The position numbers and the translations under genes are program-made. A DNA stretch of 63,413 nucleotides, the filler included, from Stramenopiles sp. TOSAG23-3 (lineage: Eukaryota): the NCBI GenBank assembly GCA_900128585.1. It is 6 parts of 6 records of this genome, joined end to end, with 100 filler letters (N's around TTAATTAATTAA, not from the genome) between each part and the next. Parts side by side here need not be neighbours in the genome. Positions count along the whole stretch, not along the records: positions 61,568 to 63,413 come from LT645322.1; 5 more parts are not named here. One strand, 5' to 3'. Of the stretch, positions 1 through 63,413 are shown one piece after another. A model generated the notes under the pieces. That model saw nothing but the letters and a program-made list of their open reading frames with translations. It searched no databases and was not told the origin of the DNA. Positions within the stretch are counted from its first letter, which is position 1, and each line of letters begins with the position of its first letter.

Positions 1-14
1 AAGAGGAAACTTAC

Positions 15-312
15 CTTGCAAAAATGCCTTTGTGTAAAAGTTCTTACCAACGGTTCCGTCCGAACCTGAGCTGGAGGAGCAACATTCGTTGCACTCAGCG
101 TACAGGTCTTTGACGTCTCCATCCGCTCCTAATTCAACGCTGTCAAAATATTCGACCATTTTATCACAGTTCGAACACATCAGAGAATCGGTATACCCGA
201 GGGCGGCACAGTTCTTCCGCTTGCTCTTCTTCGTCTGCACCTTTTCGTTTGTGTCATCGCCAGACACGACGGCTACCATAAAAGCAGCAGCCAGAAAGGT
301 GCAAAACTTCAT
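15..312 (-). CDS. SELENOF: Selenoprotein F (Sep15) homolog, first exon; the rest of the gene lies outside the window
   Basis: Manual translation from ATG at 312: MKFCTFLAAAFMVAVVSG (signal peptide)...NCAALGYTDSLMCSNCDKM...ECNECCSS...KNFYTKAFLQ-G, then a GTAAGT donor at 14-9. This matches the Sep15 Cys-rich pattern C..LG[FY]...L.CS.CD...C..CC...Y..A.L just before the expected V-C-x-U/C motif. Not in the ORF track because the frame runs off the edge. Confidence 0.85.
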
Positions 313-1015
313 TCTGCCAACACCTCTCTTTCTCAAGAAGAAGAAGAAAAACAGATACCCCTAATCCTTCTAAATCATGCAGGATTTGCCCCCTTCAATT
401 GTGCAAAAGTTTATGCAAAACTAATTTTATTTCTGTATAGAGTCACTGTAAACTAAACTGTCGTAAAAAGGAAGAAGAAATAATAAAAAAACATCACATC
501 AATAAATAAATAAATATAATGTAATGTAATAATTGGAGTATAATAAGTAGTCGTCTAATATGTGCACCGCCGTTCCAGTTCTTCCAGTACGGTTGGTACC
601 GGTACCAGTAGTAGTTAATATGACTGGTACCCCGTACTCCTCCTCCTCATAATTCGTGGTATTATTATATCAGGTACAGGTACCAGGTACCTAGGTATTA
701 ATACAGGTATAATACCAGGTACAGGTACCGATAAAACGACGAGAGGAGGACGAGAGAGGACGAAGAAGAAGTATTAAAAATTATTTCTTCTTCTCTTTTT
801 TCTATTAGAATATATATAATATCTTTTTTTTAATATATATTTTCTATTATTTGTCCAAAGCAAGGCACAACAAAATAATAATGATCTACTAAGATCGTCA
901 AAAAATACTCTTACAGGTACGACTGTACAGGAAAAGTGTTGCGAAGGTATTTCTAAAAAATTCAATTGTTTTATACAGAAAAACAAACAACAAACTATTT
1001 GCCGGGGCTTTCACC

Positions 1016-2569
1016 ATGTCCACCGGACTGAATCATCCATATGGCTTGAAACCTTTGGGCAATTTGTACATGAATCTTGCTGGCAAGGATATCGCTGCTG
1101 CCAAAAGATTGTCGAGTAAGCGGCGCTTTGACAGTCTCGGAAACTTAATTGGAAAGTTGCAAGACAACGTGGTACTGTCAATTTTTAGTTTCTTCACGGC
1201 AAGCAGCCTGGGAAAAATTTCTAGCACGTCCCGCTTTTTCTACCTTTTGTCCCACCGTTCCGAGTTTTGGAAAGTTCACGTTCTTGAAAAGTTCGGCGGT
1301 TCCTTCAAGTATTGTAAGACATGGAAGGACACGTACGTGAACAACATCGGCCCGGTTAGACAGGCACCGCACGTTCCTATTGCAACGAGGGATGTTTACT
1401 CGGACCTGTGGTTTCAATCGTTTTTCTGTTCGAGAGTGCCCCTCCGCAAGGAGTGGCTGGAAGTGGACAATATTGATCGGCAGGATCATGCAAACCTTTC
1501 TGTTGCAGATTTCGTTAGAGATTACGAAAAGCCTCGTCGCCCGGTTCTGTTTTCTAAAGACATATCATCGGACTGGGAAGCAATGCAGAAATGGAATTGG
1601 GATTTTTTGAAAAGCAGGTTTCAGGTTGCGGAGAACGGGGGTATACATGCCGGAGGATTCACCTTCGACATGAAGGACTACATTTCGTATGCTTTCGGGT
1701 GCAAGGATGAGGAATCCCCCCTGTACATATTTGACAAAAAGTTTGCGGACAAGAGCCCTACTCTGGGGAAGGACTATAGTACCCCCAAATACTTTGACAA
1801 AGACAGGGACTTGTTTTCAATGCTGGGGGAGAGGCGTCCCGATTACCGTTGGTTGATTGCGGGCCCGGGCAGAAGCGGGTCGTCGTTTCATATTGACCCA
1901 AACGGCACTAACGCTTGGAACGCTGTCATAACGGGGGCAAAGAAGTGGATCATGTTTCCGCCCCATGTTGTCCCCCCTGGCGTGCACCCATCCTCTGACG
2001 GTGCAGATGTGGCTACCCCAGTCTCTATCGTGGAATGGTTTTTGAACTTTTACTCTTTTGCAAGGGATCTAAACCCGATTGAATGCATCGTACAACCAGG
2101 AGAAATCATATTTGTCCCGCAAGGATGGTGGCACCTAGTTCTGAATCTAGAAACGGGAATTGCAGTAACGCAAAACTATGTATCGGAAAGTTCACTCTCA
2201 GTTTGTTTAGATTTTTTAAGGAATAAACCCGACCAAATAAGTGGAATAGAATCTGATCGCCGCCCTCGATTTTACGATGAGTTTGTCTGTTGTTTGAAGT
2301 TGAAAAGAAACGATTTGTACGAAAAATATGTCGTAAGCAAAGGCGTTTCCACTAAGGGCAACGGTGGCGGGAAGAAAAGCGTCACAAAAGTTGCGGTCAA
2401 GAATGTGTGGAAAGATATCAGAGCAATGGACAAGACCCGTACAAAGAAGGAAAAAGAACTTGAACCGGAGGCACAATTAGAGAGCGAGCGGAATCAGGTT
2501 GTTGGCAATGGGGAAGAACCAGCCCATAGCAAGAACTCGACTTTCAGTTTCAACTTTTTATCGCAGTAA
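1016..2569 (+). CDS. F-box + JmjC domain protein (JMJD6-like 2OG/Fe(II) hydroxylase/demethylase)
   Basis: N-terminal F-box-like segment (LQDNVVLSIFSFF...SSTSRFFY); JmjC with HxD (SSFHIDPNGTNAWN), KKW and distal His (GWWHLVLN..IAVTQNYV). Confidence 0.9.
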   Translation: MSTGLNHPYGLKPLGNLYMNLAGKDIAAAKRLSSKRRFDSLGNLIGKLQDNVVLSIFSFFTASSLGKISSTSRFFYLLSHRSEFWKVHVLEKFGGSFKYCKTWKDTYVNNIGPVRQAPHVPIATRDVYSDLWFQSFFCSRVPLRKEWLEVDNIDRQDHANLSVADFVRDYEKPRRPVLFSKDISSDWEAMQKWNWDFLKSRFQVAENGGIHAGGFTFDMKDYISYAFGCKDEESPLYIFDKKFADKSPTLGKDYSTPKYFDKDRDLFSMLGERRPDYRWLIAGPGRSGSSFHIDPNGTNAWNAVITGAKKWIMFPPHVVPPGVHPSSDGADVATPVSIVEWFLNFYSFARDLNPIECIVQPGEIIFVPQGWWHLVLNLETGIAVTQNYVSESSLSVCLDFLRNKPDQISGIESDRRPRFYDEFVCCLKLKRNDLYEKYVVSKGVSTKGNGGGKKSVTKVAVKNVWKDIRAMDKTRTKKEKELEPEAQLESERNQVVGNGEEPAHSKNSTFSFNFLSQ

Positions 2570-2619
2570 CAAATTATTATAGTATGTTTAAATATTTAAC
2601 TTCTGATATAGTATACAAT

Positions 2620-5600
2620 TTAATTAAATTTCTCCTCTCCCCCAGACGCCGCAGGCGCGGCAATGTCCAAACAGACAGACAAACTGCTGGAGCATGCAGA
2701 TGGTGCAATTCTATATGTACTGTTTTTGGCACCGCGTCTTCGCACATTATCTCCCATTAAGGTCTTCCTCCTGCCCCATTTTATATTCAATCCATTTTCT
2801 CGTTTGTGCTGAATCAAATTTATTATGTCTTTCTCTTTTGTTGGCCCATTAGGTCGAGCAAAGTTTTGACGACTTCTTTCCTTCGTTTTCAACGGCGATG
2901 CAGGGATAACTTGGTACGCTGATCGTGGCTTTGTCCCCTCGTCCAAGGACCCACCAAAGTTGACTCTTCCTGAGGATTCGGCGAACCCCCATTCAGACAG
3001 AGACATGTTCGCTTTCATTTTGCGCTTTTCTGCATGTTTTGCCCCAGGCTCTGACCCACGAGGATAATGAAAGGGAGAAAGGACTCGGTCCTGTCGTTTT
3101 TGCGGGGAGTTTGCTGTTGCTGCACGGTTTGTAGATGAGCGATTTCTGCGATTGGCCTTCACCGGTGTGGTCATTGGCCGCGCTTGACTGCGCAGGGCTT
3201 CGCGCCTTCTTTTATTCCGCAAATCCGCAGTCGTCAATAGTACAGTTTGCTCTGGAACACCCCTGAATGAGGACCGCTTTCGACCCATCGACATGGACGT
3301 TCTTTTTTTCTTCGTCTCTGAACTTGTAACGGCATCTCGGAGGAACCCTAGCAGAAGATTATCCGAGCCGTTCCCGTTCCCGTCTTGGTCTCCTAGACGG
3401 AGCTGTTTAAACGATAGTTCTCCCCTTATCAGCTGCGTTCTTAGAGCAGCATCTTCTCGCAACTTTGCACGTTCTAATTCAAGGGCCTTTTTACGCGATT
3501 CCTTTAAAACCTGTTTGGTTATAAATTCACTTTTTTTCTCTTGGTCCTCTTTCGCTTTCCCCGTCATGTTCAAAAAACTACTGTAGCCTGTCGGAAATCC
3601 ATACTGGGGGACCCTTTCGTTTGCGTAAAGAGGCGCCTTCAACGGATCTGGGGGTCTAATAGACAAATACGGCGACGGTATCTTCCCCGTTAAAACGTCT
3701 TCGTGTTGCTCTATGGCGCGCACTCGCTTGTTGTGCTGCACCATGTTCACCCATGTTCGAAAGGGTTTTCTGACCAAGCCATGCTTTGCGCTGTCCCACT
3801 TGAAGGATAGTTTGCTGAACATGCTTCCTTTGCTATTTTCCTGGTACGGTGCCGGGTTCAAATGCAACGCGTATACATCAAAAGGCGCAAACCCACTGTT
3901 GCCAGTGCCTCCGACGACTACCATGCTAAACCTCGGTTTTCTCAGCGAAGTCGCCAAATTTTTGCGTATATTGCTGCTTGCATTCTTTAGTTTCGAAGAG
4001 TTTCCTTCGTTGTCACTGCTGGAGGAATCACTGTCGCCATCACCGCCTTCCTCTTTCTCTTCATTCGCGTACTCACTTATGTCTGCTTCCCCGTCAAACC
4101 CTTTGTACAGGCATCCCATGTGCCAGTAGCGAACGGATGGAACGTGTTCCTCCTTTAATTCGACTGTGGACCAACGGTAAGAACTGTGGTCGTAGACCAG
4201 AACTGCATTTCCTCCCACCCCGCCACTTGTGCCTTTCGTTTTGATTGTGTTGAGATTGGTTTCGGACTTTAACGTACCTCCGAAGACGTAGATCGAAGAC
4301 ATTTCGTACGGGCTGAGCATAGATGTGGCACATATCCGTGGTCCTGGCAATGTTCCATGCGTATGCACCGACGTCCAACGCATAGGCCTTACAGTCAACT
4401 TCAGCTCCCACATTTCATTCGGCGCATGCGTCTCTTTGTGCATCCCTCCGAACAGAAGAAGCGAAGACGTGTTCACGCACACTGCACTGTGACCAGCCCT
4501 CGCAAAAGGGGGGGTGCCATCAGTCTTCATGTGAGTCCACTTGATGAGAGACGTATCTAGCATCCAGACATCGTTCTTGAAAACCCACTTTTTGCATTTG
4601 ACGGACTTTGGAGAGGACATTGTTTCATTGTTGTCGTCGTCGGATTCTTTCGTGCTCGGACCCCCCCTTGCCGGACTGTTTGGCGGCGAATCCTCTTTGA
4701 CTACTTCTGAACGAACTCCTCCAATCAATAACGCCGTGTTTGCTTGCTTCACCCTTGTCAGCGAAGCAGCATACCGAGGGCCTGGGTTCGGTGACGGGGC
4801 CAGCATTTTCCATCTTTCGTGGCGGTAATCAAAAGAGTACATGAGGTCGTCTTCTACCAATGCCCTACTTTCGCCCAGAAAACTCTGTGATTGGCTGGTT
4901 TGGTCAAACATTCCCACGGTCTGGTTCGTGTTGGGGCTGTTTTGTTCACCCCCGTAGAACAATATGCAATGGTCTCGGGGGACGCATACTGCACAGTGCC
5001 CGCTTCTGGGCCCTGGAGCTTTCCCACCAGGCCTTTGTTTGGTTTTTACGTTCCTCCATTTCATTGTGCGCGGATTTAAATGTGCCAATTCATTCGTGCG
5101 ATCGCTTGCCACCCCCCCAAACATGAATATCCCTTTACTTGGGGTGACGGTAAAACTCGCCATGGCTCTTGCCGTTGGTAGATACCCTGTTCGAAACCTC
5201 GGGTAGTGGACCCACTCGTCTGGTGGCTTGTTCATTTCCTGTTTGTTAAATAAGTGGTCATCCTTTTTAGACCTAAACAGAGCCATTTCCATCTCCAGAT
5301 CGCCCACCCCAGCCGCGCAATCCGCATCAATGTATAACTGTTTCCCCGTAACCCGGGGGTCTTTGTCATCGAGAGTGTAGACTTGCTTATGCACACGGTG
5401 GCGATAATGAACGGGGCACTTCACCTTTGGCTTCCATCCAGGACTATATCGTTGTACTTTTGCATTAGCCTTCTTGTCTATAATTTTGTCCAGCTTTGCC
5501 TGTCTTTTCGTTTTGTTTTTTCTTTTTACCGTCATGCTCGCCCATCCTAGCTGCATTTCCATCTTCAGCGAGGAGATGGCATAGTCAGGGCGAAATGTTG

Positions 5601-5760
5601 GAAAGCGCTCAGACTCAGCATCAGAATCCATGGCTTGAAATTCGTTCAATTTGTCGAACTTTCTCATCATTAACCGTTTGTTCACCTCATTTCGTTTTTG
5701 GCGCTGAGCTTCCCGCTTTGCCTGATCCTTTTGCTTCTGACGACGACGTATTGCTGCCAT
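2620..5760 (-). CDS. Kelch-repeat protein with a long basic, low-complexity C-terminus
   Basis: Repeated kelch motifs (PTARAMASF..IFMFGG, PGPRSGHCA..LFYGG, PFARAGHSA..LLFGG, PGPRICAT..IYVFGG, PSVRYWH). First ATG is at 5760; the ORF track start at 5784 is a TTG. Confidence 0.8.
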   Translation of the reverse strand: MAAIRRRQKQKDQAKREAQRQKRNEVNKRLMMRKFDKLNEFQAMDSDAESERFPTFRPDYAISSLKMEMQLGWASMTVKRKNKTKRQAKLDKIIDKKANAKVQRYSPGWKPKVKCPVHYRHRVHKQVYTLDDKDPRVTGKQLYIDADCAAGVGDLEMEMALFRSKKDDHLFNKQEMNKPPDEWVHYPRFRTGYLPTARAMASFTVTPSKGIFMFGGVASDRTNELAHLNPRTMKWRNVKTKQRPGGKAPGPRSGHCAVCVPRDHCILFYGGEQNSPNTNQTVGMFDQTSQSQSFLGESRALVEDDLMYSFDYRHERWKMLAPSPNPGPRYAASLTRVKQANTALLIGGVRSEVVKEDSPPNSPARGGPSTKESDDDNNETMSSPKSVKCKKWVFKNDVWMLDTSLIKWTHMKTDGTPPFARAGHSAVCVNTSSLLLFGGMHKETHAPNEMWELKLTVRPMRWTSVHTHGTLPGPRICATSMLSPYEMSSIYVFGGTLKSETNLNTIKTKGTSGGVGGNAVLVYDHSSYRWSTVELKEEHVPSVRYWHMGCLYKGFDGEADISEYANEEKEEGGDGDSDSSSSDNEGNSSKLKNASSNIRKNLATSLRKPRFSMVVVGGTGNSGFAPFDVYALHLNPAPYQENSKGSMFSKLSFKWDSAKHGLVRKPFRTWVNMVQHNKRVRAIEQHEDVLTGKIPSPYLSIRPPDPLKAPLYANERVPQYGFPTGYSSFLNMTGKAKEDQEKKSEFITKQVLKESRKKALELERAKLREDAALRTQLIRGELSFKQLRLGDQDGNGNGSDNLLLGFLRDAVTSSETKKKRTSMSMGRKRSSFRGVPEQTVLLTTADLRNKRRREALRSQARPMTTPVKANRRNRSSTNRAATANSPQKRQDRVLSPFHYPRGSEPGAKHAEKRKMKANMSLSEWGFAESSGRVNFGGSLDEGTKPRSAYQVIPASPLKTKERSRQNFARPNGPTKEKDIINLIQHKRENGLNIKWGRRKTLMGDNVRRRGAKNSTYRIAPSACSSSLSVCLDIAAPAASGGEEKFN

Positions 5761-7377
5761 CGTGTTCACTTCTACGGCCAACAAGAGCTATTCTTATCTT
5801 GGAATTTTTTTTTAACAAACATAAAGATATTTGATTCGGTACAATTTGGTAGGTACGTCGCCGATACTGCGTTACTCCTGTCAGCCATTTTATTGGTCAC
5901 ATTGCAAACTCTTGCGCGCACAAATTCTTCTTTTTTTACATTATGTATTATTAATATACTATATATAATTAACATGCATTATTATTCTATAATAAATACT
6001 GCTGTGTAGTGTAGTATCACTTTTATAAAATATCAACATCATACAATAATAATTATATTTATATAAAATAATAATATGGAATGATCCTTTTAAAGTTTAA
6101 AGCTCGCAGGTCGCAGGCCAGGCCATCAGCCATCAGCCATCACTTCAATCACACTCATCCGCCCTCCTCGTTCCTTTTACATCGTACATTCTACATCGTA
6201 CATCGTATAAAAATATCAAATAGCCAGCCAAACCCCATAACCCCATTCTACGTAATTTTTATCACTCCTTCCTCTGGAATAATAGTATTTCATCATTTCA
6301 TTTGGTTTAAATAGCATGGCATGGCATGGCATGGCATACGCTGATATGAGATGAGAGGCATGGGCTGGATATGAGATGAGAGTGTACATTACATTACAAT
6401 GGAACTGGATAAAATAAAAAGGGGTCGGTCTCCTTTGCTTAACTTTAAAAAAAAGTGCAAATAAAAATAATTGTCCCTCACCCCTCCCTCCCTCACTCAC
6501 CCCTCACTCAGTTTTAAATACTGTTTAATACCGGGACAAGTATGAGTATTATATCCTGTACTGTTCGTACATACCAGTGATTAAATACGAACCGGTAACG
6601 TTCTGTTGGTATTCTAGTTTCCGGTAGTTTGTCTAGTTAGTTAGTTATGACTAACGTACACATCTTAGTGTAGTTGTAATAATACTGTTTTCATCTGTTT
6701 ATTTGCTTTTATCCCTATACTAATTCCAAAGAGTCGTTGAGTGAGAAGAGAGAGAGAAGAGAGAAAGAAAAGAGAAATAATCCGAGCGAGATCATTCTTA
6801 AAAAGATCATTCTTTATAAAAGATAGTAATTCCTAGTAGAGACTACCTCACATACATTATTATGAAATAAATTCGTTATAATGGAAAAAATCTCAAAAGA
6901 CAACTATTAAGGTGATATTGATTCAAAAGGGTGGTAATCAGTTTCGTGATTTACTCATGTATTATAAATATATGATTGAAAACAATATATATTATACGAT
7001 AAAAACAAAATAATATTTCAGTTTAAATACCCTTAATTTATAAAGCAACGATAAATTTTATAAGTGGGAATGAACGTTTCGTCTATTATGAGTTGTTGTA
7101 TGTAGAGCCTATTTTGTACTACTATTTATGTATCTGTATACGATAACAGAGATTGCAATGTTTCCTTTATAACTTTTCCATCTAATTGTTGATATTGTTG
7201 AATTGACTTTAGATACTCTTTCAATTTGCAGGGCATCTGAAACGTACTAAACGTGTGTGTGAGAGAGACTTGTGTTAACACAAAGGTTTAAAACCAAACA
7301 GTCGTGATAGTCCAGATCTGAGGCTCGTACTGGTTTTGCTAAGAGCTGCTAATCAGGTTTCGAAAACTACGTAAAGA

Positions 7378-9339
7378 ATGGCTTCCGTTTACGCAATTGA
7401 GGAGGACGAAAAGTCAGAGAATGGCACAGTGGAGGAGAAAGATACGTCGGACACTCGCGGGTCATTCATCGTGAATCCAAATAGTAACTTTGCCCGCCAA
7501 TGGGACATGCTGATGGTTGCCTTGCTGATTTTTACAGCACTTGTGACTCCATTCGAAGTGGCATTTCTAACAAGTGCATTCGATTTCTTATTCGTGATCA
7601 ATCGGATGGTTGACTTCGGCTTCATGTGCGATATGGTATTGAACTTCTTCCTAGGATACTTCGACGAGAACGAAGCACGAATGGTATGGAACCAGAAAAG
7701 GATTGCATCTAGGTATTTAAAAGGATGGTTCAGCATAGACTTAGTTTCTATTTTGCCTTTTGACACCGTTGCCCTTGCGATGAATTCGAAAGAGCTTTCG
7801 CAACTGAAAATCTTGCGCGTAATTCGTCTGCTGCGTTTAATTAAGTTGATGAGAATTTTTCGAAGTTCTCGTGTAATTAAACGAATTCAATCCAACAGTG
7901 GATTATCATTCTCGACGTGGGCATTAATCAAGTTCTTGGTTTTAGTTCTGATATGTTTGCATTGGACGGCCTGCGTCTGGGGAATGTGGCCTTCCATGGG
8001 CGAAAATGAGAACAATTGGTACTTGATGGCCGACTTGGAACTCTCAGGCGTCGGGGACAAGTACTTAGCGTCTATTGAATTTTCGCTGATGGCCATGGTA
8101 ATGGGTTACGGAGACTTTACACCCGCAAACAGCTCAGAAAGGACCGTTGCCGTCATCTTGATGATACTCGGGGGTTCCGTGTACGCATACGTGATTGGTG
8201 CAATCTGTGGTGTTGTGTCTGAACGCGACCCTGCTACTTCTGAGTACCAGGCAAACGTGGACTTACTAAACGATTACATGGAAGAGATAAAGTTGCCGAA
8301 ATCCCAGCGCACGAAGCTGAGAGAATACTTTACGCATTGCAAACAAATTTTCCGAATGAAATATTTCCACGATGTGCTGGAAAATATGTCCCCCGAGCTC
8401 CAGGGCGAAGTCGCAAAGCACACGCATGGCAGCTGGCTGTACGAAATTCCATTCTTTAACGCCGACAAAGAGGAAGAGCGGGATCGTTTTCTAGTTTCAG
8501 TGGCTTTGGCACTGGTTCCGAAAGCTTTCGGCCCAAATGAGATGGTCTACCGTGAGGGGGACATGGCCATTTCCATGTTTATTGTCCAGCGAGGATTGGC
8601 TGCTTGCAATGGCCGAGTGCTGTCTTCTGGTCACTTTTTCGGCGAAGATATGATTGCTGGCTCTGACGAGGAGCCCTCTCGCCGAGCGGCAGATGTTCGT
8701 TCTCTGACCTTTCTAGATGTGTACGAATTTGAGAGGGAACAGTTGGGCGAAATATTGGAGAACGGAGATTTCGACGCCACTCAGAGCAAAATTCGCCGTC
8801 AGGTCATTCGCATTGCATTAAAGCGTAAATTTATGGAGATTCTACGGTTAGTGAAAATTACGAGAGGAATGAAAAAGAGGCCTCCCAAGGAAGAATATGA
8901 ACAATGGAAAATGGATATCACAGCGAAGCGAGACGTTAAAAGAAAAAATCGCCCAGCATCACGACAACTTGTTGCCCGACCAGAAACACCGGAGGAAAAA
9001 GCAGCAATTGCCCAGCAGCAGGAGGCCACAAAGAAAGCAGATATGGAGGAAGAGTTACAATTTTGGGTCAAAGGACAAGGTCAAATTAGGGAGAGGGGGA
9101 ACACCGCAGATGCAGCAGAAAATGTGTTCGACGAGGAAAATGCGGTAAAGGAGTTGGACCTGAGAATGACCAAGTTGGAAACGCAAATGAGCGATCTATT
9201 AGCCACGATTAAAGATGGGTTCGAAACTATGGAGGCTAGTCAAGAGGTAGCATTTCGCGCATTTTACAACGCGCAAAAGCGACAGCGCCAAACGAATAGT
9301 CCAAGTAAATTCGGCTCTCCTTCACCGACAAAATCCTAA
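7378..9339 (+). CDS. Voltage-gated cation/K+ channel of the CNBD family (EAG/HCN/plant-Shaker-like), 6TM + C-linker + cNMP-binding domain
   Basis: S1 WDMLMVALLIFTALVTPFEVAF; S3 YLKGWFSIDLVSILPFD; S4 KILRVIRLLRLIKLMR; pore GYGDFTP; CNBD FFGE...RAADVRSLT; C-terminal coiled coil. Confidence 0.92.
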   Translation: MASVYAIEEDEKSENGTVEEKDTSDTRGSFIVNPNSNFARQWDMLMVALLIFTALVTPFEVAFLTSAFDFLFVINRMVDFGFMCDMVLNFFLGYFDENEARMVWNQKRIASRYLKGWFSIDLVSILPFDTVALAMNSKELSQLKILRVIRLLRLIKLMRIFRSSRVIKRIQSNSGLSFSTWALIKFLVLVLICLHWTACVWGMWPSMGENENNWYLMADLELSGVGDKYLASIEFSLMAMVMGYGDFTPANSSERTVAVILMILGGSVYAYVIGAICGVVSERDPATSEYQANVDLLNDYMEEIKLPKSQRTKLREYFTHCKQIFRMKYFHDVLENMSPELQGEVAKHTHGSWLYEIPFFNADKEEERDRFLVSVALALVPKAFGPNEMVYREGDMAISMFIVQRGLAACNGRVLSSGHFFGEDMIAGSDEEPSRRAADVRSLTFLDVYEFEREQLGEILENGDFDATQSKIRRQVIRIALKRKFMEILRLVKITRGMKKRPPKEEYEQWKMDITAKRDVKRKNRPASRQLVARPETPEEKAAIAQQQEATKKADMEEELQFWVKGQGQIRERGNTADAAENVFDEENAVKELDLRMTKLETQMSDLLATIKDGFETMEASQEVAFRAFYNAQKRQRQTNSPSKFGSPSPTKS

Positions 9340-9765
9340 AATTCTTCTTTTTAAAGAAAAGAGAGGGACGTCATCAATAATAGTACACCCGACGAAGGAA
9401 GATAATTCAACAAACAAAATAAATTCCTTAATATACTCTCGTAAGAGGTTCTCTTTTAAAACTATATATGATTCAAGAATTTTCTTAAAAGGTCTAGAGC
9501 AACTCATTTACACAAAATATATTAACACTTAAATACATGTCCAGCGTGTCTATTTTTCTGCAGTAGGTTCACCGGAGGTGCACAAAAGTTTGAAGTCTTT
9601 TCGTTGCACAAGGAAGATTCTCTAGTGCATGCCGACGTTTCTGTAAACGACTAACATGCGCCCCGTGAGATTTGTTTCTTTTCTTCCTCGCAAATTCATC
9701 AAAGCGTTCCTTTCGTGATACGACATTGTTCGCCATTAGTTTGTTTTCTTTTTCTTGGAGCTAGA

Positions 9766-10839
9766 TCATCCTCCTTTTGCACCACCAGTCATCGCGGAGA
9801 GCTGAATATCTTCACGAGATCGCTTCGTCAGCATAGTGTGGTTTCTGGCGGTTGTTTCAGAGGGCCGCCGATGAGGCTGGGCAGGGCCTGGACGGACCAC
9901 AGTCCCATGCGCAAAATTCAATAGCCTAATATCACGAATTAACTTTACAATGTCCACATGTTTTTCAAAATGATCTTGGACCATGGTCACTCGCTGCAAC
10001 TCATTTTCCAGCGGCACCTCCGCGTCAACCTTTCCATCTTTCTCAGCAACCGCCTCGAAATGGATTTCAGGTATGAATCCGTATAAACCTTTCCCCCCAC
10101 CGTACTGTTCAAAATATTTTGATATCGCATTCTTGCAATTCTCCAACGAGTAATATCCATCTTTTGGCAACCGGTTAAACAGGGCTCCAATAACCGTAAC
10201 CCCGTGGTGCTCAAAGAACGCCGCATTCAGGTTAAAACTATCGACCGCATCACCAACACCCTTTCTTCCCACTAAGAGTACCGGGGCTTTCAGCCGGTTT
10301 GCTATCACAGCATTACTACAACCGCAGATAGACCCAACGGCTGGGTACCCAACACCGTCAATAATTACAAAGCGTTTGTTTGCGCTTATCTCGTCAACCC
10401 TGGCACATATTTTTTCCAAAATTTGTTCCGTCGAATCCGTTCGCCCGTCTAGAAATGCTCTTGTAAAACCAGAATAAAAGACCAGAGGCCCGATACCAAC
10501 GCAATCTATCTGATGTGCATCACAAAACTTTTGTACAAGCTGGGTCTGTTCGCACTGTGTTGCAGGCTTTATGTATGCAATTTCAGAGGGGCGATATCCC
10601 CCACATTTCAGAAGCAAAGTCAACAAGCCAAGAGATACAGTGCTCTTTCCCACTTGTGATCTATCACCTGCAACAAAGAGCTTAAGAGTTTCTTTCCGGC
10701 GTTCGGAGCTGGCGCTTTTCTCACCAATCCCAGACTTTCTGGACTCTGCACACAAAGTGCGAATACGTTCTATCCACCCCCCCGCAGTAAAGTGCCGCGG
10801 AGCCTGCCCCCCCCCGTCGAGTTCTGGTCCACTCGACAT
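9766..10839 (-). CDS. BioD/AAA_26-like P-loop NTPase (similar to the N-terminal domain of phosphotransacetylase)
   Basis: P-loop LFVAGDRSQVGKSTVSLGL, YIKP, Walker-B-like IIDGVGYPAVGS..SNA, GALFNR. No DRTGG or PTA catalytic domain is visible. Confidence 0.75.
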   Translation of the reverse strand: MSSGPELDGGGQAPRHFTAGGWIERIRTLCAESRKSGIGEKSASSERRKETLKLFVAGDRSQVGKSTVSLGLLTLLLKCGGYRPSEIAYIKPATQCEQTQLVQKFCDAHQIDCVGIGPLVFYSGFTRAFLDGRTDSTEQILEKICARVDEISANKRFVIIDGVGYPAVGSICGCSNAVIANRLKAPVLLVGRKGVGDAVDSFNLNAAFFEHHGVTVIGALFNRLPKDGYYSLENCKNAISKYFEQYGGGKGLYGFIPEIHFEAVAEKDGKVDAEVPLENELQRVTMVQDHFEKHVDIVKLIRDIRLLNFAHGTVVRPGPAQPHRRPSETTARNHTMLTKRSREDIQLSAMTGGAKGG

Positions 10840-11428
10840 GTACTGGCAAAATATATTTTAACGAACCAGTGCGCAGCTTAACAACCCATGCGTCGTGGTA
10901 TTTGTGTAAAATTAATCCCGTTCGTGTTGAAAAGAATCCATAAATTGAAAACACACAATTATCCGTTTAATGATCCCCCCTAGTTCGTCCGTCCGTCTAT
11001 TGAACTTGTTGAAGTAAAATTATTTAGAGAGACGATTATTGATTGGGTAATAATAATAATAATACCAAGGTAGTATGATTTAGATTATTATTATAAATAA
11101 GAGTAGTATATTTGTAGTTGTATTATATAGGAATTAATTACTTTTCAACTTATACCATCCTCTTATACCATTAATGTAATACAATAAATAAAATATCGAT
11201 GTGATGATGTATCCTCACAACAAACACATTAGACTATTATAGAAGGACTATCGATCTTCTTCAAATAGAAAGAAATTGAGAATTTGACTCTTTTTTCATT
11301 TATTTTCATTATTATTACTACTACATGCTCACAACAAAGACATTATTCTCCTATTATAGCAATGTTAAACATGGAATAGCAGGCAGCAACAACCCACAAT
11401 TTATGATTATAAATAATTCATTCCTTCT

Positions 11429-11461
<33 letters not shown>

Positions 11462-11768
11462 CTTCTTAGAATAAATATAATTAATAGAATAAAAAAAAAT
11501 ATAATAAAATCATTTTTTTTATTCATCTCTCTCCTTGTTCTTCGTCGCGCGGTACCGTACAATGTTTTCCGTACCAAGATAAACCTCGGTAAGAATACAC
11601 TTTTTCGATAATTTTATTGTTTCCACAGTAGTATTCTTTATTTGTAATTGTTCCAGCACGCGCCGCAAATAAATTGAACAGAAAAAGATAGCCGATACTC
11701 TCGACCCAGCGGCTTATTATAGTGAGGAAAGCACTTCAATATAACTCCTTTTGCACGAGCCTGGGACA

Positions 11769-12560
11769 ATGTCAAGCAACGCAGCAAACGTAAAAAAGGT
11801 CCAGGGGAAACTGAAAGAGCTGTCCGTTCAAATCTCGAAAATGAGGAAAGCCGTTCCAAAAATTGGCACAAAGAAAGACGGGCAAAAACTTAGGATTGAG
11901 ATTGAGTCTATAAGGGATATTTGTAGTTCAAGCATCAAAGAACTCACCGCTCTCCTGGGTATTACGACTGATTGCAAATCAAAACGCGAGGCCTTAGAGC
12001 TGAACAAGACATACCGGACAAAATTTGTGAGGGATTTTGGTAGTTTACAGAAGGACTTCAAAAAAGTCAATTCGCAAACACTAGAGTTGGAGAGGAAGAC
12101 GAGCATACGCTCCTCCGACATAACTATGGTTGATATTACTATGGCCCCTGACGTCGACTCGAACTATAGCGGGGGGGGGGAGCAACAGCAGCAGCAGTTT
12201 TCCATGGAGCAAAAGCAGCGGGTGAACCAGATTCACCAGCAAACGGTACAAACAGAACAAATGTTGCAACAGGAGCGACACAATGAAGTTCAGCAAATCA
12301 ATAAAGACTTGCACTTAGTCAAAGATATGTTTCAGGATATAAACGGTATGATCAATGAACAGGGCGAAGACATTGACAGGATTGAGGCTGACGTCGAAGC
12401 GGCCACCGATCATGTTGAAAAAGGCACCAAAGACTTGCAAGTTGCTCGCGAAATTCAAGATAGTATAGCAAAAAAAAAGTGCGTGTTACTTGCTATTTTC
12501 ATCGTTATCTTGCTTGCGGTTTCGCTTCCATTGATCATCAATGCGTCAAAAGATTCTTGA
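11769..12560 (+). CDS. Syntaxin (Qa-SNARE, Pep12/Vam3/STX7-like)
   Basis: Habc region (KIGTKKDGQKLR), SNARE motif (VKDMFQDINGMINEQGEDIDRIEADVE), C-terminal TM anchor. First ATG at 11769. Confidence 0.9.
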   Translation: MSSNAANVKKVQGKLKELSVQISKMRKAVPKIGTKKDGQKLRIEIESIRDICSSSIKELTALLGITTDCKSKREALELNKTYRTKFVRDFGSLQKDFKKVNSQTLELERKTSIRSSDITMVDITMAPDVDSNYSGGGEQQQQQFSMEQKQRVNQIHQQTVQTEQMLQQERHNEVQQINKDLHLVKDMFQDINGMINEQGEDIDRIEADVEAATDHVEKGTKDLQVAREIQDSIAKKKCVLLAIFIVILLAVSLPLIINASKDS

Positions 12561-12954
12561 TTCTATAAATGAACTTTCCCCCCTCCAACGTACACATTAT
12601 TATGTAGCCTCGTTTGAGAAATAGAGTTGGAACATAAATTAGGACAGCGGCGGTCAGCCCAGCAGCCTTTCGCAAAGTGAAGTGTGTGTACCGATGATGT
12701 AAGTGTACGGCGCGAGGAAATAAAGATTAAATTAACTACCCTAAAATCTCTTAAGAGAAAGAAGTCGTTTTAACACACACTACTCTAGAACATTCTCACA
12801 CGTATAAGGATTATCTTTAAGATTTAATATTTTTAAAACACATAATTTCTCAAAGAACATGACGACTCTTACGTCTTATTTCGGCGCCCAGACGTAGGGA
12901 CGACCAAACGCGCGCGTGAACTTTCCCGCAGGTTTTCAACTTTCGCGGTTGGGG

Positions 12955-14274
12955 CTACTTGTGGGAACTAGAAGTTCTCTCGTCTTCTTCGTCGCCTCGG
13001 CCGCCCTTTAGGAGTTCTCTTTGCATTTTCTGAATACGCTTCTTCTTGTTCTTTTCCTCCTGGAAATAGTCTCGCACAATGTCTTGGCATTTGCGCATCG
13101 AGTTGGCATTATGCTCACTCAGCCATTTGTACCCCAGGAGCTCATATGCAGTCTCCCGATCCGCTGGATTGTTCTTCATACACGCGTTAATAAAATCGTG
13201 AAAGGAGTCGCTGTACAGACGCTCTGGTGTTAGTTTTGGTGGCTCTGATTCCGTAACTGTCTGCGCCATTTCAATCATCGAGCCGGCATGGATAAAAGGG
13301 TACTTTCCAGTCGCGCACTCAATCAGCATTAGGCCCAAACTCCATATATCTGCTGGGTAAGAGTAGCCTTTACCTAAAATGCGCTCCGGAGACATGTACT
13401 TGAACGTGCCCACGATCGTCATACATTTTCCAATACTATTTTCAAGCTCTTTTGAGATACCAAAGTCCGTCAGTTTCACAAACCCTTGCTTGTTCAACAA
13501 AACGTTCTGCGGTTTAATGTCACGATGTAACCTATGCTCGTGCTTCAAGTACGAAAGCCCCCACAAACACTGAAACGTGATGGCCGCCAAAACTTGCTCT
13601 GGGATCAAACCGTGCGCCCGCCTACGCTCTTCTTCTCCTTCTTCACTCTCCTCTCCCTTCCGCGCTTTCAGTAGTTCATACTCTGCAATTGAATTTATCC
13701 GGGCTTTCCTCATGACCACATCTAATGACCCTCGGTCCATGTACTCTAAGGCGACTGAAATTTTCCCTTCTTTGTAAAACGCGCCGTGAAATTTTACTAA
13801 GGCATCACAGTCACAATGAAACAGCAAATTGAACTCACGAAGCAACTGAGATCGCATGTTTTTGTCAAACACGTTCATGACCTTAAGGGCAAGCCTACGT
13901 TCGGTGTCTTTTTCCGTAACCAGTTGAACGTAGCTGGACGCGCCCCGACCCAACTCTTTGCCTAATATGAGCTTGTCCGGGTCAATCTCCCCACTTCGAG
14001 CATGCTTGGTTGGGGTGCTTGTGGCCTGGCCTGTACTCCCCGGCGTGCCCACCCCCTCCTCCCCAAGTTTCCCCTCGTCTTGTTGGTGCGTCACAATAAT
14101 AGCCCCCTTGTTTCCCACACTAATGACTTCGCTGCCGTGCCCATCTTTAGCTTTGGTTATTTTGGTAAAGGTGTTCACCGTCGCATTGAACGACTCTGCC
14201 AGCTCGTCCTTCGTCTCCGCGTTCACAGCACTTGTGTCCAAGGACAGACCTTTGGGCCTACGTTTTGGAGGCAT
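12955..14274 (-). CDS. MAP kinase kinase (STE7/MAP2K family)
   Basis: N-terminal D-site-like KRRPKGLSL; GRGASSYV, ALK, HRDIKPQN, DFG; activation loop S-x5-T (SIGKCMT) followed by VGTFKYMSPER. Confidence 0.9.
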   Translation of the reverse strand: MPPKRRPKGLSLDTSAVNAETKDELAESFNATVNTFTKITKAKDGHGSEVISVGNKGAIIVTHQQDEGKLGEEGVGTPGSTGQATSTPTKHARSGEIDPDKLILGKELGRGASSYVQLVTEKDTERRLALKVMNVFDKNMRSQLLREFNLLFHCDCDALVKFHGAFYKEGKISVALEYMDRGSLDVVMRKARINSIAEYELLKARKGEESEEGEEERRRAHGLIPEQVLAAITFQCLWGLSYLKHEHRLHRDIKPQNVLLNKQGFVKLTDFGISKELENSIGKCMTIVGTFKYMSPERILGKGYSYPADIWSLGLMLIECATGKYPFIHAGSMIEMAQTVTESEPPKLTPERLYSDSFHDFINACMKNNPADRETAYELLGYKWLSEHNANSMRKCQDIVRDYFQEEKNKKKRIQKMQRELLKGGRGDEEDERTSSSHK

Positions 14275-14857
14275 GTTTACTACCGACCAGTCTGTGAAAA
14301 TTTGAAAGAGCTACTAGGGGTTGTTCGTTCTTTGCAAGAACAAGCCACAACAGTTGTCGAAGTTATTGCCGTGAGTTCCTCGCTTGTCGTTCAATAGGAG
14401 GTGGACAACACGTACACTTTTTTTAGACACCAAAGAAATCAAACGATTAGGTACAGGAGATTCTCTAAATTCGTCGAAACAAATAAAATATGAATGTGGA
14501 ATGGGACATATATATAGACTATGATGGATTGTTTTGGTGGTGCATCATTTCACTTCAACTGACGATAGGACGGAGGAGGAGCCAAGGAGGAGGAGGGAAG
14601 GAAGTAAGAATATTATTATTTTTTCTTAAAAAAATAATAAAGAAGAAATTATTCTTTTTATTGTGTGACACTTTATTATATCTTTTTCTTTTTTAAATAT
14701 AGAAGAAGAACAATACATTATATATAAAACAATAGAATATAATTATCATAATAAAATAAAAGATAGAATGTAACTAATATAAACAATACAAAAACACAAT
14801 TTTGTTCTTCATAAAGTTCGTCCGGTTGTCATCTTCTTTCACTATATAAAAAATAAA

Positions 14858-14957
14858 NNNNNNNNNNNNNNNNNNNNNNNNNNNNNNNNNNNNNNNNNNN
14901 NTTAATTAATTAANNNNNNNNNNNNNNNNNNNNNNNNNNNNNNNNNNNNNNNNNNNN
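14858..14957. other. Artificial contig linker
   Basis: 44 N + TTAATTAATTAA (stops in all six frames) + 44 N. Confidence 0.97.
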
Positions 14958-15470
14958 TCGCGCATGTCGTCCTGTGTCAGTGCCAGGAACACCTGAAAGT
15001 CAATGCCTTCCTCTTCGAAACGGTCCAGCAGAGGCAGCAACGATGTCGCGGTTTCGTCGGCGAACAGTTCGAACTTTTCTTGAAGCGTGCGAATTCCGAA
15101 GCGAGCGTTCTTCCGCCCCCGTTTTGCAGTCTTCGCCTCAGAGTTCGAGTCCTTAGAAAATGAGGTTATGGCCGTGCCCACTACCGCAATTTTTTGTTCT
15201 AGAGTTGCAGGCGAGGTCACCCGTGTGCGGATTGCCTCACGCTCCTCATAGCTTTTTTGCGCCAGCAGCGCAACCTTTTCATTGATGGTCTTAACCTCAT
15301 TTATTAAGGAAAGGAACGCCGCGAGTTTATCATCGAAGTTAATAGCTAATGCAGCCTCTGGGGTAATCACGATGTCCTCTGACACCGTGATCGCCTCAGA
15401 GTTCGAGTCCTTAGAAAATGAGGTTATGGCCGTGCCCACTTCCGCAATTTTTTTGTTCTGGAGTTGCCAT
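14958..15470 (-). CDS. 5' fragment of a SAM-domain protein with a duplicated N-terminal peptide; one-base frameshift after the ATG; truncated at the contig edge
   Basis: LLDRFEEEGIDFQVFLALTQDDMR resembles the start of a SAM domain. ATG at 15470 joins the ORF only if one base is removed from the 7-base run at 15448-15454. Confidence 0.5.
15133..15467. repeat. Direct repeat of ~76 bp (15133-15208 and 15391-15467)
   Basis: tcgcctcagagttcgagtccttagaaaatgaggttatggccgtgcccact..cgcaattt..gttct.gagttgc occurs twice, encoding EQKIAxVGTAITSFSKDSNSEA on the minus strand. Confidence 0.95.
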
Positions 15471-16709
15471 CTTGACGAAGTCGTGGTCGTTTGGTGAAAA
15501 TCAATTAGAATTAGTTTTGGTGTCTTGCTAAGGTTTAATGTAGTTCAAACTTTTAAAGATATCTATTGAATTGTACTGCCAAAAAAGGACATTGTCATGA
15601 TTTATTTACGATGATATTTACTTTGCACAGTATTTGTTTGAAGTGGTTGGTGCCTTGTTGTGCTGCTGCTTTTTTTAATTTTTAGTATCTTCTTCTTCAT
15701 TCATCACTTCTTCTTTTCTTCTGCATTAATAATTTCTTTTCTTCTACAAAAATATTTATGATTTCCTATACTGTGTTAATGTAAAAGATATATTTTATCG
15801 AGAAAGATAATTTATACCCTTTTTTTCATTCAAAAACTGTATAATTATACAGGACATAGCATAACAATATAAATGTCGTCTATTTTTCTTCCAAGATAAT
15901 ATTTTTATATCCACACAGCATCAAATTCATCAACCTGCTGTCTATTTTTTTGTTTTCCTTGCTATTTACCTTTATTTTGAAAACACTTAAGGTGATTTTT
16001 TAATTTTCGGTAAATAATTTTTTCTTTAGTTTATTTTGAATATGTACAGCATTTAATAAAGCTTAAATGACCAACGGTCATAATTATTTTGACCTATTTT
16101 ATTTTCTATTTTACAAAATTAAGTACAAAACAATTATTATTACTGCAATATATTAATCTATTATGAGTATACAAAGTATACTATACTTCAATTTCAACCA
16201 ATTTAAAACGAATTTAAAACCAATTTCATCCAATCATGAACTATTACCTGAATTATGCCTTAAATAATTTACCTGGACGGCGATCCAAGTGATCAATTTT
16301 GCTTCAGCTCTCGGTTGTAAAATAATATAATTATGCATAGTCGTTTCATTTACTTTTTACTTTTTACTTTTTATTTTTTGTTGTTGTATCTGCATGCTGC
16401 ATGCTGCCTGCTGGTGGTGGTGTACGGTAATAAATAAAAAAAGAAGAAGAGATGGACAAGTGGTAAACCGCTGAAAAAAGGAACCAGTCAGTTCTGGAGC
16501 AAGACAAAGGATCTCAAATATCTTGGGAAATTTGCAAACATAGTCGAAGGGCTAAATTTTCATGAAGATGTGAAATTAGCGTTCTTTGCTGTGAAGTTCA
16601 ATTGGACCCCAATAAAAAATGCGATAAAAGTCCCACGAACCGAACAAAAATCGGTGTTCCAATTAGTAAAGATTACATTTTAATTTTCATAAAAATCAAG
16701 TAGACTCTC

Positions 16710-18582
16710 TTATTTATGCTTTCTCAACGTGCGCAGGGCTCGCACACCGCTACCCATGGCCCGAGGAGACGATGGTCCGCGGTGACTCCCTCCCGAATTG
16801 GAAAGGCTACGTATAATGTCCCTGTCCAAGCTGGTGTTCAAAATATCGTCCGGCGTGGCGCTCGCGTGCACCAATGTTGACCCCCCCGTTCCAAGCAAGA
16901 GGTCGTCACCGTCGACGGTCATCTGCAGCATCGACCGCCCTAAATGCCCGAGGGAGGTGTTCAACGCGTCGCCGCTGTCCGCGTCGGAAATTCCGTCGTC
17001 ATCGCTATCGATCTGCAACGATTTCAACGTGTTCCCAAGAGCATCTTCCTCGTCCTCTTCCTCAAAGTCGTCACTATAATCACGGCTAGAGGTGCCGGAA
17101 CTCTGGGACTTCAAACTGGCCCTGAAAACGTTCTTAAGGTCGTCAAGTTCCTTTTCGTACGACATGCTCTGGCGCAGGTGATGGAGTTTCATCTCCACGT
17201 CGCAGATCGACGCCAGTATTTTGTCGGGGTCCTCATCTCCCAAGCTGCCCCCCCCCCTCGCCGAATTTAGCGGGGGAATCGGAGCGCATTCGTTTCATCT
17301 GCGGGGACGCCATGGACGACGGGTAAGAGTTCGGGTTGCCGTGGCTTACGCCGACATTCAGCCGCCTGCTGCTGGTGCTAATTCTTCTTCGTTCGGCCGC
17401 CGGCGAGCTGTGCGTCGCCACGACCTTTTTCCGCGAGTGAACGGGCTTTCCCGTCGGCGGTTTCGCGTCAAAGACCTGCCACTTTTTCTTTCTCGGGGAC
17501 TCCCTGGGTCGCTTCTGCCGGAGGGACCAGTACCGGCGCCTGCTGCTTTCCAACGTTTCTTTCGCCGCCATTTCATCCTTGACAAGCTTTTGAAGAAAGT
17601 TTGTCGAAGCGTTGACTGCAGACGCTCTTTCCCGAACGGCACGAGGCCTTTCACCGCTTCTTCTGGGGGCCGAAGGGGTTATGAAATTGCGCAGAAAATT
17701 CTGGCACAGCGCGTTGCCTACGACCTCGCTCATCTTTGGCCTCCGGTCGGCATCGCGGGAAAGCATTTTCAGCAGCATGTTGCAAATACCTTTGCTGTAG
17801 TGCGCCGCGGGCCGCTTGAGAGCCGCGCGAAGAATGTTATTTCTCAGCTCGGGCAAACTCTTCCCCTTGAACGGGACCTGGAGGGCCAAAAGTTCGTAGA
17901 GAACGATCCCTGCGGCCCAAACGTCCGCCTTCGCGTTGTACGGCTGGCACTTGCACTGCTCTGGCGAGAGGTAGTACGGGGTGCCGCACTTCGTAAGCGC
18001 AAGCTCCAAAGTGTTGTTCATCGTCCTTGTGAAGCCAAAATCCCCAAGCTTTACGCAGCGCCCGCCCTGCGTGAGAAACACGTTTTCGGGCTTGACGTCC
18101 CTGTGCAAAATATGCTTCCCATGGATGAACGCAAGCGCAAGGGCGATTTGTGAAAACCACCCAACGATTAATTTCTCGTCCAGCCACTTTTGGTTCTCTA
18201 TCGCCTCCTTAATTCGATCCTGCAAATTTCCAGATTCACAATACGCCATTACAATGTACAAACGTTCCTCGCTCGGGGTTATAAAACTATCAACGTACTC
18301 GACGATACACGGGTGCTTCAGGTCGCTCAAAATACGCACCTCCTGGATAGCCTCGATGTTGGCACCGTCCTTTTTCTTCGTGTGCTTTACCGACTTGATA
18401 ACGCACAGGCTACTAGCACTGTCAGGTCCTTTCTCGCTCACGTCAGAGATGTACCCCGGCCGTTTCGCCAAAAGGACGTCCCCGTAATTACCTTTCCCTA
18501 TTATTCTCAAAACTTCATACCCCTCGACCATACTGCCCGGTCTAACGGCATCGTCACTCCGCGCCTTCGCAACACTAGCCAT
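16710..18582 (-). CDS. NIMA-related kinase (NEK), split by a frameshift at a 10-base homopolymer (about 623 aa if joined)
   Basis: GKGNYG, QEVRILSDLKHPCIV, HILHRDVKPENVFL, LGDFG, GTPYYLSPE..PYNAKADVWA. Removing one G from the run at 17248-17257 fuses ORF 17233-18588 to ORF 16710-17243 (GEGGGSLGDEDPDK). Confidence 0.85.
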
Positions 18583-19149
18583 GTTCAAATAACCTCCGCG
18601 TCCAACAAACGCTTTGCAGTAAACGTCGGAATCCTAAACAAAATGCACCCGACTAGCACTACTTGAGTGGAAACGAACGGTTTAATTCCACGGTTCGTGT
18701 CTACATCTATCATAAAATCATTTCTATTCGTTTTGGAAACGCATACAAAGTTCTGAACAGGTAAACTAACAAAATGCAAATTTAATAATTATTATTACAC
18801 TATTCATTTTTTGAACTAATAATATTATTATTATTTTCTCCTCTGGCATCATAGTGTGTAATAATAAAAATAAATATACACAGCAGGAAAGTATAGTAAT
18901 AATAAAAAAAGGTCAAGTAAGACGGACTCAATATTTTTTTTATTTATATAAAATATATTATAGACACAGCAGGTATTTATACATTTAATTTAATAAATTT
19001 AAAAATGTTCTTCTTCTTCGTTTCTCACTAAAATACTAACTCTTACTCCTCCTCGTGTAATATATGTCACGTCGAACACGATTGTTGCAGACATCGCGAT
19101 CGATTGTTCGGGGTTTCTCCTTTTCATTTTCACTGTTACTCGTCCGTTC

Positions 19150-20265
19150 TTACCTGCGTACCCAATCGTAACAATTCTGTGTGGGGCTCGCATGAATCTC
19201 TCGCCAACTCTTGCGCATTGCAACCCAGGCATATGTCGCGCCAATCAAAAGGTAGAAGTGGTCCATCGTTACGATTTCAAACGGGTTGACGAAGGGAGAC
19301 AAAAGTGCGAATACAATACCATGGAGGGGCGAGGACAGTTTCAGTGCCAGCAATACCAGTCCGACACAAATAAATGCTGCGCCGTGATCTTTCACCACGA
19401 ATTCGTCCCAAAAGTTTTCGCACGCGTCCGCTTCTACAAAATCCGTCTTCTTCTTCCACTTTGCTTGTTGCCTTTTGATGCAGTCAATTAACATGGCAAG
19501 GTCCTCTTTGGACCTAGAAACAGGATGCGGGACACTTTTCACAACCAAACTCTGAACCTTTTGGTATCCCTCAATAAATAAATTATCCATCATATCCCTG
19601 TCCGTATAAAAGCAGGCTAGCGGGGACAACATTGCCGAGCCGCACACGTAGTTGGAGGAATAGGGCAGGTGATGGCTAAAATCAAACGGTGTCACCGCGA
19701 GCGTGACGGGGGAATGGCGTGGTTCCACATTGTACACTGCAATCCCATCCACCAGCCACATGTCGTCGTACACCCGGGGGGTGATCCCCATGAAGGGAAC
19801 AATGTTCCCACTAGCGCTGATGATATCTCTCAAATCTTTTTCCGTGTGAAAGGCGTTGGTAAAGAAAGAGCCGTGCTTTTTTATATCGTACAAGCCGACA
19901 CGCAACCGTTCGCGGAGTTCCTCTAGCGTCGTGCAGTTGCGCGAACGGTACTTTTCGAAGTATTTTCCGTACAAAGATGCCATGTAGTTCAGCGTGAAAA
20001 ATTTCAACTGGTTCGACAAGTCGTCGCACTGACGAAGCCCTAAATCCAGATCGCTTCCGCCCAATACTGCCAGCGCTGCCTGGGCGCCTGAACTGACACC
20101 ATACGCAGTTTCGAACGATATGCAATTGTCCAACAAACACTTTACAGCGCCAAAGTGGAAAGGTAAAAAGAATGCAGCCCCGGAGAAAAAGATAGAGGGG
20201 TAAGTTTCACCAGGCACAAAGCTGGGTTCACTGCTGTTTATCCGGTTGGTGTGGGGGGGTGCCAT
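19150..20265 (-). CDS. Patatin-like phospholipase (PNPLA-type) with hydrophobic C-terminal segments
   Basis: FSGAAFFLPFHFGAV glycine-rich loop, GVSSG nucleophile elbow (GxSxG), catalytic Asp in LVDG; TM-like C-terminus. Confidence 0.8.
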   Translation of the reverse strand: MAPPHTNRINSSEPSFVPGETYPSIFFSGAAFFLPFHFGAVKCLLDNCISFETAYGVSSGAQAALAVLGGSDLDLGLRQCDDLSNQLKFFTLNYMASLYGKYFEKYRSRNCTTLEELRERLRVGLYDIKKHGSFFTNAFHTEKDLRDIISASGNIVPFMGITPRVYDDMWLVDGIAVYNVEPRHSPVTLAVTPFDFSHHLPYSSNYVCGSAMLSPLACFYTDRDMMDNLFIEGYQKVQSLVVKSVPHPVSRSKEDLAMLIDCIKRQQAKWKKKTDFVEADACENFWDEFVVKDHGAAFICVGLVLLALKLSSPLHGIVFALLSPFVNPFEIVTMDHFYLLIGATYAWVAMRKSWREIHASPTQNCYDWVRR

Positions 20266-20604
20266 TGTTCAGTTTATGATAGTCTTTCTAAACCAACCCC
20301 AATGCTTTGTCCACAATGATTCCCGAAACTTTCCTAACTATTTTCCGTCATTGATTGCAGCGATTCAAATGCATTCATATTATCAAATAGTTTTTTCAGA
20401 AGTACATAGTTTCGTAAAATGTGAATGGTTTAATAAAATGTTGAACTATATATTTAAATATTAAAATAAGAAGCAAATAATAATAAATAATAAAAAATTG
20501 CTTCTCTTCTTTCTTCTTCTTCTTCTACTACTAATAATATTATAATACCTTGGTATCACTATATATTAAATAATAAATAATAATTTACATTTCTTTTCAG
20601 CTCG

Positions 20605-20781
20605 CTTCTTCCTTCTTCCTTCTTCCTTCTTCCTTCTTCCTTCTTCCTTCTTCCTTCTTCCTTCTTCCTTCTTCCTTCTTCCTNNNNNNNNNNNNNNNNN
20701 NNNNNNNNNNNNNNNNNNNNNNNNNNNNNNNNNNNNNNNNNNNNNNNNNNNNNNNNNNNNNNNNNNNNNNNNNNNNNNNNN
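20605..20781. repeat. (TTCCTTC)n microsatellite running into a 98-N scaffold gap
   Basis: 7-mer repeat from about 20605 to 20683, then Ns at 20684-20781 without the linker motif. Confidence 0.9.
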
Positions 20782-21000
20782 TTTAATTAAATTATATATA
20801 CACAGCATGAAATATTATATTATAATACAAAGGAAAGAAGTGACAAAAGCATCTCCGATTGAGATATAAAATAATAAATAATAATATTTAATAATAAAAA
20901 AATAAAAAAAATAGAGAAGAAGAAGAACGATGATGAATGAGAATGTATAGATATTTTAATAATAATAATAATAGGTTATTCTTCATCATCATGCTCTTTT

Positions 21001-22149
21001 TTATTTCCGCCTCCCTTGAAGGTTAAAATAGGATTTCATTTTGTCATAGACCAAAAATCGAATCGCATTATTCGGCAAAACTTTTAACGCATTCGGTGCC
21101 ATACCTTTGTAAAACCCAAATATGCCTTCCTGTTTTAACACGGTAGCAAAGGCGTTCGGAACGGAAGTGTACGTTTTCCCAGGTAGCTGCATGCGACGAC
21201 GGATTGTGTCGAGAGGAAAGCACATCGTTTGGGCGAACAACCCGGCGGCCGCGCCAAGGCCAAGGGTTACTAGGGTAGAGGACTCGTAGCTCGGGTATTG
21301 CCTATGCACCATGCTTTTTAGGTGGTCGAACGTCGCGAAATTGATTGCAATGAACGGGCCAAGGCTTAACAGGGTGGCGGCGTAACCTTTGTAAAATGTT
21401 CGAGCGCCACCTTCTTTCCAAATACTTGCCACGGAGCCACGGAAACCACGCAATTCTGGTTGGACGGAAAGTCGCAAACGAATTGTATCTAGCGGGTGGG
21501 TGACCGACGTCGCCGTGGCGCCCGCCATCGCACCCGCCAAAAGCCTATACTGAACAGTGAGGTTGCCATTATTATCTTCAAAGAATTGCTTGTATTTGTC
21601 ATAACTTGCGAATTGGGTGGCAGCATACGGTACCACCCGCACGCAGTTCACCATGTTCCCCCTCCACAGCCTCGCGGCACCTTCGTTCTCCACTATGTGC
21701 CGCAACGACTGCAGAATAGACGTGTACTGTGGCCGAATGGTTTTCCCCATGATCGTTTCCGTCTGCATTAAAATTTTGACTCTGTCGATAGGGGCAACAG
21801 TGGTCCGAGCCACCGCACCTGCAAGGCCACCACAACAAAACTGCAGGACGGTTCGAGTAAAGACTTCTCTCGCGCTAGCGACGGCCGCTTCCGCCTCTCG
21901 CTTCGCACGCTCGTCCGCCTGAATTTTATCTACGAGTACGCGAATAATGTGCAATAGCTCCTCCTGTTCTACCCGCTCTTTCCCCTCAGAAACCCGCCTT
22001 TCAATCGATCTCAACTTTTCCGTTACTGCCTTTTCAGACCTCTGCAGATCCCTCTCCGCCTGATTCAAGTACGCATTCGCCCTCTCCACCGCCAACGACG
22101 CTTCCTGCAGCGACGAGTCTGGCTTAATCTTTGAACCGCGCAGTACCAT
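21001..22149 (-). CDS. Mitochondrial carrier family (SLC25) protein, adenine nucleotide/CoA-carrier-like, with an N-terminal coiled-coil extension
   Basis: Three Px[DE]xx[KR] signatures (APIDRVK, HPLDTIR, FPLDTIRRRMQ) and LWRGN..NCVRVVPY. Confidence 0.9.
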   Translation of the reverse strand: MVLRGSKIKPDSSLQEASLAVERANAYLNQAERDLQRSEKAVTEKLRSIERRVSEGKERVEQEELLHIIRVLVDKIQADERAKREAEAAVASAREVFTRTVLQFCCGGLAGAVARTTVAPIDRVKILMQTETIMGKTIRPQYTSILQSLRHIVENEGAARLWRGNMVNCVRVVPYAATQFASYDKYKQFFEDNNGNLTVQYRLLAGAMAGATATSVTHPLDTIRLRLSVQPELRGFRGSVASIWKEGGARTFYKGYAATLLSLGPFIAINFATFDHLKSMVHRQYPSYESSTLVTLGLGAAAGLFAQTMCFPLDTIRRRMQLPGKTYTSVPNAFATVLKQEGIFGFYKGMAPNALKVLPNNAIRFLVYDKMKSYFNLQGRRK

Positions 22150-22971
22150 GATCGCCCTTGGTCACGTCCCACTGAAGACCAAGTGATAGGCTAACCTTCC
22201 TATGCGTTACCAACACTTTCGGTGGCCCTCTTTTTCTACGATTAGTAAACATTTAAGAAGAAAACAGTGGGTGTATTAAACTTGTTTAATCAGTATTGAA
22301 TGATGTACTAATTTCCACTTCAAAGAATCGTATTAAAAAAATGGAAACATCTTTTTCATTTATTATTTATTTAAAAAAAATAAAATAATAACACGTCGTC
22401 GTATAATAATAATGTTTTTTCATCATCTCTCAAGCAAGAAAACCCCTCCCTATCAGGAAAAAATATTATTTTTAATTATTACTATCTATTAGAATGCAAA
22501 CAGATGATAAAAAAATAGATTTATAAGAATATAAGAATACAAACTAAGTACAACTTTTACAACAAGAAGAAGAAGTTTTTAAAAATAATAAAAAATGATG
22601 ATGATGGAGGGGAGGGGAGGGATGGATGATCGAATAATAATATTATTATTATTCTTCTTCTAAAAAAAAAACTAATATAATAAAAAAAAATAAATATCAT
22701 CATCAACAATATATAGTAATTACACAAACAGTAATAAATATATATAACTAGTTAGGAAAGAATGCAAACATAAAATACGAAAGATTTAACAATTTCCAAC
22801 GGTTTTTCCGAAGGAAATTGCAACGTTGTCCACGTCGCTTGAAAAGAAATAAGAAGAATTTGCTGCTGTTGTTTGTTGCTTTTCGTTGTTGTTCAGGAAC
22901 GGGTACTCGAACGGGCCCTGGCGGTTTTTGGAGTGTCTCTCCCGCCCCCGGCACTGTTGGTTTGGTAAAGC

Positions 22972-25900
22972 ATGCGCACGGGCCAAATGTTGTTGGGCGT
23001 AGTCGCGTTTTTTGTTGCTATTGCATTCGCGTCGTCCATTGAAAGTGATGCAAAAGCGGAAGTGCATACACTGTTGAGGAACGGGCCATCGTCCAACGTG
23101 TTCGATATTGTCCTGTTGGGGGAGGGCTATACGGAGTTGGAAACGGCAAAGTTCAAAAAAGATGTCGCACGTGTCGTTCAGGAAGGGTTTGGGCCAGACG
23201 GGTTGTATTTTTCTATCAGTCCTTTCTTAAACATACACAGCGTGAGTACACCGTCAAGGAATTCTGGGGTTGGTATGGAAGGAAGCCCAAAAGATACCGC
23301 GTTTCGACTTTTCAGGGAAAAGGGGACTCTGCGCAGCATTTTGCCCACGGACGAGGACAATTTTTCGTACAACAAAGCTCTTGGGCTTTGCAAACAGTTT
23401 GCCCCTGGGTGCGACATTGCCATCGTCCTGGTCAACGACCCTTTTTATGGTGGGCTGGGCGACGAGGTGGCCATCATCAGCGCTTCTAAATCGTCGGGTA
23501 TGATAGCGATGCGCCACGAACTCGGCCACATTTTTGCCGACATTGGGGAAGAATACGATGGGGGAGAGGATTATAGCGGCCCAAATTTTGCCGAGACGAA
23601 CAGGATTTGTACAGAAACAGACAAGCCCAAGAAGAGTGCAGTGGACTTGGGCGGCGGGCAAATCGTACAGCGGGACATCTGGCCCTGCATTCCTTGGTCT
23701 CACTGGCTCTCCGATTCCTCCAAAAAGACGGAGGTCACCCCGCAGCCTTCGCAGATGCTATTTATGGATCACCCCTGGGCCTCCATAGAGACGGCCCCAT
23801 TCCGCGGCAAGTTCTCTTCCAGGGGCGCCGAAAGGCTTCGGGTAGAGTTCAGTATATCTGGTGCCGCAGGCCCCGGGGAGCTCGTATTAAAATTAGATGG
23901 GAACGTTTTCAAGCGGTTTACTTTGCCAGAAAACAACGACAGAGTGTTCTTTCACGCGGAATCGGATCGATTGCCTTTGGTAAACGGTGCTCACAAATTT
24001 TCGCTCACGATGGCCAAGGACCTTCGAAGCGCAGAAGAATCCGTCAAGCTGCCTCGCCATGGACCGTCAACTATCTGCCATTTAGGGATATGGGAATATT
24101 ACAAAAACTTTGAAAAGACCACGGGCTTTGTGGGCGCGTATCCTGTCTACCAAAAGCCTGGAGTACGTCTTGGATATAGACCTACAGACAATTCTTGTTT
24201 GATGCGATCCATGGAGTCCGAACGCCTGTGCCCAGTGTGCAACGAACGGATCTGGCAGCGTTTATCGGAGCGAACGAATTTGATAGAAAACGTCGTGGTT
24301 CAGGGGAAAAGGATAAAGGTAAATACTTTACCGTTTGGTACGATTAGAAAGCCAAAGATTCTTCCAGGAGAAAATGTGTGGATCAAGTTGAACCGTTGCA
24401 AGGGCAGCAAAGAAGGTTCAAAGGCCCACATCGTTGAAGATGAGTTCGAAATCACCGTAGATCTGGCGACCGGTTGCTGGGAAGTGCACGTGCAGGTCGT
24501 CTCTGCCGAGGTTAGGAAAGGTTTTATTGGATCGTCTGGAACGTTTATCGTCCCAAGTGATGTGAAGCCTGGCAGTGCTATTGCTGTGACACCGTTGAAA
24601 ATGAAAGAGCGCGTTGCACCAGACTCAAAACCAGTGCCGAGTTCGCACAGCACGAACTCAGAGGCAAAAGGGAAAGCTGAAGTGGAAAAACGAAAACATT
24701 CCAAACAACAGCGTATCGCAAGTGGGGCGGACAAGAAATTAGACCGCGCGACACCGCAACAGGGTGAAATGGGTCCAAGCCCAGCACATGGAAGGGAACT
24801 TGAAACGAAACTAGGAACGAAACATGTTCGTACTCACCAGCCCGCATATGCTCGGAAATCCAATATGGTTTCAGTGCTTGTGGTCGATTTATCGTACGTA
24901 TGTGGCAGTGTACTTCTTTATTGTTGTTCATCCGTCGATATTCGCAAAAGGCTGCGCAGGCGATTTTTGGTCTGGACATTTCTGTTGGCAACGATACACT
25001 TCGCCGTCAGTTTCTCTAACCCCACGATGTCTTCCAGAGTAGAACGCACAAACGGCAATACCGTGGGCGAACGCACGCAAGACGAAGAGATCCGGACTAA
25101 AGTGCACCCAACCATCGACAACGTGGCCATCAATGTTTCGAAAGGGCAGGCACACCAAAGCAAAACGGGAGCGATGCCCTCAGACCCAGGCCCTCTCGTG
25201 CCAACAACGCCCGTTTCATCGAACACCGAGAAAGCCAGCCCAGAAAAGACGGGCGCTGGACCAAAACCAAATACTCCTAAAGAAGCAGGCAGTAAAGCCC
25301 CGGCGATGAGCCCTAAATCATGCAGAAGTGAACGTTACGGCAAGGATTATGCTGTTGACGACGGTGGCTACATTTGTCCCCGGTTTATGCTTGAGTTTAC
25401 CAGTGGGTGTTGCCCCCGGGCTTCGAAGAAGGGAATGCTTCGAGCCACTAAACTGCAACCGTCGAAGCGGTACCAGTGCGATCGCTGCCACCAGCGGATG
25501 CAATGCTGCAAGAACTACGAAATGTGCGTATCTTGCTGCATGGGCCAACCTGAAATGCAATCTTTAAAATCTAAAACGAGACGGCTTCTGGCCCCTGTCC
25601 CGTTAGTATACAACGGCCTGAAAATATTCAAATCCCCAGACTGCGGGAGCAGTGACCCTTTCCTCAAGTGCAAATGCCGCTGCCGCACCCACAGTCAGCT
25701 GACACGGCACGAAAACTCATACGAGTCGCCGTGGCATTTTTGTTACCATAAAACGCCACCAAAGCGTGACCCACCAGTGCTTTTTGCAGGCGATGTTGGA
25801 GAGTCGTGCGATCATGTTTGTAAACGACACGATGACAAAGTGTGCGAGGATCATGACTTGATTGCCGTCAACACGTGCGAAAACCTACGGAGTAAATTTC

Positions 25901-26073
25901 CGTGCGCAGGCGACAAGTGCGAAAAAAATCACGGGAGCGACCAGCCAGCGATGTCAATAAAGGGGAACGCTTGCTATATAAACACAAACACACAGTACAT
26001 TAGCTGTTCCGGTGAGCATGAGAGTACTAGGCGATTGTGCCCGTGTCGAAAGAGATGGGGCCCCCCGAACTGA
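22972..26073 (+). CDS. Fusion protein: signal peptide + peptidase M64 + TM segments + SPRING1/UPF0454-like domain + MGAT5-C-terminal-like Cys-rich domain
   Basis: M64: NGPSSNVFDIVLLGEGYT, YGGLG, HELGH..ADIGEEY, CLMR..LCPVC. SPRING1-like: DDGGYIC..GCC..YQCDRC..CC..YEMCVSCC..CRT.S...HENSY..FCY. End: GESCDHVC..CE..NTCE..DQPA..SCSGEH..RRLCPC. Confidence 0.8.
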   Translation: MRTGQMLLGVVAFFVAIAFASSIESDAKAEVHTLLRNGPSSNVFDIVLLGEGYTELETAKFKKDVARVVQEGFGPDGLYFSISPFLNIHSVSTPSRNSGVGMEGSPKDTAFRLFREKGTLRSILPTDEDNFSYNKALGLCKQFAPGCDIAIVLVNDPFYGGLGDEVAIISASKSSGMIAMRHELGHIFADIGEEYDGGEDYSGPNFAETNRICTETDKPKKSAVDLGGGQIVQRDIWPCIPWSHWLSDSSKKTEVTPQPSQMLFMDHPWASIETAPFRGKFSSRGAERLRVEFSISGAAGPGELVLKLDGNVFKRFTLPENNDRVFFHAESDRLPLVNGAHKFSLTMAKDLRSAEESVKLPRHGPSTICHLGIWEYYKNFEKTTGFVGAYPVYQKPGVRLGYRPTDNSCLMRSMESERLCPVCNERIWQRLSERTNLIENVVVQGKRIKVNTLPFGTIRKPKILPGENVWIKLNRCKGSKEGSKAHIVEDEFEITVDLATGCWEVHVQVVSAEVRKGFIGSSGTFIVPSDVKPGSAIAVTPLKMKERVAPDSKPVPSSHSTNSEAKGKAEVEKRKHSKQQRIASGADKKLDRATPQQGEMGPSPAHGRELETKLGTKHVRTHQPAYARKSNMVSVLVVDLSYVCGSVLLYCCSSVDIRKRLRRRFLVWTFLLATIHFAVSFSNPTMSSRVERTNGNTVGERTQDEEIRTKVHPTIDNVAINVSKGQAHQSKTGAMPSDPGPLVPTTPVSSNTEKASPEKTGAGPKPNTPKEAGSKAPAMSPKSCRSERYGKDYAVDDGGYICPRFMLEFTSGCCPRASKKGMLRATKLQPSKRYQCDRCHQRMQCCKNYEMCVSCCMGQPEMQSLKSKTRRLLAPVPLVYNGLKIFKSPDCGSSDPFLKCKCRCRTHSQLTRHENSYESPWHFCYHKTPPKRDPPVLFAGDVGESCDHVCKRHDDKVCEDHDLIAVNTCENLRSKFPCAGDKCEKNHGSDQPAMSIKGNACYINTNTQYISCSGEHESTRRLCPCRKRWGPPN

Positions 26074-26458
26074 GTAACTGCCTTGTACGCGCGTTCCAGT
26101 GGTAAACCATCGCTTTTGTGTGATGCGTACGTACGGTAGACGTGTTTTTGTTCACTCTAAAAAAACTAGCATTTCGTACCTGGGAACTCAACGTACCTGC
26201 CCCCTGGGGACAGAAACGTACCGTATACCGGCACGGTAAAGTCAGATGTACTACAAAGGGGGTAATTCTTACTTTTGTACATTTTTTGCATTAGTGCATA
26301 TCCAGAGTTTTCATAACAAGCAGTTATTTAGAATTATTTTTTTTAAAAATTACCCCCCCGCTCATAATAAAATTAATATTAAGGTACACTTAATATTAAT
26401 GTAAAGGAGTTATGATTAACGAAACATACTCAACTAAAAAATTTTCCACGCTGGAAGT

Positions 26459-29400
26459 TTAAAGGGTGACAGCGACCGTTCGCCGATGGGCATCTTTGTC
26501 CTCGCGAATATGGTGCCTCCGACTTTCGGTGGACATCGCGTAGTGGGGCGTGTTCGATTTATGCAAGCTAAACTCTTTCGGGGGAGACTCGTGCTGGGCT
26601 TTCATAGATTCTAGCAATTCTTTGACTTTGCTTAGGCTCTCAACGGCATCTTCCCTGGTTTTATCGTTTTTATGTTCGTCCAGCTGATCCCGTAATGACT
26701 CCATTTCAATGCGCAGCTCGTCATTGCGTTGTTTGAACTTTGTGACAGTGTTCACTTCGTGCTCCAACTGACGTTCAAGTGCCGATATTTCAACCATGTT
26801 CTTGCGGGTTATGTCCGCCGCTTTGCGAGTATAAAATTCATTCTCAAATTCTTTCAGTTCAAACTCCCTTCTCTCGATCATTGTCAGCCTCATCTCTATT
26901 TCGTGGGCCCGGTGTTCTTTATCCTTGATCTCTTGCTGCATCTCACTGATGCGTGCCATTTCCTCTTCAATTTTAATTTCTTTCGAGCGGACAGCCCCCT
27001 CTCGGCGGGCCAGATCTGCTTTGAAGCTCCTCACTCTGTTTCGTTCCTCTGATGTTTCTTCTTTTATTTTTTATACACGCCTCAAATTCTCCATTTCGAC
27101 CCTTTGCTGTTTGAGGTAACTGCTTTCGACAGCCATTCTAGTCTTGGACCGCTCAATATCGAGAAGCTGCTTTTGCTGAGACTCCAATTTTTCAAAGACT
27201 TCAATTTTTAGTGCTTGCAGTTCCTTTTCTTCACTTCTCCGTTGGGTGTCAGATTTAGCAAGATCCTGCCGCCAGTCGTGCAGCCGCTGCTGCTCTGCTG
27301 CAACTTCCATGGTTAATTTGTCCAGTTCATCCTCTACTTCCGTCTGCCGCTTTTCCCGCTTCACTATATCATCATGGATGCGTTGTATTCGGGTTTCCTT
27401 TTCATCAATATCGTGCATTTTCCGGGTCAGGTCTTCTTCCTTGTAACCTAGATCCAACGTGCGACTGTGGAGCTCTTCCGCATTCATCCTGTGCTCCTTT
27501 TGCGATCGTTTGTTTTCCTCTATTGTTTTCTTTACCGTTTCCAGCTCAACCACCAATTTCTTTGAATTCAAGGACGCTTTGCGCAGCAACGCCTGCCTAA
27601 TGACGCGTTGGATTGCTGTCGCGGAGTCCACCTTCATGGACTTAACATGCAAATCGTGCTCCTTGGCCCGCAGCCCTGCTTCTTTCGCAGAATTTTTCTC
27701 CTGGTCCTGCTGCAATTCAGCGTGTTGCTCTTGCAACGAATTCTCCAGCAGATTTAAGTGCGCCTCTTTCTTTTCAATGTCACTCTCTCTGTGCGACAAG
27801 TCGATGTCACGCTCCAGCGACAAATTTTCATGCTTTTTCAAGGCGACTTCGCGCCTCTCCAAATCCTCTTTGCGCGTACTCGCTTCTAACTTGTCCTTTT
27901 CCAGTAAATCCCTGTGCTTTTGCAGGGTCAACTCTTTGTCTTCTAAATCCCTGTTCCATCTTTGGATTTTTGCTTTTGTTTTGTCAACTTCGGTTTTGAT
28001 AGCATTTAAGTGCTCTAAATCATCGTCTAGTCGTTTCCGCTCAGACACAAAGTTCTCCACTGCTTGCTCGATGGCCGGCCATTGTAGATCTAGGGTGGCC
28101 ACGGACATGCGTCGAGCTTTCCTGGACTTTCTACCTGCGGACGCAAACAACATTTTGGACTGCATAGCCAATACGGCAATTTTTTGCTGCTCGTGAACTA
28201 GTTTAATTGCCTGTTTCTCTGCTTTTAACTTCTCATTTGAGTCCCTCATGGACTCAAGTTCCTCTGCCAACTGTATGTATTTCTCTTTCGAGAGCTTCAA
28301 ATCATCATGGAGCCCTTCTTGCCTTTGCTCGTGTCCCAACACTTGCTGTTCATGCTTGGCCTCCTTCTGCTTTATCTCCTTCACAATATTCGCCACTTCA
28401 GTTTGAGATTCCTTCAACTTCTCGGTAAGTTCATCGTAGTCGTGCAGTTTCGATTGTAACCTTTTGTTTTCCTTTCGAATATCGCCAATTTCCCCACTTT
28501 GCTCAAGGGCATCGTGTCTTAAATCTTCGATGGTCTTTTTCAATTCTTCGTTCTTCTGTTCCACGTCATCGATTTTACCTTCGTAGCGCTCTTGGATACT
28601 TTTTGAATGGTGATAAAATTCGTCCAAATCGCCACTGGATTCCATTTCCTTCTCTTTGTCAGCAAACCAGTTGGCAACGGGATTCGCCTGGGGTTGCTCC
28701 ATGCCCTTTGCTGGTTCTGTGTCGCCAACTTTCGCTAGCGCAATGACCAAGGGCACGGACAAGCGGCGGATATTCTGCCATCCATTTCTCTTCCTCGATT
28801 TTCTGTCCGCCCTCTCTTGCTTTCTTTTCTCGTAGACATGGCTCACCTGGTCAACAGCATTCTTGACCAACTTTTCGACTTCCGCGTTGCCTTCCGTCTC
28901 CTTCATTAGCACGTCCAGCACGTACTCCCATTGGTTATCGATATCATCGCCGGCAGATCCCCCCATAAATATGTCTTGCATTGATTCCAACCTTTTCTTT
29001 AGAAGCTTTCGCTCGGAATCCACGGCCTGAAACGCAACGTTGTCCAGAAGCTGTTTGTTTTCCTGCAAATCGTGGGTGAGCTGTTCCACCGTATGCTCCA
29101 GCTCTTCATCGTGCTCATGCAGCAGCTTTACTTCTCTAAGAAGTTCTTCGTCGCGCATTTTAACAGCCGACATTTCCTCTTTCAGCCGCATGCATTCTAA
29201 CTTGTACATTCTCAGGGCGTCCGCCTTCGAGCGCTTGCCGCCTTTGGACTTGTTTTGGATTTTTTTGCAAAGTTGTCCGAATTTTAAAGAGCTGACCGAC
29301 TCTGCTGTGTGCATAGGGGCCGGGGTCATTGCTATGGCGACGGCGGTGTAGCTATTCCCGCCCAAGGAATGCTTCAATATACGAGTCAATTTGCTGTTCC

Positions 29401-29764
29401 TGTAGGGGACGTGGGATTGGTCCCCCAATCCAAGTTTTGATATGACGTCCCCCAGGGCCAGCAAACTTTTGTTGATTGCCGTTCCTTCTTTCAGAGTTTT
29501 CCCCTTGGCTTTCGTGTTCTTTTGTCTTTCGGACCCCGCGAGATCGACCAACGTTAAAAAGCAATAACTCTTTTCCGGCTCATAGCCAGAGGAACCGAAA
29601 CTATGAAATTCTTCCTCCCCTCCGTTTTCTTGCATGTTGTTGAATTCTTTGATAATCTTATTTTCCCGTTCCACACGTTCCCTCGAGGCAACACTTTCTA
29701 TTACTATTCGAAAGACTGTATGGGATCGACTACTCCTAGCGTTCATCTGCGTGCTAGCAGTCTG
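26459..29764 (-). CDS. Kinesin (kinesin-7/CENP-E-like), 5'-truncated, long coiled-coil tail with an IQ-like motif and one in-frame TAA
   Basis: Switch I MNARSSRSH, switch II LVDLAGSER, HVPYRNSKLTRIL; AIQRVIRQALLR. ORFs 27071-29746 and 26459-27034 are in the same frame, separated only by the TAA at 27071-27073. Confidence 0.85.
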
Positions 29765-29765
29765 G

Positions 29766-29865
29766 NNNNNNNNNNNNNNNNNNNNNNNNNNNNNNNNNNN
29801 NNNNNNNNNTTAATTAATTAANNNNNNNNNNNNNNNNNNNNNNNNNNNNNNNNNNNNNNNNNNNN
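29766..29865. other. Artificial contig linker
   Basis: 44 N + TTAATTAATTAA + 44 N. Confidence 0.97.
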
Positions 29866-30212
29866 ATTAGTGCTATGAAATTGCTATTCTTCGCAGTCTT
29901 TTTGAATTCAATTATTTAAAAAATAATCAAGCCTGCTATTCGCATTATAAGAATAATGAGTGTACTGCTACCAAGGTATTTCAAAGTTGGCCATTGGGGA
30001 TCGGGTACCTTCTGGTACTGATGAAGAATTAACATTTGATGACCGGCAACAACTTTGAGCGCTGCCAGAGGTAAAAGCAGAAGTGCTAAAATAGTTACGA
30101 ATGACTTTTCGCGATAACAAAGGTAGTTTTGTTTGTTTCGTCTTTGTCATAAGTGATTCTTTAAATTACTTAGGAACGAGTTGCCGGTAATCGTACTCTA
30201 CTCAGGGAGACC

Positions 30213-33200
30213 ATGCTTACTTCAGCAAAGTCTTTGGCAAGGGCAGCGTTCTGCACCTTTTGCTTTTCTCTACTGGTAAGGAACGACTTCGTCAATGGAG
30301 GAGCGCCTGGTTTTGAACAGGTTGTCGGGGATGTGTCACAAATGCTAAAAAATCTGGCGGATGAGGAGTTGTGTGTTCCGGACATACAAGATTCCTACAG
30401 CAAAGCCACTTACGTGCGCAGTAACGAAGATGGGTCGAACATTTTGGACAAAATTGCGGAGGGGGTCAAAAAGACCGTACAAAGAATATTAATTGATCCC
30501 GTCGAAAGGATAAAGAGAAAGCTTGAAACGCAACTGTCTGCAGAAAATTTTGAGCAGCTGGAAAAAAGAGCAAAGGAACTGTACGACGACGGGCGATGGT
30601 CACCAGACTTCTGTCAAAACTTTCACGCCGAGGCCGAGCCTTACTCCGCCAGCTTCCTCCGCAAAGTGGACTTGACGAAAAGCTGTGCTGGTAACCCGTG
30701 GTATGCGAGAAATGAAACTCTTGAAGACACGCTCCTTTTCCAAGCTGCATTTGATCAAGGTGACATTGATGCAGAATTTAAGGAGAATATGAAGAGCGTA
30801 AAAACGCTGAAGTGGCAATATGTTGGTACCGCAACAGGATACCATCGCTTTTACCCAGCTGCACCTCGCAAGCCGTGGGGCTCGAGCACTGGTCGCTCGA
30901 TTCCTACCGAACAGAGAGACTGGGCAAATATTTTTTTCCTCCTCATTCTACCTGGATTAGTTTTCCACCTTTGGTTTTATAAAATAAAGCCTTACTATGG
31001 CATATGGTTCTTCGTCAAATCAAAGGATGGAAAGAGACTCGTGAAGCAACACTCTCGCGAAAACAGGGAGGGTCCCGACAAAGAAAAGAAAACGATCCGC
31101 AGCAGCCGCGTAGACGGCGCCGACGGGGAGATAGAAGAGAAAGACAGCACTGCCGATATGCATGATCTGGAGAAATATGCGTCACATGATACAACGATTG
31201 AAACAGGTCAGTTGTATAGCCGGCGCTTCATTGCTTACATTGCACTGGCACAGTTCTGGCTAACGTATGTTCCGTTTACGGTAACCCTGCTTGTTGGGTT
31301 CAAAACGACTCCTCAGTCCGACGGCGAGTTTGTTGATAAGTTTGGTGCAGTAAATTTTGAAACCATGGGACCGTTGTCTGGAGGACTGGTGGCAATTATT
31401 GTACTATGGGTTCTGGCAGTTATAGGACTAATATGCCAAACATTATTTATCTACAGCCAAGTGAACCAAATTGTTCGGGAACAGAATGATGACGATGGCG
31501 ACGAAGAGTCCAACGCCAAAAAAGGATTTGGGAGGAAATGTTCTTCGTATTTTTTCTTTGGTGTTGTAATTCCCTACATCTTGATGCATTTATCTTTATA
31601 TTTTCTAACTGATATCGATGCGTATGACCCGCGGACAAGGCCGTGGTACGTAAAAGCTGCGGGGGAGCCGAAGGACATGGTAATCATCATTGACTCCAGC
31701 GGATCTATGATGGAGCATGATCGAATGAAATATGCAAAAGCGGCAGCAAAAAAGGTGTTGACAACATTAAACGAGGATGACCGTGTGGCAGTAATTTCAT
31801 TCGCAACAGAAGCCCATTTCCCGGGTGTGGAATTTGTGACCGAAATAGAAGCTGCCAGAAAGAAAGGTGAGGGCGATCAATTTAACGATCGTGAAATTAG
31901 AACTCGTATGGAACGCCAGGAAAAAATTAGCCAAAACCCGTTTGATTTCACGTGTACTGACGGCCAGCACAAACGGATGGCTCCTGCAAATTACCATAAT
32001 AAGGAATTCTTTATGGATTTTATCGAGGGTATAAAACCAAGCGGGAGAACGAACTACATTGCTGCGTTCCGTGCAGCATTTGAATATTTAAATACTAGGC
32101 CCAATAATCATATTACACCGCGAAAGTCCGCTATTGTTTTCCTGACAGATGGTGCACCCACAGAACCTCACAAATCTGGAAAGAGAGAAGACTACGTTTT
32201 AAAGAATTTCAAAGAGGCGAAGAAGGTGCTGAACGAGTTGCGTGCGACAATGCAAAATCCACCTCATTTATTTACCTACGTGTTAGGCTCTGACATGAGT
32301 GAAGAGGAGCGCGTACAGCTGTCTGACATTACAAACATCCCCAAATTTATTGATGATGGTGACGTCGGAGATTTGATGGTGAGTATGGGAACTTACTATG
32401 AACAAGCGGACTACTTGTACGACTCCAAAACTGCGAAAACAGTTATGACCCTTCCCTATTATGATTATGATGGCCTAGGAGTTGTATTGACGGCAGCAGC
32501 GCCAATATTTCGCAACGTGGGGAATTTTAAAAATGTTACTGCAATTGCCTCCGAACAAGAACGATATGTTGGAGTTGTAGGAATAGATATGGCAGTAGCA
32601 GACATATTTAAGGATTTAGTGGATTCCACTCGGCATGGAAAGCGATCGTTTGCTTTCTTGATTGATTTCAGTGGTAGAGTTTTGTACCACCCCAACTTGC
32701 CGTCCCCGGAACAAAACACAGGTAATCAGCCTAAATTTGTGGACATTCAAGATTTATTGATCGTCCAATCGTGCTCTGGGGTGCATTCAATCTGGAACAA
32801 CACTGGTGGTGTTGATACCACAATGGTTAACTCGATTCGAACCGGTATGATGAGTGGGGGGTCCGGTTCACAGCGTTTAAAAATGACTATGTTGTACCCC
32901 AGAGGTGGCGCCTCGGAAGGAGCTAGTTCTGCCACATTCTGTGGGAAATTGCATTGGAAAAGAATCGATAATGCCGAATTTTCTCTTGGGTTCTTCCTCG
33001 AGGATGAAGACGCGACGCGGTATATTATTCCGGTGGATTCAGTAACACACAAAGAAACGACGAAGTACTTAGAAAGGGACACCGATTACTACCATCGCAT
33101 CGATGTCGTGCCATCTCCAGGCGCATATTTTGAGGACGGGTTCCCAGCCTGCGATGGCTTTTACGTTCAAGTTAACGCCTCGTTTAACGAAAGTTGCTGG

Positions 33201-36200
33201 AAGCTAGCCGCTTCGTCGTTTCAAAATTCTTATTATTATATACAGGAAGGCGACGAAGACAGAGGCAAGCCTTTAAAGGACCGGATAGAGAGAGTCAAAA
33301 CGTTGAATCGGTTGATAAACTCAGACGACACGAAATCAAAGCTTGACTTTGGAAAGATCGCCAGGCCTAGAGTTCGTGAAGACATATTTTTGACTCGAAA
33401 GGTCGAATCATGCTGGTTATCAAGAGTTGATCGTACTGTGGAAGGGACCAAGAGGGGGATAAACAGATACATTGGTACGGAAAATGGGGTTTTTAGGCAA
33501 TTGCCCTGTGCCCCACTCTCAAGATATTACGATCCTAGGAAACGACCGTGGTACATGCGCAGTTCGGAATACCCAAATTGGTATGCACTAAGCACTTACA
33601 TCGATGCGTTTTCCGGTAACCCGGTGACAACTTTGAGTAAGGGAATAATGCATAACCAAACTGTAAAGGCTGTTGCAGGGATAGATGTCAGCGTCGAGGC
33701 AATCGCTAAAATATTTCAAGTCGCTCTTCAACGTATTACTAACGAGGAATGGAAAACATTTTATGTTGTTGATCTTAGTGGTGCTTTGATTTATCATCCA
33801 GATATCGTTCAATTCAAAAGCTTGCTTAGCTCCACAGGATCGCCTCATTTGTCTAAACTTACAGGGGATAATGAGAAATGCCTGTCTGATCTGCTTGGCT
33901 GGGAAACAAGCATTTGCAAAGATTTATCATCGATGAAATACTTTGAGACGTCACAGTTAACTGGTGGGCTAGTGGGTTTGAGGGTGAGAGAAACACTAGT
34001 TGCCCAACGTATTCCAAATTCCAATGCTGTGTTGATAGTGAAAAAGAATAACATGGATTGTAAGATTCTGGAGGATAACACTATAACACAGGATGAAAAA
34101 TTTAGAAATTACTTTTGCAAAGACCCACCCTGCAAGGTTGTTGAAAAGCTGGATGCCTGCTCTAACAATGTCATTCCCTGGAAGAGCTGCTCCGGCGCAT
34201 GCCCCGTACCTTACGCAGGTGAGTACCAGACAATATACTATGATGGTGGCACTTCTCCGGAAGTAAAACAATTTATAGATAGTGGCAAATGGGGCAAAAC
34301 GGTACGATTTGACGTACACAAAGGTTCAGATGGCAAGGGACAGTCCCGGTACATATTTTATAAACCGAGCGATAATACTGATCAGTCAGGTAAGGTACGT
34401 TTCGCCTCGCCATATTCTTGTAATACTCAGAAAGGAGACTGCTTTGTGCAAGGTTCAACAGCACCCACGCGGCAAATAGTCCGCATGTCTGGGGTATGCC
34501 CGCAGCAGGTTCCCTCTGCAGGTAATTTTAAAGAAGAAATGAACCTTTGGTATTTCCCATGCATCAGCCTGTATTGGATAATAGCCATTTTCTTATTCGT
34601 TTCGGCCATATATTTCTTGGCTGTAAAGATTCGACGTGGAAACACAACGGTCAAGAAGCACATGTGGTGCTATTTTGCGCTGTTACTTTCTCCGGTTCTT
34701 TTGTGCTGCGCTGCCATTCAAATGTTTATGGTCGGCATAATATGGATTTCCCCTGTGGAGTACGACAAGTGGAAAGAAGAATTTTTTGATCCAAAAGGAA
34801 AACGGAGCGGTCGAACAGTCACTGAGCACTTTCTAGTTACTCCTAAATATTTTTGCGAATCTTTGTTGCATTTATTTTTAGTTCCAGCTTATATTTTGGG
34901 GACGGTCATAATTTCATCGAGCTCGATTTTACCCCCTCACTTTGCTAAGAATTACAGGGCATTTGTCAGAAACCTTGAGGCAAATGAAGAAATGGACCGG
35001 GAAGACCGGTGGATGAAATTTATCCCGGTGCATACGTATGTTGCTCTCAAAGATTGGTTCCTTTTTATATTATTCCCTGTTATTTTTGCATGGGTTGTCC
35101 TTGAGTTTGTTATGCTCTTGTCGTTGGCAATAATGGATTCCTACTTGTTTTCTTTGGCATGCGATGAACTTGGACCGGGGCAAGACCGTGCTGCGTTTGT
35201 CCTGAAGATGATCCGTTCCTTTCTTTCTGCCATTTATGGAGACGAAGAAGACCCCAAAAAGCATGTGTCTGAGCTGTTTTTGGTAATTCCAAAATATTTC
35301 GTTTTATCAATATTTGCTTTCGTATGGAAAACTTTTGAATTACCGATGTTTGCAGTGATACTTATTACAGGGCTACATGCAAAACGATGCTACCGAAAAA
35401 TGTTTGGGCTGTGGCAAGGCTACTACAGCTACTATGAACGATGGTACACTGTTGTTCCTACCCAATTTACGTGTCTAACGATTGATATAATAGCGCTATG
35501 CTTCGTCGTCTTGCCTTTAATATTGGGAGCATCGGTTGCTTTGCTAATATGGATACTAGTCGAAGTATTTTTAATGTGTCCTGTAATAGGCCTTTCTTAT
35601 GCTCCTGGTGGAGCATACTATTTAGATGATGTGTGGGAAAAAATAATGGAAACACCTGACGAACAAGAAACTCACGGCAAAGTTGAAAAACGCTCTATCA
35701 CCATTGAGATGAACAAGATGGAGGGTAAAACAAGCGAAGATGCAGTAGAAGATGTTAACAAAGGCGAAAATGAAGTGGATGATGCTTGGCTCGGTGTGAT
35801 TTTGCGAAAGGATTTTGCTAATAATGCCGTTGTAAGAGAAATTTACGCGAAGTGCAATAAGCATGAAACGGAAACCATAAAGAGGCTGAAGGATTTGAAT
35901 AAGTTCGTATTAGTCAGTGGCGACATTTGGAAGTCCTACAAAAAGTGGTTTTGCAATATTTTCTACAAGGCTACCATGGTTATCCCGTATTACTTCTACT
36001 TGGCCCTAAAACAGAACGCTGTGTTTTTTTTGAATTGTCTTCAATTCATTGTTGCAATGCCTATGTTCGTGTGCATCCTTTTTCCTTCTCCGGGAGAGTT
36101 GGTTTTTTTTGGGGCGTTTGGTACGGACCTTACTGTAGCATTGTGCTGGCAAGATTTAACTGCATATTGGAAAACAGATAAGACGGGTGAAGAAAAAGAG

Positions 36201-39200
36201 AAAAAAGGAAGATTACCTATTGTCACAGTATTGCACTATTTTCTGGAAACGTTTTTTTTGCAATGGATATGGATGCCTGTCGAACTTTGCTTATTTCTCA
36301 TATTAATGTTTACTTCATTTTTGCACGTGGAGTACCACCGCTGTCTGTTTCAACTAAGAAACAAAGCTCTTGGAAGATATGATAAAATGTACTTCACGGT
36401 CCCGCTTAGCTTTTTTCGGGGGGCATTCATTTTCAGTTACCGAATCTCCAGAACCGTTTTACTCTTTATTTTCACTTGTTTTTTATGTGTTTACTTTTTG
36501 TTAGAGTCTGTGCTTTTCCTGGTTTCTTGGTTCTTTGTTTTCTTGGTATATTGTTGTACTCTTGGGCTTATAGAAATCGAACACCAAATTTACCAGAACG
36601 AACTGATGGCTGGTATCAACTTCTTATACTCGGGAAAGAAGGAAGCGGGGGGGAAGAAAGTGGTGAAATGGAAAGAAAGAAAAGTCGGTCCTAAATCGAA
36701 CGGAAAAGATGCTGATGTCATTAAGAGGCAAGGGTCCTCCTTTCAATTACGACGGCAGTACACAGTAGTGCTGAGAACTTGGTTTGAGCGCGTAACAGAT
36801 CCACGGCTGTATTATGTGGTCCCCGTTTTCTTTATTAGAAGTTTGGCGTGTCTTATTTTTACTCTCGTTTTACTGCCATTTGTTGTTATCTCCGCTACGG
36901 TAAATTATACGGTTACATTTGTAGTCTACTGCGGGCCTGAGCGGAAGAATCTTGATGAGCGCCGTAAACAGCTGTGGGAAAAAGAAGAAATTACTCATAA
37001 CATTATGAACATAATAGAGATCCACCTGTTTTCGTCGTATGAATTTGTGCCAAAAACCTTGCTTTTTTTAATTTCATTGCCATTGCAGATAGTCCTCTTT
37101 GCAATCATATGCATTTCCCCCCCATGCTTAGCTCTGAAATGTATAAGAAGATTATGTGATCGAAACACGTCATATGCAGAGAAGGCGTACAAAACTATAC
37201 CTTCGACTTTCCTGGATGTGTGCAAATGGTGGCTTGCTTTGTTTCTAAAGTATGATCTACCTGTACTGTTCGTCCTTGTATGCTTAATTTTGTTGGTACT
37301 ATTTGCCGTTGTGTTTGTGCTGGAGCTAAGCATGTATCTGTTAGTGTGCATTACGGTCGTACAGGCAGTTGAGTGCAAAGACGAACTAGAAGAGTTGCTC
37401 GGTGAAACGGGCGGTAAAAAAGCGATAAATGTCCGAAGAATGTCAGCCCACTATTTATCGCAGGATATGCACGCTTCAGTTGTTGAGATTAATCCCGTCC
37501 CAGCCGTTGTTACCAACAGCTTTGTGGGCGTGAAGGAAGACAAAGAAGCGGCGGAGGAAAAAGACGCATATTCGAACAACGCTTCGCTGGAACGACTTAT
37601 CCAGCTGGAAGTGTTGCCGTATGAACAAACGGTTTTGGTATATGACAAATGTGATAAAGATGAAGAAAAGGCAAGGCAAAGACTAATGAAGCTGGTCCAG
37701 TACGACATGTTAATTATGAAATTACGCAAGCTGAGTCCTGGACTTTATGATCGCGAAAAAATTCTGTGCGTCTTGGAGCAATGTGGTTACAATGAAAGGA
37801 AAGCTAGGGACGAGATTGTAATGAATACACTCACCATATGGCTTGTCAGGGCCAGGAATTTTCTTTCGATAGTCCCTAAACATTTGTCAAAAGCCATTCT
37901 GTTTTACATAAGGCAAACAATATGCTTGCCCTTTTATATCATTTCGCTCGCGATGGTACTACTTACTTCTATCTTGCTTGTCTTCACTGTGCAGTTATGG
38001 ACCAAGCTTATGGATAAAAAGCGGCCTCTGTCTGATCGAATAATGCCGTTTTATCGCCCAACGTTTGAGAATTTCTATTTGTCAATACTTTTCTATTTAT
38101 TCCTTCCGATGCAAGCAGTCATGTCATTGATTATTTTGGGTTGTGGGTTTGAGGCAAAACGTTGGTGGATAGAACTATTCTTCAACCCAGAAAAAGTTGC
38201 TTGGAAATTGCGCATATTTTACACGACATGGAAATATTTCATTCTGACGATGAGAAAAACCGGGGCTGAGGCCGGGGACTTTGCTGATGCAGCAGGGGAA
38301 TTTGTCGCCACGAAAATTAAGAAAATGGTAGGTGGTGCCGGGGGTATTGTCGTGGCTCTTCTTAAATTGTTCATTGCACTCTGTGCAATTGCTATTGCTG
38401 TGCCTATTGGGGCAGTGGAATTGTGTTTCTTTATAATCATCTGCATTTTTCGTGTCGAATACTATGATTGTATCTATGAAATTAAACATGGGGATACGCT
38501 TTGGGATGCGCATTGGGTTTTTCGAGCTTTGTGGGCAATCCCCCCTCACTTTTTTATCACCCTTGTTTTTCTTGCATACTTCCCTTTCCTTGTGTTAATG
38601 TTTGCGGTAATCTCGGGGACAGGAGTTCAACTCAAACAATGCTTAAAAGATCTAGGCTATTGGTATGACGAGGATAAGTTAGCATTGACAGACTTAGAGC
38701 TTACCGAGATTTTTGAAATGGAAGTAGTGGACAAGTTCCTTCGTTGCCCTTCAATGGAATCCAATGACGAGAAAAGGGATGATGTTTGTGAATTATTGTC
38801 CCTATATAAGTACCATATTATTCAGGAGAGGGATAGAAACAATAAAAATGCAACCAATTATTCCTTGTCTGATAAAGAGTTTGATCGTATCCGAGCGCGT
38901 TTAAAGCCAGTTTTGCTTAATGCTTGCATTAAGAAAATCAATGCGATCGAAGGTAGCCTTAAGAAAGTTTTACAAAACAGGAAAGAAGAGCGACGATATG
39001 CTCGATATTGGACTGCTATTCCTAAGAATTTTATCGAAATGTGCGCAATCATTTTGAAGTTGTTGCTAAATTTTACAATTGTGACCACTAAATATTCATT
39101 CAAGGGTCTTTTGTTCTTTTTTAAATTGCTAATTTTGGACATAATAATCATGATACCTTTGACAGTTTCGTACACGGCAATAATGCTTTCCATGTTTTTA

Positions 39201-41282
39201 GTGGTTTTCTTTTCTGTTCAAAATACCGTATGTATTAAGCAAATAAAGGAAGCCTGGAAAAGGAATAAATCAGCAGCTATTGCTGAAAAAAATACTGCCA
39301 AAGTTGCAGAGGCTGTAGAAGCGGGCAAAGGAAAGGTTGAAAAGTCTACAGAAATAAAGCAAACCGATACCACGAAAGATAGCACGGGTGGTATTTACAT
39401 AGAAATCTTCAGAATAATGGTTAAGCATTTTCTGACTGCACTTATGTTTTGGGTCTACTTTCCATTTTGGTTATTAGGTATAATATTCACTACGGTGTGT
39501 CCACCGTGTAGCTACTCGCGCCAGATGTGGTCAGACTTGTTGTGTAATAAGAAATTGTCTAGGGAGGAAAGAATTTGGGGTGTTGTGGGTAAGTATGCTT
39601 TGAAAACGTTGGGGTACTGTGCGGAGAAAGTTGGCCATTGCTTAACTACTTGCTTTAAATGTGGCGCAACATCTCTTCGCATGCTGTCTTATTTTGTAGC
39701 CCTTTTAGTCACATTTCCCTTGCTTACTCTGTGGAGTGTTACTGTTACGGTCACTGTAGTGGCAGGCATAGTATTTTTGATACCTTGCCTGCAAGTATTA
39801 TTTAGAGGGCCTCCAAAACATGCAGCAGCCGCATTAGAAAAAAGAGACAAAGAATTTGTGAACTGGAAGAAAGTCGGCTGGATTTGTAGTGTAACAATGA
39901 GATGTTTCTTCTACAGCATCTTCCTATGGTTGCTTGGTGGCCCATGCTTGTTTTATTTGCTGTTACTGTACTGTTTTATTGGTGCAAGGTCGAAAGCAGA
40001 AAAGGATGAACTTAGCTACATTACGTCGATCGTATTTGCAAAGCACGCCAGCTATTGCAAAAGGAAATTTGAGGATCGTGCAGACAAACCATCCATAGAA
40101 TCTTACAGTATGGAATTCAAAAACTGTAAAGAAGATACAGTTATAACAGCATACGAAACGGCACTCAAGCGTGGAAATGAAAAGCTTATCACAACATTTT
40201 TGAAGGACGGAGGAATCGCGTTTCAGTTTGAAATTTTGGACGGGGTGTGGCTTCTGTACCCCCTGTCTCTGCGATTACTATTTCGACACTTAAAGTCTGC
40301 CTTGCTTGGTTTGTTTGGCTTGTGGCGCCTTTGTATAAAGGCTTTAATTGCGATGTTTTTTGCGTCGTTGTGGTTAGGTTTAGGTGTTCCGTGTATCCTT
40401 GTGGTTGTTCCGACTCCCTTTCGTAGCGATATGTTTCTCGAATTTAAAACTAATGGTGGCCATGTGAAGAACCCGAAAAACTTGCTTTTAACTTGGAAAT
40501 ATTTCTGTTATGCATTGCCTTGGATTATTTTGTTCCCGGTGCAGTATATAATTGCGTTTCCAATAGTTTCTTGTTTCCAAAACAAAGAGGAAAAGGACCT
40601 TAGGGTTGAGGAGTACAAAAAGGTGGGTTCACCGAAGAAGTATTGGCTGTATGCAATGTATGCGGCCAACCCCATCTTTATTCGCATTGCGCGCACTAAA
40701 GTGGGCCCGGGGGTCTACAAAGTTTTCTTTTTGTGCTCGAAGCTTCTCGGTGCTGTAGTTCTTTTGCCCTTTGTTATAGCTCTTCTCTTGTTGGAAGGGC
40801 TCATGCTGGTTACATGCGCAATCAGCGGGATATTGGTCCTGGATTTCCACATTATTAAGGCAATACGACAGTTCTACCAGGAGGAAAAAGATTATTTTCT
40901 ATTGGGACTAGTCATTCCCCAGTATTTTCTCCTCGCGGTCATATTTATAATGTGGGCACCATGTTTCTGGCTTTTGAGGGGATTGGTAATTCTTTTTGGT
41001 GGGAAAGAACGCCGCAGGCAACTGAAGGAGGACCTTCTCAATCCTGAAGGAGACCATTTTTATCTTGTGTGGCCTGTTTTGTTCCACTTTTTTTTTACAT
41101 TTACTTCGCTGTTGCGAATCCCATGCGCCTTGGCTCTTCTTCCGTGTGCTTGGATAACTCGTGGTGCCGCACACATCGTATTTTTTCCGTGGCGTCAGCG
41201 TGGTGCTAAATATTTTCACGTGTGGCCAAAGAAGTTGGTAGTTTTTTTTCGGGACTCAAAACCGTTTCGAATGGCTTTATGA
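30213..41282 (+). CDS. Giant membrane protein: alpha2delta/CACHD1-like VWA_N-dCache-VWA-dCache ectodomain followed by a long repetitive polytopic region
   Basis: WQYVGTATGYHRFYPA, YDPRTRPWY..PKDMVIIIDSSGSM (MIDAS DxSxS, then GRTNY and FLTDG), PYYD..G.V.T..VVGID, AFLID..G.VLYHP, second YYDPRKRPWY..YIDA..VAGID. Dozens of hydrophobic helices follow from about 34570. Confidence 0.85.
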   Translation: MLTSAKSLARAAFCTFCFSLLVRNDFVNGGAPGFEQVVGDVSQMLKNLADEELCVPDIQDSYSKATYVRSNEDGSNILDKIAEGVKKTVQRILIDPVERIKRKLETQLSAENFEQLEKRAKELYDDGRWSPDFCQNFHAEAEPYSASFLRKVDLTKSCAGNPWYARNETLEDTLLFQAAFDQGDIDAEFKENMKSVKTLKWQYVGTATGYHRFYPAAPRKPWGSSTGRSIPTEQRDWANIFFLLILPGLVFHLWFYKIKPYYGIWFFVKSKDGKRLVKQHSRENREGPDKEKKTIRSSRVDGADGEIEEKDSTADMHDLEKYASHDTTIETGQLYSRRFIAYIALAQFWLTYVPFTVTLLVGFKTTPQSDGEFVDKFGAVNFETMGPLSGGLVAIIVLWVLAVIGLICQTLFIYSQVNQIVREQNDDDGDEESNAKKGFGRKCSSYFFFGVVIPYILMHLSLYFLTDIDAYDPRTRPWYVKAAGEPKDMVIIIDSSGSMMEHDRMKYAKAAAKKVLTTLNEDDRVAVISFATEAHFPGVEFVTEIEAARKKGEGDQFNDREIRTRMERQEKISQNPFDFTCTDGQHKRMAPANYHNKEFFMDFIEGIKPSGRTNYIAAFRAAFEYLNTRPNNHITPRKSAIVFLTDGAPTEPHKSGKREDYVLKNFKEAKKVLNELRATMQNPPHLFTYVLGSDMSEEERVQLSDITNIPKFIDDGDVGDLMVSMGTYYEQADYLYDSKTAKTVMTLPYYDYDGLGVVLTAAAPIFRNVGNFKNVTAIASEQERYVGVVGIDMAVADIFKDLVDSTRHGKRSFAFLIDFSGRVLYHPNLPSPEQNTGNQPKFVDIQDLLIVQSCSGVHSIWNNTGGVDTTMVNSIRTGMMSGGSGSQRLKMTMLYPRGGASEGASSATFCGKLHWKRIDNAEFSLGFFLEDEDATRYIIPVDSVTHKETTKYLERDTDYYHRIDVVPSPGAYFEDGFPACDGFYVQVNASFNESCWKLAASSFQNSYYYIQEGDEDRGKPLKDRIERVKTLNRLINSDDTKSKLDFGKIARPRVREDIFLTRKVESCWLSRVDRTVEGTKRGINRYIGTENGVFRQLPCAPLSRYYDPRKRPWYMRSSEYPNWYALSTYIDAFSGNPVTTLSKGIMHNQTVKAVAGIDVSVEAIAKIFQVALQRITNEEWKTFYVVDLSGALIYHPDIVQFKSLLSSTGSPHLSKLTGDNEKCLSDLLGWETSICKDLSSMKYFETSQLTGGLVGLRVRETLVAQRIPNSNAVLIVKKNNMDCKILEDNTITQDEKFRNYFCKDPPCKVVEKLDACSNNVIPWKSCSGACPVPYAGEYQTIYYDGGTSPEVKQFIDSGKWGKTVRFDVHKGSDGKGQSRYIFYKPSDNTDQSGKVRFASPYSCNTQKGDCFVQGSTAPTRQIVRMSGVCPQQVPSAGNFKEEMNLWYFPCISLYWIIAIFLFVSAIYFLAVKIRRGNTTVKKHMWCYFALLLSPVLLCCAAIQMFMVGIIWISPVEYDKWKEEFFDPKGKRSGRTVTEHFLVTPKYFCESLLHLFLVPAYILGTVIISSSSILPPHFAKNYRAFVRNLEANEEMDREDRWMKFIPVHTYVALKDWFLFILFPVIFAWVVLEFVMLLSLAIMDSYLFSLACDELGPGQDRAAFVLKMIRSFLSAIYGDEEDPKKHVSELFLVIPKYFVLSIFAFVWKTFELPMFAVILITGLHAKRCYRKMFGLWQGYYSYYERWYTVVPTQFTCLTIDIIALCFVVLPLILGASVALLIWILVEVFLMCPVIGLSYAPGGAYYLDDVWEKIMETPDEQETHGKVEKRSITIEMNKMEGKTSEDAVEDVNKGENEVDDAWLGVILRKDFANNAVVREIYAKCNKHETETIKRLKDLNKFVLVSGDIWKSYKKWFCNIFYKATMVIPYYFYLALKQNAVFFLNCLQFIVAMPMFVCILFPSPGELVFFGAFGTDLTVALCWQDLTAYWKTDKTGEEKEKKGRLPIVTVLHYFLETFFLQWIWMPVELCLFLILMFTSFLHVEYHRCLFQLRNKALGRYDKMYFTVPLSFFRGAFIFSYRISRTVLLFIFTCFLCVYFLLESVLFLVSWFFVFLVYCCTLGLIEIEHQIYQNELMAGINFLYSGKKEAGGKKVVKWKERKVGPKSNGKDADVIKRQGSSFQLRRQYTVVLRTWFERVTDPRLYYVVPVFFIRSLACLIFTLVLLPFVVISATVNYTVTFVVYCGPERKNLDERRKQLWEKEEITHNIMNIIEIHLFSSYEFVPKTLLFLISLPLQIVLFAIICISPPCLALKCIRRLCDRNTSYAEKAYKTIPSTFLDVCKWWLALFLKYDLPVLFVLVCLILLVLFAVVFVLELSMYLLVCITVVQAVECKDELEELLGETGGKKAINVRRMSAHYLSQDMHASVVEINPVPAVVTNSFVGVKEDKEAAEEKDAYSNNASLERLIQLEVLPYEQTVLVYDKCDKDEEKARQRLMKLVQYDMLIMKLRKLSPGLYDREKILCVLEQCGYNERKARDEIVMNTLTIWLVRARNFLSIVPKHLSKAILFYIRQTICLPFYIISLAMVLLTSILLVFTVQLWTKLMDKKRPLSDRIMPFYRPTFENFYLSILFYLFLPMQAVMSLIILGCGFEAKRWWIELFFNPEKVAWKLRIFYTTWKYFILTMRKTGAEAGDFADAAGEFVATKIKKMVGGAGGIVVALLKLFIALCAIAIAVPIGAVELCFFIIICIFRVEYYDCIYEIKHGDTLWDAHWVFRALWAIPPHFFITLVFLAYFPFLVLMFAVISGTGVQLKQCLKDLGYWYDEDKLALTDLELTEIFEMEVVDKFLRCPSMESNDEKRDDVCELLSLYKYHIIQERDRNNKNATNYSLSDKEFDRIRARLKPVLLNACIKKINAIEGSLKKVLQNRKEERRYARYWTAIPKNFIEMCAIILKLLLNFTIVTTKYSFKGLLFFFKLLILDIIIMIPLTVSYTAIMLSMFLVVFFSVQNTVCIKQIKEAWKRNKSAAIAEKNTAKVAEAVEAGKGKVEKSTEIKQTDTTKDSTGGIYIEIFRIMVKHFLTALMFWVYFPFWLLGIIFTTVCPPCSYSRQMWSDLLCNKKLSREERIWGVVGKYALKTLGYCAEKVGHCLTTCFKCGATSLRMLSYFVALLVTFPLLTLWSVTVTVTVVAGIVFLIPCLQVLFRGPPKHAAAALEKRDKEFVNWKKVGWICSVTMRCFFYSIFLWLLGGPCLFYLLLLYCFIGARSKAEKDELSYITSIVFAKHASYCKRKFEDRADKPSIESYSMEFKNCKEDTVITAYETALKRGNEKLITTFLKDGGIAFQFEILDGVWLLYPLSLRLLFRHLKSALLGLFGLWRLCIKALIAMFFASLWLGLGVPCILVVVPTPFRSDMFLEFKTNGGHVKNPKNLLLTWKYFCYALPWIILFPVQYIIAFPIVSCFQNKEEKDLRVEEYKKVGSPKKYWLYAMYAANPIFIRIARTKVGPGVYKVFFLCSKLLGAVVLLPFVIALLLLEGLMLVTCAISGILVLDFHIIKAIRQFYQEEKDYFLLGLVIPQYFLLAVIFIMWAPCFWLLRGLVILFGGKERRRQLKEDLLNPEGDHFYLVWPVLFHFFFTFTSLLRIPCALALLPCAWITRGAAHIVFFPWRQRGAKYFHVWPKKLVVFFRDSKPFRMAL

Positions 41283-41307
41283 TGTTGAGAATGGCCTTGG
41301 ATACAAT

Positions 41308-42597
41308 ATGCGCTGGCACATAACTTGGCAAGAAATTTCCAAATTGTGTTGGAATGTTCTGCTGTTCCCGATTGCTGTGAATCTTGCTTTCGTGGTTCTC
41401 TTGTACGACCTTGGTACAGTTATCTTTTGCCTCCAAGCACATATATTCTACGCGTTGGGTGGTTTCTTCGTCGCACAATCGGGGAGAATTTGGCCGATCA
41501 AGCTGGCAATACTTGCAACTCATATGACGCTTCTAATAATTTTCTATGTGTACGTCGTGCAGGTGCCACTCGCGTTGACGGATACGCGTGGTTTATTCTG
41601 GACTCGTGGTATGTTTAACGCATGCTCGAAAGAAGCCTTGGCGGATGGAAGTTGTGAAGACTATATTAACCATGCCGAGTATGATGTGAGTGCGAGCTAT
41701 CGTCTTGCCCATGATATTGCAGCTTTATTCTTCGCTTGTCCTGCTACAGTGGCGCTAATTCTCAATTTTGTTCACTTTTACCAACTTTATTTTAAGGAAA
41801 GACCTTTTATTATCGCACAATGGCGAAAGATAACACAACTGATTGGAAAACCTGACGTTAAAAAACTTACGGAGGGGAAATTGAGGACGATTAATTTGAA
41901 AAAACGAAAAATCAACGACGCAGACTGCTTCACTATTGCGCAAATTTTAAGTAAAGCAAAAAGGATAAATGAATTAATTATTTCGGAGAACCATATTGGG
42001 CCGCATGGTTGCTTGTTACTAGAGTCTGCTAGCGTAAATCTAGACAATTGTGAAACCTTCAATTTTGATGACAATCACTTTGGAGATATGGGGATCGTCT
42101 TTTTGAGCAGAATGTTGTTCAAATCGGTAGCACTCGTAGAACTAAATCTCTCCCACAACAGTATATCTAGCAATGGATTTCTGGAAGTGTTGCAAGGACT
42201 GTCGCCAGACATGACCACGTTTGAAAGTTTGATTATGCAAGGAAACAATATTGATGATACTGGCATGGAGTATTTTGCTGACGCAATGTTTGAAGGCAAT
42301 AAGACATGCCTTGAATTTCTTAGAACAATTGATTTTAGTGGAAACAAGATAACGGGCAAATCCTTTGATTCAATAAGCAACGCTTTGGGGAAAATGCGAC
42401 ATCTGGAGCATATTTATTTGAATGATAATAACATTTCAGACGACAGTTTTGAGAAACTGGAATTGGTTTTGTTGGGGTGCGGATCACTGATATCATTAGA
42501 CATGTCACACAATAACATTTCATATGAGCGTGCAAAGCAATTCTACAAAAAATGGGAAGACGCCGGAAAAGACAGAGCTAGTCTTCACATGGAATAA
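41308..42597 (+). CDS. TM segments + RNI-like leucine-rich repeats; probably the C-terminus of the giant protein
   Basis: LRRs (ELIISENHIGPHG, FNFDDNHFGDMG, LNLSHNSISSNG, LIMQGNNIDDTG, IDFSGNKITG, IYLNDNNISD). This frame is open back to the T8 run at 41242-41249; deleting one T fuses it to the upstream ORF (4127 aa). Confidence 0.8.
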   Translation: MRWHITWQEISKLCWNVLLFPIAVNLAFVVLLYDLGTVIFCLQAHIFYALGGFFVAQSGRIWPIKLAILATHMTLLIIFYVYVVQVPLALTDTRGLFWTRGMFNACSKEALADGSCEDYINHAEYDVSASYRLAHDIAALFFACPATVALILNFVHFYQLYFKERPFIIAQWRKITQLIGKPDVKKLTEGKLRTINLKKRKINDADCFTIAQILSKAKRINELIISENHIGPHGCLLLESASVNLDNCETFNFDDNHFGDMGIVFLSRMLFKSVALVELNLSHNSISSNGFLEVLQGLSPDMTTFESLIMQGNNIDDTGMEYFADAMFEGNKTCLEFLRTIDFSGNKITGKSFDSISNALGKMRHLEHIYLNDNNISDDSFEKLELVLLGCGSLISLDMSHNNISYERAKQFYKKWEDAGKDRASLHME

Positions 42598-43149
42598 TTC
42601 TGAATAATTAACCCTAATATTTTATAGATTAGATACTAATAAAAACTATAGACTAGTTACATCATCTTATTTTCTTCTCTACAGGTAATAATACAGGTAG
42701 GTAAGGAAAAATACCCGTACAGGTACCAGGTACCGTACCACCTATAAATGTACACTTATTACATTACTCATCCTCGCAACTGCTGGTGTAAACGGTATCC
42801 CCCAACGAGAATATCGGTGCCTACCCGTATCAGGTTTCCTTCCCGGTACGGTAGTCGTTCTTCTTTTCTTCTCTATAAAAAAAAATTTTTTTTTTAAATA
42901 ATAATATAATGCATAGAGTCGTCGTCGTCTGCTGAAAAAAAACACAACAAAAGTAAATACTAGTATAAAACCAAAGTAGTAAATAATGAACACCGGTAAG
43001 CATCGCACTCCCCCCCCCTTCTCTCTCAGATCTTTTGTCGCAAATTGAGAGCCTACACCAGAAGTGATATTCCTTTTAACGTTTTTCACACTAGAAAAGC
43101 GAAGAGATTTTTAGGAAACAGATTGTTGCAATCTTGTCGCTATCAAAAC

Positions 43150-44370
43150 ATGCTCCTCCTTTACCATGTTTGTTTGGTGTTCGTTTTTCTAACGTTTAGC
43201 TGCCACGCCCGTGTCTATTTTACGGAAACTTTTGATGATGATGGGGTAGTTGGGGAAGGGGTTTATGAAAAGTGGCAAACAGCAGAAGGATCTTCTGGTG
43301 AGAATATGGGGGACTGGGGGATAGTATCTTCATCTATACCATTCCGGTTTGATATTGAGGTGGAATCTTCGAAGTTGTATACGTTTCCGGGAGAAAGTGT
43401 GCACGAACAACACTTGGACCGTGGTTTGAAGACACTAAACAATTTTTCCTATTACCGTTTGAGTAGCATGTTGACGACTCCGTTTTATAGCAAAGGGACA
43501 ACTTTATACTTGCAATTTTCATTGAGGCTTGATCAAATTGATGGACTTGACTGTGGCGGGGCTTACGTTAAACTTTTCCCAGGTGGACTTAAACCAAAAG
43601 AGCTAGACGGTAATACTCCTTATGCATTTTTGTTTGGTCCAGACTTATGCGGTTCAACATCTCAAGGGACAAAAATAATTATTGGGTATGATTCAACACA
43701 GCAACCAGGCATGAATGTGAATCGTAGAAATGTTCGTCTTCAAAAGAAGCTGCATTGTGAAATGGACAAAGCGACCCACTTGTACACTCTGATCGTGCGC
43801 CCCGACAACACCTACGAATACCACATCGACGGGTTGATGTCCGACCATGGGACCCTTGGCGAACATTTTGAAGCGCTTCTGCCTCCAAAGCTGGTCTCAA
43901 ATTCGTCTGCTAAGAAACCTAAAAACTGGGTAGATGACCCTTTCACACCCGAAGCTTTGGATCCAACCTTGAAAGAAGCAAACAACCAACCAAAGTATAT
44001 TCCCGACCCAACAAAGCAAAAACCAGAAAAATGGAATGCTGAAGAAGACGGAGTATGGGAGCCCCCGTTGATTCCAAACCCCCGATGGAGGGCGGGCTCA
44101 GAGCCTCGTATGGTAAGAAACCCGAAGTACAAAGGGCCTTGGAAAGCTGGCCTTGTAAGAAATCCGGAGTACTCTGAGGAACGAGCAAAGTCATTATACC
44201 AGCAATGTAATCCATGCGAGCATATAGGGTTTGAATTGTGGCAAGTGGATGCGGGGACTGTTTTTGACGATATTTTGATAACGGACTCGGAAGATGAGCT
44301 AATGGAAGAAACGCGAAGAGTGCAAGAAAAACTTGCGTGGGAGAGATATACTCTGTCGGGCAAAAAGTGA
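43150..44370 (+). CDS. Calreticulin/calnexin-family lectin chaperone, soluble, lacking the acidic tail
   Basis: Signal peptide from ATG 43150; VYFTETF, LDCGGAYVKL, FGPDLCG, THLYTLIVRPDNTYE, P-domain repeats KPKNWVD, KPEKWNAEEDGVWEPP, NPKYKGPW; IGFELWQV..GTVFDDILITD. Confidence 0.88.
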   Translation: MLLLYHVCLVFVFLTFSCHARVYFTETFDDDGVVGEGVYEKWQTAEGSSGENMGDWGIVSSSIPFRFDIEVESSKLYTFPGESVHEQHLDRGLKTLNNFSYYRLSSMLTTPFYSKGTTLYLQFSLRLDQIDGLDCGGAYVKLFPGGLKPKELDGNTPYAFLFGPDLCGSTSQGTKIIIGYDSTQQPGMNVNRRNVRLQKKLHCEMDKATHLYTLIVRPDNTYEYHIDGLMSDHGTLGEHFEALLPPKLVSNSSAKKPKNWVDDPFTPEALDPTLKEANNQPKYIPDPTKQKPEKWNAEEDGVWEPPLIPNPRWRAGSEPRMVRNPKYKGPWKAGLVRNPEYSEERAKSLYQQCNPCEHIGFELWQVDAGTVFDDILITDSEDELMEETRRVQEKLAWERYTLSGKK

Positions 44371-44648
44371 TGTGTAAAAGAGTTTCCATTAATTACAACT
44401 CATTTCTTGCCTTAATAATTGGTAATATTGGAGGAAATTAAGGGAACAATATTGGGGATTGATTTGACCTAGTGTATTACCACCCTTCTTCACGTTAAAG
44501 TAAAATTTATATTGTTGATTGCACGATTAGCTGATGACAGGGGGGGGGGGGGGGGGGGGGGGGAAAAATTTTTTTTTTTTTATTAATCTCTAATAACGCA
44601 GCAGAGGAAGGAAAAGAAGACATGCTGTAAAGCTCTAATAGTAAAAGA

Positions 44649-44748
44649 NNNNNNNNNNNNNNNNNNNNNNNNNNNNNNNNNNNNNNNNNNNNTTAATTAA
44701 TTAANNNNNNNNNNNNNNNNNNNNNNNNNNNNNNNNNNNNNNNNNNNN
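44649..44748. other. Artificial contig linker
   Basis: 44 N + TTAATTAATTAA + 44 N. Confidence 0.97.
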
Positions 44749-45240
44749 AATACGGTTTCATTTAGAACAAGGAAAAGACACATAATACAAAAATAAAAAG
44801 TGACCTCTCCACTCTCCCCTCTCCTCCTCCTTCTCGTGACACCACCCTAATCTTAACACCAGAACGGTCATTCACACTAATCTTAACTAACACCACCAGA
44901 TAAATCATTCACCCTAATCTTAACAACATCTAATAATAATATATAAATAATATTAGAAGAAAAAAGAAGAAGAAAAACGAAGAAGAAGAAAAAAAGAAGA
45001 GGAAACAAAAAAACAACAACAAACAACAACATAATTAAATACAACATAAAAAAAAGAAGAAGAAGAAGAAGAAAATAGATTTTTAAATTTTAGTTAGATA
45101 AAAATTCAATTACACAAGAAACACAAAAGTATATAACTTTCTTTTTTTCTGAGTACGATTGAAAATTGAAAAGCTTATTTTCCCCTTTCATGTTCCTTGA
45201 TCAGATCACGGTTACAGCGATGGTGACTTGGATATAAAAA

Positions 45241-47016
45241 ATGAAGGTTCTCTTGCAAAAGGTTCTTGCTGCATTACTTGTACTAGTATGTGTTATTGCG
45301 AAGCCACTTTCACCAAAACAACTCCCTCTTCCTGGGCTCTTCTCCGCCTGGGACAAAAACGCTACCGTCGCATTGCCAGGTGGCCAACAACCGTATACGG
45401 TAGGTTCTATTCAACAAGATGGTAATACTAGTGAACGTTCGAAGTTCTACGTCCTTCCCAAAATCGTTACTCCGAAAGAGGTCGAAGACCTTCTTGGTAT
45501 TTTAAGAAGCACAGAAAACGAGATACCACTGGACACAGACATGGACAGTGTCGACGGCATGTCTAGTCTTGAGATTTTTGTTGACAATGATGAATTGCGT
45601 GCGGGAAAACCATCTAAGCACGGCTGGACTACCCACGATCAGAAGGTTAAACGCAGGGTCTTACGAACAAAGTTGAAGCGCGTTACTGAGAAAATTCTTT
45701 CTGAACGAATTACGCCGTACGTACGGAAAACGTATCCCAACATATGCAGTGGGTATGATGCCGACGGCTTTGGTGGCGAGGCTGCTGTATCGGGCGGGGG
45801 CAATGGGCGAGCGTGTACTCCGTGTTACAGCCTCCTGCGCAGATACCGTCCAGGCGTAGACCGTGAGTCGCATGGAATTCACCACGACGGCCACGCAATA
45901 GTAACAGTTGTCGTATCATTGAGTGACTACGGCAGAGAATACCAGGGTGGTCTGTACGTAGCCGCCAACAGGGGCAAGGAACGATCGTTTATCCCGCTTT
46001 CCAGGGGCGATGCGGTGGTTCACCAGAGCGATTTATTGCACGGGGTGAAAGTCATGCCAGCATCCAAGGGCAACTTCATGGCATCGGGATCGCAAGTGGA
46101 GATCACACCGGATGGAAGAATCAACGTATTCGGAAACCACATGAACGACCATGGGGAGAACGGTGCTACTCGATCGGGGCGCAAAATGCCTCCAGGTGCG
46201 GCGGCATCGAGACGGTGGTCTTGGATTTTGTGGTACCGAGATTCGGAAACGTGCAAAGACCATAGTCACGAATGGTTTGAAGCGTGCGCAAATTCCGGTG
46301 TTCCAAGTTGTGAAATGATGTACGCTACCAAAGTAGGCAACACCCCTGGCCTTTCGGCGGAAGATTCCATGCAAAAGATGTTGTACTGGAACCAACGCGC
46401 CGCGGAGCACGGGCATGGAGCCGCGCGGGTAAAGTTGGCGCGGGCTTTCTGGGGTCGCTTGCCGTCTGCTTTGCCAAAAAGTAAAGCAAGAGCGCGTGCG
46501 TTGTTTCAGGACGCCATCCGTGACTCTGATGACCCTAATGCCCATTATGGGCTCGCGGAGATGCTTCTAGAAGAAATGGCCACCATGTATCCAGAAAGCC
46601 AGTTGGACGGCGCAAACGTGGTCGATGCCGTGCGAAAGGTGCTGGGAAATGTTATAGACCACTTAGAGGCTTCTGCCAAGGGGGGACATCCATTTGCCAT
46701 GTTTAACTTGGCGCTAGCACACCTGTACGGGTACTACAATTATGGCTCGGGGGAACGAAACCCGTCGTTAGCGGGGGGCTGGTTTTTAGAATCAGGGTTG
46801 CCTGAAGGCTTTTATGCCTACAGTATGTATTTGCGCTCCATCGGCGAAATAACGAGGGCTGAGGCGTTTGAAAAACGTGCATACGCCCTCGGGTTAGGCT
46901 CACAGGTGCGTCAGTTAGCCCGGCGACGAACTGGCTTGGGGGGAGCATCTGGGATAAACCTGAACATCGCGTGGCCCCCATGGCCGGATGGAAAGACAAA
47001 GCCGCCGCCCTGGTGA
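45241..47016 (+). CDS. Secreted 2OG-Fe(II) oxygenase (prolyl-4-hydroxylase-like) with Sel1-like repeats
   Basis: Signal peptide; LRRY..HGIHHD..VTVVVSL..YQGGLY..GDAVVH..LLHGV..RWSWILW (HxD...H...R). C-terminal AAEHGHGAA, SAKGGHPFAMFNLA Sel1-type motifs. Confidence 0.8.
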   Translation: MKVLLQKVLAALLVLVCVIAKPLSPKQLPLPGLFSAWDKNATVALPGGQQPYTVGSIQQDGNTSERSKFYVLPKIVTPKEVEDLLGILRSTENEIPLDTDMDSVDGMSSLEIFVDNDELRAGKPSKHGWTTHDQKVKRRVLRTKLKRVTEKILSERITPYVRKTYPNICSGYDADGFGGEAAVSGGGNGRACTPCYSLLRRYRPGVDRESHGIHHDGHAIVTVVVSLSDYGREYQGGLYVAANRGKERSFIPLSRGDAVVHQSDLLHGVKVMPASKGNFMASGSQVEITPDGRINVFGNHMNDHGENGATRSGRKMPPGAAASRRWSWILWYRDSETCKDHSHEWFEACANSGVPSCEMMYATKVGNTPGLSAEDSMQKMLYWNQRAAEHGHGAARVKLARAFWGRLPSALPKSKARARALFQDAIRDSDDPNAHYGLAEMLLEEMATMYPESQLDGANVVDAVRKVLGNVIDHLEASAKGGHPFAMFNLALAHLYGYYNYGSGERNPSLAGGWFLESGLPEGFYAYSMYLRSIGEITRAEAFEKRAYALGLGSQVRQLARRRTGLGGASGINLNIAWPPWPDGKTKPPPW

Positions 47017-47546
47017 CATGCACGAAATTCTGAAGTAGAGTACGAGTACTCACTAATTCGGTACGGAAGTGAGATCCCAATTAGCCCGCCGCAGAACTAC
47101 AACCACTACATCAATGCATACCGAATCCTCGCCATCGCAACAGAACTCACAAACGCCGATTATGGACACCGACCCATACGACCCTCTCCCGACACCTCAA
47201 CTTACAAATGACCATTCCTGGTTCACAACACAGACAACGAGCACCTTTAAAACATTTACGCCGCTGCTTGGAGACCCACACCAGGAATGATTCATCTATG
47301 AGTGAGATATTGGATGAGGAAGTTGATTATGGGCCTTATGGCGTTAACGCGTTTTCACTCACCGATTCGGATCATGCATGGAGTACATTTTATGAAAAAT
47401 GATAGTCAAGACTAAAGTGAAAAGGATATTAATTGATTTACTAAATTCACACCAGTAGAGTATACTTCGCAGTACATTTAATTTTAATTACATAATATTT
47501 TGTTTTCAACAACTTAAACAACAGCCAATGTTCTTGTTTTTAGTGT

Positions 47547-48899
47547 TTACAACAGGAAGAAGCTTGTTTCCTCCTCATCATCGTCCTCGCCGCGCTGGAT
47601 GATAGGGCTCACCGGGTGGCCAAAATGTTTAATGACGAAATCTTGCTGGGGTGTTTTCCCATTGCGGGTCGCGGCCCTACGCAGTGTGTTTGTGTTGTGG
47701 ACTTTGCTGCTTCCGTGTTTCGTCCTTCTATGCATGTGAGGAGGCGTCCGCATCGCGATCAGACCATGCACTTTCTCCTTCAACCGTTCCGGGGAGAAGA
47801 CGATCCCACGAACTCCCCCAGCCGTTTTGATGACAACCGGTTCATTCGTCGAGGATGCCCTCTTCTCCGGAAAATCTTCAAACAAATTGCCGTTCTTCTT
47901 CTTCTTTGCGCTCGTCGGCGATCGGGAGAGTAAATTGATATTCTTGCTTCGCTCACGCTTTCTTCCCGACGAAGAGGGCGGTGTTTTGACATGCCGGCGA
48001 TTGCTCTTTTGGGGTGTCCTGGGTGGGGTGAACGGGGCTTCGGCGGGGACGACCGCTCCTTCGGCGCCTTTTTTCGACATCGGGCCCGCCAAAATCTTCG
48101 CAAACATGTATTCGATAGGCTTAGCCCCTCCGAAACGTTCCTCTTCGGTGATGTATTTGCCTTCGTACCGGGAGGCGCTTGCAGGGGCGTGGTCGTGTGC
48201 GGAAGCTTGGTGTCCATTGGACGACGACGACGGCGACAAAACTGTTTTCTCGTCGTCGGCATACTTCTTGGACGAGTACGGTTTGGTAATTTCAATTGGC
48301 AAAGGCTTCGGACGTATCCCGAGTTCCTTCAAGCTCTGGTTGATCTGTTCGTATTCGTCATAATTGATCTTCTTTATCAGCGACGGACTTGTAGACATTT
48401 CCTTGTACATGGCTCGGCGGATTTTCACCAGCGCTTTGGTCTTCCAGTCGTGCTTCTTCTGCCCCGCGCCTTTCACTTTGGTCGGAGGGGTCCGGGGCGC
48501 AAAACTGACGTTGGGGCTCTGTATCTCCATTGTTTGCGTGCCCTGGGTACTGGTTGAGTTGGGCCTTTCGTTCGCCGTTTGCGTCCCTGCGCTTGCAGTC
48601 TTCGGTCCGCACAAGATCCCCCGCTGCTTTGCTAATAGGTAGCGCAAGCTCTTCTTGCTGCTTCTGAGCACTTTTCGGATCTCCTCTACCCTGTGGCTGC
48701 TTCCGCCAACGTGGTTCTGGTATTTGTTTTTCCCGTGCTTTGGCGTTGGTCCTCGGGCAATAATTTGCTCTACCCTCCGCTCCGTTTCGATGACAGTCCG
48801 CTCCAAAGTGGCGACCAACGAGTCAATCGTAAAGTCTGTTTTCTTATGTGTCGACAATTTCAGCCGGAGCGTAGGTCTGGATTTGACGGGCCGCATCAT
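47547..48899 (-). CDS. Hypothetical basic, Pro/Ser/Thr-rich protein
   Basis: About 450-codon ORF with coding-like GC between AT-rich flanks; first ATG at 48899; no recognisable domain. Confidence 0.65.
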   Translation of the reverse strand: MMRPVKSRPTLRLKLSTHKKTDFTIDSLVATLERTVIETERRVEQIIARGPTPKHGKNKYQNHVGGSSHRVEEIRKVLRSSKKSLRYLLAKQRGILCGPKTASAGTQTANERPNSTSTQGTQTMEIQSPNVSFAPRTPPTKVKGAGQKKHDWKTKALVKIRRAMYKEMSTSPSLIKKINYDEYEQINQSLKELGIRPKPLPIEITKPYSSKKYADDEKTVLSPSSSSNGHQASAHDHAPASASRYEGKYITEEERFGGAKPIEYMFAKILAGPMSKKGAEGAVVPAEAPFTPPRTPQKSNRRHVKTPPSSSGRKRERSKNINLLSRSPTSAKKKKNGNLFEDFPEKRASSTNEPVVIKTAGGVRGIVFSPERLKEKVHGLIAMRTPPHMHRRTKHGSSKVHNTNTLRRAATRNGKTPQQDFVIKHFGHPVSPIIQRGEDDDEEETSFFLL

Positions 48900-49626
48900 G
48901 TTACAGGGCGTTTTCAGCACAGAAAGAATAGTCGGTTTCAAAATATCGTACTACAACAAACAACTTTCAAGGCCAGTTTTCAACAAGTACACAACCTGGA
49001 CAGCTATAAGGTAGTCTACCCTTGTGAAACGGTGATGACCTAAGATCTTTAATATAAAATATGTTGTGTGGTGGCTGTGGTTGATAGATTGGAAAACTGT
49101 TGTAGACCGCAATTTGTCAGAGTTCAATTGGAATTAGTGTCCTCTCCTTGATTGAAGAAAGTGTTTGTTTGTTTCGGGGGGGGAGAAAAAAAAAGGGAAG
49201 AAGAAAAAGAAGAAGAAGAAAAGAAGAAAGAAAGAAAAAAAAATGATGTTGTTTTTCAACAATGGTATTAATATTTTCCTCCTGTGTTAGTATATTATTT
49301 TCTTTAAAAAACAATTTGTTCTTCTGCTGCTATTTTTTTATATTAAATAAACAACAACAACACCAATACACTGGTACGTACAATGTAACAGAAGAATGGC
49401 AAAATGACACAACAACAACACGCACCGCACCTCCAGATCATTCAAAAAGCAAGCATGATAAGCATAAATAGATTAGCGCCAAATTCACAAGAAAAGAAAG
49501 AAGGAAGAAAAGCTCACTACTCACAACAAGAGAAAGCAATAAAAATAAATAAAAAACACAAATAATAAATCTTAAGAGAAGAGATAAAATATTACAGTAA
49601 ATACCATTCGTCCCATAATGGTCTTA

Positions 49627-49681
<55 letters not shown>

Positions 49682-49682
49682 T
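49627..49682. repeat. (CTTT)n microsatellite
   Basis: About 14 tandem CTTT units. Confidence 0.95.
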
Positions 49683-50387
49683 CGACTCTTTCTTTCTTCT
49701 TCGATAAATTATGGGAGGACGTTCGTTGGTATAATAACTTACATATTATACATAATTAAACTATATATATTATATATATAATGAGTATAGTCTGTATTAA
49801 AATATTAAAAATATTAATTGCTTACTCTTATAGTATTAGATGTATTAACTATACGTATATTACATCATATAAGTGTATTATAATGTGACCTACCGTTATT
49901 TATTTATTTATTATTATTACTTGATGTTGGATATTGCGTTGTCAAAAAAAACCTAATAGGACTAGTTTTGATAAGATTATTTACAGGCAATAGCATAAGA
50001 TTTACAATTATTAAAATTACCAGATTTTATTATTTTTTATGATGCGGTGAGATCATTTTTTATAAATAAAATAATAGGGGATTACAATTAGTATAGTAGT
50101 TATTGTAGAAAAGAAATAATAATATTATTATTTTTTTATTATTCGTCGCAACAAAACAACACTTAACAAACAACACAAAAAACAAAGAAAGATTACCACC
50201 ATTCTTATCATTGTTTTTTCTCAAACAGAAACAAAATCAGTTTGAGTACGCAGAAAAGAAGAAGGAAGAACGTTTCGTTCTGTGTTCAATGCTCTACTGT
50301 TTTATTGATTGCAAGTAACAAGCCAGGGACACTTGCCGGCGTTCCCATTCGCAGACCTTCTTCGGTGGGCGGCACAAGCTTAGAAAT

Positions 50388-53306
50388 ATGCCGGCTTTCA
50401 ATGAGTCAAACATAATGAAAGCCGTCAAGGCATCCAATCACTTGACGAAGCGTTCGAAGTGGGGCCATTCTATTCAAACCATTTTGAAAGAAGGGGGGTA
50501 TGAAAGTAGAACGCTAACTGGTGTGCAGTCCGCCGCTGTGAACCTTCGCGGGCCCGAACCACCCACTCTAGACAGCAATACGGAGGCCGTTGACGGCGAA
50601 AGCGGCCCAAGCGCGGAAGCGGAAGACGCCTCCAACGTGTTTCTGACCGCCATATCCCCTACAGCCGGGGCGAGTAAGTCGGCAAAATCTCGGGCCAAAA
50701 ACATGTATAGAGATAAGCATAGAATAGAATTTCAAGCAGGAACGAACATAGTGTACGGGAGTTATATCAACCTGAAATGTGCGCAAGGGGTATACTTATC
50801 CGTCGATCCCCGCACGGGCCTGTCGAAAACGGTGGACCGGCTACAAGACGCAACGACGTTTAAGGTCGCGAACGGGAACGAAGGAAACGAGGGGCATGAG
50901 TTTGGCCCCGTCTGCTTTGGGGACACTGTGGTGCTGACCCTGAAAGACCAGCAGTACGTGACCAAAGGAGGAGACGTGAGGGACCTGGTGCTGGGGACAA
51001 AGATGGCCGTGGACTTGCACAACGTCACCCGGGTCAACATGGAAAATGCCGCGCCAGCGATGATTCCGTGCTGCATTCCGCACAATGGGCGGAAGAACCC
51101 AAAAGGGAGTTGGACGATTGTTCACCCATCGGCGGGCTACAGCGAGAAGGTAAAGGACAAGCCCGTCGTTCACTTGGGGAAAATGTGCCTTGAAATTGGT
51201 TGGAACCGGTTGACATCTGTCGGCCGCGTAGAGGACGGAGACATCGGGGTCGCCTTGAGGGAACCCCCGGGGAGCAAAGAGCGGCAACGAACGCAGCACA
51301 ACAGCGAAGCGTTCTCGACTATATCGGACGCGAGCGCGAACAACCGCCAAACCAATAGACAAAAAGCCACACGCATGCCGAAGAAATCAAGCACGGTGTC
51401 GGGCTTGACTGCGGCTGCTAACATGCGGTGGACCGCCTACTTGGCCATGCTGGGGTCCTCCAAAGAAGGGGGGAGCGGATCGGGGGGGAAGAGTGCCACG
51501 GAGCAGACCCTGCTTCGGGCGCAAGACCAAGTGTACAAGTCTCGTGTCAAGCGCGAGAATCGCGGCGAGGAATTCGCCTTTAGTTTTCGGTCCTCGATGG
51601 CGCAAACGTATGACAATGCCGAGGAGAGTATCGCAGGGTTGGACCAACAGCGAAAGGGGCAGCTGTACGACAGGCTGAACAGACTGTACCTGCGGAACGA
51701 GAGCAGGGGGTGGAAACGCGACGTTGGGAACGAGACTGCGCAACGATCCAGGCAAAACAGCCGCTTAAGTCTGTCTGGCGACGGGACGGGAATGCACATC
51801 GATCCGCAGCATGAGGCTGTTTTGCAAACCCAAGAATGGCCAGAAAAAGGCATGACTCCTTTGCAAATTGCGACGGCCTTAGCGGACGCCGCAAGGTTGA
51901 AAGCGTTGGTCAAAAGCTCCGTGTGGGCAGAAATTTCTGTACAGCAGCGGATTATGGAGGCAGAAGAAGCGGAAGAATTGCGACGTGCCGTTATTGTGTT
52001 GCAGCGCGCTACCAGAAACTGGATACAGCGCCGATGGACCGTCAAGCTGGAATGGGAGGACGAACACGTTGCAAATGCAATGGAAAATAGTATGCAGGAG
52101 ACCGGAACTTCCACGGAAGGGCACAGATCCTTGGGCCCAGGAGACAGCACTCGCCCTGCTGGTGGCCCGCCCGCTGTGGACGAACGGCAAATCCACACCC
52201 GCAATGGGGCAAAGCAGGGCCCGCAGCAGCGCCCCTTGACCGCAGCGGTGCCCGGGACCAAGTCGGTGGCCCGGACCATATTGAGCGGTGAACTGAACGA
52301 GATGATGAGCTCGCAGTCATCCCCGTCCCTTTTGAACGATGGCAAGGTCCGATTGCGCAGGCGGCCAAAAACTGCCAACTCGCGCATGAAAGTTGTTCCG
52401 TCCCGAAAGGCCTTTGGTATCACCGACCGTCCAACGCGTTCCCAGACGGCCAAGCGGCGCAACGCTGAGCTCAAGGCACAAAGCGTGAGGTCGACGAATG
52501 AGGATCTGGATGCTGCGCGGCAGAGTATCAAAGCCGCCGATGCCGCAACGTCCCGTGTTGCTGCGGCCCAAATAGACGGCAACCACAAAGGCTTGCCCAT
52601 GAACGAATTGCTGAACGGTCCGACCCCGACCCAAATGAAAGCAGGTCCATTTTTAAAGCCGCAGAGCTTCAGGATAAAATCCGCCAGCAAACGCGGAAAC
52701 AAGCGCGCCCAAAGTGCGAGTGGGCACAGGGCAGGCACGTCCGTGTACAGAAGTCGCGCTCGCCCATCATCTTCTTCTGCAACATTCAAAAGCGCTCGAT
52801 CGAACAAATCGAAAAAGAATCGGTCGGGCCAAGCGGGTAGAAAATCGCGGCCTAGAACGGCCGGGCAACGCCATTTGGAGCGCTTGCGAATTCTTCCTCG
52901 CCCCATTACGGCGTCCGGTAAGTCCCTGAAACATGGAAGCCGCCAGAGGCTCAAACCTTTCGGTGCTGCGCAGACGATGCGGCCTTTCTCTGCGTCCTCT
53001 CACTATTTTCGTGAGTTTCGACAGAGTGAGAGCAGGCTGTTGCCGCGCTCCGTTTCTGGCCCTCAACTGACCAGCAACATGCCGCTTATGCAACGCGCCC
53101 TCCCACCCACAGGGCCAAGGCAAATCGACGAGCACCTGGAACGCGCGGAATACCACGAAACGGCGATGAGAGAGAGGGAGAAGGAAGATTTGAACGGGCG
53201 GCGTAGGATCAACCGGTACATCAAGAGCACCGAAGATGCCCGCAAAGGGTTTGTAGAAACCAACAAGCGCCTACAAAACCCTGCCGGTTCCGGGTGGATT
53301 TACTGA
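50388..53306 (+). CDS. Hypothetical protein with a possible beta-trefoil-like N-terminal region, an IQ-like motif and a basic disordered tail (possibly ciliary)
   Basis: 972-aa ORF; IVYGSYINLK, VCFGDTVVL and VVHLGKMCLE repeats; VLQRATRNWIQRR; many RPx[ST]A motifs. Confidence 0.65.
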   Translation: MPAFNESNIMKAVKASNHLTKRSKWGHSIQTILKEGGYESRTLTGVQSAAVNLRGPEPPTLDSNTEAVDGESGPSAEAEDASNVFLTAISPTAGASKSAKSRAKNMYRDKHRIEFQAGTNIVYGSYINLKCAQGVYLSVDPRTGLSKTVDRLQDATTFKVANGNEGNEGHEFGPVCFGDTVVLTLKDQQYVTKGGDVRDLVLGTKMAVDLHNVTRVNMENAAPAMIPCCIPHNGRKNPKGSWTIVHPSAGYSEKVKDKPVVHLGKMCLEIGWNRLTSVGRVEDGDIGVALREPPGSKERQRTQHNSEAFSTISDASANNRQTNRQKATRMPKKSSTVSGLTAAANMRWTAYLAMLGSSKEGGSGSGGKSATEQTLLRAQDQVYKSRVKRENRGEEFAFSFRSSMAQTYDNAEESIAGLDQQRKGQLYDRLNRLYLRNESRGWKRDVGNETAQRSRQNSRLSLSGDGTGMHIDPQHEAVLQTQEWPEKGMTPLQIATALADAARLKALVKSSVWAEISVQQRIMEAEEAEELRRAVIVLQRATRNWIQRRWTVKLEWEDEHVANAMENSMQETGTSTEGHRSLGPGDSTRPAGGPPAVDERQIHTRNGAKQGPQQRPLTAAVPGTKSVARTILSGELNEMMSSQSSPSLLNDGKVRLRRRPKTANSRMKVVPSRKAFGITDRPTRSQTAKRRNAELKAQSVRSTNEDLDAARQSIKAADAATSRVAAAQIDGNHKGLPMNELLNGPTPTQMKAGPFLKPQSFRIKSASKRGNKRAQSASGHRAGTSVYRSRARPSSSSATFKSARSNKSKKNRSGQAGRKSRPRTAGQRHLERLRILPRPITASGKSLKHGSRQRLKPFGAAQTMRPFSASSHYFREFRQSESRLLPRSVSGPQLTSNMPLMQRALPPTGPRQIDEHLERAEYHETAMREREKEDLNGRRRINRYIKSTEDARKGFVETNKRLQNPAGSGWIY

Positions 53307-53416
53307 AACAAAAAACCTTTAACCTGTGTGTTGTGCTGTGTTTTACACTACGCGCGCATACGACTATTCTCTCCCACTCCAAATAATATATCATTTACGG
53401 TTTGTATTTCAAAAAG

Positions 53417-53484
53417 TTATTTTAAATACGCCGGAAATAAAAGCCAAAATTTATTTTAAATACGCCGGAAATAAAAGCCAAAAT
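53417..53484. repeat. Perfect 34-bp tandem duplication
   Basis: ttattttaaatacgccggaaataaaagccaaaat x2, just 3' of the V-ATPase C stop. Confidence 0.95.
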
Positions 53485-53487
53485 TTA

Positions 53488-54711
53488 TTATAATTCTACG
53501 CTCACGTATGGGAAAAACTCCGCTCCAGCTCCATCGTTTTCCTCCGTGCCATACTCTTCCTCGGCTAGGTGGCCATAAAGCTTCCCCAACTGTTTCCGAA
53601 CCTCCATCATTTTCCCATCGTTTACGTCCAACAGCAAAGACGTAAACTCCGGGGGCAGCCCATAGCGTAACACTGATTCTATGAAAACCTGCACCGATTT
53701 AATGTGCAACAATCCGATCACCGATTCCCCAAAATGGACTTTTGCCCACTCCAACGTTTTTCCTTCGTACAGGTTGAAATCAGAGTCGAGTTTCGCGGCT
53801 TCCGTAAATGCCTGCAGCGTTTTCTCTGGGTCGACCGTAAAGTCCGGGCGGACGACGTATCGTTTCGCCCTACACTCGTTGTAGAAAGTGTCTGCAATTC
53901 CCCACCCGTCGTCTGCCCTCTGGGACTTCAAGACGATGAGACTGAACAGCACGCAATCCTTGTCCGACAAAATCCTACACAACGACCCCGGGACTACCAA
54001 TGGGACCACCGAACCAACTCCGTCCTCTCCGCCGCCAAGGGACTCGTGGGTGTTTTGGAACTGTTCAACGAGGGAGTTCGGCACTCCGATCAGTACAGTT
54101 CGCAGAAACTGGGAGTTGACGAAATCTGTGCGCTTTAGGGCGACGCCAGTCTGCTCTACGATGCAAGGTGGTATTCTCGTGCCATCGAACGTGACCAAAT
54201 TCTCCACCGCCAATACCCCGTGCAGATTGGCGTTCAGCAAGTTTCCTCGGCGGCTTCTTTCCGCTTTTTGCCGCAGCTGTTTCTTTTCGGCGTAGGCTAC
54301 TTGAAACTGTCGCAGTTCCTCTTCCATCTTTGATACGCTCATCTGCAGCAACTTTGTCAGGTCTGCTAGGGACCGCGACGTGGGGTACTTCATTTCCTTC
54401 CACTGGAAAGTCTTTGCGTACTGGAACTTGTCCTTCCCTTCCACGTCGCTCCAGTGCGCCGTGCTCCGCTCAAAGCGTTGGGCATGTATCTCCCGACCTA
54501 GTTTCTCAATCTGGGAAACGAGCATTGCGCACGCCGCGTTCAGCTTTGCCAACTCATCACTAAGGGATATAAGAACGTTCAGCGTCCCAACCCTGAGCTG
54601 GGGCATGGAGTACCGTGTAACATCGCATAGCGCGCCTATGCTTCGGTGAAGTGCGTCCTCGTTGTAGTGCTCCGTAGGAACAGTTACGATCTGATAACCA
54701 AGCCCTCGCAT
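53488..54711 (-). CDS. ATP6V1C: V-type H+-ATPase subunit C
   Basis: LRVGTLNVLISLSDELAKL, FQWKEMKYP, GNL, VVPGS, HIKSVQVFIESVLRYGLPP, terminal FFPYV. Confidence 0.9.
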   Translation of the reverse strand: MRGLGYQIVTVPTEHYNEDALHRSIGALCDVTRYSMPQLRVGTLNVLISLSDELAKLNAACAMLVSQIEKLGREIHAQRFERSTAHWSDVEGKDKFQYAKTFQWKEMKYPTSRSLADLTKLLQMSVSKMEEELRQFQVAYAEKKQLRQKAERSRRGNLLNANLHGVLAVENLVTFDGTRIPPCIVEQTGVALKRTDFVNSQFLRTVLIGVPNSLVEQFQNTHESLGGGEDGVGSVVPLVVPGSLCRILSDKDCVLFSLIVLKSQRADDGWGIADTFYNECRAKRYVVRPDFTVDPEKTLQAFTEAAKLDSDFNLYEGKTLEWAKVHFGESVIGLLHIKSVQVFIESVLRYGLPPEFTSLLLDVNDGKMMEVRKQLGKLYGHLAEEEYGTEENDGAGAEFFPYVSVEL

Positions 54712-55623
54712 ATTTCTTTACCTCGTGCAAGCCCAAACTATCACAAAATGTTCTCGTTCGTTTCTTTCTCTCTCAATGTGCATATATATATGCTGTGCCT
54801 CTTTTTTTAAACTTTAAAATCATATTTTTTTCATTTCTTTTCGACCACATCAAATTGGATATTATACTGACTAACTAACACGAACAAAAAACTTCAACTT
54901 TTTTCTCCTCCTTCTTCTTCTTCTTTTTTCTATTATTATTATTATTATCTTTATTAATTATTATTATTATAACACACACCACACAGCATTCTCAATTTTC
55001 TTCTTCTTTCTTTGTTGTAGTTTAATAGGTTGTGTTTTTGGTGGTGGTGTTTGTTGGTGTGTAGCTGTTGGTGTATAGTATATGCCTTTCCCCAAACGAT
55101 TGGATATCTGTTATCTACTACTACACAGTGTGACATTGTATCGCACAGTTTTCTTCAGTGTTCAATTGTACTACGGTATAAAATAATAATAATAATAAGA
55201 AGAAGCAAATGAAAAGAAGAGAAAGAAGAAGGAGGAAGAATATTTTTTATTTCTTCTTCCTTCTATCAAATATATTTTATAATCATTTATTTTATTATAC
55301 AGGTGACAGTATACAGTAATAGGTATTTTTATTAGATTTTATTTAAAAGAAGAAGAAATGATGAGCACAATGATTGATGAAGATTTATTCTCATTCTTTA
55401 TAGGTCAATAGCTGTAGTATTAATATTATTATATGCATATCGATTATTATTATTAGTTTTTTGAAGTACCAGTAGTGTAAACCCTATCCCTAACACTAAC
55501 GACGTACAAATTAATTTTAAGAAGAAATTACATACAAAGACACAAGTAGTAAGAATTATGAAGTACATACTTTCAGTTTATTATCACTTCAAGATTTCCG
55601 GGTATGCCATTACTCCCCGGCCA

Positions 55624-56589
55624 TTACTCCCCGTCTTTCTGTTCGTGGTGGTGGTGATGGTGATGGTGGTGGTGGTGATGGTGGTGTCCCCCTCCTTTTT
55701 CACCGTCTCCATGGTGTTTTCTGTGGTGGTGGCGGTGTTTGTGGCCATCTTCCTCCCCGCTGTCCTCATCGTCATCCATCAAATCCATGTTTGTGATATC
55801 GTCTTGCAGTTTCCCGATCTGTGCATCGACAGCATAAGCTTTGTTTTTACGCTTCTTCTTTCCCTGGTCTTTCGGGTGCAACTGGTCGTCCTTGGCGTGC
55901 ATCTCGGTACTCAAATCATCTTCCAAATGGTGCAACTCGTTTAACAATCGCGCGGCTTCTTTGTCGTGTTTCAATTTGTCGTCTGCCGCCTTTTTCTTCT
56001 TGGCGTCCCTCTCTGCATTTTTCTTCCGCCGCAGCATCTCCTCTTCCGGAATTCCTCCCAGAAACGCTTTGCTCGCCTTGTGAACCCCAAATTTTTCCAG
56101 CTCTTTGTCCGTATGCTCGTGAAGTTTGCATATGTCTATAATCCACTCGTCAAAGGCGTGGTCCCCTATATTTTTGTACGCTGTCAAGTGTTTCGTGACG
56201 AACTCCTCTTTCGAAATGACGTAATCTTCCCCGGCTATTTCTTCAAACTCGTCCGCCACGTTGCTATAATAAGCATGTGGTAAATTGAGTCGCTGGTTAG
56301 TTATAAATTAGAAGGAAAACTAAAGGGTCGGGGTCACCTACCGTACTTCTGCAACCGTTAAGTCTGCTATTGTTGTCATAAACTCATCTCTGTGAGAAAG
56401 AAAAAAAGGCAAGTTAGGCCGTTAGCTCAAGGAAAAACGAACATCATATTGTTATACTTACTTCGACAGAACCCCGTTATTGTTTCCGTCTAAGTGTTGA
56501 AACACAAGGACAAGTTTTTCTCTCCGGGATTTCCCAACAAGATCTTCCGCGTGAACTGCGTTTGGATCCGCCGACGCACAAATACCCAT
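55624..56589 (-). CDS. Three-exon N-acylated EF-hand protein with a poly-His C-terminus (271 aa); exons 56589-56462, 56389-56342, 56263-55624
   Basis: Introns GTAAGT..CTAAC..(Y)nCAG (72 nt) and GTAGGT..CTAAC..TAG (78 nt). Splicing keeps the frame and gives MGICAS...FQHLDGNNNGVLSKDEF...FEEIAGEDYVISKEEF...H14. Confidence 0.85.
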
Positions 56590-57673
56590 GTCCCTGCACG
56601 TGCAAGGAACGCAGTGAGCCAACGGTGGAAACACCCTACAAGAACAACCGTCGTGACAACCAAGCCTCTTCTTTCTGCCAAGAATCTCTTAAGGTGCGCT
56701 CCCCATTGGACTTTTGCCTTGCTTTGTTGACGTGGCAAATAACACCAAGGAGAAGGGTTAAAAAGACACACCCCAAAAAACGGGGTGGCGGGGGCGGTAG
56801 TGTTGGTAGTTGAGAATGAAGATGATGAGATGACGAATGATGATTATTGATTGAGATAGATTGATGATGATATGATGATGATGATTGATGATTTTCAATT
56901 ATTTTATTTTTTAGCTCGGCGGCGGTATTATATTATTATATTAAATATATTAAAAACTAAAAGCAAAAAGCAAAAAAAACCAAGCAAGCAGCAGGCAGCA
57001 AATACAGTATTAATACCGGTATAGTAATATAAAAAATACGAAGCAGTAGCAGGTAGCAGTTGGTGTGAGAAAATAAACTTCAACACATCCAACATCCAAC
57101 ATCCAACATCATCAAATAATAATATAAAAATAATTTCTATAGTTATTATACATAGATACAGCATACAGCACAATATAATATACTACACATCATTATATAC
57201 GAGGAGTAAAGGCTTTAAATTAAAACTATGACTCTACTATTTCTATATTAAAAAAAGCTAGACGACTATATATAATACTACTACACAATACTAAAAAATA
57301 ATAACTAAGAACACAACAACACAAACATTTTTATTTTGTTGTTTTTGTTGTTGTGGTGTGGTGGTTTGTTGTTTTTCCATTCTTATTATTATTTATATAT
57401 TATTATATATCTTCTTATAGTCCTTCTATTATATTTCCTTTTTTTTTCCTTCTTTTTTTCTTCCTTTCTTTCTTCCTGCTGCGCATCAATCATCATGTTT
57501 TCGTTACAAAAAAACAACAAACAAACAAATTATTAATTAAATATATCGTTCTTTTTTATTGAAATGTTTTTATTTTAATAATCGGTAGTACCGTAAATAA
57601 ATTGGGGAAAGGGCATAGATTTTCTGAAGGGTGAGGACCGACCGAGAAAGTGGGTGATTTAAATTTTGGAACC

Positions 57674-59101
57674 ATGTACAAGTGGGATTTGACAATCAAA
57701 ACACGGAGGGAGCTAGAACAGAAGACTGGGCAGAAAAGGGAAAAAGGTCATTTTAAGTGGAAGTTGCAGACTAGGGGGAGACAAAAACATGCGCGAAGGG
57801 CCGTTCTCGGTGCCGCTGCGTCCTCGCGCGATTTTAGGACTTTCACCAACAATGTAAAAGGGAATTTGTCGTACGCTGAGGCGCGCGTCCTTCGGATCGA
57901 GCCGGACAAAGACCGAAGACTGCTCGACAAAGCTCAACGCGATCGTCTCTTCTATAGAAATTTGAGACGCAAGCAACGAGAGCAACAGCTTCAAAGAGAA
58001 AAGGAAATTGCACGTGCACAACGGAAAAAGGAAATGTTGCAAGCCGCACATGGTCCCGGGAATCGAAAGAAAAAGAAAAGGGAAAGCCTCGCGAGCTCCG
58101 AAACCGAAGGCGATGAAGCAGGCAATGATCTACAGAGCGAGGAATGTACAAATGAAATAGATGGGGGGTCCAGTGTGTACTCTGAGGAGAGCAGCACCGG
58201 TGACATGGAATCTTCCGTTACCAAAGGCCTTGGTTTGGACGACGGCGACCCCGAGCTTCCATACAACCCCGTCGTAGAGCCCGTTCGAAAAAACACGTCG
58301 TTTGTGTATACATTTGCACGGCCGCACACGTCACAGCCAAAGATGAACTTGCACCGCAGTTTCCATGCCTTGGCGACGAATGAAAGCCGGGGGTCATACA
58401 GTAGCTTGAACCTTAGATCTTCTATTGACTTTGAAAAGGCTCCAACTCTTCGCCGCTTCCCGTACGACGAAGTAAAAAACTCGCGACCCAACATTGCACC
58501 GGACAAGTATGACATTAGGTCCGTAAGTGGGTTAAATGACATCCGGTTTTCGTCTGCTCCAAAAGTAGGAAGCTGCTTCAAAAAGCGCTACTTCGCTTCT
58601 CGGTCGCAACTGGGTGAACGCGAACTAGAAGATCTGATGTTTGAAATGAACCACGCCGATTGTAATACATCCCCAACGACAGCAAATGCAAGCCCGGAGA
58701 AGCAAAAATTTCGAAAGTTGGCTAGACTGGACACGATGCGGATAATCCAAAAGAAAAGGGCCGTGCGAGCCAAAAGAAGAACATTTAAACAGCAGTCTCC
58801 TAAACGGTCGCCTAAACACAAGTCGGAGCCTCTATGGAAATTACCAATCCATAGGCGCAAAGACTTTCACCCTTCGCCGTTCGATGAAGATCCGTTTGGG
58901 GAAGATAATACATGGGAAGATTTAGAGCGGTTGTACAAGCAAATCTCCCCCTTAAAGGAGAGACGGAGACCCGGCGAGAGCCCACTTCCAAAAGCCAAGA
59001 ATCCATTTTTCTTTGAAGGTGGAAAAAAAACACGGCCGCGAAAACACAGAGCGCGTATGTACATGCCCCCTGCACCGAAAGCCGAAAAAGAATCACGATG
59101 A
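57674..59101 (+). CDS. Hypothetical basic/coiled-coil protein
   Basis: About 475-codon ORF from first ATG 57674, coding-like composition, no recognisable domain. Confidence 0.65.
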   Translation: MYKWDLTIKTRRELEQKTGQKREKGHFKWKLQTRGRQKHARRAVLGAAASSRDFRTFTNNVKGNLSYAEARVLRIEPDKDRRLLDKAQRDRLFYRNLRRKQREQQLQREKEIARAQRKKEMLQAAHGPGNRKKKKRESLASSETEGDEAGNDLQSEECTNEIDGGSSVYSEESSTGDMESSVTKGLGLDDGDPELPYNPVVEPVRKNTSFVYTFARPHTSQPKMNLHRSFHALATNESRGSYSSLNLRSSIDFEKAPTLRRFPYDEVKNSRPNIAPDKYDIRSVSGLNDIRFSSAPKVGSCFKKRYFASRSQLGERELEDLMFEMNHADCNTSPTTANASPEKQKFRKLARLDTMRIIQKKRAVRAKRRTFKQQSPKRSPKHKSEPLWKLPIHRRKDFHPSPFDEDPFGEDNTWEDLERLYKQISPLKERRRPGESPLPKAKNPFFFEGGKKTRPRKHRARMYMPPAPKAEKESR

Positions 59102-59225
59102 CCTCACCGAGAGAAGGTGGTGCGCAGCGGCGGTGAATTTTGTGGTATTCTTAGAAAATGAAAAAATTTAATTTATACCCACTAAAACATACGCGTATCT
59201 TAAATTTTTTGTACAAAAACGAAAG

Positions 59226-59519
59226 TTATTGTTCTGGTTCGAAAGGGACCAGCTGCGGCGGCTCATCCCCCTCCTCATTGTCCAAGGCGTTGTCTGCCAT
59301 CGCGTCTTGGCCAATGTCTTCCTGCGCCTCTCCTTTTTCCTCTTGCAATGCAAATTCGATGTCTTCAAGTGCTGTTTTTGCACCGACAACATCCACCTTG
59401 TCCCACACCAACAGTTGCTCGAGCAAATCGATTGTTTCTTGAGTACGGTTGAGACTGTAGTTAACTTCGGCACACTCCATCGCGGTTTTGCAGTATTCTT
59501 CTCCGGCACCATTGCTGGA
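59226..59519 (-). CDS. 3' end of an unknown gene with an acidic tail, truncated at the contig edge
   Basis: Frame open from the linker: SSNGAGEEYCKTAMECAEVNY...EEGDEPPQLVPFEPEQ*. Confidence 0.55.
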   Translation of the reverse strand, partial: SSNGAGEEYCKTAMECAEVNYSLNRTQETIDLLEQLLVWDKVDVVGAKTALEDIEFALQEEKGEAQEDIGQDAMADNALDNEEGDEPPQLVPFEPEQ

Positions 59520-59520
59520 G

Positions 59521-59620
59521 NNNNNNNNNNNNNNNNNNNNNNNNNNNNNNNNNNNNNNNNNNNNTTAATTAATTAANNNNNNNNNNNNNNNNNNNNNNNN
59601 NNNNNNNNNNNNNNNNNNNN
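59521..59620. other. Artificial contig linker
   Basis: 44 N + TTAATTAATTAA + 44 N. Confidence 0.97.
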
Positions 59621-59931
59621 AAGCCCTTCATCCTTTTCACTTTTCGTTCAATATAAAAGAATGGAATTGGTTGATCTATATATAAAATATAAATGTTTCA
59701 ATTCGATTTTGTTTCGTTTCGTTTCTTTTCTTTCTTGAAACCAATAAATCTTTCTCTCTCTCTCTCTAATTAATTTTAATTAAATCGTTTCGTATTTCTT
59801 TCTTCTTCTCCTTTCTCTTCTTTTTTTTTCTTTTTTTTTCTTCTTCTTAATTATTATAACACGGTGTACCAAATTTATTTGATAGGTATAAAAGAATACA
59901 ATATTATCTACGCAAAATTAAAAAAAAAACA

Positions 59932-61288
59932 TTGCAATGGTGCTGCCTGGGCCTAATGATATGTGGCTGTAAAAACATGAAAAAAATCAGTAGGCAAAGA
60001 AATAATTTTGTGGTTGGAGCCAATGAAAAATGCATTGTATTTTTGTTGTTTTTGGCGAGTCAATCATTCAATTCACTCACATTGAGTCACTCAAGTAGAA
60101 ACGTTTTTTTTTACATTTATTTATTACGAATGACGGTAGTTCCAAGAGAAGATTACAAAATTAGTATAGTAATAGCATTAGTGAGATTACAAAATTAGTA
60201 TAGTAATAGCATTAGTGTGTGGGGCGAGACGCGATGATGCGATGGGGCGCATGCGTCTCGCCTAATATTTTTATGACGACTGCTACTATTTTTTTTTTGT
60301 CGATGTGTCTATTCACATTCAACCGCACTATCAGCAATCTTTGATTCTTTTATTTCCATCGTATTGCTGAAAAAAATAGTAGAGATCTTTGATTTTTTTA
60401 TTTCCATTGTACTAAAAATATTTTATTTCAATAACCTTTTTCTTTTTCTTTTCTTTGACTTGGGAAAATTGGTCAATCCGTTTCACTCAGTTATACGGTT
60501 TTCAACTTCTCTAACGCGTCCGTTCAGCTTCCCCCACTTACCTCGCTTCACACTGTTGAACCATATCTCTGATATCTACATATAACTATCAGTCGCCACG
60601 CGGCCCACTACGCATATATGGACCCCTCTAGTTATCTGCCTTTACCTGTTCTGCTATGGGCATATCGCCTTGATCCTCGCCTTCACTATTTGATACTGCC
60701 CTTCCCCCTTTGTCGCTTTATGCTCACCTTCCTTTTCTGCCCACTGGTTCGCAAGCACCCCTTTACTTGCTCCCCCCCTTTTTCTGTATATTTCTCTCAC
60801 TACACGAGTTGTTTCCTCCTCGTTTTGATTTCCCTATTATCATCTTATCGACTGAGCCTTAGGGTGATCTGTTCCTACTGCTCCTGATCCTTTACCTTCT
60901 GTTTCACTTTTACCCTCGCTCCCTGGAGAGTTACCTTTGGGACTCTTACCCTATCCTCGTTTATTTGCTTCTTCTCTTTTTTAACTGCTACTCATTTTCT
61001 TGTCACTATTATTATTCTTCCTGTTACAGTTGGGTCTCCCTTGCTGTTCACCCCTACAGCGCCCTTGCATGCTAACAACTTATCTCTCGCCACCTCCAGT
61101 CGTAATAAACTTGTATATTTAGCCCTAAATATAAAAAATATCAAAAAAAAAAAATAATTAATTTTAATAAAAAAATTGATTGACAGGCAATAAAAATATT
61201 GCATAAATCACACCATAAACCTTAAATACAATACATTAAATACCATTGTACTTTTAATTTCTAAAATTAACAGGCAGCACCATTGCAA
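59932..61288. mobile_element. Possible non-autonomous TIR element or relic
   Basis: Perfect 18-bp inverted repeat ttgcaatggtgctgcctg (59932-59949) / caggcagcaccattgcaa (61271-61288), flanked by CA on both outer sides; no transposase ORF. Confidence 0.35.
60150..60217. repeat. Perfect 34-bp tandem duplication
   Basis: agattacaaaattagtatagtaatagcattagtg x2. Confidence 0.95.
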
Positions 61289-61467
61289 CATAAATCACCA
61301 AAATCAGTAGTGATTAACTACCAGATGGACTCCTATCAAACCACTCTCAGATTTAAATTTGGTACACCGTGATAATGGTATTTCTATGTTATTTATTATT
61401 ATTAAAAACGAAGAGATGATTGATTGAGATAAAAGAAGAAAGGAATTTTTCATATTTTTTAATAATA

Positions 61468-61567
61468 NNNNNNNNNNNNNNNNNNNNNNNNNNNNNNNNN
61501 NNNNNNNNNNNTTAATTAATTAANNNNNNNNNNNNNNNNNNNNNNNNNNNNNNNNNNNNNNNNNNNN
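61468..61567. other. Artificial contig linker
   Basis: 44 N + TTAATTAATTAA + 44 N. Confidence 0.97.
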
Positions 61568-62548
61568 TTTTCTCCCGGGTATGTCTACATCAATTATGTT
61601 ACCATTCTTGGGCATTTGGCTTCTGTTATCGGTATGCTAATAATATATGCACCACGAGAACCTCTAAATGTCCCGTATACGGAAACGTACCTTGCATGGG
61701 AACGGAACAAAACCGTACTGGTGAACGGGGTCAATACATCGACATGTCCCGGTGAGCCTAGAAATACTGCAAACGATGGTGCATTCTGTCTCTCGAGTAA
61801 AACAGACTTTTTACATTGTGGTGACGACAGGTGTGGGTTGGATTATGGGTGGCTCATTATATCTTTCCATCTCTTGTCCTTCTTCTTCCAATTGCTGGCA
61901 GCGCTAACAGATCATTCTGAATTACTTCAACGATTTCTATGTGGGTATCGCTACAGTGACATGATTCGGCGTGGAAGAAATCCATTGCGTTTTGTTGAAT
62001 ATAGCATTAGCGCTTCGATTATGTTGATCATTATTGCCATTATCAATGGTATTTTTGATATCCATCACCTATTCGCAATTGGTGTTCTTACATGTTCCTG
62101 TCAGCTGTGTGGACTGGTTGTCGAGTACTTGGACGATTGTCAATTGGGTCTAATGTGGATCAACCATTTGAACGGGTGGCTAACCTTCTGCTCCGCATAT
62201 TACATTATTGCAAGGGCTTTCTTTGCATCTTTGAGTTATGATCCGGACATTCAACCACCGGGATTTGTGTATGCGATCGTGGTAGCCATATTCCTCCTCT
62301 ACGCATCTTTTGGTATCGTTCAGTTGGTAGAACTGACCTGTTTGACTTGTCCACTGGGTAAAAATTGGTGTACTACGGAACGTACGGGGGAATGGACTAG
62401 AATATGGTGTCCAGCTTGTCGCACAAAAAGCAAAGGAAAACTAAGGTGCAACCCATTGTACAAAGAAATGGTGTTTGTTACATTATCGTTGGGTGCAAAA
62501 CTGGTTTTGGGGTGGCTTTTGTATACAAATGTATTTATGAACACATAA
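61568..62548 (+). CDS. Heliorhodopsin, 5'-truncated, probably viral
   Basis: Frame is open from the contig edge. TM1 INYVTILGHLAS (N..H), TM3 NPLRFVEYSISASIM (R, E counterion), TM5 HLNGWL, TM6 LYASFGIVQ, TM7 EMVFVTLSLGAKLVLGW (retinal-binding Lys in SLxAK). Confidence 0.92.
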   Translation, partial: FSPGYVYINYVTILGHLASVIGMLIIYAPREPLNVPYTETYLAWERNKTVLVNGVNTSTCPGEPRNTANDGAFCLSSKTDFLHCGDDRCGLDYGWLIISFHLLSFFFQLLAALTDHSELLQRFLCGYRYSDMIRRGRNPLRFVEYSISASIMLIIIAIINGIFDIHHLFAIGVLTCSCQLCGLVVEYLDDCQLGLMWINHLNGWLTFCSAYYIIARAFFASLSYDPDIQPPGFVYAIVVAIFLLYASFGIVQLVELTCLTCPLGKNWCTTERTGEWTRIWCPACRTKSKGKLRCNPLYKEMVFVTLSLGAKLVLGWLLYTNVFMNT

Positions 62549-62557
62549 TGCATAGAA

Positions 62558-63013
62558 ATGAGACGAACGTACCTCTCCGATTCAAGTGATGAAGAGACCA
62601 AGTACAACCCACAAACCTACCATATCCTTGTACTAGGGGGCCAAGTTGGAAAAACTTCGTTCATACACCGAGTTACACAAAATTACTTCACAATGTACTA
62701 TGAGAAAACTCAAACGCTAGAAATACATAAACCATTGCAGGTAGGTGAGTCAAAATGGTGTTTTTGGGACCTTCCACCGCATGTATACGATGGGATCAAA
62801 CAAATGGATTTGGTTTTATTGTGTTTTAATAGCAAAGAGACAAAAAAGTTTGCAGTGGAAAAATGGAGAAAGATTCAAAGTACAATGAAGTATTTACCTC
62901 CAGCGATGATGGTAGGGATACGCATAAAAGAAAAGGGGGCACACTACATCGATAGTATGAGTACAGAAGGAATTTCTAAATTAATGTTTAATATATCGAA
63001 GCTACTACCATAA
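62558..63013 (+). CDS. Degenerate Ras-superfamily small GTPase
   Basis: YHILVLGGQVGKTSFIHR (shortened G1), YEKT (G2), FWDLPP (at the G3 position), VLLCF, MMVG, and DSMSTEGISKLM C-terminal helix; no CaaX. Confidence 0.75.
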   Translation: MRRTYLSDSSDEETKYNPQTYHILVLGGQVGKTSFIHRVTQNYFTMYYEKTQTLEIHKPLQVGESKWCFWDLPPHVYDGIKQMDLVLLCFNSKETKKFAVEKWRKIQSTMKYLPPAMMVGIRIKEKGAHYIDSMSTEGISKLMFNISKLLP

Positions 63014-63022
63014 GGTCTTTTT

Positions 63023-63412
63023 TTATTCCCATCTAAAGCCATTCCATGTACGGTTGTAGATAACTTTATCGCTTTTGCTTATGTTCTCCGACCCCCACAT
63101 GGGCTGGAGGTTGGTGTAATGAAAACATCGTCTTTGTTGTTCGGGATCGCTCAAGTCAAAGGAGGCACAGGGCATCATATGATCGGCGTGCCATGTTCCA
63201 TAGTTCTCCCATGTCATTCCCTGTTGGAATCTCATCGTTAGATGGTCTTGTAGGTGCATAAAAGAACAACCAAGCATTGTCATGGTTGGAGCACTCTTGA
63301 CATTGCCTTTGAGTACATTGTGTACGCGGGAACGTAAATTTTTTGCAAGACGGTACTGTGGATCGGTACGGTAACGTTTCTTACTGCGTGCATTTCTTTT
63401 TTTCTTGTATTC
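63023..63412 (-). CDS. HNH-type endonuclease of the prasinovirus endonuclease VII-like family, 5'-truncated
   Basis: Frame open to the window end: KKRYRTDPQYRLAKNLRSRV..LGCS..GMTWENYGTWHADHMMPCASFDL..CFHYTNLQPMWGSENISKSDK, a pattern typical of NCLDV and phage genes. Confidence 0.85.
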   Translation of the reverse strand, partial: EYKKKRNARSKKRYRTDPQYRLAKNLRSRVHNVLKGNVKSAPTMTMLGCSFMHLQDHLTMRFQQGMTWENYGTWHADHMMPCASFDLSDPEQQRRCFHYTNLQPMWGSENISKSDKVIYNRTWNGFRWE

Positions 63413-63413
63413 C

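What the first reader, a model, noticed from the sequence alone, without database searches (positions are those of the whole stretch)
30213..42597. ~4,100-aa alpha2delta-like sensor fused to a huge polytopic region and LRRs: candidate new receptor/channel class
Seen: intronless gene with a VWA (intact MIDAS) + double dCache ectodomain, then about 2,200 aa of dense hydrophobic helices and, across a one-base slip at the T8 run, more TMs and RNI-like LRRs. Known: alpha2delta and CACHD1 are single-anchor auxiliary subunits of CaV channels, and the YxxxxRxWY...Y...D dCache motif binds amino acids from bacteria to humans; both dCache units here keep YDPRxRPWY. No S4 or pore-loop motif is visible in the membrane part. 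Inference: an all-in-one ligand sensor, unknown membrane scaffold and LRR output, possibly for chemosensing or prey recognition. I do not recognise this architecture.
Basis: partly seen in the sequence, partly recalled or inferred. Interest (0 to 1): 0.85.

Follow-up and report, generated by a model that had tools for sequence, protein, structure and literature searches.

The report
Giant alpha2delta-like membrane protein, marine protist
A marine protist gene encodes a 4,127-residue surface protein that joins an amino-acid-sensor head, like the one on animal calcium-channel helper subunits, to a very large membrane region with no known relatives; what it does is unknown.

Summary
ORF 30213..41282 (3,689 aa) and the +1-frame ORF 41308..42597 are one gene, broken only by a T8 run at 41242-41249. 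Two independent 4,127-aa metagenome proteins (44 and 51 differences), a 2,320-aa ENA protein and RNA contigs from two metatranscriptome studies all read through with one T fewer. The N-terminal 1,440 aa match alpha2delta-1 (E 9e-27) and CACHD1 (E 4e-24). The MIDAS and the amino-acid-binding motif in both dCache modules are invariant in the three known lineages.

New here:
- A conserved ~250-aa insert with four hydrophobic helices splits the first dCache.
- The ~2,400-aa membrane region has about 39 hydrophobic peaks and is built from divergent repeats with a '(V/I)PKxF' motif.
- That region has no relatives beyond the family in about 1.8 billion cluster representatives, no PDB or Pfam match, and no S4 or pore-loop pattern.
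- The C-terminus is ribonuclease-inhibitor-type LRR.

Only three lineages are known, all from marine samples; one is labelled MAST-4 stramenopile. Both AlphaFold models were poor, so fold and topology stay open. The anatomy is well supported. Function is inferred: most likely a chemosensory or adhesive receptor; a channel role is neither supported nor excluded.

The parts
30213..42597 (+). Whole gene. It encodes 4,127 aa if the T8 run is read as T7, and has no intron.
   Evidence: ORFs. Full-length 4,127-aa proteins P0007 and P0010 differ from the joined reading at 44 and 51 of 4,127 positions and are continuous across the break. RNA contigs show no credible joints.
30213..30296 (+). Probable signal peptide (aa 1-28). 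This is inferred.
   Evidence: First hydrophobic peak at aa 12-28 in the consensus hydropathy. All three lineages start with a basic then hydrophobic stretch. No signal-peptide predictor was run.
30762..30863 (+). [quoted passage not shown]
   Evidence: Pfam VWA_N E 2.2e-6, 28.8 bits, below the 34.7 cut-off. It passes the cut-off in P0024 and P0005. It aligns to alpha2delta-1 residues 180-214.
30867..31610 (+). Family-specific insert (aa 219-466) with four hydrophobic helices (about 237-253, 345-361, 392-408, 446-462) and charged loops. It sits where alpha2delta-1 has about 10 residues.
   Evidence: In alpha2delta-1, residue 214 is followed by residue 224 in the alignment, whereas here residue 218 is followed by 467. 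Hydropathy. Many invariant residues across 3 lineages.
31623..31649 (+). N-terminal half of amino-acid motif 1, YDPRTRPWY (Y471, R476, W478, Y479).
   Evidence: Sequence. Invariant in A1. Motif definition YxxxxRxWY from PMC8915833.
31674..32402 (+). VWA domain with MIDAS (D494-x-S496-x-S498, T613, D646).
   Evidence: Pfam VWA_2 4.3e-13 and VWA 1.2e-7. Aligned to the alpha2delta-1 VWA. MIDAS residues are invariant. That DxSxS...T...D defines a MIDAS is recalled.
32430..32753 (+). C-terminal half of the first dCache, with Y749 and D792 completing amino-acid motif 1.
   Evidence: Y749 aligns to the Y of 'VYLD' and D792 to the D of 'GVDVS' in alpha2delta-1. Both are invariant.
33360..34202 (+). 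Second dCache (aa ~1050-1330) with a complete amino-acid motif 2 (Y1106, R1111, W1113, Y1114, Y1129, D1158).
   Evidence: Pfam dCache_1 1.7e-15, best stretch 1105-1201. CACHD1 8s7c_A E 3.9e-24 over 1050-1330; PctA 5ltx_A 5.9e-8. The motif residues are invariant.
34539..41772 (+). Polytopic region (aa 1443-3853), crossing the T8 break. It has about 39 hydrophobic peaks interrupted by soluble loops and is built from divergent repeats carrying '(V/I)PKxF' and often '(L/F)PxQ' about 14 residues later. Several Glu residues sit inside hydrophobic helices; by the three-lineage alignment E1784, E2024 and E2098 are invariant.
   Evidence: Hydropathy. Motif enrichment against shuffles. hhalign unit against unit: 22 of 270 pairs at >=50% probability, against 0 of 270 reversed controls. 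Collinear alignment of 3 lineages. No relatives outside the family.
41242..41249 (+). T8 homopolymer that breaks the frame in this window. Relatives and RNA contigs have one T fewer.
   Evidence: Sequence. Frames. One letter is left out at 41242 in RNA contigs of X4 (1,976 nt) and X15 (373 nt, PolyA library). P0003, P0007 and P0010 read ...KKLVVFFGTQNRF....
41593..41664 (+). Conserved Cys-containing loop LFWxRGMFxxC...DGSCED before the last hydrophobic helix. It is probably extracellular (inferred).
   Evidence: Invariant F3795, W3796, R3798, G3799, M3800, F3801, C3804, D3811, G3812, C3814, E3815, D3816. Alignment.
41875..42594 (+). C-terminal ribonuclease-inhibitor-type LRR domain, about 8 repeats by my reading of the translation. 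It is probably cytosolic (inferred).
   Evidence: Pfam LRR_6 1.7e-15 and LRR_1 1.4e-9. PDB phmmer: designed LRR 4r5d_A 7.7e-15, ribonuclease inhibitor 1dfj_I 3.1e-13, LRRC34, 5irm_A.

Best explanation
This is one real, expressed, intron-free gene for a 4,127-aa multi-pass plasma-membrane protein. Its small family is known so far only from marine samples, in three lineages, one labelled MAST-4 stramenopile.

Shown:
- The head is a true homologue of the alpha2delta/CACHD1 ectodomain: a VWA inserted in a dCache, followed by a second dCache. It is of the 'double amino-acid-motif' type, with an intact MIDAS.
- The head is followed by about 39 hydrophobic segments made of divergent repeats, and then by an RI-type LRR domain.
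- A conserved insert with four hydrophobic helices splits the first dCache.

Inferred mechanism:
- The protein is a self-contained surface chemoreceptor or adhesion receptor.
- Free amino acids, or amino-acid-like groups, bind the two dCache pockets. The MIDAS binds an acidic group of a partner or of one of the protein's own loops.
- The head is held against the membrane by the four-helix insert and the C-terminal array, so a change in the head would pass into the helical array.
- The array would then present the cytosolic loops and the LRR to intracellular partners.

The frameshift in the window is most likely a homopolymer error or a private allele.
For: One gene:
- Three protein clusters have the same collinear architecture: P0007 and P0010 at 4,127 aa, P0024 at 4,326 aa, P0005 at 4,018 aa.
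- RNA contigs from 2 studies lack one T at 41242.
- 20 runs from 14 studies hold the junction stretch, and 7 of them are RNA.

Head:
- alpha2delta-1 E 9e-27, CACHD1 E 3.9e-24, PctA dCache E 5.9e-8; Pfam hits.
- All 12 motif residues and all 5 MIDAS residues are invariant across lineages that share only 33-37% overall identity.
- PMC8915833 defines the motif, reports that alpha2delta-1 binds ligands through the motif, and describes 'double-AA_motif' proteins in non-vertebrate eukaryotes (passages read).

Membrane region:
- Hydropathy.
- Motif count: 20 observed against 6.4+-2.3 in shuffles, 0 of 1000 shuffles reaching it, for P0007. 20 against 7.4, 0 of 1000, for P0005. 11 against 6.3, 51 of 1000, for P0024.
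- hhalign: 22 of 270 unit pairs at >=50% probability against 0 of 270 reversed controls.

LRR: RI-type.

No voltage-sensor or pore signature.
Against: - No result bears directly on ligand binding, signalling or localisation.
- Both AlphaFold models were poor: mean pLDDT 56.2 for aa 1430-2400 and 32.6 for aa 160-1359. The fold, the number of true membrane passes and the side of the LRR are therefore unverified.
- A receptor does not obviously need about 39 hydrophobic segments; such arrays are more typical of channels, transporters or scaffolds.
- Of the 30 differences listed between the window and a metagenome variant, 26 change the residue. This fits weak constraint as well as diversifying selection.
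- The source runs (X1 at 1.00, X2 and X3 at 0.98) hold nearly all sampled words of the junction stretch, so the T8 may be real in that sample. Laying X1 on the gene gave no cover there.
Confidence: 0.45

Rival explanations
1. The polytopic region is itself an ion channel, transporter or mechanosensor. It would be a large curved repeat array in the manner of Piezo, or an array with a chain of buried charges. The alpha2delta-like head would be a built-in gating or regulatory module rather than a receptor in its own right.
For: About 39 hydrophobic segments in repeats. Glu residues inside hydrophobic helices, of which E1784, E2024 and E2098 are invariant in the three-lineage alignment, and recurrent mid-helix Pro and Gln. 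In animals this head type works on channels (alpha2delta on CaV; titles and abstracts). A TM domain with a C-terminal cytosolic LRR is the layout of LRRC8 channels (recalled).
Against: No Ion_trans, Piezo or pannexin Pfam match at E<=1. No S4 or selectivity-filter pattern in 3 of 3 family proteins. No PDB sequence match to aa 1440-3676 at E<=1. The fold search gave only long-helix matches, best Z 6.6, on a low-confidence model. These absences are weak evidence.
Confidence: 0.2
2. It is a non-signalling structural protein. It would be a membrane scaffold or adhesin that anchors a surface structure or captured prey through the MIDAS/VWA head and ties it to the cytoskeleton or axoneme through the LRR.
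For: VWA/MIDAS domains are classic adhesion modules (recalled). Several of the closest solved LRR sequences are axoneme-associated proteins: LRRC34, DRC5 and radial spoke protein 15. One relative is labelled MAST-4, and abstracts listed describe MAST-4 as bacterivorous flagellates. The high share of residue-changing differences (26 of 30) is seen in surface recognition proteins (recalled).
Against: Strict conservation of both amino-acid pockets points to small-ligand binding rather than adhesion alone. The axonemal LRR hits may only reflect how many RI-type LRR proteins occur in axoneme structures.
Confidence: 0.2
3. The finding is an artefact or a dead gene: two separate genes, a chimeric assembly, or a pseudogene truncated at the T8 run in this strain.
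For: The window has the frameshift. The window is a concatenation of contigs. The possible source runs hold nearly all sampled words of the junction stretch. There is an excess of residue-changing differences.
Against: The linkers lie outside the gene, at 29766-29865 and 44649-44748. Five independent assemblies from three lineages give the same collinear product. RNA contigs from two studies read through with one T fewer. Several window alleles recur in those RNA contigs, so they are real polymorphisms (table 3). At most, this one strain carries a broken allele.
Confidence: 0.1

Closest known systems
Voltage-gated calcium channel subunit alpha2delta-1 (e.g. PDB 9vlg_A, 7mix_D)
   Same: VWA_N segment, YxxxxRxWY motif, VWA with MIDAS, and the C-terminal half of the first dCache, in the same order. 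phmmer E 9e-27. The amino-acid motif in the first dCache is as in alpha2delta.
   Different: alpha2delta has a single membrane anchor (recalled) and no LRR. Per PMC8915833, its second dCache lacks the motif. Here there is a ~250-aa insert with four helices inside the first dCache, a motif in both dCaches, about 39 further hydrophobic segments and a C-terminal LRR. Any association with a CaV alpha1 subunit is unknown.
CACHD1 (VWFA and cache domain-containing protein 1, PDB 8s7c_A)
   Same: Same head architecture. The best match is over the second dCache (aa 1050-1330, E 3.9e-24). The amino-acid motif in the second dCache is as in CACHD1.
   Different: CACHD1 is described as a transmembrane protein that interacts with Wnt receptors (abstract); that it spans the membrane once is recalled. 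Here there is a multi-pass region and an LRR. The MIDAS is intact here; that it is degenerate in CACHD1 is recalled, not tested.
'Double-AA_motif' dCache_1AA proteins of protists and invertebrates (Gumerov et al. 2022, PMC8915833)
   Same: Two dCache_1 domains with the VWA inserted in the first and the motif kept in both. The paper places this type at or near the root of its tree and reports dCache_1AA proteins in SAR.
   Different: The passages I read describe no polytopic or LRR fusion. Its Dataset S3 might list members of this family, but supplements were closed, so I could not check.
LRRC8 (VRAC) channels
   Same: General layout of a membrane domain followed by a C-terminal cytosolic LRR domain (recalled).
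   Different: No pannexin-like Pfam match. The LRR here is of RI type (LRR_6). The size and the repeat array are unrelated.
Piezo mechanosensitive channels
   Same: A very large membrane protein whose many helices are arranged as repeats, with amphipathic leader segments (recalled analogy).
   Different: No Pfam or PDB sequence match. The fold search was uninformative. There is no Piezo-type C-terminal pore module by sequence.

Membership tests
alpha2delta / CACHD1 ectodomain family (VWA-in-dCache plus second dCache) | Domain order VWA_N, then VWA, then dCache_1, with significant sequence similarity to solved members | tested here: met
   Pfam. phmmer against the PDB: alpha2delta-1 9e-27 and CACHD1 3.9e-24.
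alpha2delta / CACHD1 ectodomain family (VWA-in-dCache plus second dCache) | MIDAS DxSxS...T...D in the VWA | tested here: met
   D494, S496, S498, T613 and D646 are present and invariant in 3 lineages. The motif definition is recalled.
alpha2delta / CACHD1 ectodomain family (VWA-in-dCache plus second dCache) | Amino-acid motif Y..R.W(Y) + Y + D in a dCache distal module (PMC8915833) | tested here: met
   Both modules have it: Y471/R476/W478/Y479/Y749/D792 and Y1106/R1111/W1113/Y1114/Y1129/D1158. Binding itself was not tested.
alpha2delta proper (CaV auxiliary subunit) | Single C-terminal membrane anchor, with the ectodomain otherwise free of membrane segments | tested here: not met
   4 hydrophobic helices lie inside the head and about 39 after it.
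alpha2delta proper (CaV auxiliary subunit) | Association with a CaV alpha1 subunit and cleavage into alpha2 and delta | not testable with these tools
   No genome is held for the window, and there is no biochemical data.
Voltage-gated-like ion channel superfamily | S1-S4 voltage sensor with regularly spaced Arg/Lys, and a pore loop with a selectivity filter | tested here: not met
   No Ion_trans match at E<=1. The regex scan found no such pattern in the membrane region of 3 of 3 family proteins.
Piezo | Piezo repeat blades and a C-terminal pore module, by sequence or fold | tested here: inconclusive
   No Pfam or PDB sequence match. The fold search used a low-confidence model and its best Z was 6.6 to unrelated long helices.
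LRRC8 / pannexin-like channels | Pannexin-like 4-TM pore domain before the LRR | tested here: inconclusive
   No Pfam match at E<=1. No usable fold model.
Ribonuclease-inhibitor-type LRR | LRR_6-type repeats similar to RI | tested here: met
   LRR_6 1.7e-15. 1dfj_I 3.1e-13 and 1z7x_W 6.2e-11.

The most novel reading that the evidence does not exclude
The family would be a new class of self-contained giant sensory transducer. An ancestral-type alpha2delta head with two amino-acid pockets and a MIDAS would be wired covalently, through an intra-domain four-helix anchor, to a previously unseen repeat array of about 39 helices. That array would itself conduct ions or carry a conformational signal over a long distance in the membrane, and the LRR would be the cytosolic output. 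On this reading, alpha2delta-type modules began as primary receptors and became channel accessories only later.
Probability: 0.2. Interest if true: 0.85.

Novelty: new variant of a known kind. Interest (0 to 1): 0.62.

Why it matters
alpha2delta proteins are drug targets (gabapentinoids) whose ancestral role is unclear. Here the same head, with both amino-acid pockets and the MIDAS strictly conserved, sits on a huge membrane domain of its own instead of a single anchor. It is expressed in the open ocean by organisms related to MAST-4, which abstracts describe as key uncultured bacterivores. If the head really senses amino acids, this is a candidate molecule for how tiny marine grazers detect dissolved nutrients or prey. 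It would also be a natural experiment on how an alpha2delta-type module couples to membrane helices. The membrane region, about 60% of the protein, has no detectable relatives, so it may be a new membrane fold built from repeats.

Tried and rejected
- **AlphaFold2, aa 1430-2400, 11-row alignment:** mean pLDDT 56.2 and pTM 0.37. Only about aa 1540-1630 reached 74-93.
- **VIA-align wide search with that model:** best Z 6.6, all long-helix or coiled-coil hits. Uninformative.
- **AlphaFold2, aa 160-1359, 3-row alignment:** mean pLDDT 32.6, unusable. I could not see where the four-helix insert points.
- **ESM Atlas, aa 1440-3480 and aa 1900-2400:** no usable hit.
- **HMMER, aa 1480-2679, against 1.84 billion representatives:** 10 hits, all fragments of 55-138 aa from near relatives. 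P0005 and P0024 themselves did not appear, so that library under-represents the family.
- **Word-indexed searches:** they gave only the three family clusters plus one weak LRR hit, P0051.
- **Metagenome scan:** 3 loci, all from the two already known sister lineages.
- **Self-BLASTP of the membrane region:** nothing at E<=1. Repeat evidence therefore rests on motif counts and hhalign with reversed controls. The first hhalign run had a parsing slip and one overlapping pair, and I repeated it. The 24 unit windows were chosen by eye.
- **Self-trained repeat HMM:** circular, so I do not use it as evidence.
- **Cytosolic loops:** they looked UBA-like to me. A PDB phmmer search of aa 2440-2545 found no UBA-like match at E<=10 (4 unrelated hits, best E 0.45) and Pfam nothing at E<=1, so I dropped the idea.
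- **Precomputed family PF27087 on P0003:** it also occurs on an unrelated LRR protein, so it is probably LRR-linked and not a name for the membrane region. It is not in the local Pfam copy.
- **The 6,964-aa EukProt model P0036:** its first ~3,056 aa do not match the window and look like a merged gene model.
- **Whole genome:** none is held, so I could not look for a CaV alpha1 gene or for paralogues.
- **Earlier findings of this scan:** nothing.
- **DNA joints in run X7:** two, with sides of 21-23 letters. I treat them as spurious.
- **Run X1, the possible source:** it gave no cover over the gene when laid.


Full report
**1. Observation**

The window holds ORF 30213..41282 (+, 3,689 aa) and ORF 41308..42597 (429 aa) in the +1 frame. 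The second frame is open from 41242, the first base of a T8 run at 41242-41249, so the two frames overlap only at 41242-41282. With one T fewer, the product is 4,127 aa.

Pfam finds the following:
- VWA_N at aa 184-217 (28.8 bits, below its cut-off of 34.7);
- VWA_2 and VWA from aa 488;
- dCache_1 in two stretches, the best at 1105-1201;
- LRR_6 and LRR_1 in the second ORF.

The window itself is a chain of contigs joined by [N44]TTAATTAATTAA[N44] linkers. The gene's contig is 29866-44648. There is no linker inside the gene. The kinesin ORF upstream lies on another contig. Only the calreticulin-like ORF (43045..44370) is a true neighbour.

**2. One gene, and expressed**

A word-indexed search with aa 1440-2440 found one cluster. 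Its representative P0003 (2,320 aa, 99% identical) reads straight through the T-run as ...KKLVVFFGTQNRF....

That cluster holds two 4,127-aa proteins from separate metagenome contigs of 53 kb and 24 kb. They differ from the window's joined reading (X at the break) at 44 and 51 of 4,127 positions.

The junction stretch occurs in 20 public runs from 14 studies. Seven are RNA libraries, including PolyA and oligo-dT ones. I laid four runs on 29900-42900. RNA contigs of X4 (1,976 nt, 40175-42093) and X15 (373 nt, 40910-41283) both leave out one letter at 41242. No credible splice joint was seen.

Caveats:
- These are assembled contigs, not reads.
- RNA cover over the 5' two-thirds of the gene is patchy.
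- An RNA library can contain DNA.
- The possible source runs (X1 at 1.00, X2 and X3 at 0.98) hold nearly all sampled words of the junction stretch, but X1, the one laid, gave no cover there. Whether T8 is an error or a private allele therefore stays open.

**3. Family**

The head (aa 460-1440) found two further clusters:
- P0004, 2,680 aa, 47% identical. It is a truncated form of the 4,326-aa P0024.
- P0005, 4,018 aa, 40% identical.

Both long proteins are collinear with the window's protein from signal peptide to LRR. Identity is 34% and 25% in two blocks for P0024, and 36%, 24% and 27% in three blocks for P0005.

The P0005 cluster contains a EukProt entry named Stramenopile-MAST_4_protein_1263. 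Its first ~3,056 aa are unrelated and look like a merged gene model.

The profile search, the metagenome scan and the exhaustive HMMER search added no fourth lineage. Neighbouring ORFs in the window are plainly eukaryotic: kinesin, mitochondrial carrier, calreticulin and Kelch.

**4. The head**

phmmer against the PDB gives alpha2delta-1 at E 9e-27, CACHD1 at E 3.9e-24 and the bacterial amino-acid chemoreceptor PctA at E 5.9e-8.

PMC8915833 (passages read) defines the amino-acid motif as Y121, R126 and W128 plus Y144 and D173 in PctA numbering. In eukaryotes the VWA insertion splits it. The paper reports that alpha2delta keeps the motif in the first dCache and CACHD1 in the second, and places 'double-AA_motif' proteins at or near the root of its tree.

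Here both copies are complete:
- Y471, R476, W478, Y479, Y749, D792;
- Y1106, R1111, W1113, Y1114, Y1129, D1158.

All twelve residues, and the MIDAS residues D494, S496, S498, T613 and D646, are invariant in the three-lineage alignment. The head is therefore a double-motif member of this family.

One feature is new. In alpha2delta-1, 'ARYYPASP' (residue 214) is followed ten residues later by 'IDLYDVRRRPWY'. Here the matching points are aa 218 and aa 467. The ~250 residues between them hold four hydrophobic peaks and charged loops, and are well conserved. An even number of passes would return the chain to the outside. The head would then be stapled to the membrane from within its first dCache. 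This is inference, because the AlphaFold model of the head failed (mean pLDDT 32.6).

**5. The membrane region**

Consensus hydropathy over the three lineages gives 44 peaks: one signal peptide, four in the insert, and 39 between aa 1457 and aa 3853.

A motif recurs: an aromatic residue, then (V/I)P(K)x(F), and often (L/F)PxQ about 14 residues later. Counts of [VIWTM]P..[FLYM] against 1,000 shuffles:

| Protein | Observed | Shuffle mean | Shuffles reaching observed |
|---|---|---|---|
| P0007 | 20 | 6.4 ± 2.3 | 0 of 1000 |
| P0005 | 20 | 7.4 | 0 of 1000 |
| P0024 | 11 | 6.3 | 51 of 1000 |

Profile-profile comparison of 24 unit windows, chosen by eye, gave 22 of 270 pairs at >=50% probability and 5 at >=90%. 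Reversed controls gave 0 of 270 (maximum 47.7%). Plain self-BLASTP found nothing, so the repeats are old and divergent.

Several long hydrophobic helices carry a Glu in their core; by the three-lineage alignment E1784, E2024 and E2098 are invariant. Soluble loops of 60-180 aa separate groups of helices.

The region has no relatives outside the family:
- only short fragments of near relatives among 1.84 billion representatives;
- nothing in the Atlas;
- no PDB sequence match at E<=1;
- no Pfam family at E<=1.

No S4-like or pore-loop pattern occurs in the region in any of the three proteins. The AlphaFold model is all-helical but of low confidence, and the fold search was uninformative.

**6. 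The tail**

A conserved loop, LFWxRGMFxxC...DGSCED, precedes the last hydrophobic helix. A basic stretch follows, then about eight RI-type LRRs by my reading of the translation. The closest solved sequences are ribonuclease inhibitor (3.1e-13), a designed LRR, LRRC34 and 5irm_A. Proteins of this LRR class are cytosolic (recalled), which fits an odd number of passes after the head. This too is inference.

**7. How it most likely works**

Shown: a conserved, expressed protein with two intact amino-acid pockets and a MIDAS outside, a very large repeat array in the membrane, and a protein-binding LRR at the end.

Inferred: a self-contained chemosensory or adhesive receptor. Rivals are a channel, transporter or mechanosensor role for the array, and a purely structural adhesin or scaffold. 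No computation available here separates them. I give 0.45, 0.2 and 0.2 respectively, and 0.1 for artefact or dead allele.

**8. Comparison and novelty**

The head is a member of the alpha2delta/CACHD1 family by every sequence feature tested. The protein as a whole is not an alpha2delta, because the single-anchor feature is not met. Four literature searches found no description of this fusion. PMC4202318 found alpha2delta proper only in animals (passages). PMC8915833 reports VWA-dCache proteins across eukaryotes, but the passages I read mention no polytopic or LRR fusion. Its Dataset S3 could not be opened. I rate this a new variant of a known kind whose largest part is an orphan.

**9. An oddity**

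Of the 30 differences listed between the window and metagenome run X7 inside the ORF, 26 change the residue and 4 do not. Four further differences were not listed. Several window alleles recur in the RNA contigs (table 3), so they are real variants. This could reflect diversifying selection on a surface receptor or weak constraint. No neighbouring gene was available for comparison.

Noticed in passing
window 14858-14957, 29766-29865, 44649-44748, 59521-59620, 61468-61567 (also N98 at 20684-20781): Paired 44-N blocks flank TTAATTAATTAA, a spacer with stops in all six frames. The window is therefore a concatenation of separate contigs of about 14.8 kb each, and genes on opposite sides of a linker are not neighbours in the genome.
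   Followed up: partly
window 30310-39737 (inside the gene): Of the 30 differences listed between the window and metagenome run X7, 26 change the residue and only 4 are silent. Some window alleles recur in RNA contigs, so they are real variants. This could be diversifying selection or weak constraint.
   Followed up: partly
window 40334: The RNA contig of run X4 leaves out 2 letters here, while X15, which covers the same place, does not. The X4 contig also has 60 unmatched letters at its 40175 end, so this is probably a strain variant or a chimeric contig end.
   Followed up: no
P0005 aa 3158-3193 (relative, no window equivalent): The MAST-4-labelled relative has an EF-hand-like loop (DKDGDGKVTMETL; Pfam EF-hand_6 E 0.0026, below the cut-off) in a loop of the membrane region. 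The window's protein lacks it.
   Followed up: partly
L001 2803-10842: The NCBI-derived relative P0004 stops at 2,680 aa with a divergent tail, whereas its 4,326-aa cluster mate P0024 continues. This looks like another frameshift or assembly break in a draft contig.
   Followed up: no
window 7378-9339 (+): ORF with Ion_trans plus a cyclic-nucleotide-binding domain, i.e. a CNG/HCN-type channel. It lies on a different contig of the chain.
   Followed up: no
window 22972-26073 (+): A single 1,033-aa ORF combines Peptidase_M64, SPRING1 and the C-terminal part of glycosyltransferase family 18. This is an unusual combination.
   Followed up: no
window 27071-29746 (-): The kinesin ORF matches only the C-terminal half of the motor profile (positions 195-327) at its very start. 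The gene is cut by the contig end or linker, or has an intron.
   Followed up: no
window ~20644-20683: A (TTCC)n simple repeat runs into the 98-N gap.
   Followed up: no

Follow-up and report, generated by a model that had tools for sequence, protein, structure and literature searches.

Heliorhodopsins (HeRs) have been reported in 64% of mirusvirus genomes, where they are highly expressed (Gaia et al. 2023, PMC10132985), and the mirusvirus core gene clusters are described as including both heliorhodopsin and a 'Ras-related protein' (PMC10132985, PMC12768974). A coccolithovirus HeR, V2HeR3, is described as proton-transporting (PMC9448325). In bacteria, HeR has been paired with glutamine synthetase (PMC9529153) and with an ABC transporter (PMC11109279), both reported as prokaryotic operons for which binding was measured. 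The locus described here resembles the bacterial pairs, which join a HeR gene to that of a soluble or membrane protein, in having the gene of a candidate partner next to the HeR, but it belongs to a eukaryotic virus and lies in a long collinear block.

The HeR of this locus shares with those of mirusviruses and giant viruses the Pfam Heliorhodopsin domain, the counterion Glu, the retinal Lys, a viral carrier and occurrence in marine metatranscriptomes, whereas the long Cys-bearing TM1–TM2 loop and the Cys-rich TM6–TM7 insertion distinguish its clade. The adjoining gene encodes a small Ras-superfamily protein which, like the 'Ras-related protein' core cluster as presented for mirusviruses (PMC10132985), is found on mirusvirus-like contigs with several such proteins per genome; its family, however, is devoid of DxxG, NKxD, SAK and a lipid anchor. 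A Ras-like fold, degenerate G motifs and conservation despite the loss of catalytic residues are also features of Rnd3/RhoE, the pG domains of p190RhoGAP, AAGAB and IFT22/RabL5, but the family has an N-terminal acidic motif of its own and no specific sequence kinship to any of them.

Composition of the window and RNA-library cover

The window, that is, the whole stretch of 63,413 nucleotides that was analyzed, is a chain of six separate contigs in which the same 100-base linker is found five times. The earlier note had placed the gene pair in a compact genome; the contig that bears it comprises only 1,846 bases, and position 61568, taken there as the start of a gene, is the first base past an artificial linker. 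The HeR is consequently devoid of about 36 N-terminal residues that are present in the 94%-identical, full-length protein of the related locus L010 (362 aa). The features of the contig are listed in Table 1.

The remaining contigs of the window encode proteins of eukaryotic cells, namely V-ATPase C, calreticulin and a mitochondrial carrier, and the nearest named match of the V-ATPase C is from MAST-4, with 56% identity. These contigs look like those of a MAST-type stramenopile. The 1,846-base contig is viral. This stretch is present in sequencing runs from 14 studies, with 7 RNA rows among them.

Metatranscriptome contigs from three runs of two studies cover both genes with at least 99% identity and bridge their junction. 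The short spacer and the bridging contigs are compatible with co-expression of the pair. Cover by RNA-library contigs stops at about position 63014, but this does not show the nuclease ORF located there to be silent.

Table 1. Features of the contig that carries the HeR and pseudoGTPase genes (positions in the window).
Feature	Position	Strand	Description and basis
Artificial contig joiner	61468..61567	.	44 N + TTAATTAATTAA + 44 N; different contig upstream
HeR gene, 5'-truncated at contig end	61568..62548	+	326 codons + stop; Pfam PF18761, PDB HeRs, L010
Long TM1–TM2 loop	61676..61852	+	Four Cys and NxT/S sequons; alignment of HeR relatives
Counterion Glu (RFVEYS)	61997..61999	+	Aligns with E of RWVEYS in 48C12
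Cys-rich insertion, TM6–TM7 loop	62339..62449	+	7 Cys, two CxxC; HeR alignment
Retinal-binding Lys (SLGAK)	62498..62500	+	Aligns with K of SLVAK in 48C12
Spacer, HeR stop to GTPase ATG	62549..62557	+	9 bp; identical in L010
Rab-like pseudoGTPase gene	62558..63013	+	151 codons + stop; Pfam, PDB, AF2 model, dN/dS
N-terminal acidic Ser-rich motif MRxTYLSDxSDEE	62558..62596	+	Family-wide
P-loop GGQVGKT	62636..62656	+	One residue short of Walker A; family alignment
WDLPPH replacing switch-II DxxGQ	62765..62782	+	Rab23 alignment
Endonuclease VII / His-Me-finger type nuclease ORF	63023..63413	-	Open at window end; phrog_1035, E 1.6e-11

The heliorhodopsin

The protein encoded upstream matches the Pfam family PF18761 (Heliorhodopsin) with an E value of 7.4e-32 and 111 bits, above the gathering cut-off of 26.7, and the heliorhodopsins of the PDB match it at E ~1e-13. 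The Glu of RFVEYS and the Lys of SLGAK are invariant in 8/8 and 9/9 aligned relatives, respectively. This invariance and the alignment with 48C12 bear out the initial description of a HeR that keeps both the counterion and the retinal-binding residue. The dN/dS value of the gene is 0.256.

The known topology of HeRs and the basic N-terminal tail of the full-length relatives suggest that the long TM1–TM2 loop faces the lumen or the outside; the same tail, together with the sequons of the loop, would fit the inverted HeR topology, with the N-terminus inside. The Cys-rich TM6–TM7 loop and the basic N-terminal tail are, accordingly to this predicted topology, putative cytoplasmic elements. The insertion is found in 4/4 of the block-linked clade-I HeRs that were aligned (see below) and in 0/4 of the unlinked ones. 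The combination of tail and loop has the same distribution (4/4 and 0/4), a count that is confounded by phylogeny.

The putative Rab-like pseudoGTPase

The Pfam profile Ras matches the downstream protein with 21.6 bits, exactly the cut-off, and Roc with 23 bits, short of the 27 that Roc requires, while the orthologue at L001 scores 29 bits with Ras and 35.7 bits with Roc. Rab23 is the top match in the PDB (E 0.002). A search with Foldseek using an AF2 model of the protein (pLDDT 85.7) placed Rab8a, Rab23 and Rab21 on top, with E values of ~2e-8 and TM scores of 0.68–0.72. The model thus predicts the G-domain fold of a Ras-superfamily small GTPase. The identity to solved GTPases in the structural alignments is 10–19% among the matches listed, with no specific sequence kinship.

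The catalytic motifs are largely absent from the window protein. The G1 Walker A motif (GxxxxGK[ST]) is missing and GGQVGKT, with one residue fewer, is found instead; there is no G3 DxxG with its catalytic Gln, the site being occupied by WDLPPH; and the G4 [NT]KxD and G5 SAK motifs are replaced by VGIRIKE and DSMST. Neither a C-terminal Cys prenylation motif nor an N-terminal myristoyl Gly is available as a lipid anchor, as the protein ends in LLP, a C-terminus without Cys. These features agree with the description in the earlier note of a degenerate GTPase whose P-loop is short, whose DxxG is altered and which has neither NKxD nor a lipid anchor.

A scan of viral contigs with the window GTPase alone gave no match, and its viral relatives were reached through the HeR and through alignments. 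The resulting family comprises 50 clusters at E ≤ 0.001 out of 339 candidates, and motifs were counted over 40 members. The P-loop is a canonical Walker A in 35/40 and short in 5/40, all of the latter in the subclade of the window protein; the short form is common to five cluster representatives with 78–93% identity. Neither DxxG nor SAK occurs in any member (0/40 each), and an NKxD-like motif is found in one of the 40. Gly2 is likewise absent (0/40), and a Cys lies within the last five residues in 4/40, none of them in a CaaX motif. Lys-Thr of the P-loop, Thr of switch I and Asp of switch II show little or no variation, and the N-terminus is acidic in every member (40/40). A profile search of the PDB with the family gave RhoE/Rnd3 as the best match (2.6e-13), followed by Rab23 and Ran. 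Kinship with IFT22/RabL5 had been suggested by an Atlas feature search (clusters at 0.95), which served as a lead only, and was discarded, as IFT22 is missing from the best 60 PDB profile matches listed.

The dN/dS values of the GTPase gene in three pairs are 0.105, 0.095 and 0.087; values of ~0.1 indicate that the gene is under purifying selection. The protein fits the concept of a pseudoGTPase, in which a G-domain fold that has lost its catalytic motifs is kept by selection.

Gene neighbourhood

Both genes lie on the plus strand; the stop codon of the HeR closes at 62548 and the GTPase opens with an ATG at 62558, which leaves a gap of 9 bp. The ORF coordinates agree with the co-orientation and spacing first described. 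Linkage in related genomes, on which the earlier note had made its idea depend, was found: the HeR adjoins the GTPase at 10 of the 13 assessable loci and is co-oriented with it at nine, in all of which the spacer measures 9–29 bp. Three loci were left out of this count, L012 and L014 owing to fewer than 200 bases upstream and L017 owing to a weak match to the P-loop only. A close relative, L010, lies on a 45.7-kb contig that holds the full block, and its HeR and GTPase are 94% and 87% identical to the window proteins. No statement of HeR–GTPase adjacency was found in the mirusvirus and heliorhodopsin texts searched; supplementary tables may list both gene clusters.

The pair belongs to a block of some ten collinear genes, in the order F9, RING protein, small MG-start protein, multi-pass membrane protein, F2, (HeR), pseudoGTPase, (F10), Arf-like GTPase, F5 and thymidylate synthase. 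This order is common to L001, L003, L010, L011, L013, L016 and L034. The surrounding genes are as collinear as the pair itself, and F2 is an equally constant neighbour of the HeR. No linkage tighter than general synteny, as would be expected of a HeR and its transducer, was found: collinearity extends over the entire block, and either gene is also present without the other. At the three remaining assessable loci (L007, L008 and L018), the same block order is present without the HeR and the GTPase occupies its usual site; at L034 the HeR is inverted. In a tree of F3+F4, L007 and L008, which have no HeR, form the sister group of L034, which has one (support 96/93); this placement implies that the HeR was lost and the GTPase retained. 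Loss of one gene independently of the other is seen in two lineages. The HeR-less L018 still has the family-wide N-terminal motif.

Conversely, no block gene was found within 4 kb of four clade-I HeRs (L032, L033, L035 and L036). In G004, a nucleocytovirus bin that is rated complete and has 5 NCLDV capsid matches and one unlinked clade-I HeR, the search for a pseudoGTPase orthologue gave only generic Ras matches, the best of which reached E 1.6e-7 with the family profile versus 1e-30 for a true orthologue. The HeR and GTPase of L016 are 34% and 33% identical to those of the window, and this HeR belongs to a different HeR clade. The presence of two HeR clades at one site might be a sign that the neighbourhood itself is selected. 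A scan of viral contigs for clade-II HeRs found none, and the genomic context of this clade is represented by L016. In the window/L010 pair, the dS values of the two genes differ about four-fold (0.14 vs 0.61), which suggests that HeR and GTPase are not always transmitted together.

Probable assignment to a mirusvirus-like virus

The relatives of the pair sit on IMG/VR contigs of 50–179 kb with a mirusvirus-type gene content, which substantiates the proposal that the pair is viral. The 179-kb contig G002 has terminal repeats and encodes M16 and trypsin-like peptidases, Snf7, Snf2, RING proteins, PolB, RNAP beta, RabGAP-TBC, PI3/4K-FYVE and Arf, with three further Ras-family genes besides Arf; TBP is present in G001. 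Functions of this type are named as typical of mirusviruses (PMC10132985, PMC12768974). The typical accessory set (HeR, Snf7, TBP, M16 and trypsin peptidases, RING and Snf2) was thus found, with no NCLDV capsid match in G001–G003. HK97-fold capsid, portal, terminase and triplex gave no Pfam match in G002 (E ≤ 1e-5, 121 ORFs of at least 150 aa, no dedicated profile). The window contig is therefore best described, by gene content and with no HK97-type capsid gene identified, as a presumed fragment of a mirusvirus-like virus.

The downstream nuclease ORF

A mobile nuclease gene adjoins the HeR–GTPase pair on the opposite strand. At L009 and L010, among the closest relatives, an Arf-like gene takes the place that the nuclease ORF has on the window contig. 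In run X1, positions 63056–63241 have a depth of 132–230 versus 22 in the flank, indicating a multi-copy element. The ORF has no match in Pfam at E ≤ 1 and does not resemble the HNH gene of G002.

Discussion

We consider it fairly probable that the HeR and the pseudoGTPase are two independent viral genes for the manipulation of the host, adjacent through synteny on a mirusvirus-like contig. The contig would be a piece of a large, mirusvirus-like DNA virus of marine protists that was co-assembled with the DNA of a MAST-type stramenopile, and the two genes would be neighbours because both sit in an ancient collinear block. Judging from its sequence, the HeR is likely an intact retinal protein, which probably functions on its own in membranes of the host or the virus, either as an ion or proton device that light drives or gates, or as a sensor. 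The pseudoGTPase family keeps the fold together with Lys-Thr of the P-loop, Thr of switch I and Asp of switch II. It no longer has the G3 Gly, the catalytic Gln, NKxD, SAK or a lipid anchor, and the window subclade has one P-loop residue fewer. Such a protein would most likely be a scaffold or decoy, either locked in one state or nucleotide-free, and may be part of a viral toolkit for membrane traffic, as Arf, more Ras/Rab-like proteins, RabGAP-TBC, Snf7 and a PI3/4-kinase-FYVE protein are encoded on the same viral contig. These are the molecular roles that we infer for the two proteins.

The earlier note had proposed that the GTPase-like protein is a transducer of the HeR. The viral origin of the pair, its linkage at 10/13 loci and a GTPase that is degenerate yet selected have stood, whereas the adjacency proved no tighter than that of the ~10-gene block, each gene is also found alone, and the L034 HeR is inverted. 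In a two-gene light-signalling module, the anchorless pseudoGTPase would dock on the cytoplasmic face of the HeR, made up of the basic N-terminal tail and the Cys-rich, possibly zinc-binding TM6–TM7 loop, and a slow photocycle would release or re-shape it, coupling light to host trafficking or signalling. Bacterial HeRs that are reported to act on adjacently encoded proteins (PMC9529153, PMC11109279) provide a precedent. The frequent, mostly co-oriented adjacency with its short spacers (9–29 bp), its persistence in L016 with a HeR from another clade, the junction bridged in RNA libraries from three runs of two studies, a pseudoGTPase family without lipid anchor, and the confinement of the extra putative cytoplasmic elements to block-linked clade-I HeRs would all fit such a module. 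Against it, the entire block is equally collinear and F2 is as constant beside the HeR; the GTPase holds the same site without HeR in L007, L008 and L018, the last of which keeps the N-terminal motif; L034 has its HeR in reverse orientation; other viruses, including the complete-rated nucleocytovirus bin, carry HeRs of this clade but not the GTPase; and the dS values of the two genes lie some four-fold apart in the window/L010 pair. A light-signalling module seems to us decidedly unlikely.

Somewhat less unlikely, although still doubtful, is that the downstream protein is a working nucleotide switch, an atypical Rab/Rnd/IFT22-like GTPase or an ATPase that acts on host trafficking apart from the HeR. 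DxPGH GTPases use a catalytic His, and His75 could take this part here. The (near-)invariance of the P-loop Lys-Thr, switch-I Thr and switch-II Asp, the full Walker A in 35/40 members, the rank of the atypical GTPase Rnd3/RhoE as best PDB profile match and the IFT22/RabL5 lead from the feature search agree with a switch; the P-loop residue missing in the window subclade, the lack of the guanine-specificity motif (NKxD-like in 1/40, SAK in 0/40) and of the G3 Gly (0/40), and the absence of IFT22 among the best 60 PDB profile matches listed do not. A cellular or endogenised locus, consisting either of stramenopile host genes or of a decaying integrated viral element whose GTPase is becoming a pseudogene, is highly improbable. 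The V-ATPase C (56% to MAST-4), calreticulin and mitochondrial carrier genes of the other contigs, a contig too short for flanks, the shortened P-loop and the mobile nuclease gene next to the pair could be taken in its favour. However, every long contig with close relatives is virus-like, including the 45.7-kb contig of L010 with its 94% and 87% identity and full block; a dN/dS of ~0.1 denotes a selected gene; the short P-loop is shared by five cluster representatives; and the stretch recurs in runs of 14 studies, 7 RNA rows included.

The contig also hints at a mirusvirus-like virus linked with a heterotrophic MAST-type stramenopile, although co-assembly alone does not show infection. Most heliorhodopsins have yet to be assigned a function, and a conserved and defined neighbour is a cheap and testable candidate partner for a mirusvirus HeR. 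If the module were real, it would constitute a light-timed viral handle on host Rab/Arf trafficking and the first known transducer of a eukaryote-type heliorhodopsin. The block neighbours of the pseudoGTPase include an Arf-like GTPase, a multi-pass membrane protein and a protein starting with MG, where it may be myristoylated; these surroundings suggest a viral module for membrane traffic or envelopment, of which no description was found in the literature searched. Apart from the HeR, the locus reveals viral Rab-like pseudoGTPases, a widespread and strongly selected family whose acidic N-terminal motif is conserved.

Contig Layout and Source DNA

The window consists of six contigs (14857, 14808, 14783, 14772, 1847 and 1846 bases), separated by five identical 100-base joiners; it also contains one 98-N gap. 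Because the linkers are artificial, so are gene neighbourhoods that span them. The heliorhodopsin (HeR)/GTPase pair sits on the last contig (61568–63413; 1,846 bases). The HeR frame is open from the first base of this contig, and position 61568, which the earlier note took for the start of the gene, is a contig end. Compared with the 362-aa HeR of the metagenome contig L010, to which it is 94% identical, the window protein is short by about 36 N-terminal residues.

Coordinates of the joiners, the gap and the reading frames of the last contig
Feature	Position	Strand	Remarks
Joiner	14858–14957		44 N + TTAATTAATTAA + 44 N
Joiner	29766–29865		44 N + TTAATTAATTAA + 44 N
Joiner	44649–44748		44 N + TTAATTAATTAA + 44 N
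Joiner	59521–59620		44 N + TTAATTAATTAA + 44 N
Joiner	61468–61567		44 N + TTAATTAATTAA + 44 N
N gap	20684–20781		98 N
HeR ORF	61568 to stop at 62548	+	open from first contig base
Spacer	between HeR stop and GTPase ORF		9 bp
GTPase ORF	62558–63013	+	151 codons
Endonuclease VII/His-Me-finger nuclease ORF	63023–63413	-	phrog_1035, E 1.6e-11; runs off the window end

The nuclease ORF occupies the position of an Arf-like GTPase gene in the closest relatives (L009 and L010). In DNA run X1, depth is 132–230 at 63056–63241 versus 22 in the flank, with several diverged copies. The ORF resembles a mobile nuclease gene present in multiple copies, which probably explains why the contig ends where the window does.

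Genes on the remaining contigs are of cellular eukaryotic type (V-ATPase C, calreticulin, mitochondrial carrier, kinesin, CNG channel and a 3,689-aa VWA-Cache protein). Across positions 1–59520 they form long ORFs that are free of introns and separated by very short spacers (for example 53488–54711, 43045–44370, 21001–22149 and 30213–41282). For V-ATPase C, the nearest named match comes from a MAST-4 stramenopile (56% identity); thus, viral DNA was assembled together with that of a heterotrophic stramenopile. This gives a hint of a link between a mirusvirus-like virus and such a stramenopile, although co-assembly by itself does not demonstrate infection; on 1.8 kb of sequence, it may reflect infection, ingestion or integration.

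The Heliorhodopsin

Pfam identifies the first ORF as a heliorhodopsin (PF18761, E 7.4e-32; 111 bits, cut-off 26.7), and solved heliorhodopsins align to it at E ~1e-13. The counterion Glu (RFVEYS) and the retinal Schiff-base Lys (SLGAK) are both retained, as the earlier note had read, and are invariant among relatives. The 94%-identical one lies on the 45.7-kb contig L010; IMG/VR contigs of 56, 134 and 179 kb carry others that are 57–58% identical. Alignment of clade-I HeRs reveals a Cys-rich TM6-7 insertion in 4/4 and a basic N-terminal tail in 3/4 (L034 lacks it) of those linked to the gene block described below, and neither in the four unlinked ones, a comparison confounded by phylogeny. Both elements would be cytoplasmic if the usual HeR topology applies.

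A Degenerate Ras-Like GTPase Family

The second ORF adopts a Ras-superfamily fold in the AF2 model (pLDDT 85.7). Foldseek matches include Rab8a, Rab23 and Rab21 (TM ~0.7; 10–19% identity among the matches listed). The match at the sequence level is weak, with 21.6 bits for Pfam Ras, exactly the cut-off, and E 0.002 for Rab23. The degeneration described earlier is borne out throughout: the P-loop GGQVGKT is one residue below Walker A length, WDLPPH replaces DxxGQ in switch II, NKxD is missing, as is SAK, and no lipid anchor is present (the C-terminus, LLP, has no Cys, and Gly2 is absent).

Of 339 candidates in a family profile search, 50 clusters scored E<=0.001; most are 160–176 aa long. In all 40 aligned members, the N-terminus is acidic and rich in Ser (consensus MRxTYLSDxSDEE), and neither the P-loop Gly-Lys nor the switch-I Thr varies; Thr or Ser always follows the P-loop Lys, and the switch-II Asp almost never changes. 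DxxG and Gly2 occur in 0/40, and an NKxD-like string in one. Walker A is canonical in 35/40; the one-residue deletion marks the other five, the window's subclade (78–93% identity), in which nucleotide binding has probably been lost. Pairwise dN/dS in this subclade is 0.087–0.105, and the pseudoGTPase gene is therefore under purifying selection and not decaying. The profile matches RhoE/Rnd3, Rab23, Ran and Rab29 in the PDB about equally (E 1e-13 to 1e-11), and on these scores no specific GTPase subfamily is nameable. A kinship with IFT22/RabL5, a language-model lead, was unsupported by the same search, whose 60 best matches listed did not include IFT22.

Linkage and Synteny

Loci were gathered from viral and metagenome contigs via the GTPase and also via the HeR, and both genes and their neighbours were mapped. 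Thirteen different loci had enough upstream sequence to be counted; L012 and L014 (<200 bases upstream) and L017 (a weak, P-loop-only match) were left out. In nine of the thirteen, the HeR lies beside the GTPase in the same orientation with a spacer of 9–29 bp (the window, L009 with the HeR tail only, L010, L001 and its identical copy L002, L003, L011, L013 on the same contig as L031 and L044, L015 and L016). It is inverted, head to head with the GTPase, in one (L034), and absent in three that have the GTPase at this site (L007, L008 and L018). Merging close relatives leaves about eight lineages, of which six have a HeR. The window genes are co-oriented and 9 bp apart, as previously noted. In L016, the HeR that occupies this spot, likewise co-oriented, belongs to the well-separated clade II, which could represent old orthology with fast change or in-place replacement.

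One collinear block is common to all compared loci, in the order F9(+), RING protein(-), 136-aa MG-start protein(-), multi-pass membrane protein(-), F2(-), [HeR], pseudoGTPase(+), [F10], Arf-like GTPase(-), F5(+) and thymidylate synthase(+). F2, the other neighbour of the HeR, is equally constant. The linkage is conserved in related loci, which removes the earlier note's first ground for refutation, but it is not specific. The upstream neighbours (L001 3974–5821; also L003, L007, L010, L013, L016, L018 and L034) include a protein of 136–159 aa with MGxY, a possible N-myristoylation site, at the start of its conserved part, and the membrane protein, which ends in FKSHEL or FKSHEI. No Pfam family was found for either of these or for F2. 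Together with the Arf-like gene, the three may constitute a membrane or envelopment module.

Metatranscriptome contigs from three runs of two studies span both genes and the 9-bp spacer between them, with >=99% identity to the genes, and end at most about 25 bases from the GTPase stop (62987–63014); a contig across two genes is not proof of one transcript, and DNA carry-over is possible.

Each gene also occurs without the other. In a tree of two block proteins (F3+F4), the HeR-less L007 and L008 are sister to the HeR-bearing L034 (support 96/93), and the simplest history would be that the HeR was lost while the GTPase stayed. L018 represents another lineage without a HeR, and its GTPase retains the acidic N-terminal motif. 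Conversely, the clade-I HeRs of L032, L033, L035 and L036 (43–48% identity) have no block genes within 4 kb and nest among linked ones in the HeR tree. In G004, the bin that contains L035, the family profile found generic Ras matches alone (best E 1.6e-7, versus 1e-30 for the true orthologue in viral contig G003). Each gene thus works in some virus without the other one.

A comparison of window 61568–63013 with L010 4011–5456 yields a dS of 0.14 for the HeR versus 0.61 for the GTPase. At the nucleotide level, identity is 81–88% in the HeR TM1-2 loop region, 91–100% from ~61800 onwards in the HeR gene (its 3' two-thirds), with about 180 bases of its core (62018–62197) fully identical, and 82–89% in the GTPase gene. 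The locus looks like a mosaic in ancestry, which suggests recombination or gene conversion between strains.

Viral Affiliation

Pfam annotation of 121 ORFs of at least 150 aa in G002, a 179-kb viral contig with terminal repeats, identified PolB, RNAP beta, PCNA, TK, ThyA, M16 and two trypsin-like peptidases, Snf7, an Snf2 helicase, many RING proteins, RabGAP-TBC, PI3/4-kinase-FYVE, Arf and three more Ras-family genes. Its Arf, pseudoGTPase, further Ras-family, RabGAP-TBC, Snf7 and PI3/4-kinase-FYVE genes (L019–L027) form an unusually rich membrane-traffic set for a single virus. G001 encodes a TATA-binding protein, and no NCLDV capsid match was found in G001–G003. According to Gaia et al. 2023 (PMC10132985) and a 2025 mirusvirus survey (PMC12768974), precisely these functions are characteristic of mirusviruses and seldom or never seen in nucleocytoviruses, and mirusvirus core gene clusters include 'heliorhodopsins' and 'Ras-related protein'. 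From this published repertoire and the gene content of the relatives, the HeR/GTPase contig is read as mirusvirus-like; no HK97-type capsid gene was identified.

With five NCLDV capsid matches, G004 is a nucleocytovirus bin; it measures 849 kb and is rated complete. Its clade-I HeR (L035) nests among mirusvirus-block HeRs, a position that fits a transfer of HeRs between these two phyla of viruses, which Gaia et al. had suggested (PMC10132985).

Interpretation

We favour, as a rather likely explanation, that the two genes manipulate the host independently of each other and lie in a block of old synteny. On its own, the HeR would be a sensor or a device driven or gated by light; proton transport is known for one coccolithovirus HeR (PMC9448325). 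The pseudoGTPase would serve as a Rab-like scaffold or decoy, either locked in one state or devoid of nucleotide, in the viral trafficking toolkit. That the downstream protein is still a functional atypical switch is unlikely; this reading touches only the GTPase and would not conflict with two independent genes.

The light-signalling module proposed in the earlier note appears improbable. The clade-II HeR of L016 at the same place and orientation speaks for it, as do the predicted cytoplasmic elements of the linked HeRs (phylogeny-confounded), a pseudoGTPase without its own anchor, the RNA-library contigs bridging both genes, whatever their transcript status, and the bacterial HeRs that act on proteins encoded beside them (PMC9529153, PMC11109279). 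However, the unequal dS of the two genes between the window and L010 argues against a tightly travelling unit, the presence/absence pattern does not favour light signalling, and the whole block is shared, with F2 as constant as the GTPase. A cellular or endogenised, decaying locus is very improbable given the purifying selection on the GTPase.

HeRs and 'Ras-related proteins' are already known as mirusvirus core functions (PMC10132985, PMC12768974). The texts searched contained no mention of the degeneration of this GTPase family, of the acidic N-terminus that it conserves or of its fixed place beside the HeR in a conserved block. The HeR/pseudoGTPase pair constitutes a real and cheap experimental lead.

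Follow-up and report, generated by a model that had tools for sequence, protein, structure and literature searches.

Heliorhodopsins are abundant, and to our knowledge the sole function demonstrated for those of eukaryotic viruses is proton transport by one coccolithovirus protein. The locus described here raises the question of what role a cysteine-dense loop may play in such a viral heliorhodopsin, and whether the genes around it hint at a partner. The gene lies at the end of the window, i.e., the whole stretch of 63,413 nucleotides that was analyzed. About 70% of the sampled viral clade (85 of 121 aligned relatives) carries the insert between TM6 and TM7, which would present a dense set of cysteines to the cytoplasm, where bacterial heliorhodopsins bind their partners. 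This cytoplasmic loop and the fixed gene block in which such genes are found give testable clues to the role of the viral light sensor.

Identity and viral context of the gene

According to our analysis of the ORF and of Pfam, PDB, AF2, and Foldseek matches, positions 61568..62548 of the plus strand encode a 5'-truncated heliorhodopsin of 326 codons with a stop codon at 62546-62548 (residue n is numbered from nucleotide 61568+3(n-1)). Its 5' end is open because the ORF abuts a nonbiological contig join (61468..61567, unstranded), a spacer of N44, a six-frame stop dodecamer, and N44 that occurs five times in the window. In comparison with the copy on contig L029, which is 98% identical, has a full length of 362 aa, and carries 36 additional N-terminal residues, about 36 N-terminal codons are missing; full-length relatives span 350 to 390 aa. 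The gene is described as intronless.

The initial annotation of the gene as a heliorhodopsin is borne out by several lines of evidence. The protein matches the Pfam heliorhodopsin family PF18761 with 111 bits (E 7e-32; cutoff, 26.7) and the heliorhodopsins of the PDB with an E value of 7e-14, and its AF2 model has a pLDDT of 91.5 and a pTM of 0.88. The top 10 Foldseek hits of this model are all heliorhodopsins (TM score 0.74 to 0.82, target normalized), and the target-normalized scores against TaHeR and 48C12 reach 0.78 to 0.82 at an identity of only 19 to 23%. By alignment, K311 (codon 62498..62500, plus strand) corresponds to K241 of 48C12, the retinal Schiff-base lysine, and is nearly invariant among the 121 aligned relatives, while the counterion E144 is invariant; heliorhodopsins have 17 listed polar core residues, and 13 of these are kept.

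The homology search returned 203 matches, and 257 metagenome stretches with relatives of the gene were confirmed. Records of relatives carry genes for TBP (G001), Snf7 (G002 and G003), and histone (G002 and G003), which are named as mirusvirus markers in PMC10132985 and PMC12768974 (these reports, like the others below, are cited for the parts of their text available to us). No NCLDV capsid protein (PF04451) was detected in G001 to G004, which are fragmentary records, 16 to 50% complete. The window contig, of 1846 bp, carries no marker itself; it shares 97.3% nucleotide identity with L029, which holds the gene block described below, and from this identity and this block we infer that the contig is viral. 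Membership among the mirusvirus heliorhodopsins is likewise something that we infer from gene context. Taken together, the window gene is almost certainly a heliorhodopsin of a marine, mirusvirus-like viral clade. The proposal that it may found a new heliorhodopsin subfamily was overstated, since the gene belongs to a large marine viral clade of a kind already reported for mirusviruses (PMC10132985): Gaia et al. 2023 mention "new types of heliorhodopsin" in these viruses and describe the gene as core and highly expressed, its role being unknown (PMC10132985), and heliorhodopsin is also presented as a core mirusvirus function in PMC12768974.

The stretch was found in 7 runs recorded as RNA, of which the four examined represent four studies and include one oligo-dT library, although contigs from RNA libraries may include carried-over DNA. 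One such contig of 1265 nt bridges the heliorhodopsin gene and the adjacent GTPase-like gene, which is no proof of a single transcript.

Two core motifs pointed out in the initial annotation are present as described. In TM2, the sequence SFFFQ (residues 104-108; 61877..61891, plus strand) replaces the usual SxxFH, and the profile alignment to 48C12 places S104 at S76, F107 at F79, and Q108 at H80. In TM3, RFVEY (residues 141-145; 61988..62002, plus strand) takes the place of RWxEY, with R141 aligned to R104, F142 to W105, E144 to the counterion E107, and Y145 to Y108. These replacements are not peculiar to the window gene, as the earlier wording could suggest: S104, F107, and Q108 as well as R141, F142, E144, and Y145 (RFxEY) are invariant in 121/121 aligned relatives. 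A further stretch in TM4, C176-S-C178-Q179-L-C181 (62093..62110, plus strand), aligns with A139 to F144 of 48C12, so that C178 falls at the Met141 position and Q179 at the Ile142 position; C178 is kept in 116/121 and C181 in 110/121 relatives. By alignment to the retinal-pocket positions named in PMC7049168, this TM4 stretch belongs to the region of the pocket and is specific to the family.

The clade-wide substitutions relative to 48C12 are His80 to Gln, Trp105 to Phe, and Gln216 to Glu. Concerning the conserved His pair of 48C12, His23 aligns to H16 in a weak segment, whereas His80 corresponds to Gln108, with Gln at this position in 121/121 relatives. Published viral heliorhodopsins include members in which these His residues are missing too, so an incomplete His23/His80 pair does not exclude membership in the family. 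Because His80 and Trp105 are lost throughout the clade and helix 4 has a Thr/Cys/Gln pocket, proton handling and color would be predicted to be altered, which may interest builders of optogenetic tools.

Two enlarged loops and their cysteines

The loop between TM1 and TM2 (residues 28-93; 61649..61846, plus strand) measures about 66 aa versus about 20 in 48C12 and is predicted to form a beta-sheet, with AF2 placing strands within residues 34-92 at a pLDDT of 89 to 96. The four cysteines noticed in this enlarged loop are found at residues 60, 74, 84, and 89, and two sequons are found at N47 and N56. The number of cysteines in the loop is even in 119/121 relatives (four in 103), C74 is invariant among the aligned relatives, and no relative lacks an N-x-S/T sequon in this loop (121/121 with one or more). 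The even Cys count and the confident beta-sheet model fit the extracellular disulfides that had been suggested. The topology assumed with them, TM6-7 cytoplasmic and TM1-2 outside, agrees with the available text of published accounts of the family; of relevance to it are the universal sequons and mostly even Cys counts of the TM1-2 loop on the one side and the unpaired Cys counts and 19% Lys plus Arg of the TM6-7 insert on the other. The TM1-2 loop would face the lumen or the outside, bear N-glycans, and be held by two disulfides.

The second enlarged loop is the cysteine-rich insert between TM6 and TM7 (residues 258-294; 62339..62449, plus strand), where the reported six cysteines and two CxxC motifs are seen at residues 258, 261, 268, 281, 284, and 294, in the arrangement CxxC-19-CxxC. 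The insert holds six Cys in 37 residues and the rest of the window protein 10 in 289 (binomial P 0.0016). The first of them lies at the end of TM6, C258 being located within the predicted TM6 helix, and the last lies just ahead of TM7. Model confidence is low throughout the insert, with a pLDDT of 50 to 72 in the window model and of 44 to 57 in that of L029. No zinc-finger family of Pfam was found in the 326 residues of the window protein at E <= 1.

Across the 85 inserts, which have lengths of 25 to 77 aa within the frame of window residues 257-295, Cys makes up 18.7% of the residues versus 4.6% overall. Each insert holds 4 to 16 cysteines and none fewer than 4, parity is absent (41 odd, 44 even), CC doublets occur in 60/85, and CxxC motifs occur in 77/85. 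Wide conservation is confined to four Cys columns (258, 268, 281, and 294, in 73 to 75 of the 85 inserts), and the second position of the two CxxC motifs is Cys in only 17/121 and 15/121 relatives. The relatives devoid of the insert form one clade (SH-aLRT 98). The initial annotation had staked its reading on conservation of these cysteines in close homologs, and they are indeed retained there: among the 8 closest homologs (67 to 93% identity), C258, C261, C281, and C294 are present in 8/8, C268 in 7/8, and C284 in 5/8, the remaining three having Phe or Tyr at the last position. Insert cysteines are also retained more often than other insert residues, namely, 0.77 versus 0.52 in pairs at 80 to 95% core identity and 0.49 versus 0.18 in pairs at 50 to 65%; because the scoring matrix favors Cys-Cys pairs, these values are overestimates. 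On this comparative basis, the insert is a thiol cluster conserved in composition. As for the proposal of a cytoplasmic zinc-binding or acylated loop, the insert does occupy the cytoplasmic loop of the family, but the two-CxxC pattern is no family feature.

Neighboring genes and the possible role of the insert

The heliorhodopsin stop codon is followed after 9 nt by GTPl, an atypical small GTPase-like gene of 151 aa (62558..63013, plus strand) with Pfam scores of 21.6 bits for Ras and 23 bits for Roc. The GTPl family was gathered from the loci (n=37; a word-based search gave only 4 proteins), and all of its members match both Ras and Roc; the best solved relatives of its profile are RhoE/Rnd3, Rab23, and Rab32 (E 4e-13 to 1e-11). 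G31 and K32 of the P-loop GK[ST] and T51 of switch I are invariant among the 37 proteins, as expected of the fold, the P-loop of the window member being one residue shorter than in most others. The DxxG motif is replaced by W-D/E-x-P, with an invariant Pro for Gly, and NKxD is replaced by GVR. Because these two motifs are not those of canonical small GTPases, GTPl appears to be an atypical member of the small-GTPase fold or a pseudo-GTPase. Its N terminus is acidic and Ser rich, and a C-terminal lipidation Cys is absent. Further downstream, an endonuclease VII-like (HNH-type) ORF (63023..63412, minus strand; PHROG 1035, E 1.6e-11), open at the contig end, occupies the place of the Arf gene in the closest relative; the homology between the window and L029 ends at the GTPl stop codon, and no similarity between the ORF and the HNH gene of L003 was seen.

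What is new here is that insert-bearing heliorhodopsin genes lie in a collinear eight-gene block, beside GTPl and near Arf. The block also includes a RING protein and a membrane protein, and its proteins p137, p200, p249TM, and p600 gave no match in Pfam or PHROGs. GTPl adjoins the heliorhodopsin gene in 30/38 insert-bearing clusters versus 0/16 insert-less ones, with Arf nearby (Fisher P 2e-8 for the association, on a slightly earlier count). We considered this association as independent evidence for a functional link and rejected it, since the insert-less genes form a single clade and the correlation thus amounts to about one evolutionary event. The tandem and divergent arrangements of the two genes were likewise considered as an adjacency that survived rearrangement; this was also discarded, since there is one collinear block in which the heliorhodopsin gene alone is inverted.

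As to its chemistry, the insert is likely to be S-acylated or to bind zinc. Our main reading, to which we give a probability of roughly 0.45, is that host enzymes S-acylate (palmitoylate) several of the insert cysteines. It rests on the composition and position of the insert, i.e., on a Cys density that is kept while the positions vary, beside the membrane. By analogy, variable positions combined with a conserved Cys density next to a membrane would suggest multi-site S-acylation. The virus would make its heliorhodopsin inside the eukaryotic host cell, where the insert, facing the cytoplasm as a juxtamembrane thiol cluster, would be acylated and hold the loop against the inner leaflet, and the modification may determine how the heliorhodopsin is sorted among membranes and what form its cytoplasmic side takes. 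In the subclade of the window gene, a single Zn may be bound by the two CxxC pairs, whether in place of acylation or in addition to it. A structural zinc site is a somewhat less probable reading of the insert as such: the window protein would have a two-knuckle Zn(Cys)4 site made up of C258/C261 and C281/C284, in the wider family Cys 258, 268, 281, and 294 would clamp the loop between the two helices, and the richer loops could hold several metals in a metallothionein-like manner. The CxxC-19-CxxC spacing, the CPxC-type knuckles of the subclade, the minimum of four cysteines in 85/85 inserts, the frequent CxxC motifs, and the four kept columns all speak for zinc, as do the published Znf-HeRs with their cytoplasmic N-terminal CxxC-17x-CxxC ribbon and the binding of Zn by TaHeR and 48C12 that is reported in work cited by PMC8612252. 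However, the second knuckle Cys is rare in the family and replaced by Phe or Tyr in three of the closest homologs, the spacing and number of cysteines are not conserved, CC doublets are common, the zinc-finger search was negative, C258 sits in a predicted helix, and the pLDDT of 44 to 72 in the two models contrasts with the usual confidence of AlphaFold on real zinc fingers. The variable Cys number, the CC doublets, and the low model confidence would be more in keeping with a lipidated or metallothionein-like cluster than with a fixed zinc finger. A loop that merely drifts, being a tolerated low-complexity segment with no function of its own, would account for the extreme variation in length and sequence and for the low model confidence; it is nevertheless very improbable given the Cys density maintained across 85 diverged inserts, none with fewer than four, and the retention of these cysteines above other residues.

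The gene neighborhood suggests another reading, compatible with both S-acylation and zinc binding, in which the insert would be a docking site for GTPl, with Arf downstream, in a light-controlled small-GTPase module. We deem this unlikely. In its favor are the adjacency counts given above, the presence in four viral records of a single GTPl each, always beside the heliorhodopsin gene, the absence of GTPl from a giant-virus bin that is complete and whose heliorhodopsin lacks the insert, the lack in GTPl of a C-terminal prenylation Cys, so that it would need a membrane anchor, and the precedents of AbHeR with glutamine synthetase (PMC9529153) and TfHeR with photolyase (PMC9769723). Against it, apart from the single origin of the insert-less clade, the pair lies within a collinear block where p200 is as constant a heliorhodopsin neighbor as GTPl, the viral contigs L111 and L112 hold the block and a GTPl-like gene with no heliorhodopsin gene within 4 kb, and five insert-bearing clusters with adequate flanks contain neither GTPl nor any other block gene. 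Collinearity and the two contigs L111 and L112 weaken a specific link between heliorhodopsin and GTPl. It is quite doubtful that the insert couples a viral light switch, in which the illuminated heliorhodopsin would recruit or release GTPl, itself probably hydrolysis deficient, and the virus would use GTPl and Arf to steer host membrane traffic according to light. If true, no transducer for a heliorhodopsin of a eukaryotic virus would precede this one, and it would be the first case of a rhodopsin of any type that is wired to a small GTPase and not to a heterotrimeric G protein.

Comparison with known systems

The window protein shares the Pfam family and the seven-helix fold with 48C12 (6su3, 6uh3) and TaHeR (6is6, 7u55). 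In common with 48C12 it has the Schiff-base Lys, the counterion Glu, and R104, Y108, S111, E149, Q213, E230, S237, S76, Y92, and N101. It differs from 48C12 at N138, M141, and I142, which are replaced by Thr, Cys, and Gln; its outer loop has about three times the length and contains four Cys and sequons, and its 37-residue Cys-rich insert stands where 48C12 has a short TM6-7 turn. Like the mirusvirus heliorhodopsins, the window clade is marine, viral, and intronless, with TBP, Snf7, and histone genes and no NCLDV capsid gene on contigs of relatives, a likeness drawn from gene context. Ras-related GTPases are listed among the functions of mirusvirus genomes (PMC10132985), and the available text of PMC10132985 and PMC12768974 contains no description of a Cys-rich loop, of the core substitutions, or of the gene order around heliorhodopsin.

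A cytoplasmic Cys module is also known from the Znf-HeRs of Thermoplasmatales (Bulzu et al. 2021, PMC8612252), with CxxC-17x-CxxC compared with CxxC-19x-CxxC here. According to the part of that report at hand, the ribbon is a separate N-terminal domain in archaea with a match to a Pfam zinc ribbon (zinc_ribbon_4), whereas the window insert is located in intracellular loop 3 of a viral protein, matches no family, and has an unconserved spacing. The window protein is not of the Znf-HeR type in its N terminus either, as the 36 N-terminal residues of L029 hold one Cys and are predicted to be disordered, and no zinc-ribbon family was found in the 326 residues of the window. Part of the loop finding may already be on record, because a supplementary table of PMC8612252 lists three variants with a long intracellular loop 3. 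The coccolithovirus proteins V2HeR1-3 (PMC9448325, PMC12873467) are likewise viral, made in a eukaryotic alga, and have the C terminus outside, and V2HeR1 also replaces both conserved His residues; the V2HeR3 type transports protons, with photocurrents and a carboxylate, E191, in the extracellular half (PMC9448325). A Cys-rich loop goes unmentioned in the available sections of PMC9448325 and PMC12873467.

In the AbHeR/glutamine synthetase (PMC9529153) and TfHeR/photolyase (PMC9769723) systems, the heliorhodopsin gene adjoins a gene for a soluble protein, as it does here, and the two heliorhodopsins bind their partners through charged residues of intracellular loops. As far as the accessible text of these reports goes, they concern bacterial operons with measured binding, whereas the GTPase-like neighbor described here belongs to a eukaryotic virus and would be a candidate partner. 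Compared with RhoE/Rnd3 and with Rab23/Rab32, GTPl shares the P-loop GK[ST] and the switch-I Thr and differs in DxxG, NKxD, and the C terminus. RhoE is itself GTPase deficient. With regard to the preferred reading of S-acylation, multiply palmitoylated Cys-rich juxtamembrane segments occur in the coronavirus spike endodomain and in cysteine-string protein, and bovine rhodopsin carries a C-terminal Cys pair of this kind. Unlike these segments, the insert is a loop anchored at both ends between two helices; like them, it would be cytoplasmic and lies beside a membrane helix, and it combines a high Cys density with CC doublets and a variable placement of its cysteines.

Core residues of the truncated heliorhodopsin gene

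The heliorhodopsin gene (61568 to 62548, + strand) is located on the last piece of the window (61568 to 63413, 1846 bp). Its frame, which contains the interval 61730 to 62460 of the initial annotation, opens at the first base of this piece and runs without a start codon over 326 residues to the stop codon at 62546 to 62548; the contig end therefore truncates the gene. Rather than a single molecule, the window comprises several contigs linked by a fixed spacer of 44 N, a six-frame stop dodecamer, and again 44 N, which recurs in identical form at five places (14858 to 14957, 29766 to 29865, 44649 to 44748, 59521 to 59620, and 61468 to 61567), and there is a separate run of 98 N (20684 to 20781). 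The other pieces carry eukaryote-like genes encoding a kinesin, V-ATPase subunit C, calreticulin, and a mitochondrial carrier. The kinesin ORF (27071 to 29746) abuts a spacer and is missing the first part of its motor domain. An uninterrupted 3689-aa ORF on a protist piece (30213 to 41282, +) has VWA and Cache domains in an architecture resembling calcium-channel alpha2delta, and a 1033-aa ORF (22972 to 26073) combines M64 peptidase, SPRING1, and GT18-like parts. The piece 59621 to 61467 has no relation to the heliorhodopsin contig; its G+C (0.342) is the lowest in the window, and its ORFs are all short.

The identification as a heliorhodopsin is confirmed by the Pfam family PF18761 (111 bits versus a cut-off of 26.7), with no other Pfam family matching the ORF at E <= 1, and by solved relatives that are six heliorhodopsin sequences only (48C12, E 8e-14; TaHeR, E 1e-11). 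The top ten Foldseek matches to the AlphaFold model (121 sequences; mean pLDDT 91.5, pTM 0.88) are likewise all heliorhodopsins, with TM scores of 0.74 to 0.82 normalised to the target. A word-indexed search identified 203 relatives among 1643 candidates, the best being 93% identical and 362 aa long, and 120 listed relatives of the 203 were aligned with the window protein (alignment A1, n = 121).

K311 aligns to the Schiff-base Lys241 of 48C12 and E144 to the counterion Glu107, while R141, Y145, S148, E186, and Q252 align to Arg104, Tyr108, Ser111, Glu149, and Gln213, and E300, S307, S104, Y129, and N138 to Glu230, Ser237, Ser76, Tyr92, and Asn101; H16 and N9 align, with less certainty, to His23 and Asn16. 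Thirteen of the 17 polar core residues listed by Kovalev et al. as conserved across heliorhodopsins (PMC7049168) are kept. Compared with 48C12, His80, Trp105, and Gln216 are replaced by Gln108, Phe142, and Glu255, Tyr226 is aligned to Pro296, two residues before a Tyr, and in helix 4 Asn138, Met141, and Ile142 are replaced by Thr175, Cys178, and Gln179. The four features that the initial annotation had read from the sequence, i.e., a TM6-TM7 insert, Cys residues in the outer loop, RFVEY, and SFFFQ, are all present. Since Phe142 and Gln108 are invariant in 121 of 121 aligned sequences (as are Glu144, Tyr145, Ser104, and Phe107), its altered core residues are, as judged from the alignment, a signature of the whole clade and not peculiar to this gene. 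A second CxxC (C178 in 116 and C181 in 110 of 121) lies inside helix 4 (62093 to 62110) and adjoins the nearly invariant Gln at the position of 48C12 Ile142, in the retinal-ring region; this CxxC/Gln region is a likely colour-tuning site of the clade.

Cysteine-rich loops on both sides of the membrane

The enlarged outer TM1-TM2 loop (residues 28 to 93) has a median length of 62 aa among the 121 aligned sequences and is modelled as a confident beta-sheet (pLDDT 89 to 96). It harbors four Cys in 103 sequences, two in 11, six in 5, and an odd number in only 2; Cys74 is invariant, and at least one N-x-S/T sequon is present in all 121. Even Cys parity and universal sequons would be expected of a loop that is lumenal or extracellular in a eukaryotic secretory-pathway protein, and they support the disulfides suggested by the initial annotation and, indirectly, the inverted topology.

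On the predicted cytoplasmic side, 85 of the 121 sequences have 25 to 77 residues in the frame of window residues 257 to 295, between TM6 and TM7, and the other 36 have a short turn. These inserts contain 18.7% Cys, compared with 4.6% for the whole proteins, and 19% Lys plus Arg. Each has 4 to 16 Cys, the count being odd in 41 and even in 44; CxxC occurs in 77, CC doublets in 60, and CPxC in only 15. Of the 121 aligned sequences, 73 retain Cys258, 73 Cys268, 75 Cys281, and 73 Cys294, and the second Cys of each CxxC pair is retained in 17 (Cys261) and 15 (Cys284). Conservation is closer in the eight nearest homologs (67 to 93% identity), where Cys258, 261, 281, and 294 are found in 8/8, Cys268 in 7/8, and Cys284 in 5/8. 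Between inserts whose cores are 80 to 95% identical, Cys-Cys pairs are retained at 0.77 versus 0.52 for identity in other columns, and at 50 to 65% core identity these values are 0.49 and 0.18, a gap somewhat inflated by a scoring matrix that favours Cys pairing. The insert is of low confidence both in the window model (pLDDT 50 to 72) and in that of the full-length copy from the closest locus, L029 (pLDDT 44 to 57; built on 35 sequences), in which the N-terminal 35 residues are disordered. We would describe the insert as a cytoplasmic juxtamembrane loop whose Cys density, though not most of its positions, appears to be under selection.

The initial annotation proposed a zinc-binding or acylated loop, and both options are live, although a fixed zinc-finger motif is not family-wide. 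As the role of the insert across the family, we tentatively favor multi-site S-acylation (probability of about 0.45), which fits Cys that vary in number and position, the presence of CC doublets and basic flanks, the absence of a confident fold, and a first and a last insert Cys located at the helix 6 and helix 7 ends. Multi-site S-acylated Cys clusters also occur elsewhere, on membrane proteins of eukaryotic cells and of eukaryotic viruses; on heliorhodopsins and palmitoylation, our literature search returned a general review only. Zinc binding, which we consider possible if somewhat doubtful, would fit the floor of four Cys per insert, the wide retention of four Cys columns, the frequency of CxxC, and the 19-residue spacing between the two knuckles in the window gene's own subclade, but is at odds with the poor retention of Cys261 and Cys284. 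A precedent exists in archaea, where Znf-HeRs carry zinc ribbons at the N terminus (PMC8612252), and zinc binding would be relatively more likely for the window gene than for the family average. In a supplementary table, the same source has three variants of intracellular loop 3 exceeding 50 aa (PMC8612252).

Viral lineage and the conserved gene block

Pattern scans yielded 28 loci from viral contigs (25 distinct) and 80 metagenome loci, the latter being the best of 257 confirmed stretches. L029, on a 35-kb contig, matches the window over 61568 to 63013 with 98% protein and 97.3% DNA identity. This stretch is present in 20 public runs from 14 studies, of which seven are RNA libraries; in four RNA-library runs (four studies, one oligo-dT primed) contigs cover both genes at 90 to 100% likeness, and one 1265-nt contig spans the junction with the downstream gene, at contig level only and with DNA carry-over possible.

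Four viral records with insert-bearing relatives (G001 to G004) were searched for marker genes. An NCLDV capsid gene was detected in none of the four; G001 has a TATA-binding protein, and G002 and G003 both have Snf7 and a histone. Mirusviruses differ from giant viruses in the share of genomes with TATA-binding protein (59% compared with 0%), histone (54% versus 2%), and heliorhodopsin (64% versus 5%) (PMC10132985), and Snf7 is described as never identified in nucleocytoviruses (PMC12768974). The histone matches (G002:C1:44547-44861 and G003:C1:76161-76493) have one in-frame TAA each, which may represent a short intron, consistent with the record of "intron-rich mirusviruses" (PMC12768974). 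The insert-less relative L012 belongs to a giant-virus bin of 849 kb that is complete and has five matches to the NCLDV capsid. A quick maximum-likelihood tree, built for 66 non-redundant genes and with weak rooting and four or five very long rows, groups the 16 insert-less genes in one clade (SH-aLRT 98); since insert-bearing genes flank this clade on either side, the insert is probably an ancestral feature with a single loss.

Nine bases past the heliorhodopsin stop begins GTPl (62558 to 63013, +), encoding a 151-aa atypical small GTPase-like protein with weak Ras and Roc matches, both of which recur in all 37 distinct family members gathered from the loci. The family profile is nearest to RhoE/Rnd3, Rab23, and Rab32. 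The P-loop Gly-Lys, the switch-I Thr, and a Pro replacing the DxxG glycine are invariant, whereas NKxD and a C-terminal Cys are missing; the N terminus is acidic and Ser-rich, starting with a conserved Met-Arg followed by a run of Ser, Asp, and Glu (alignment A2). The P-loop is one residue shorter in the window's subclade than in all others.

When the heliorhodopsins of 108 loci were clustered at 90% identity, 66 clusters resulted (38 insert-bearing, 16 insert-less, and 12 remaining). GTPl is directly adjacent in 30 of the 38 insert-bearing clusters, downstream on the same strand in 22 (gaps of 5 to 35 nt) and upstream and divergent in 8; five lack it although both flanks extend for at least 550 nt, and in three the flanks are too short for a call. 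It is adjacent in none of the 16 insert-less clusters (14 with adequate flanks) and absent from the remaining 12 (10 of distantly related viral heliorhodopsins and 2 of close relatives that are truncated). G001 to G004 have one GTPl each (185 to 265 bits), always next to heliorhodopsin, and the giant-virus bin has no match better than 35 bits.

The collinear order is RING finger, p137, a membrane protein of ~249 aa, p200, heliorhodopsin, GTPl, Arf, and p600; within the available flanks of the 30 clusters, p200 is found in 26, the membrane protein in 24, Arf and p137 in 21 each, RING in 20, and p600 in 17. In the divergent arrangement, the block is unchanged except that the heliorhodopsin gene is inverted. 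The inverted subclade (L009, L068, L070, L077, L079, L080, L088, L089, and L091) lacks the long basic N-terminal tail (R-T-R-R...F-S motif) of the other heliorhodopsins (L001, L003, L007, L029, and others), and its inserts are the most Cys-rich (13 to 15 Cys). In the window, GTPl is followed by an endonuclease VII-like (HNH-type) ORF (63023 to 63412, - strand), open at the contig end, where L029 has Arf; the 97.3% identity runs up to the GTPl stop codon. This ORF looks like a mobile gene inserted there or a different junction.

Meaning of the pairing and comparison with known systems

The heliorhodopsin-GTPase pairing is, on comparative grounds, genuine and conserved within one virus lineage. 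Two large viral contigs, L111 (3764 to 4390) and L112 (3782 to 4408), have the block genes p137, p600, and the membrane protein together with a p200-like ORF and a gene resembling GTPl (101 bits), with neither heliorhodopsin nor Arf within 4 kb; their p200-like ORF of ~560 aa overlaps the start of the GTPl-like gene. The five well-flanked insert-bearing clusters lacking GTPl share no block gene at all. Given these cases and the collinear block, the pairing could reflect genome collinearity and not function, and the link between insert and GTPl would rest on about one evolutionary event. Direct coupling of heliorhodopsin and GTPl, with which the 30 adjacent clusters would agree, is in our view unlikely.

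We found no report of a heliorhodopsin-GTPase pairing in viruses. The interpretation of the initial annotation, which had considered a new subfamily, holds in part. The gene adds a new member to a clade of viral heliorhodopsins whose outline is already on record. Not found described in the literature searched are the clade's Cys-rich cytoplasmic insert with its family-wide pattern and the fixed block of genes that includes Arf and an atypical small GTPase. The mirusvirus paper names heliorhodopsin and GTPase functions separately (PMC10132985), and bacterial heliorhodopsins are reported to bind the product of the adjacent gene via charged intracellular-loop residues (PMC9529153, PMC9769723).
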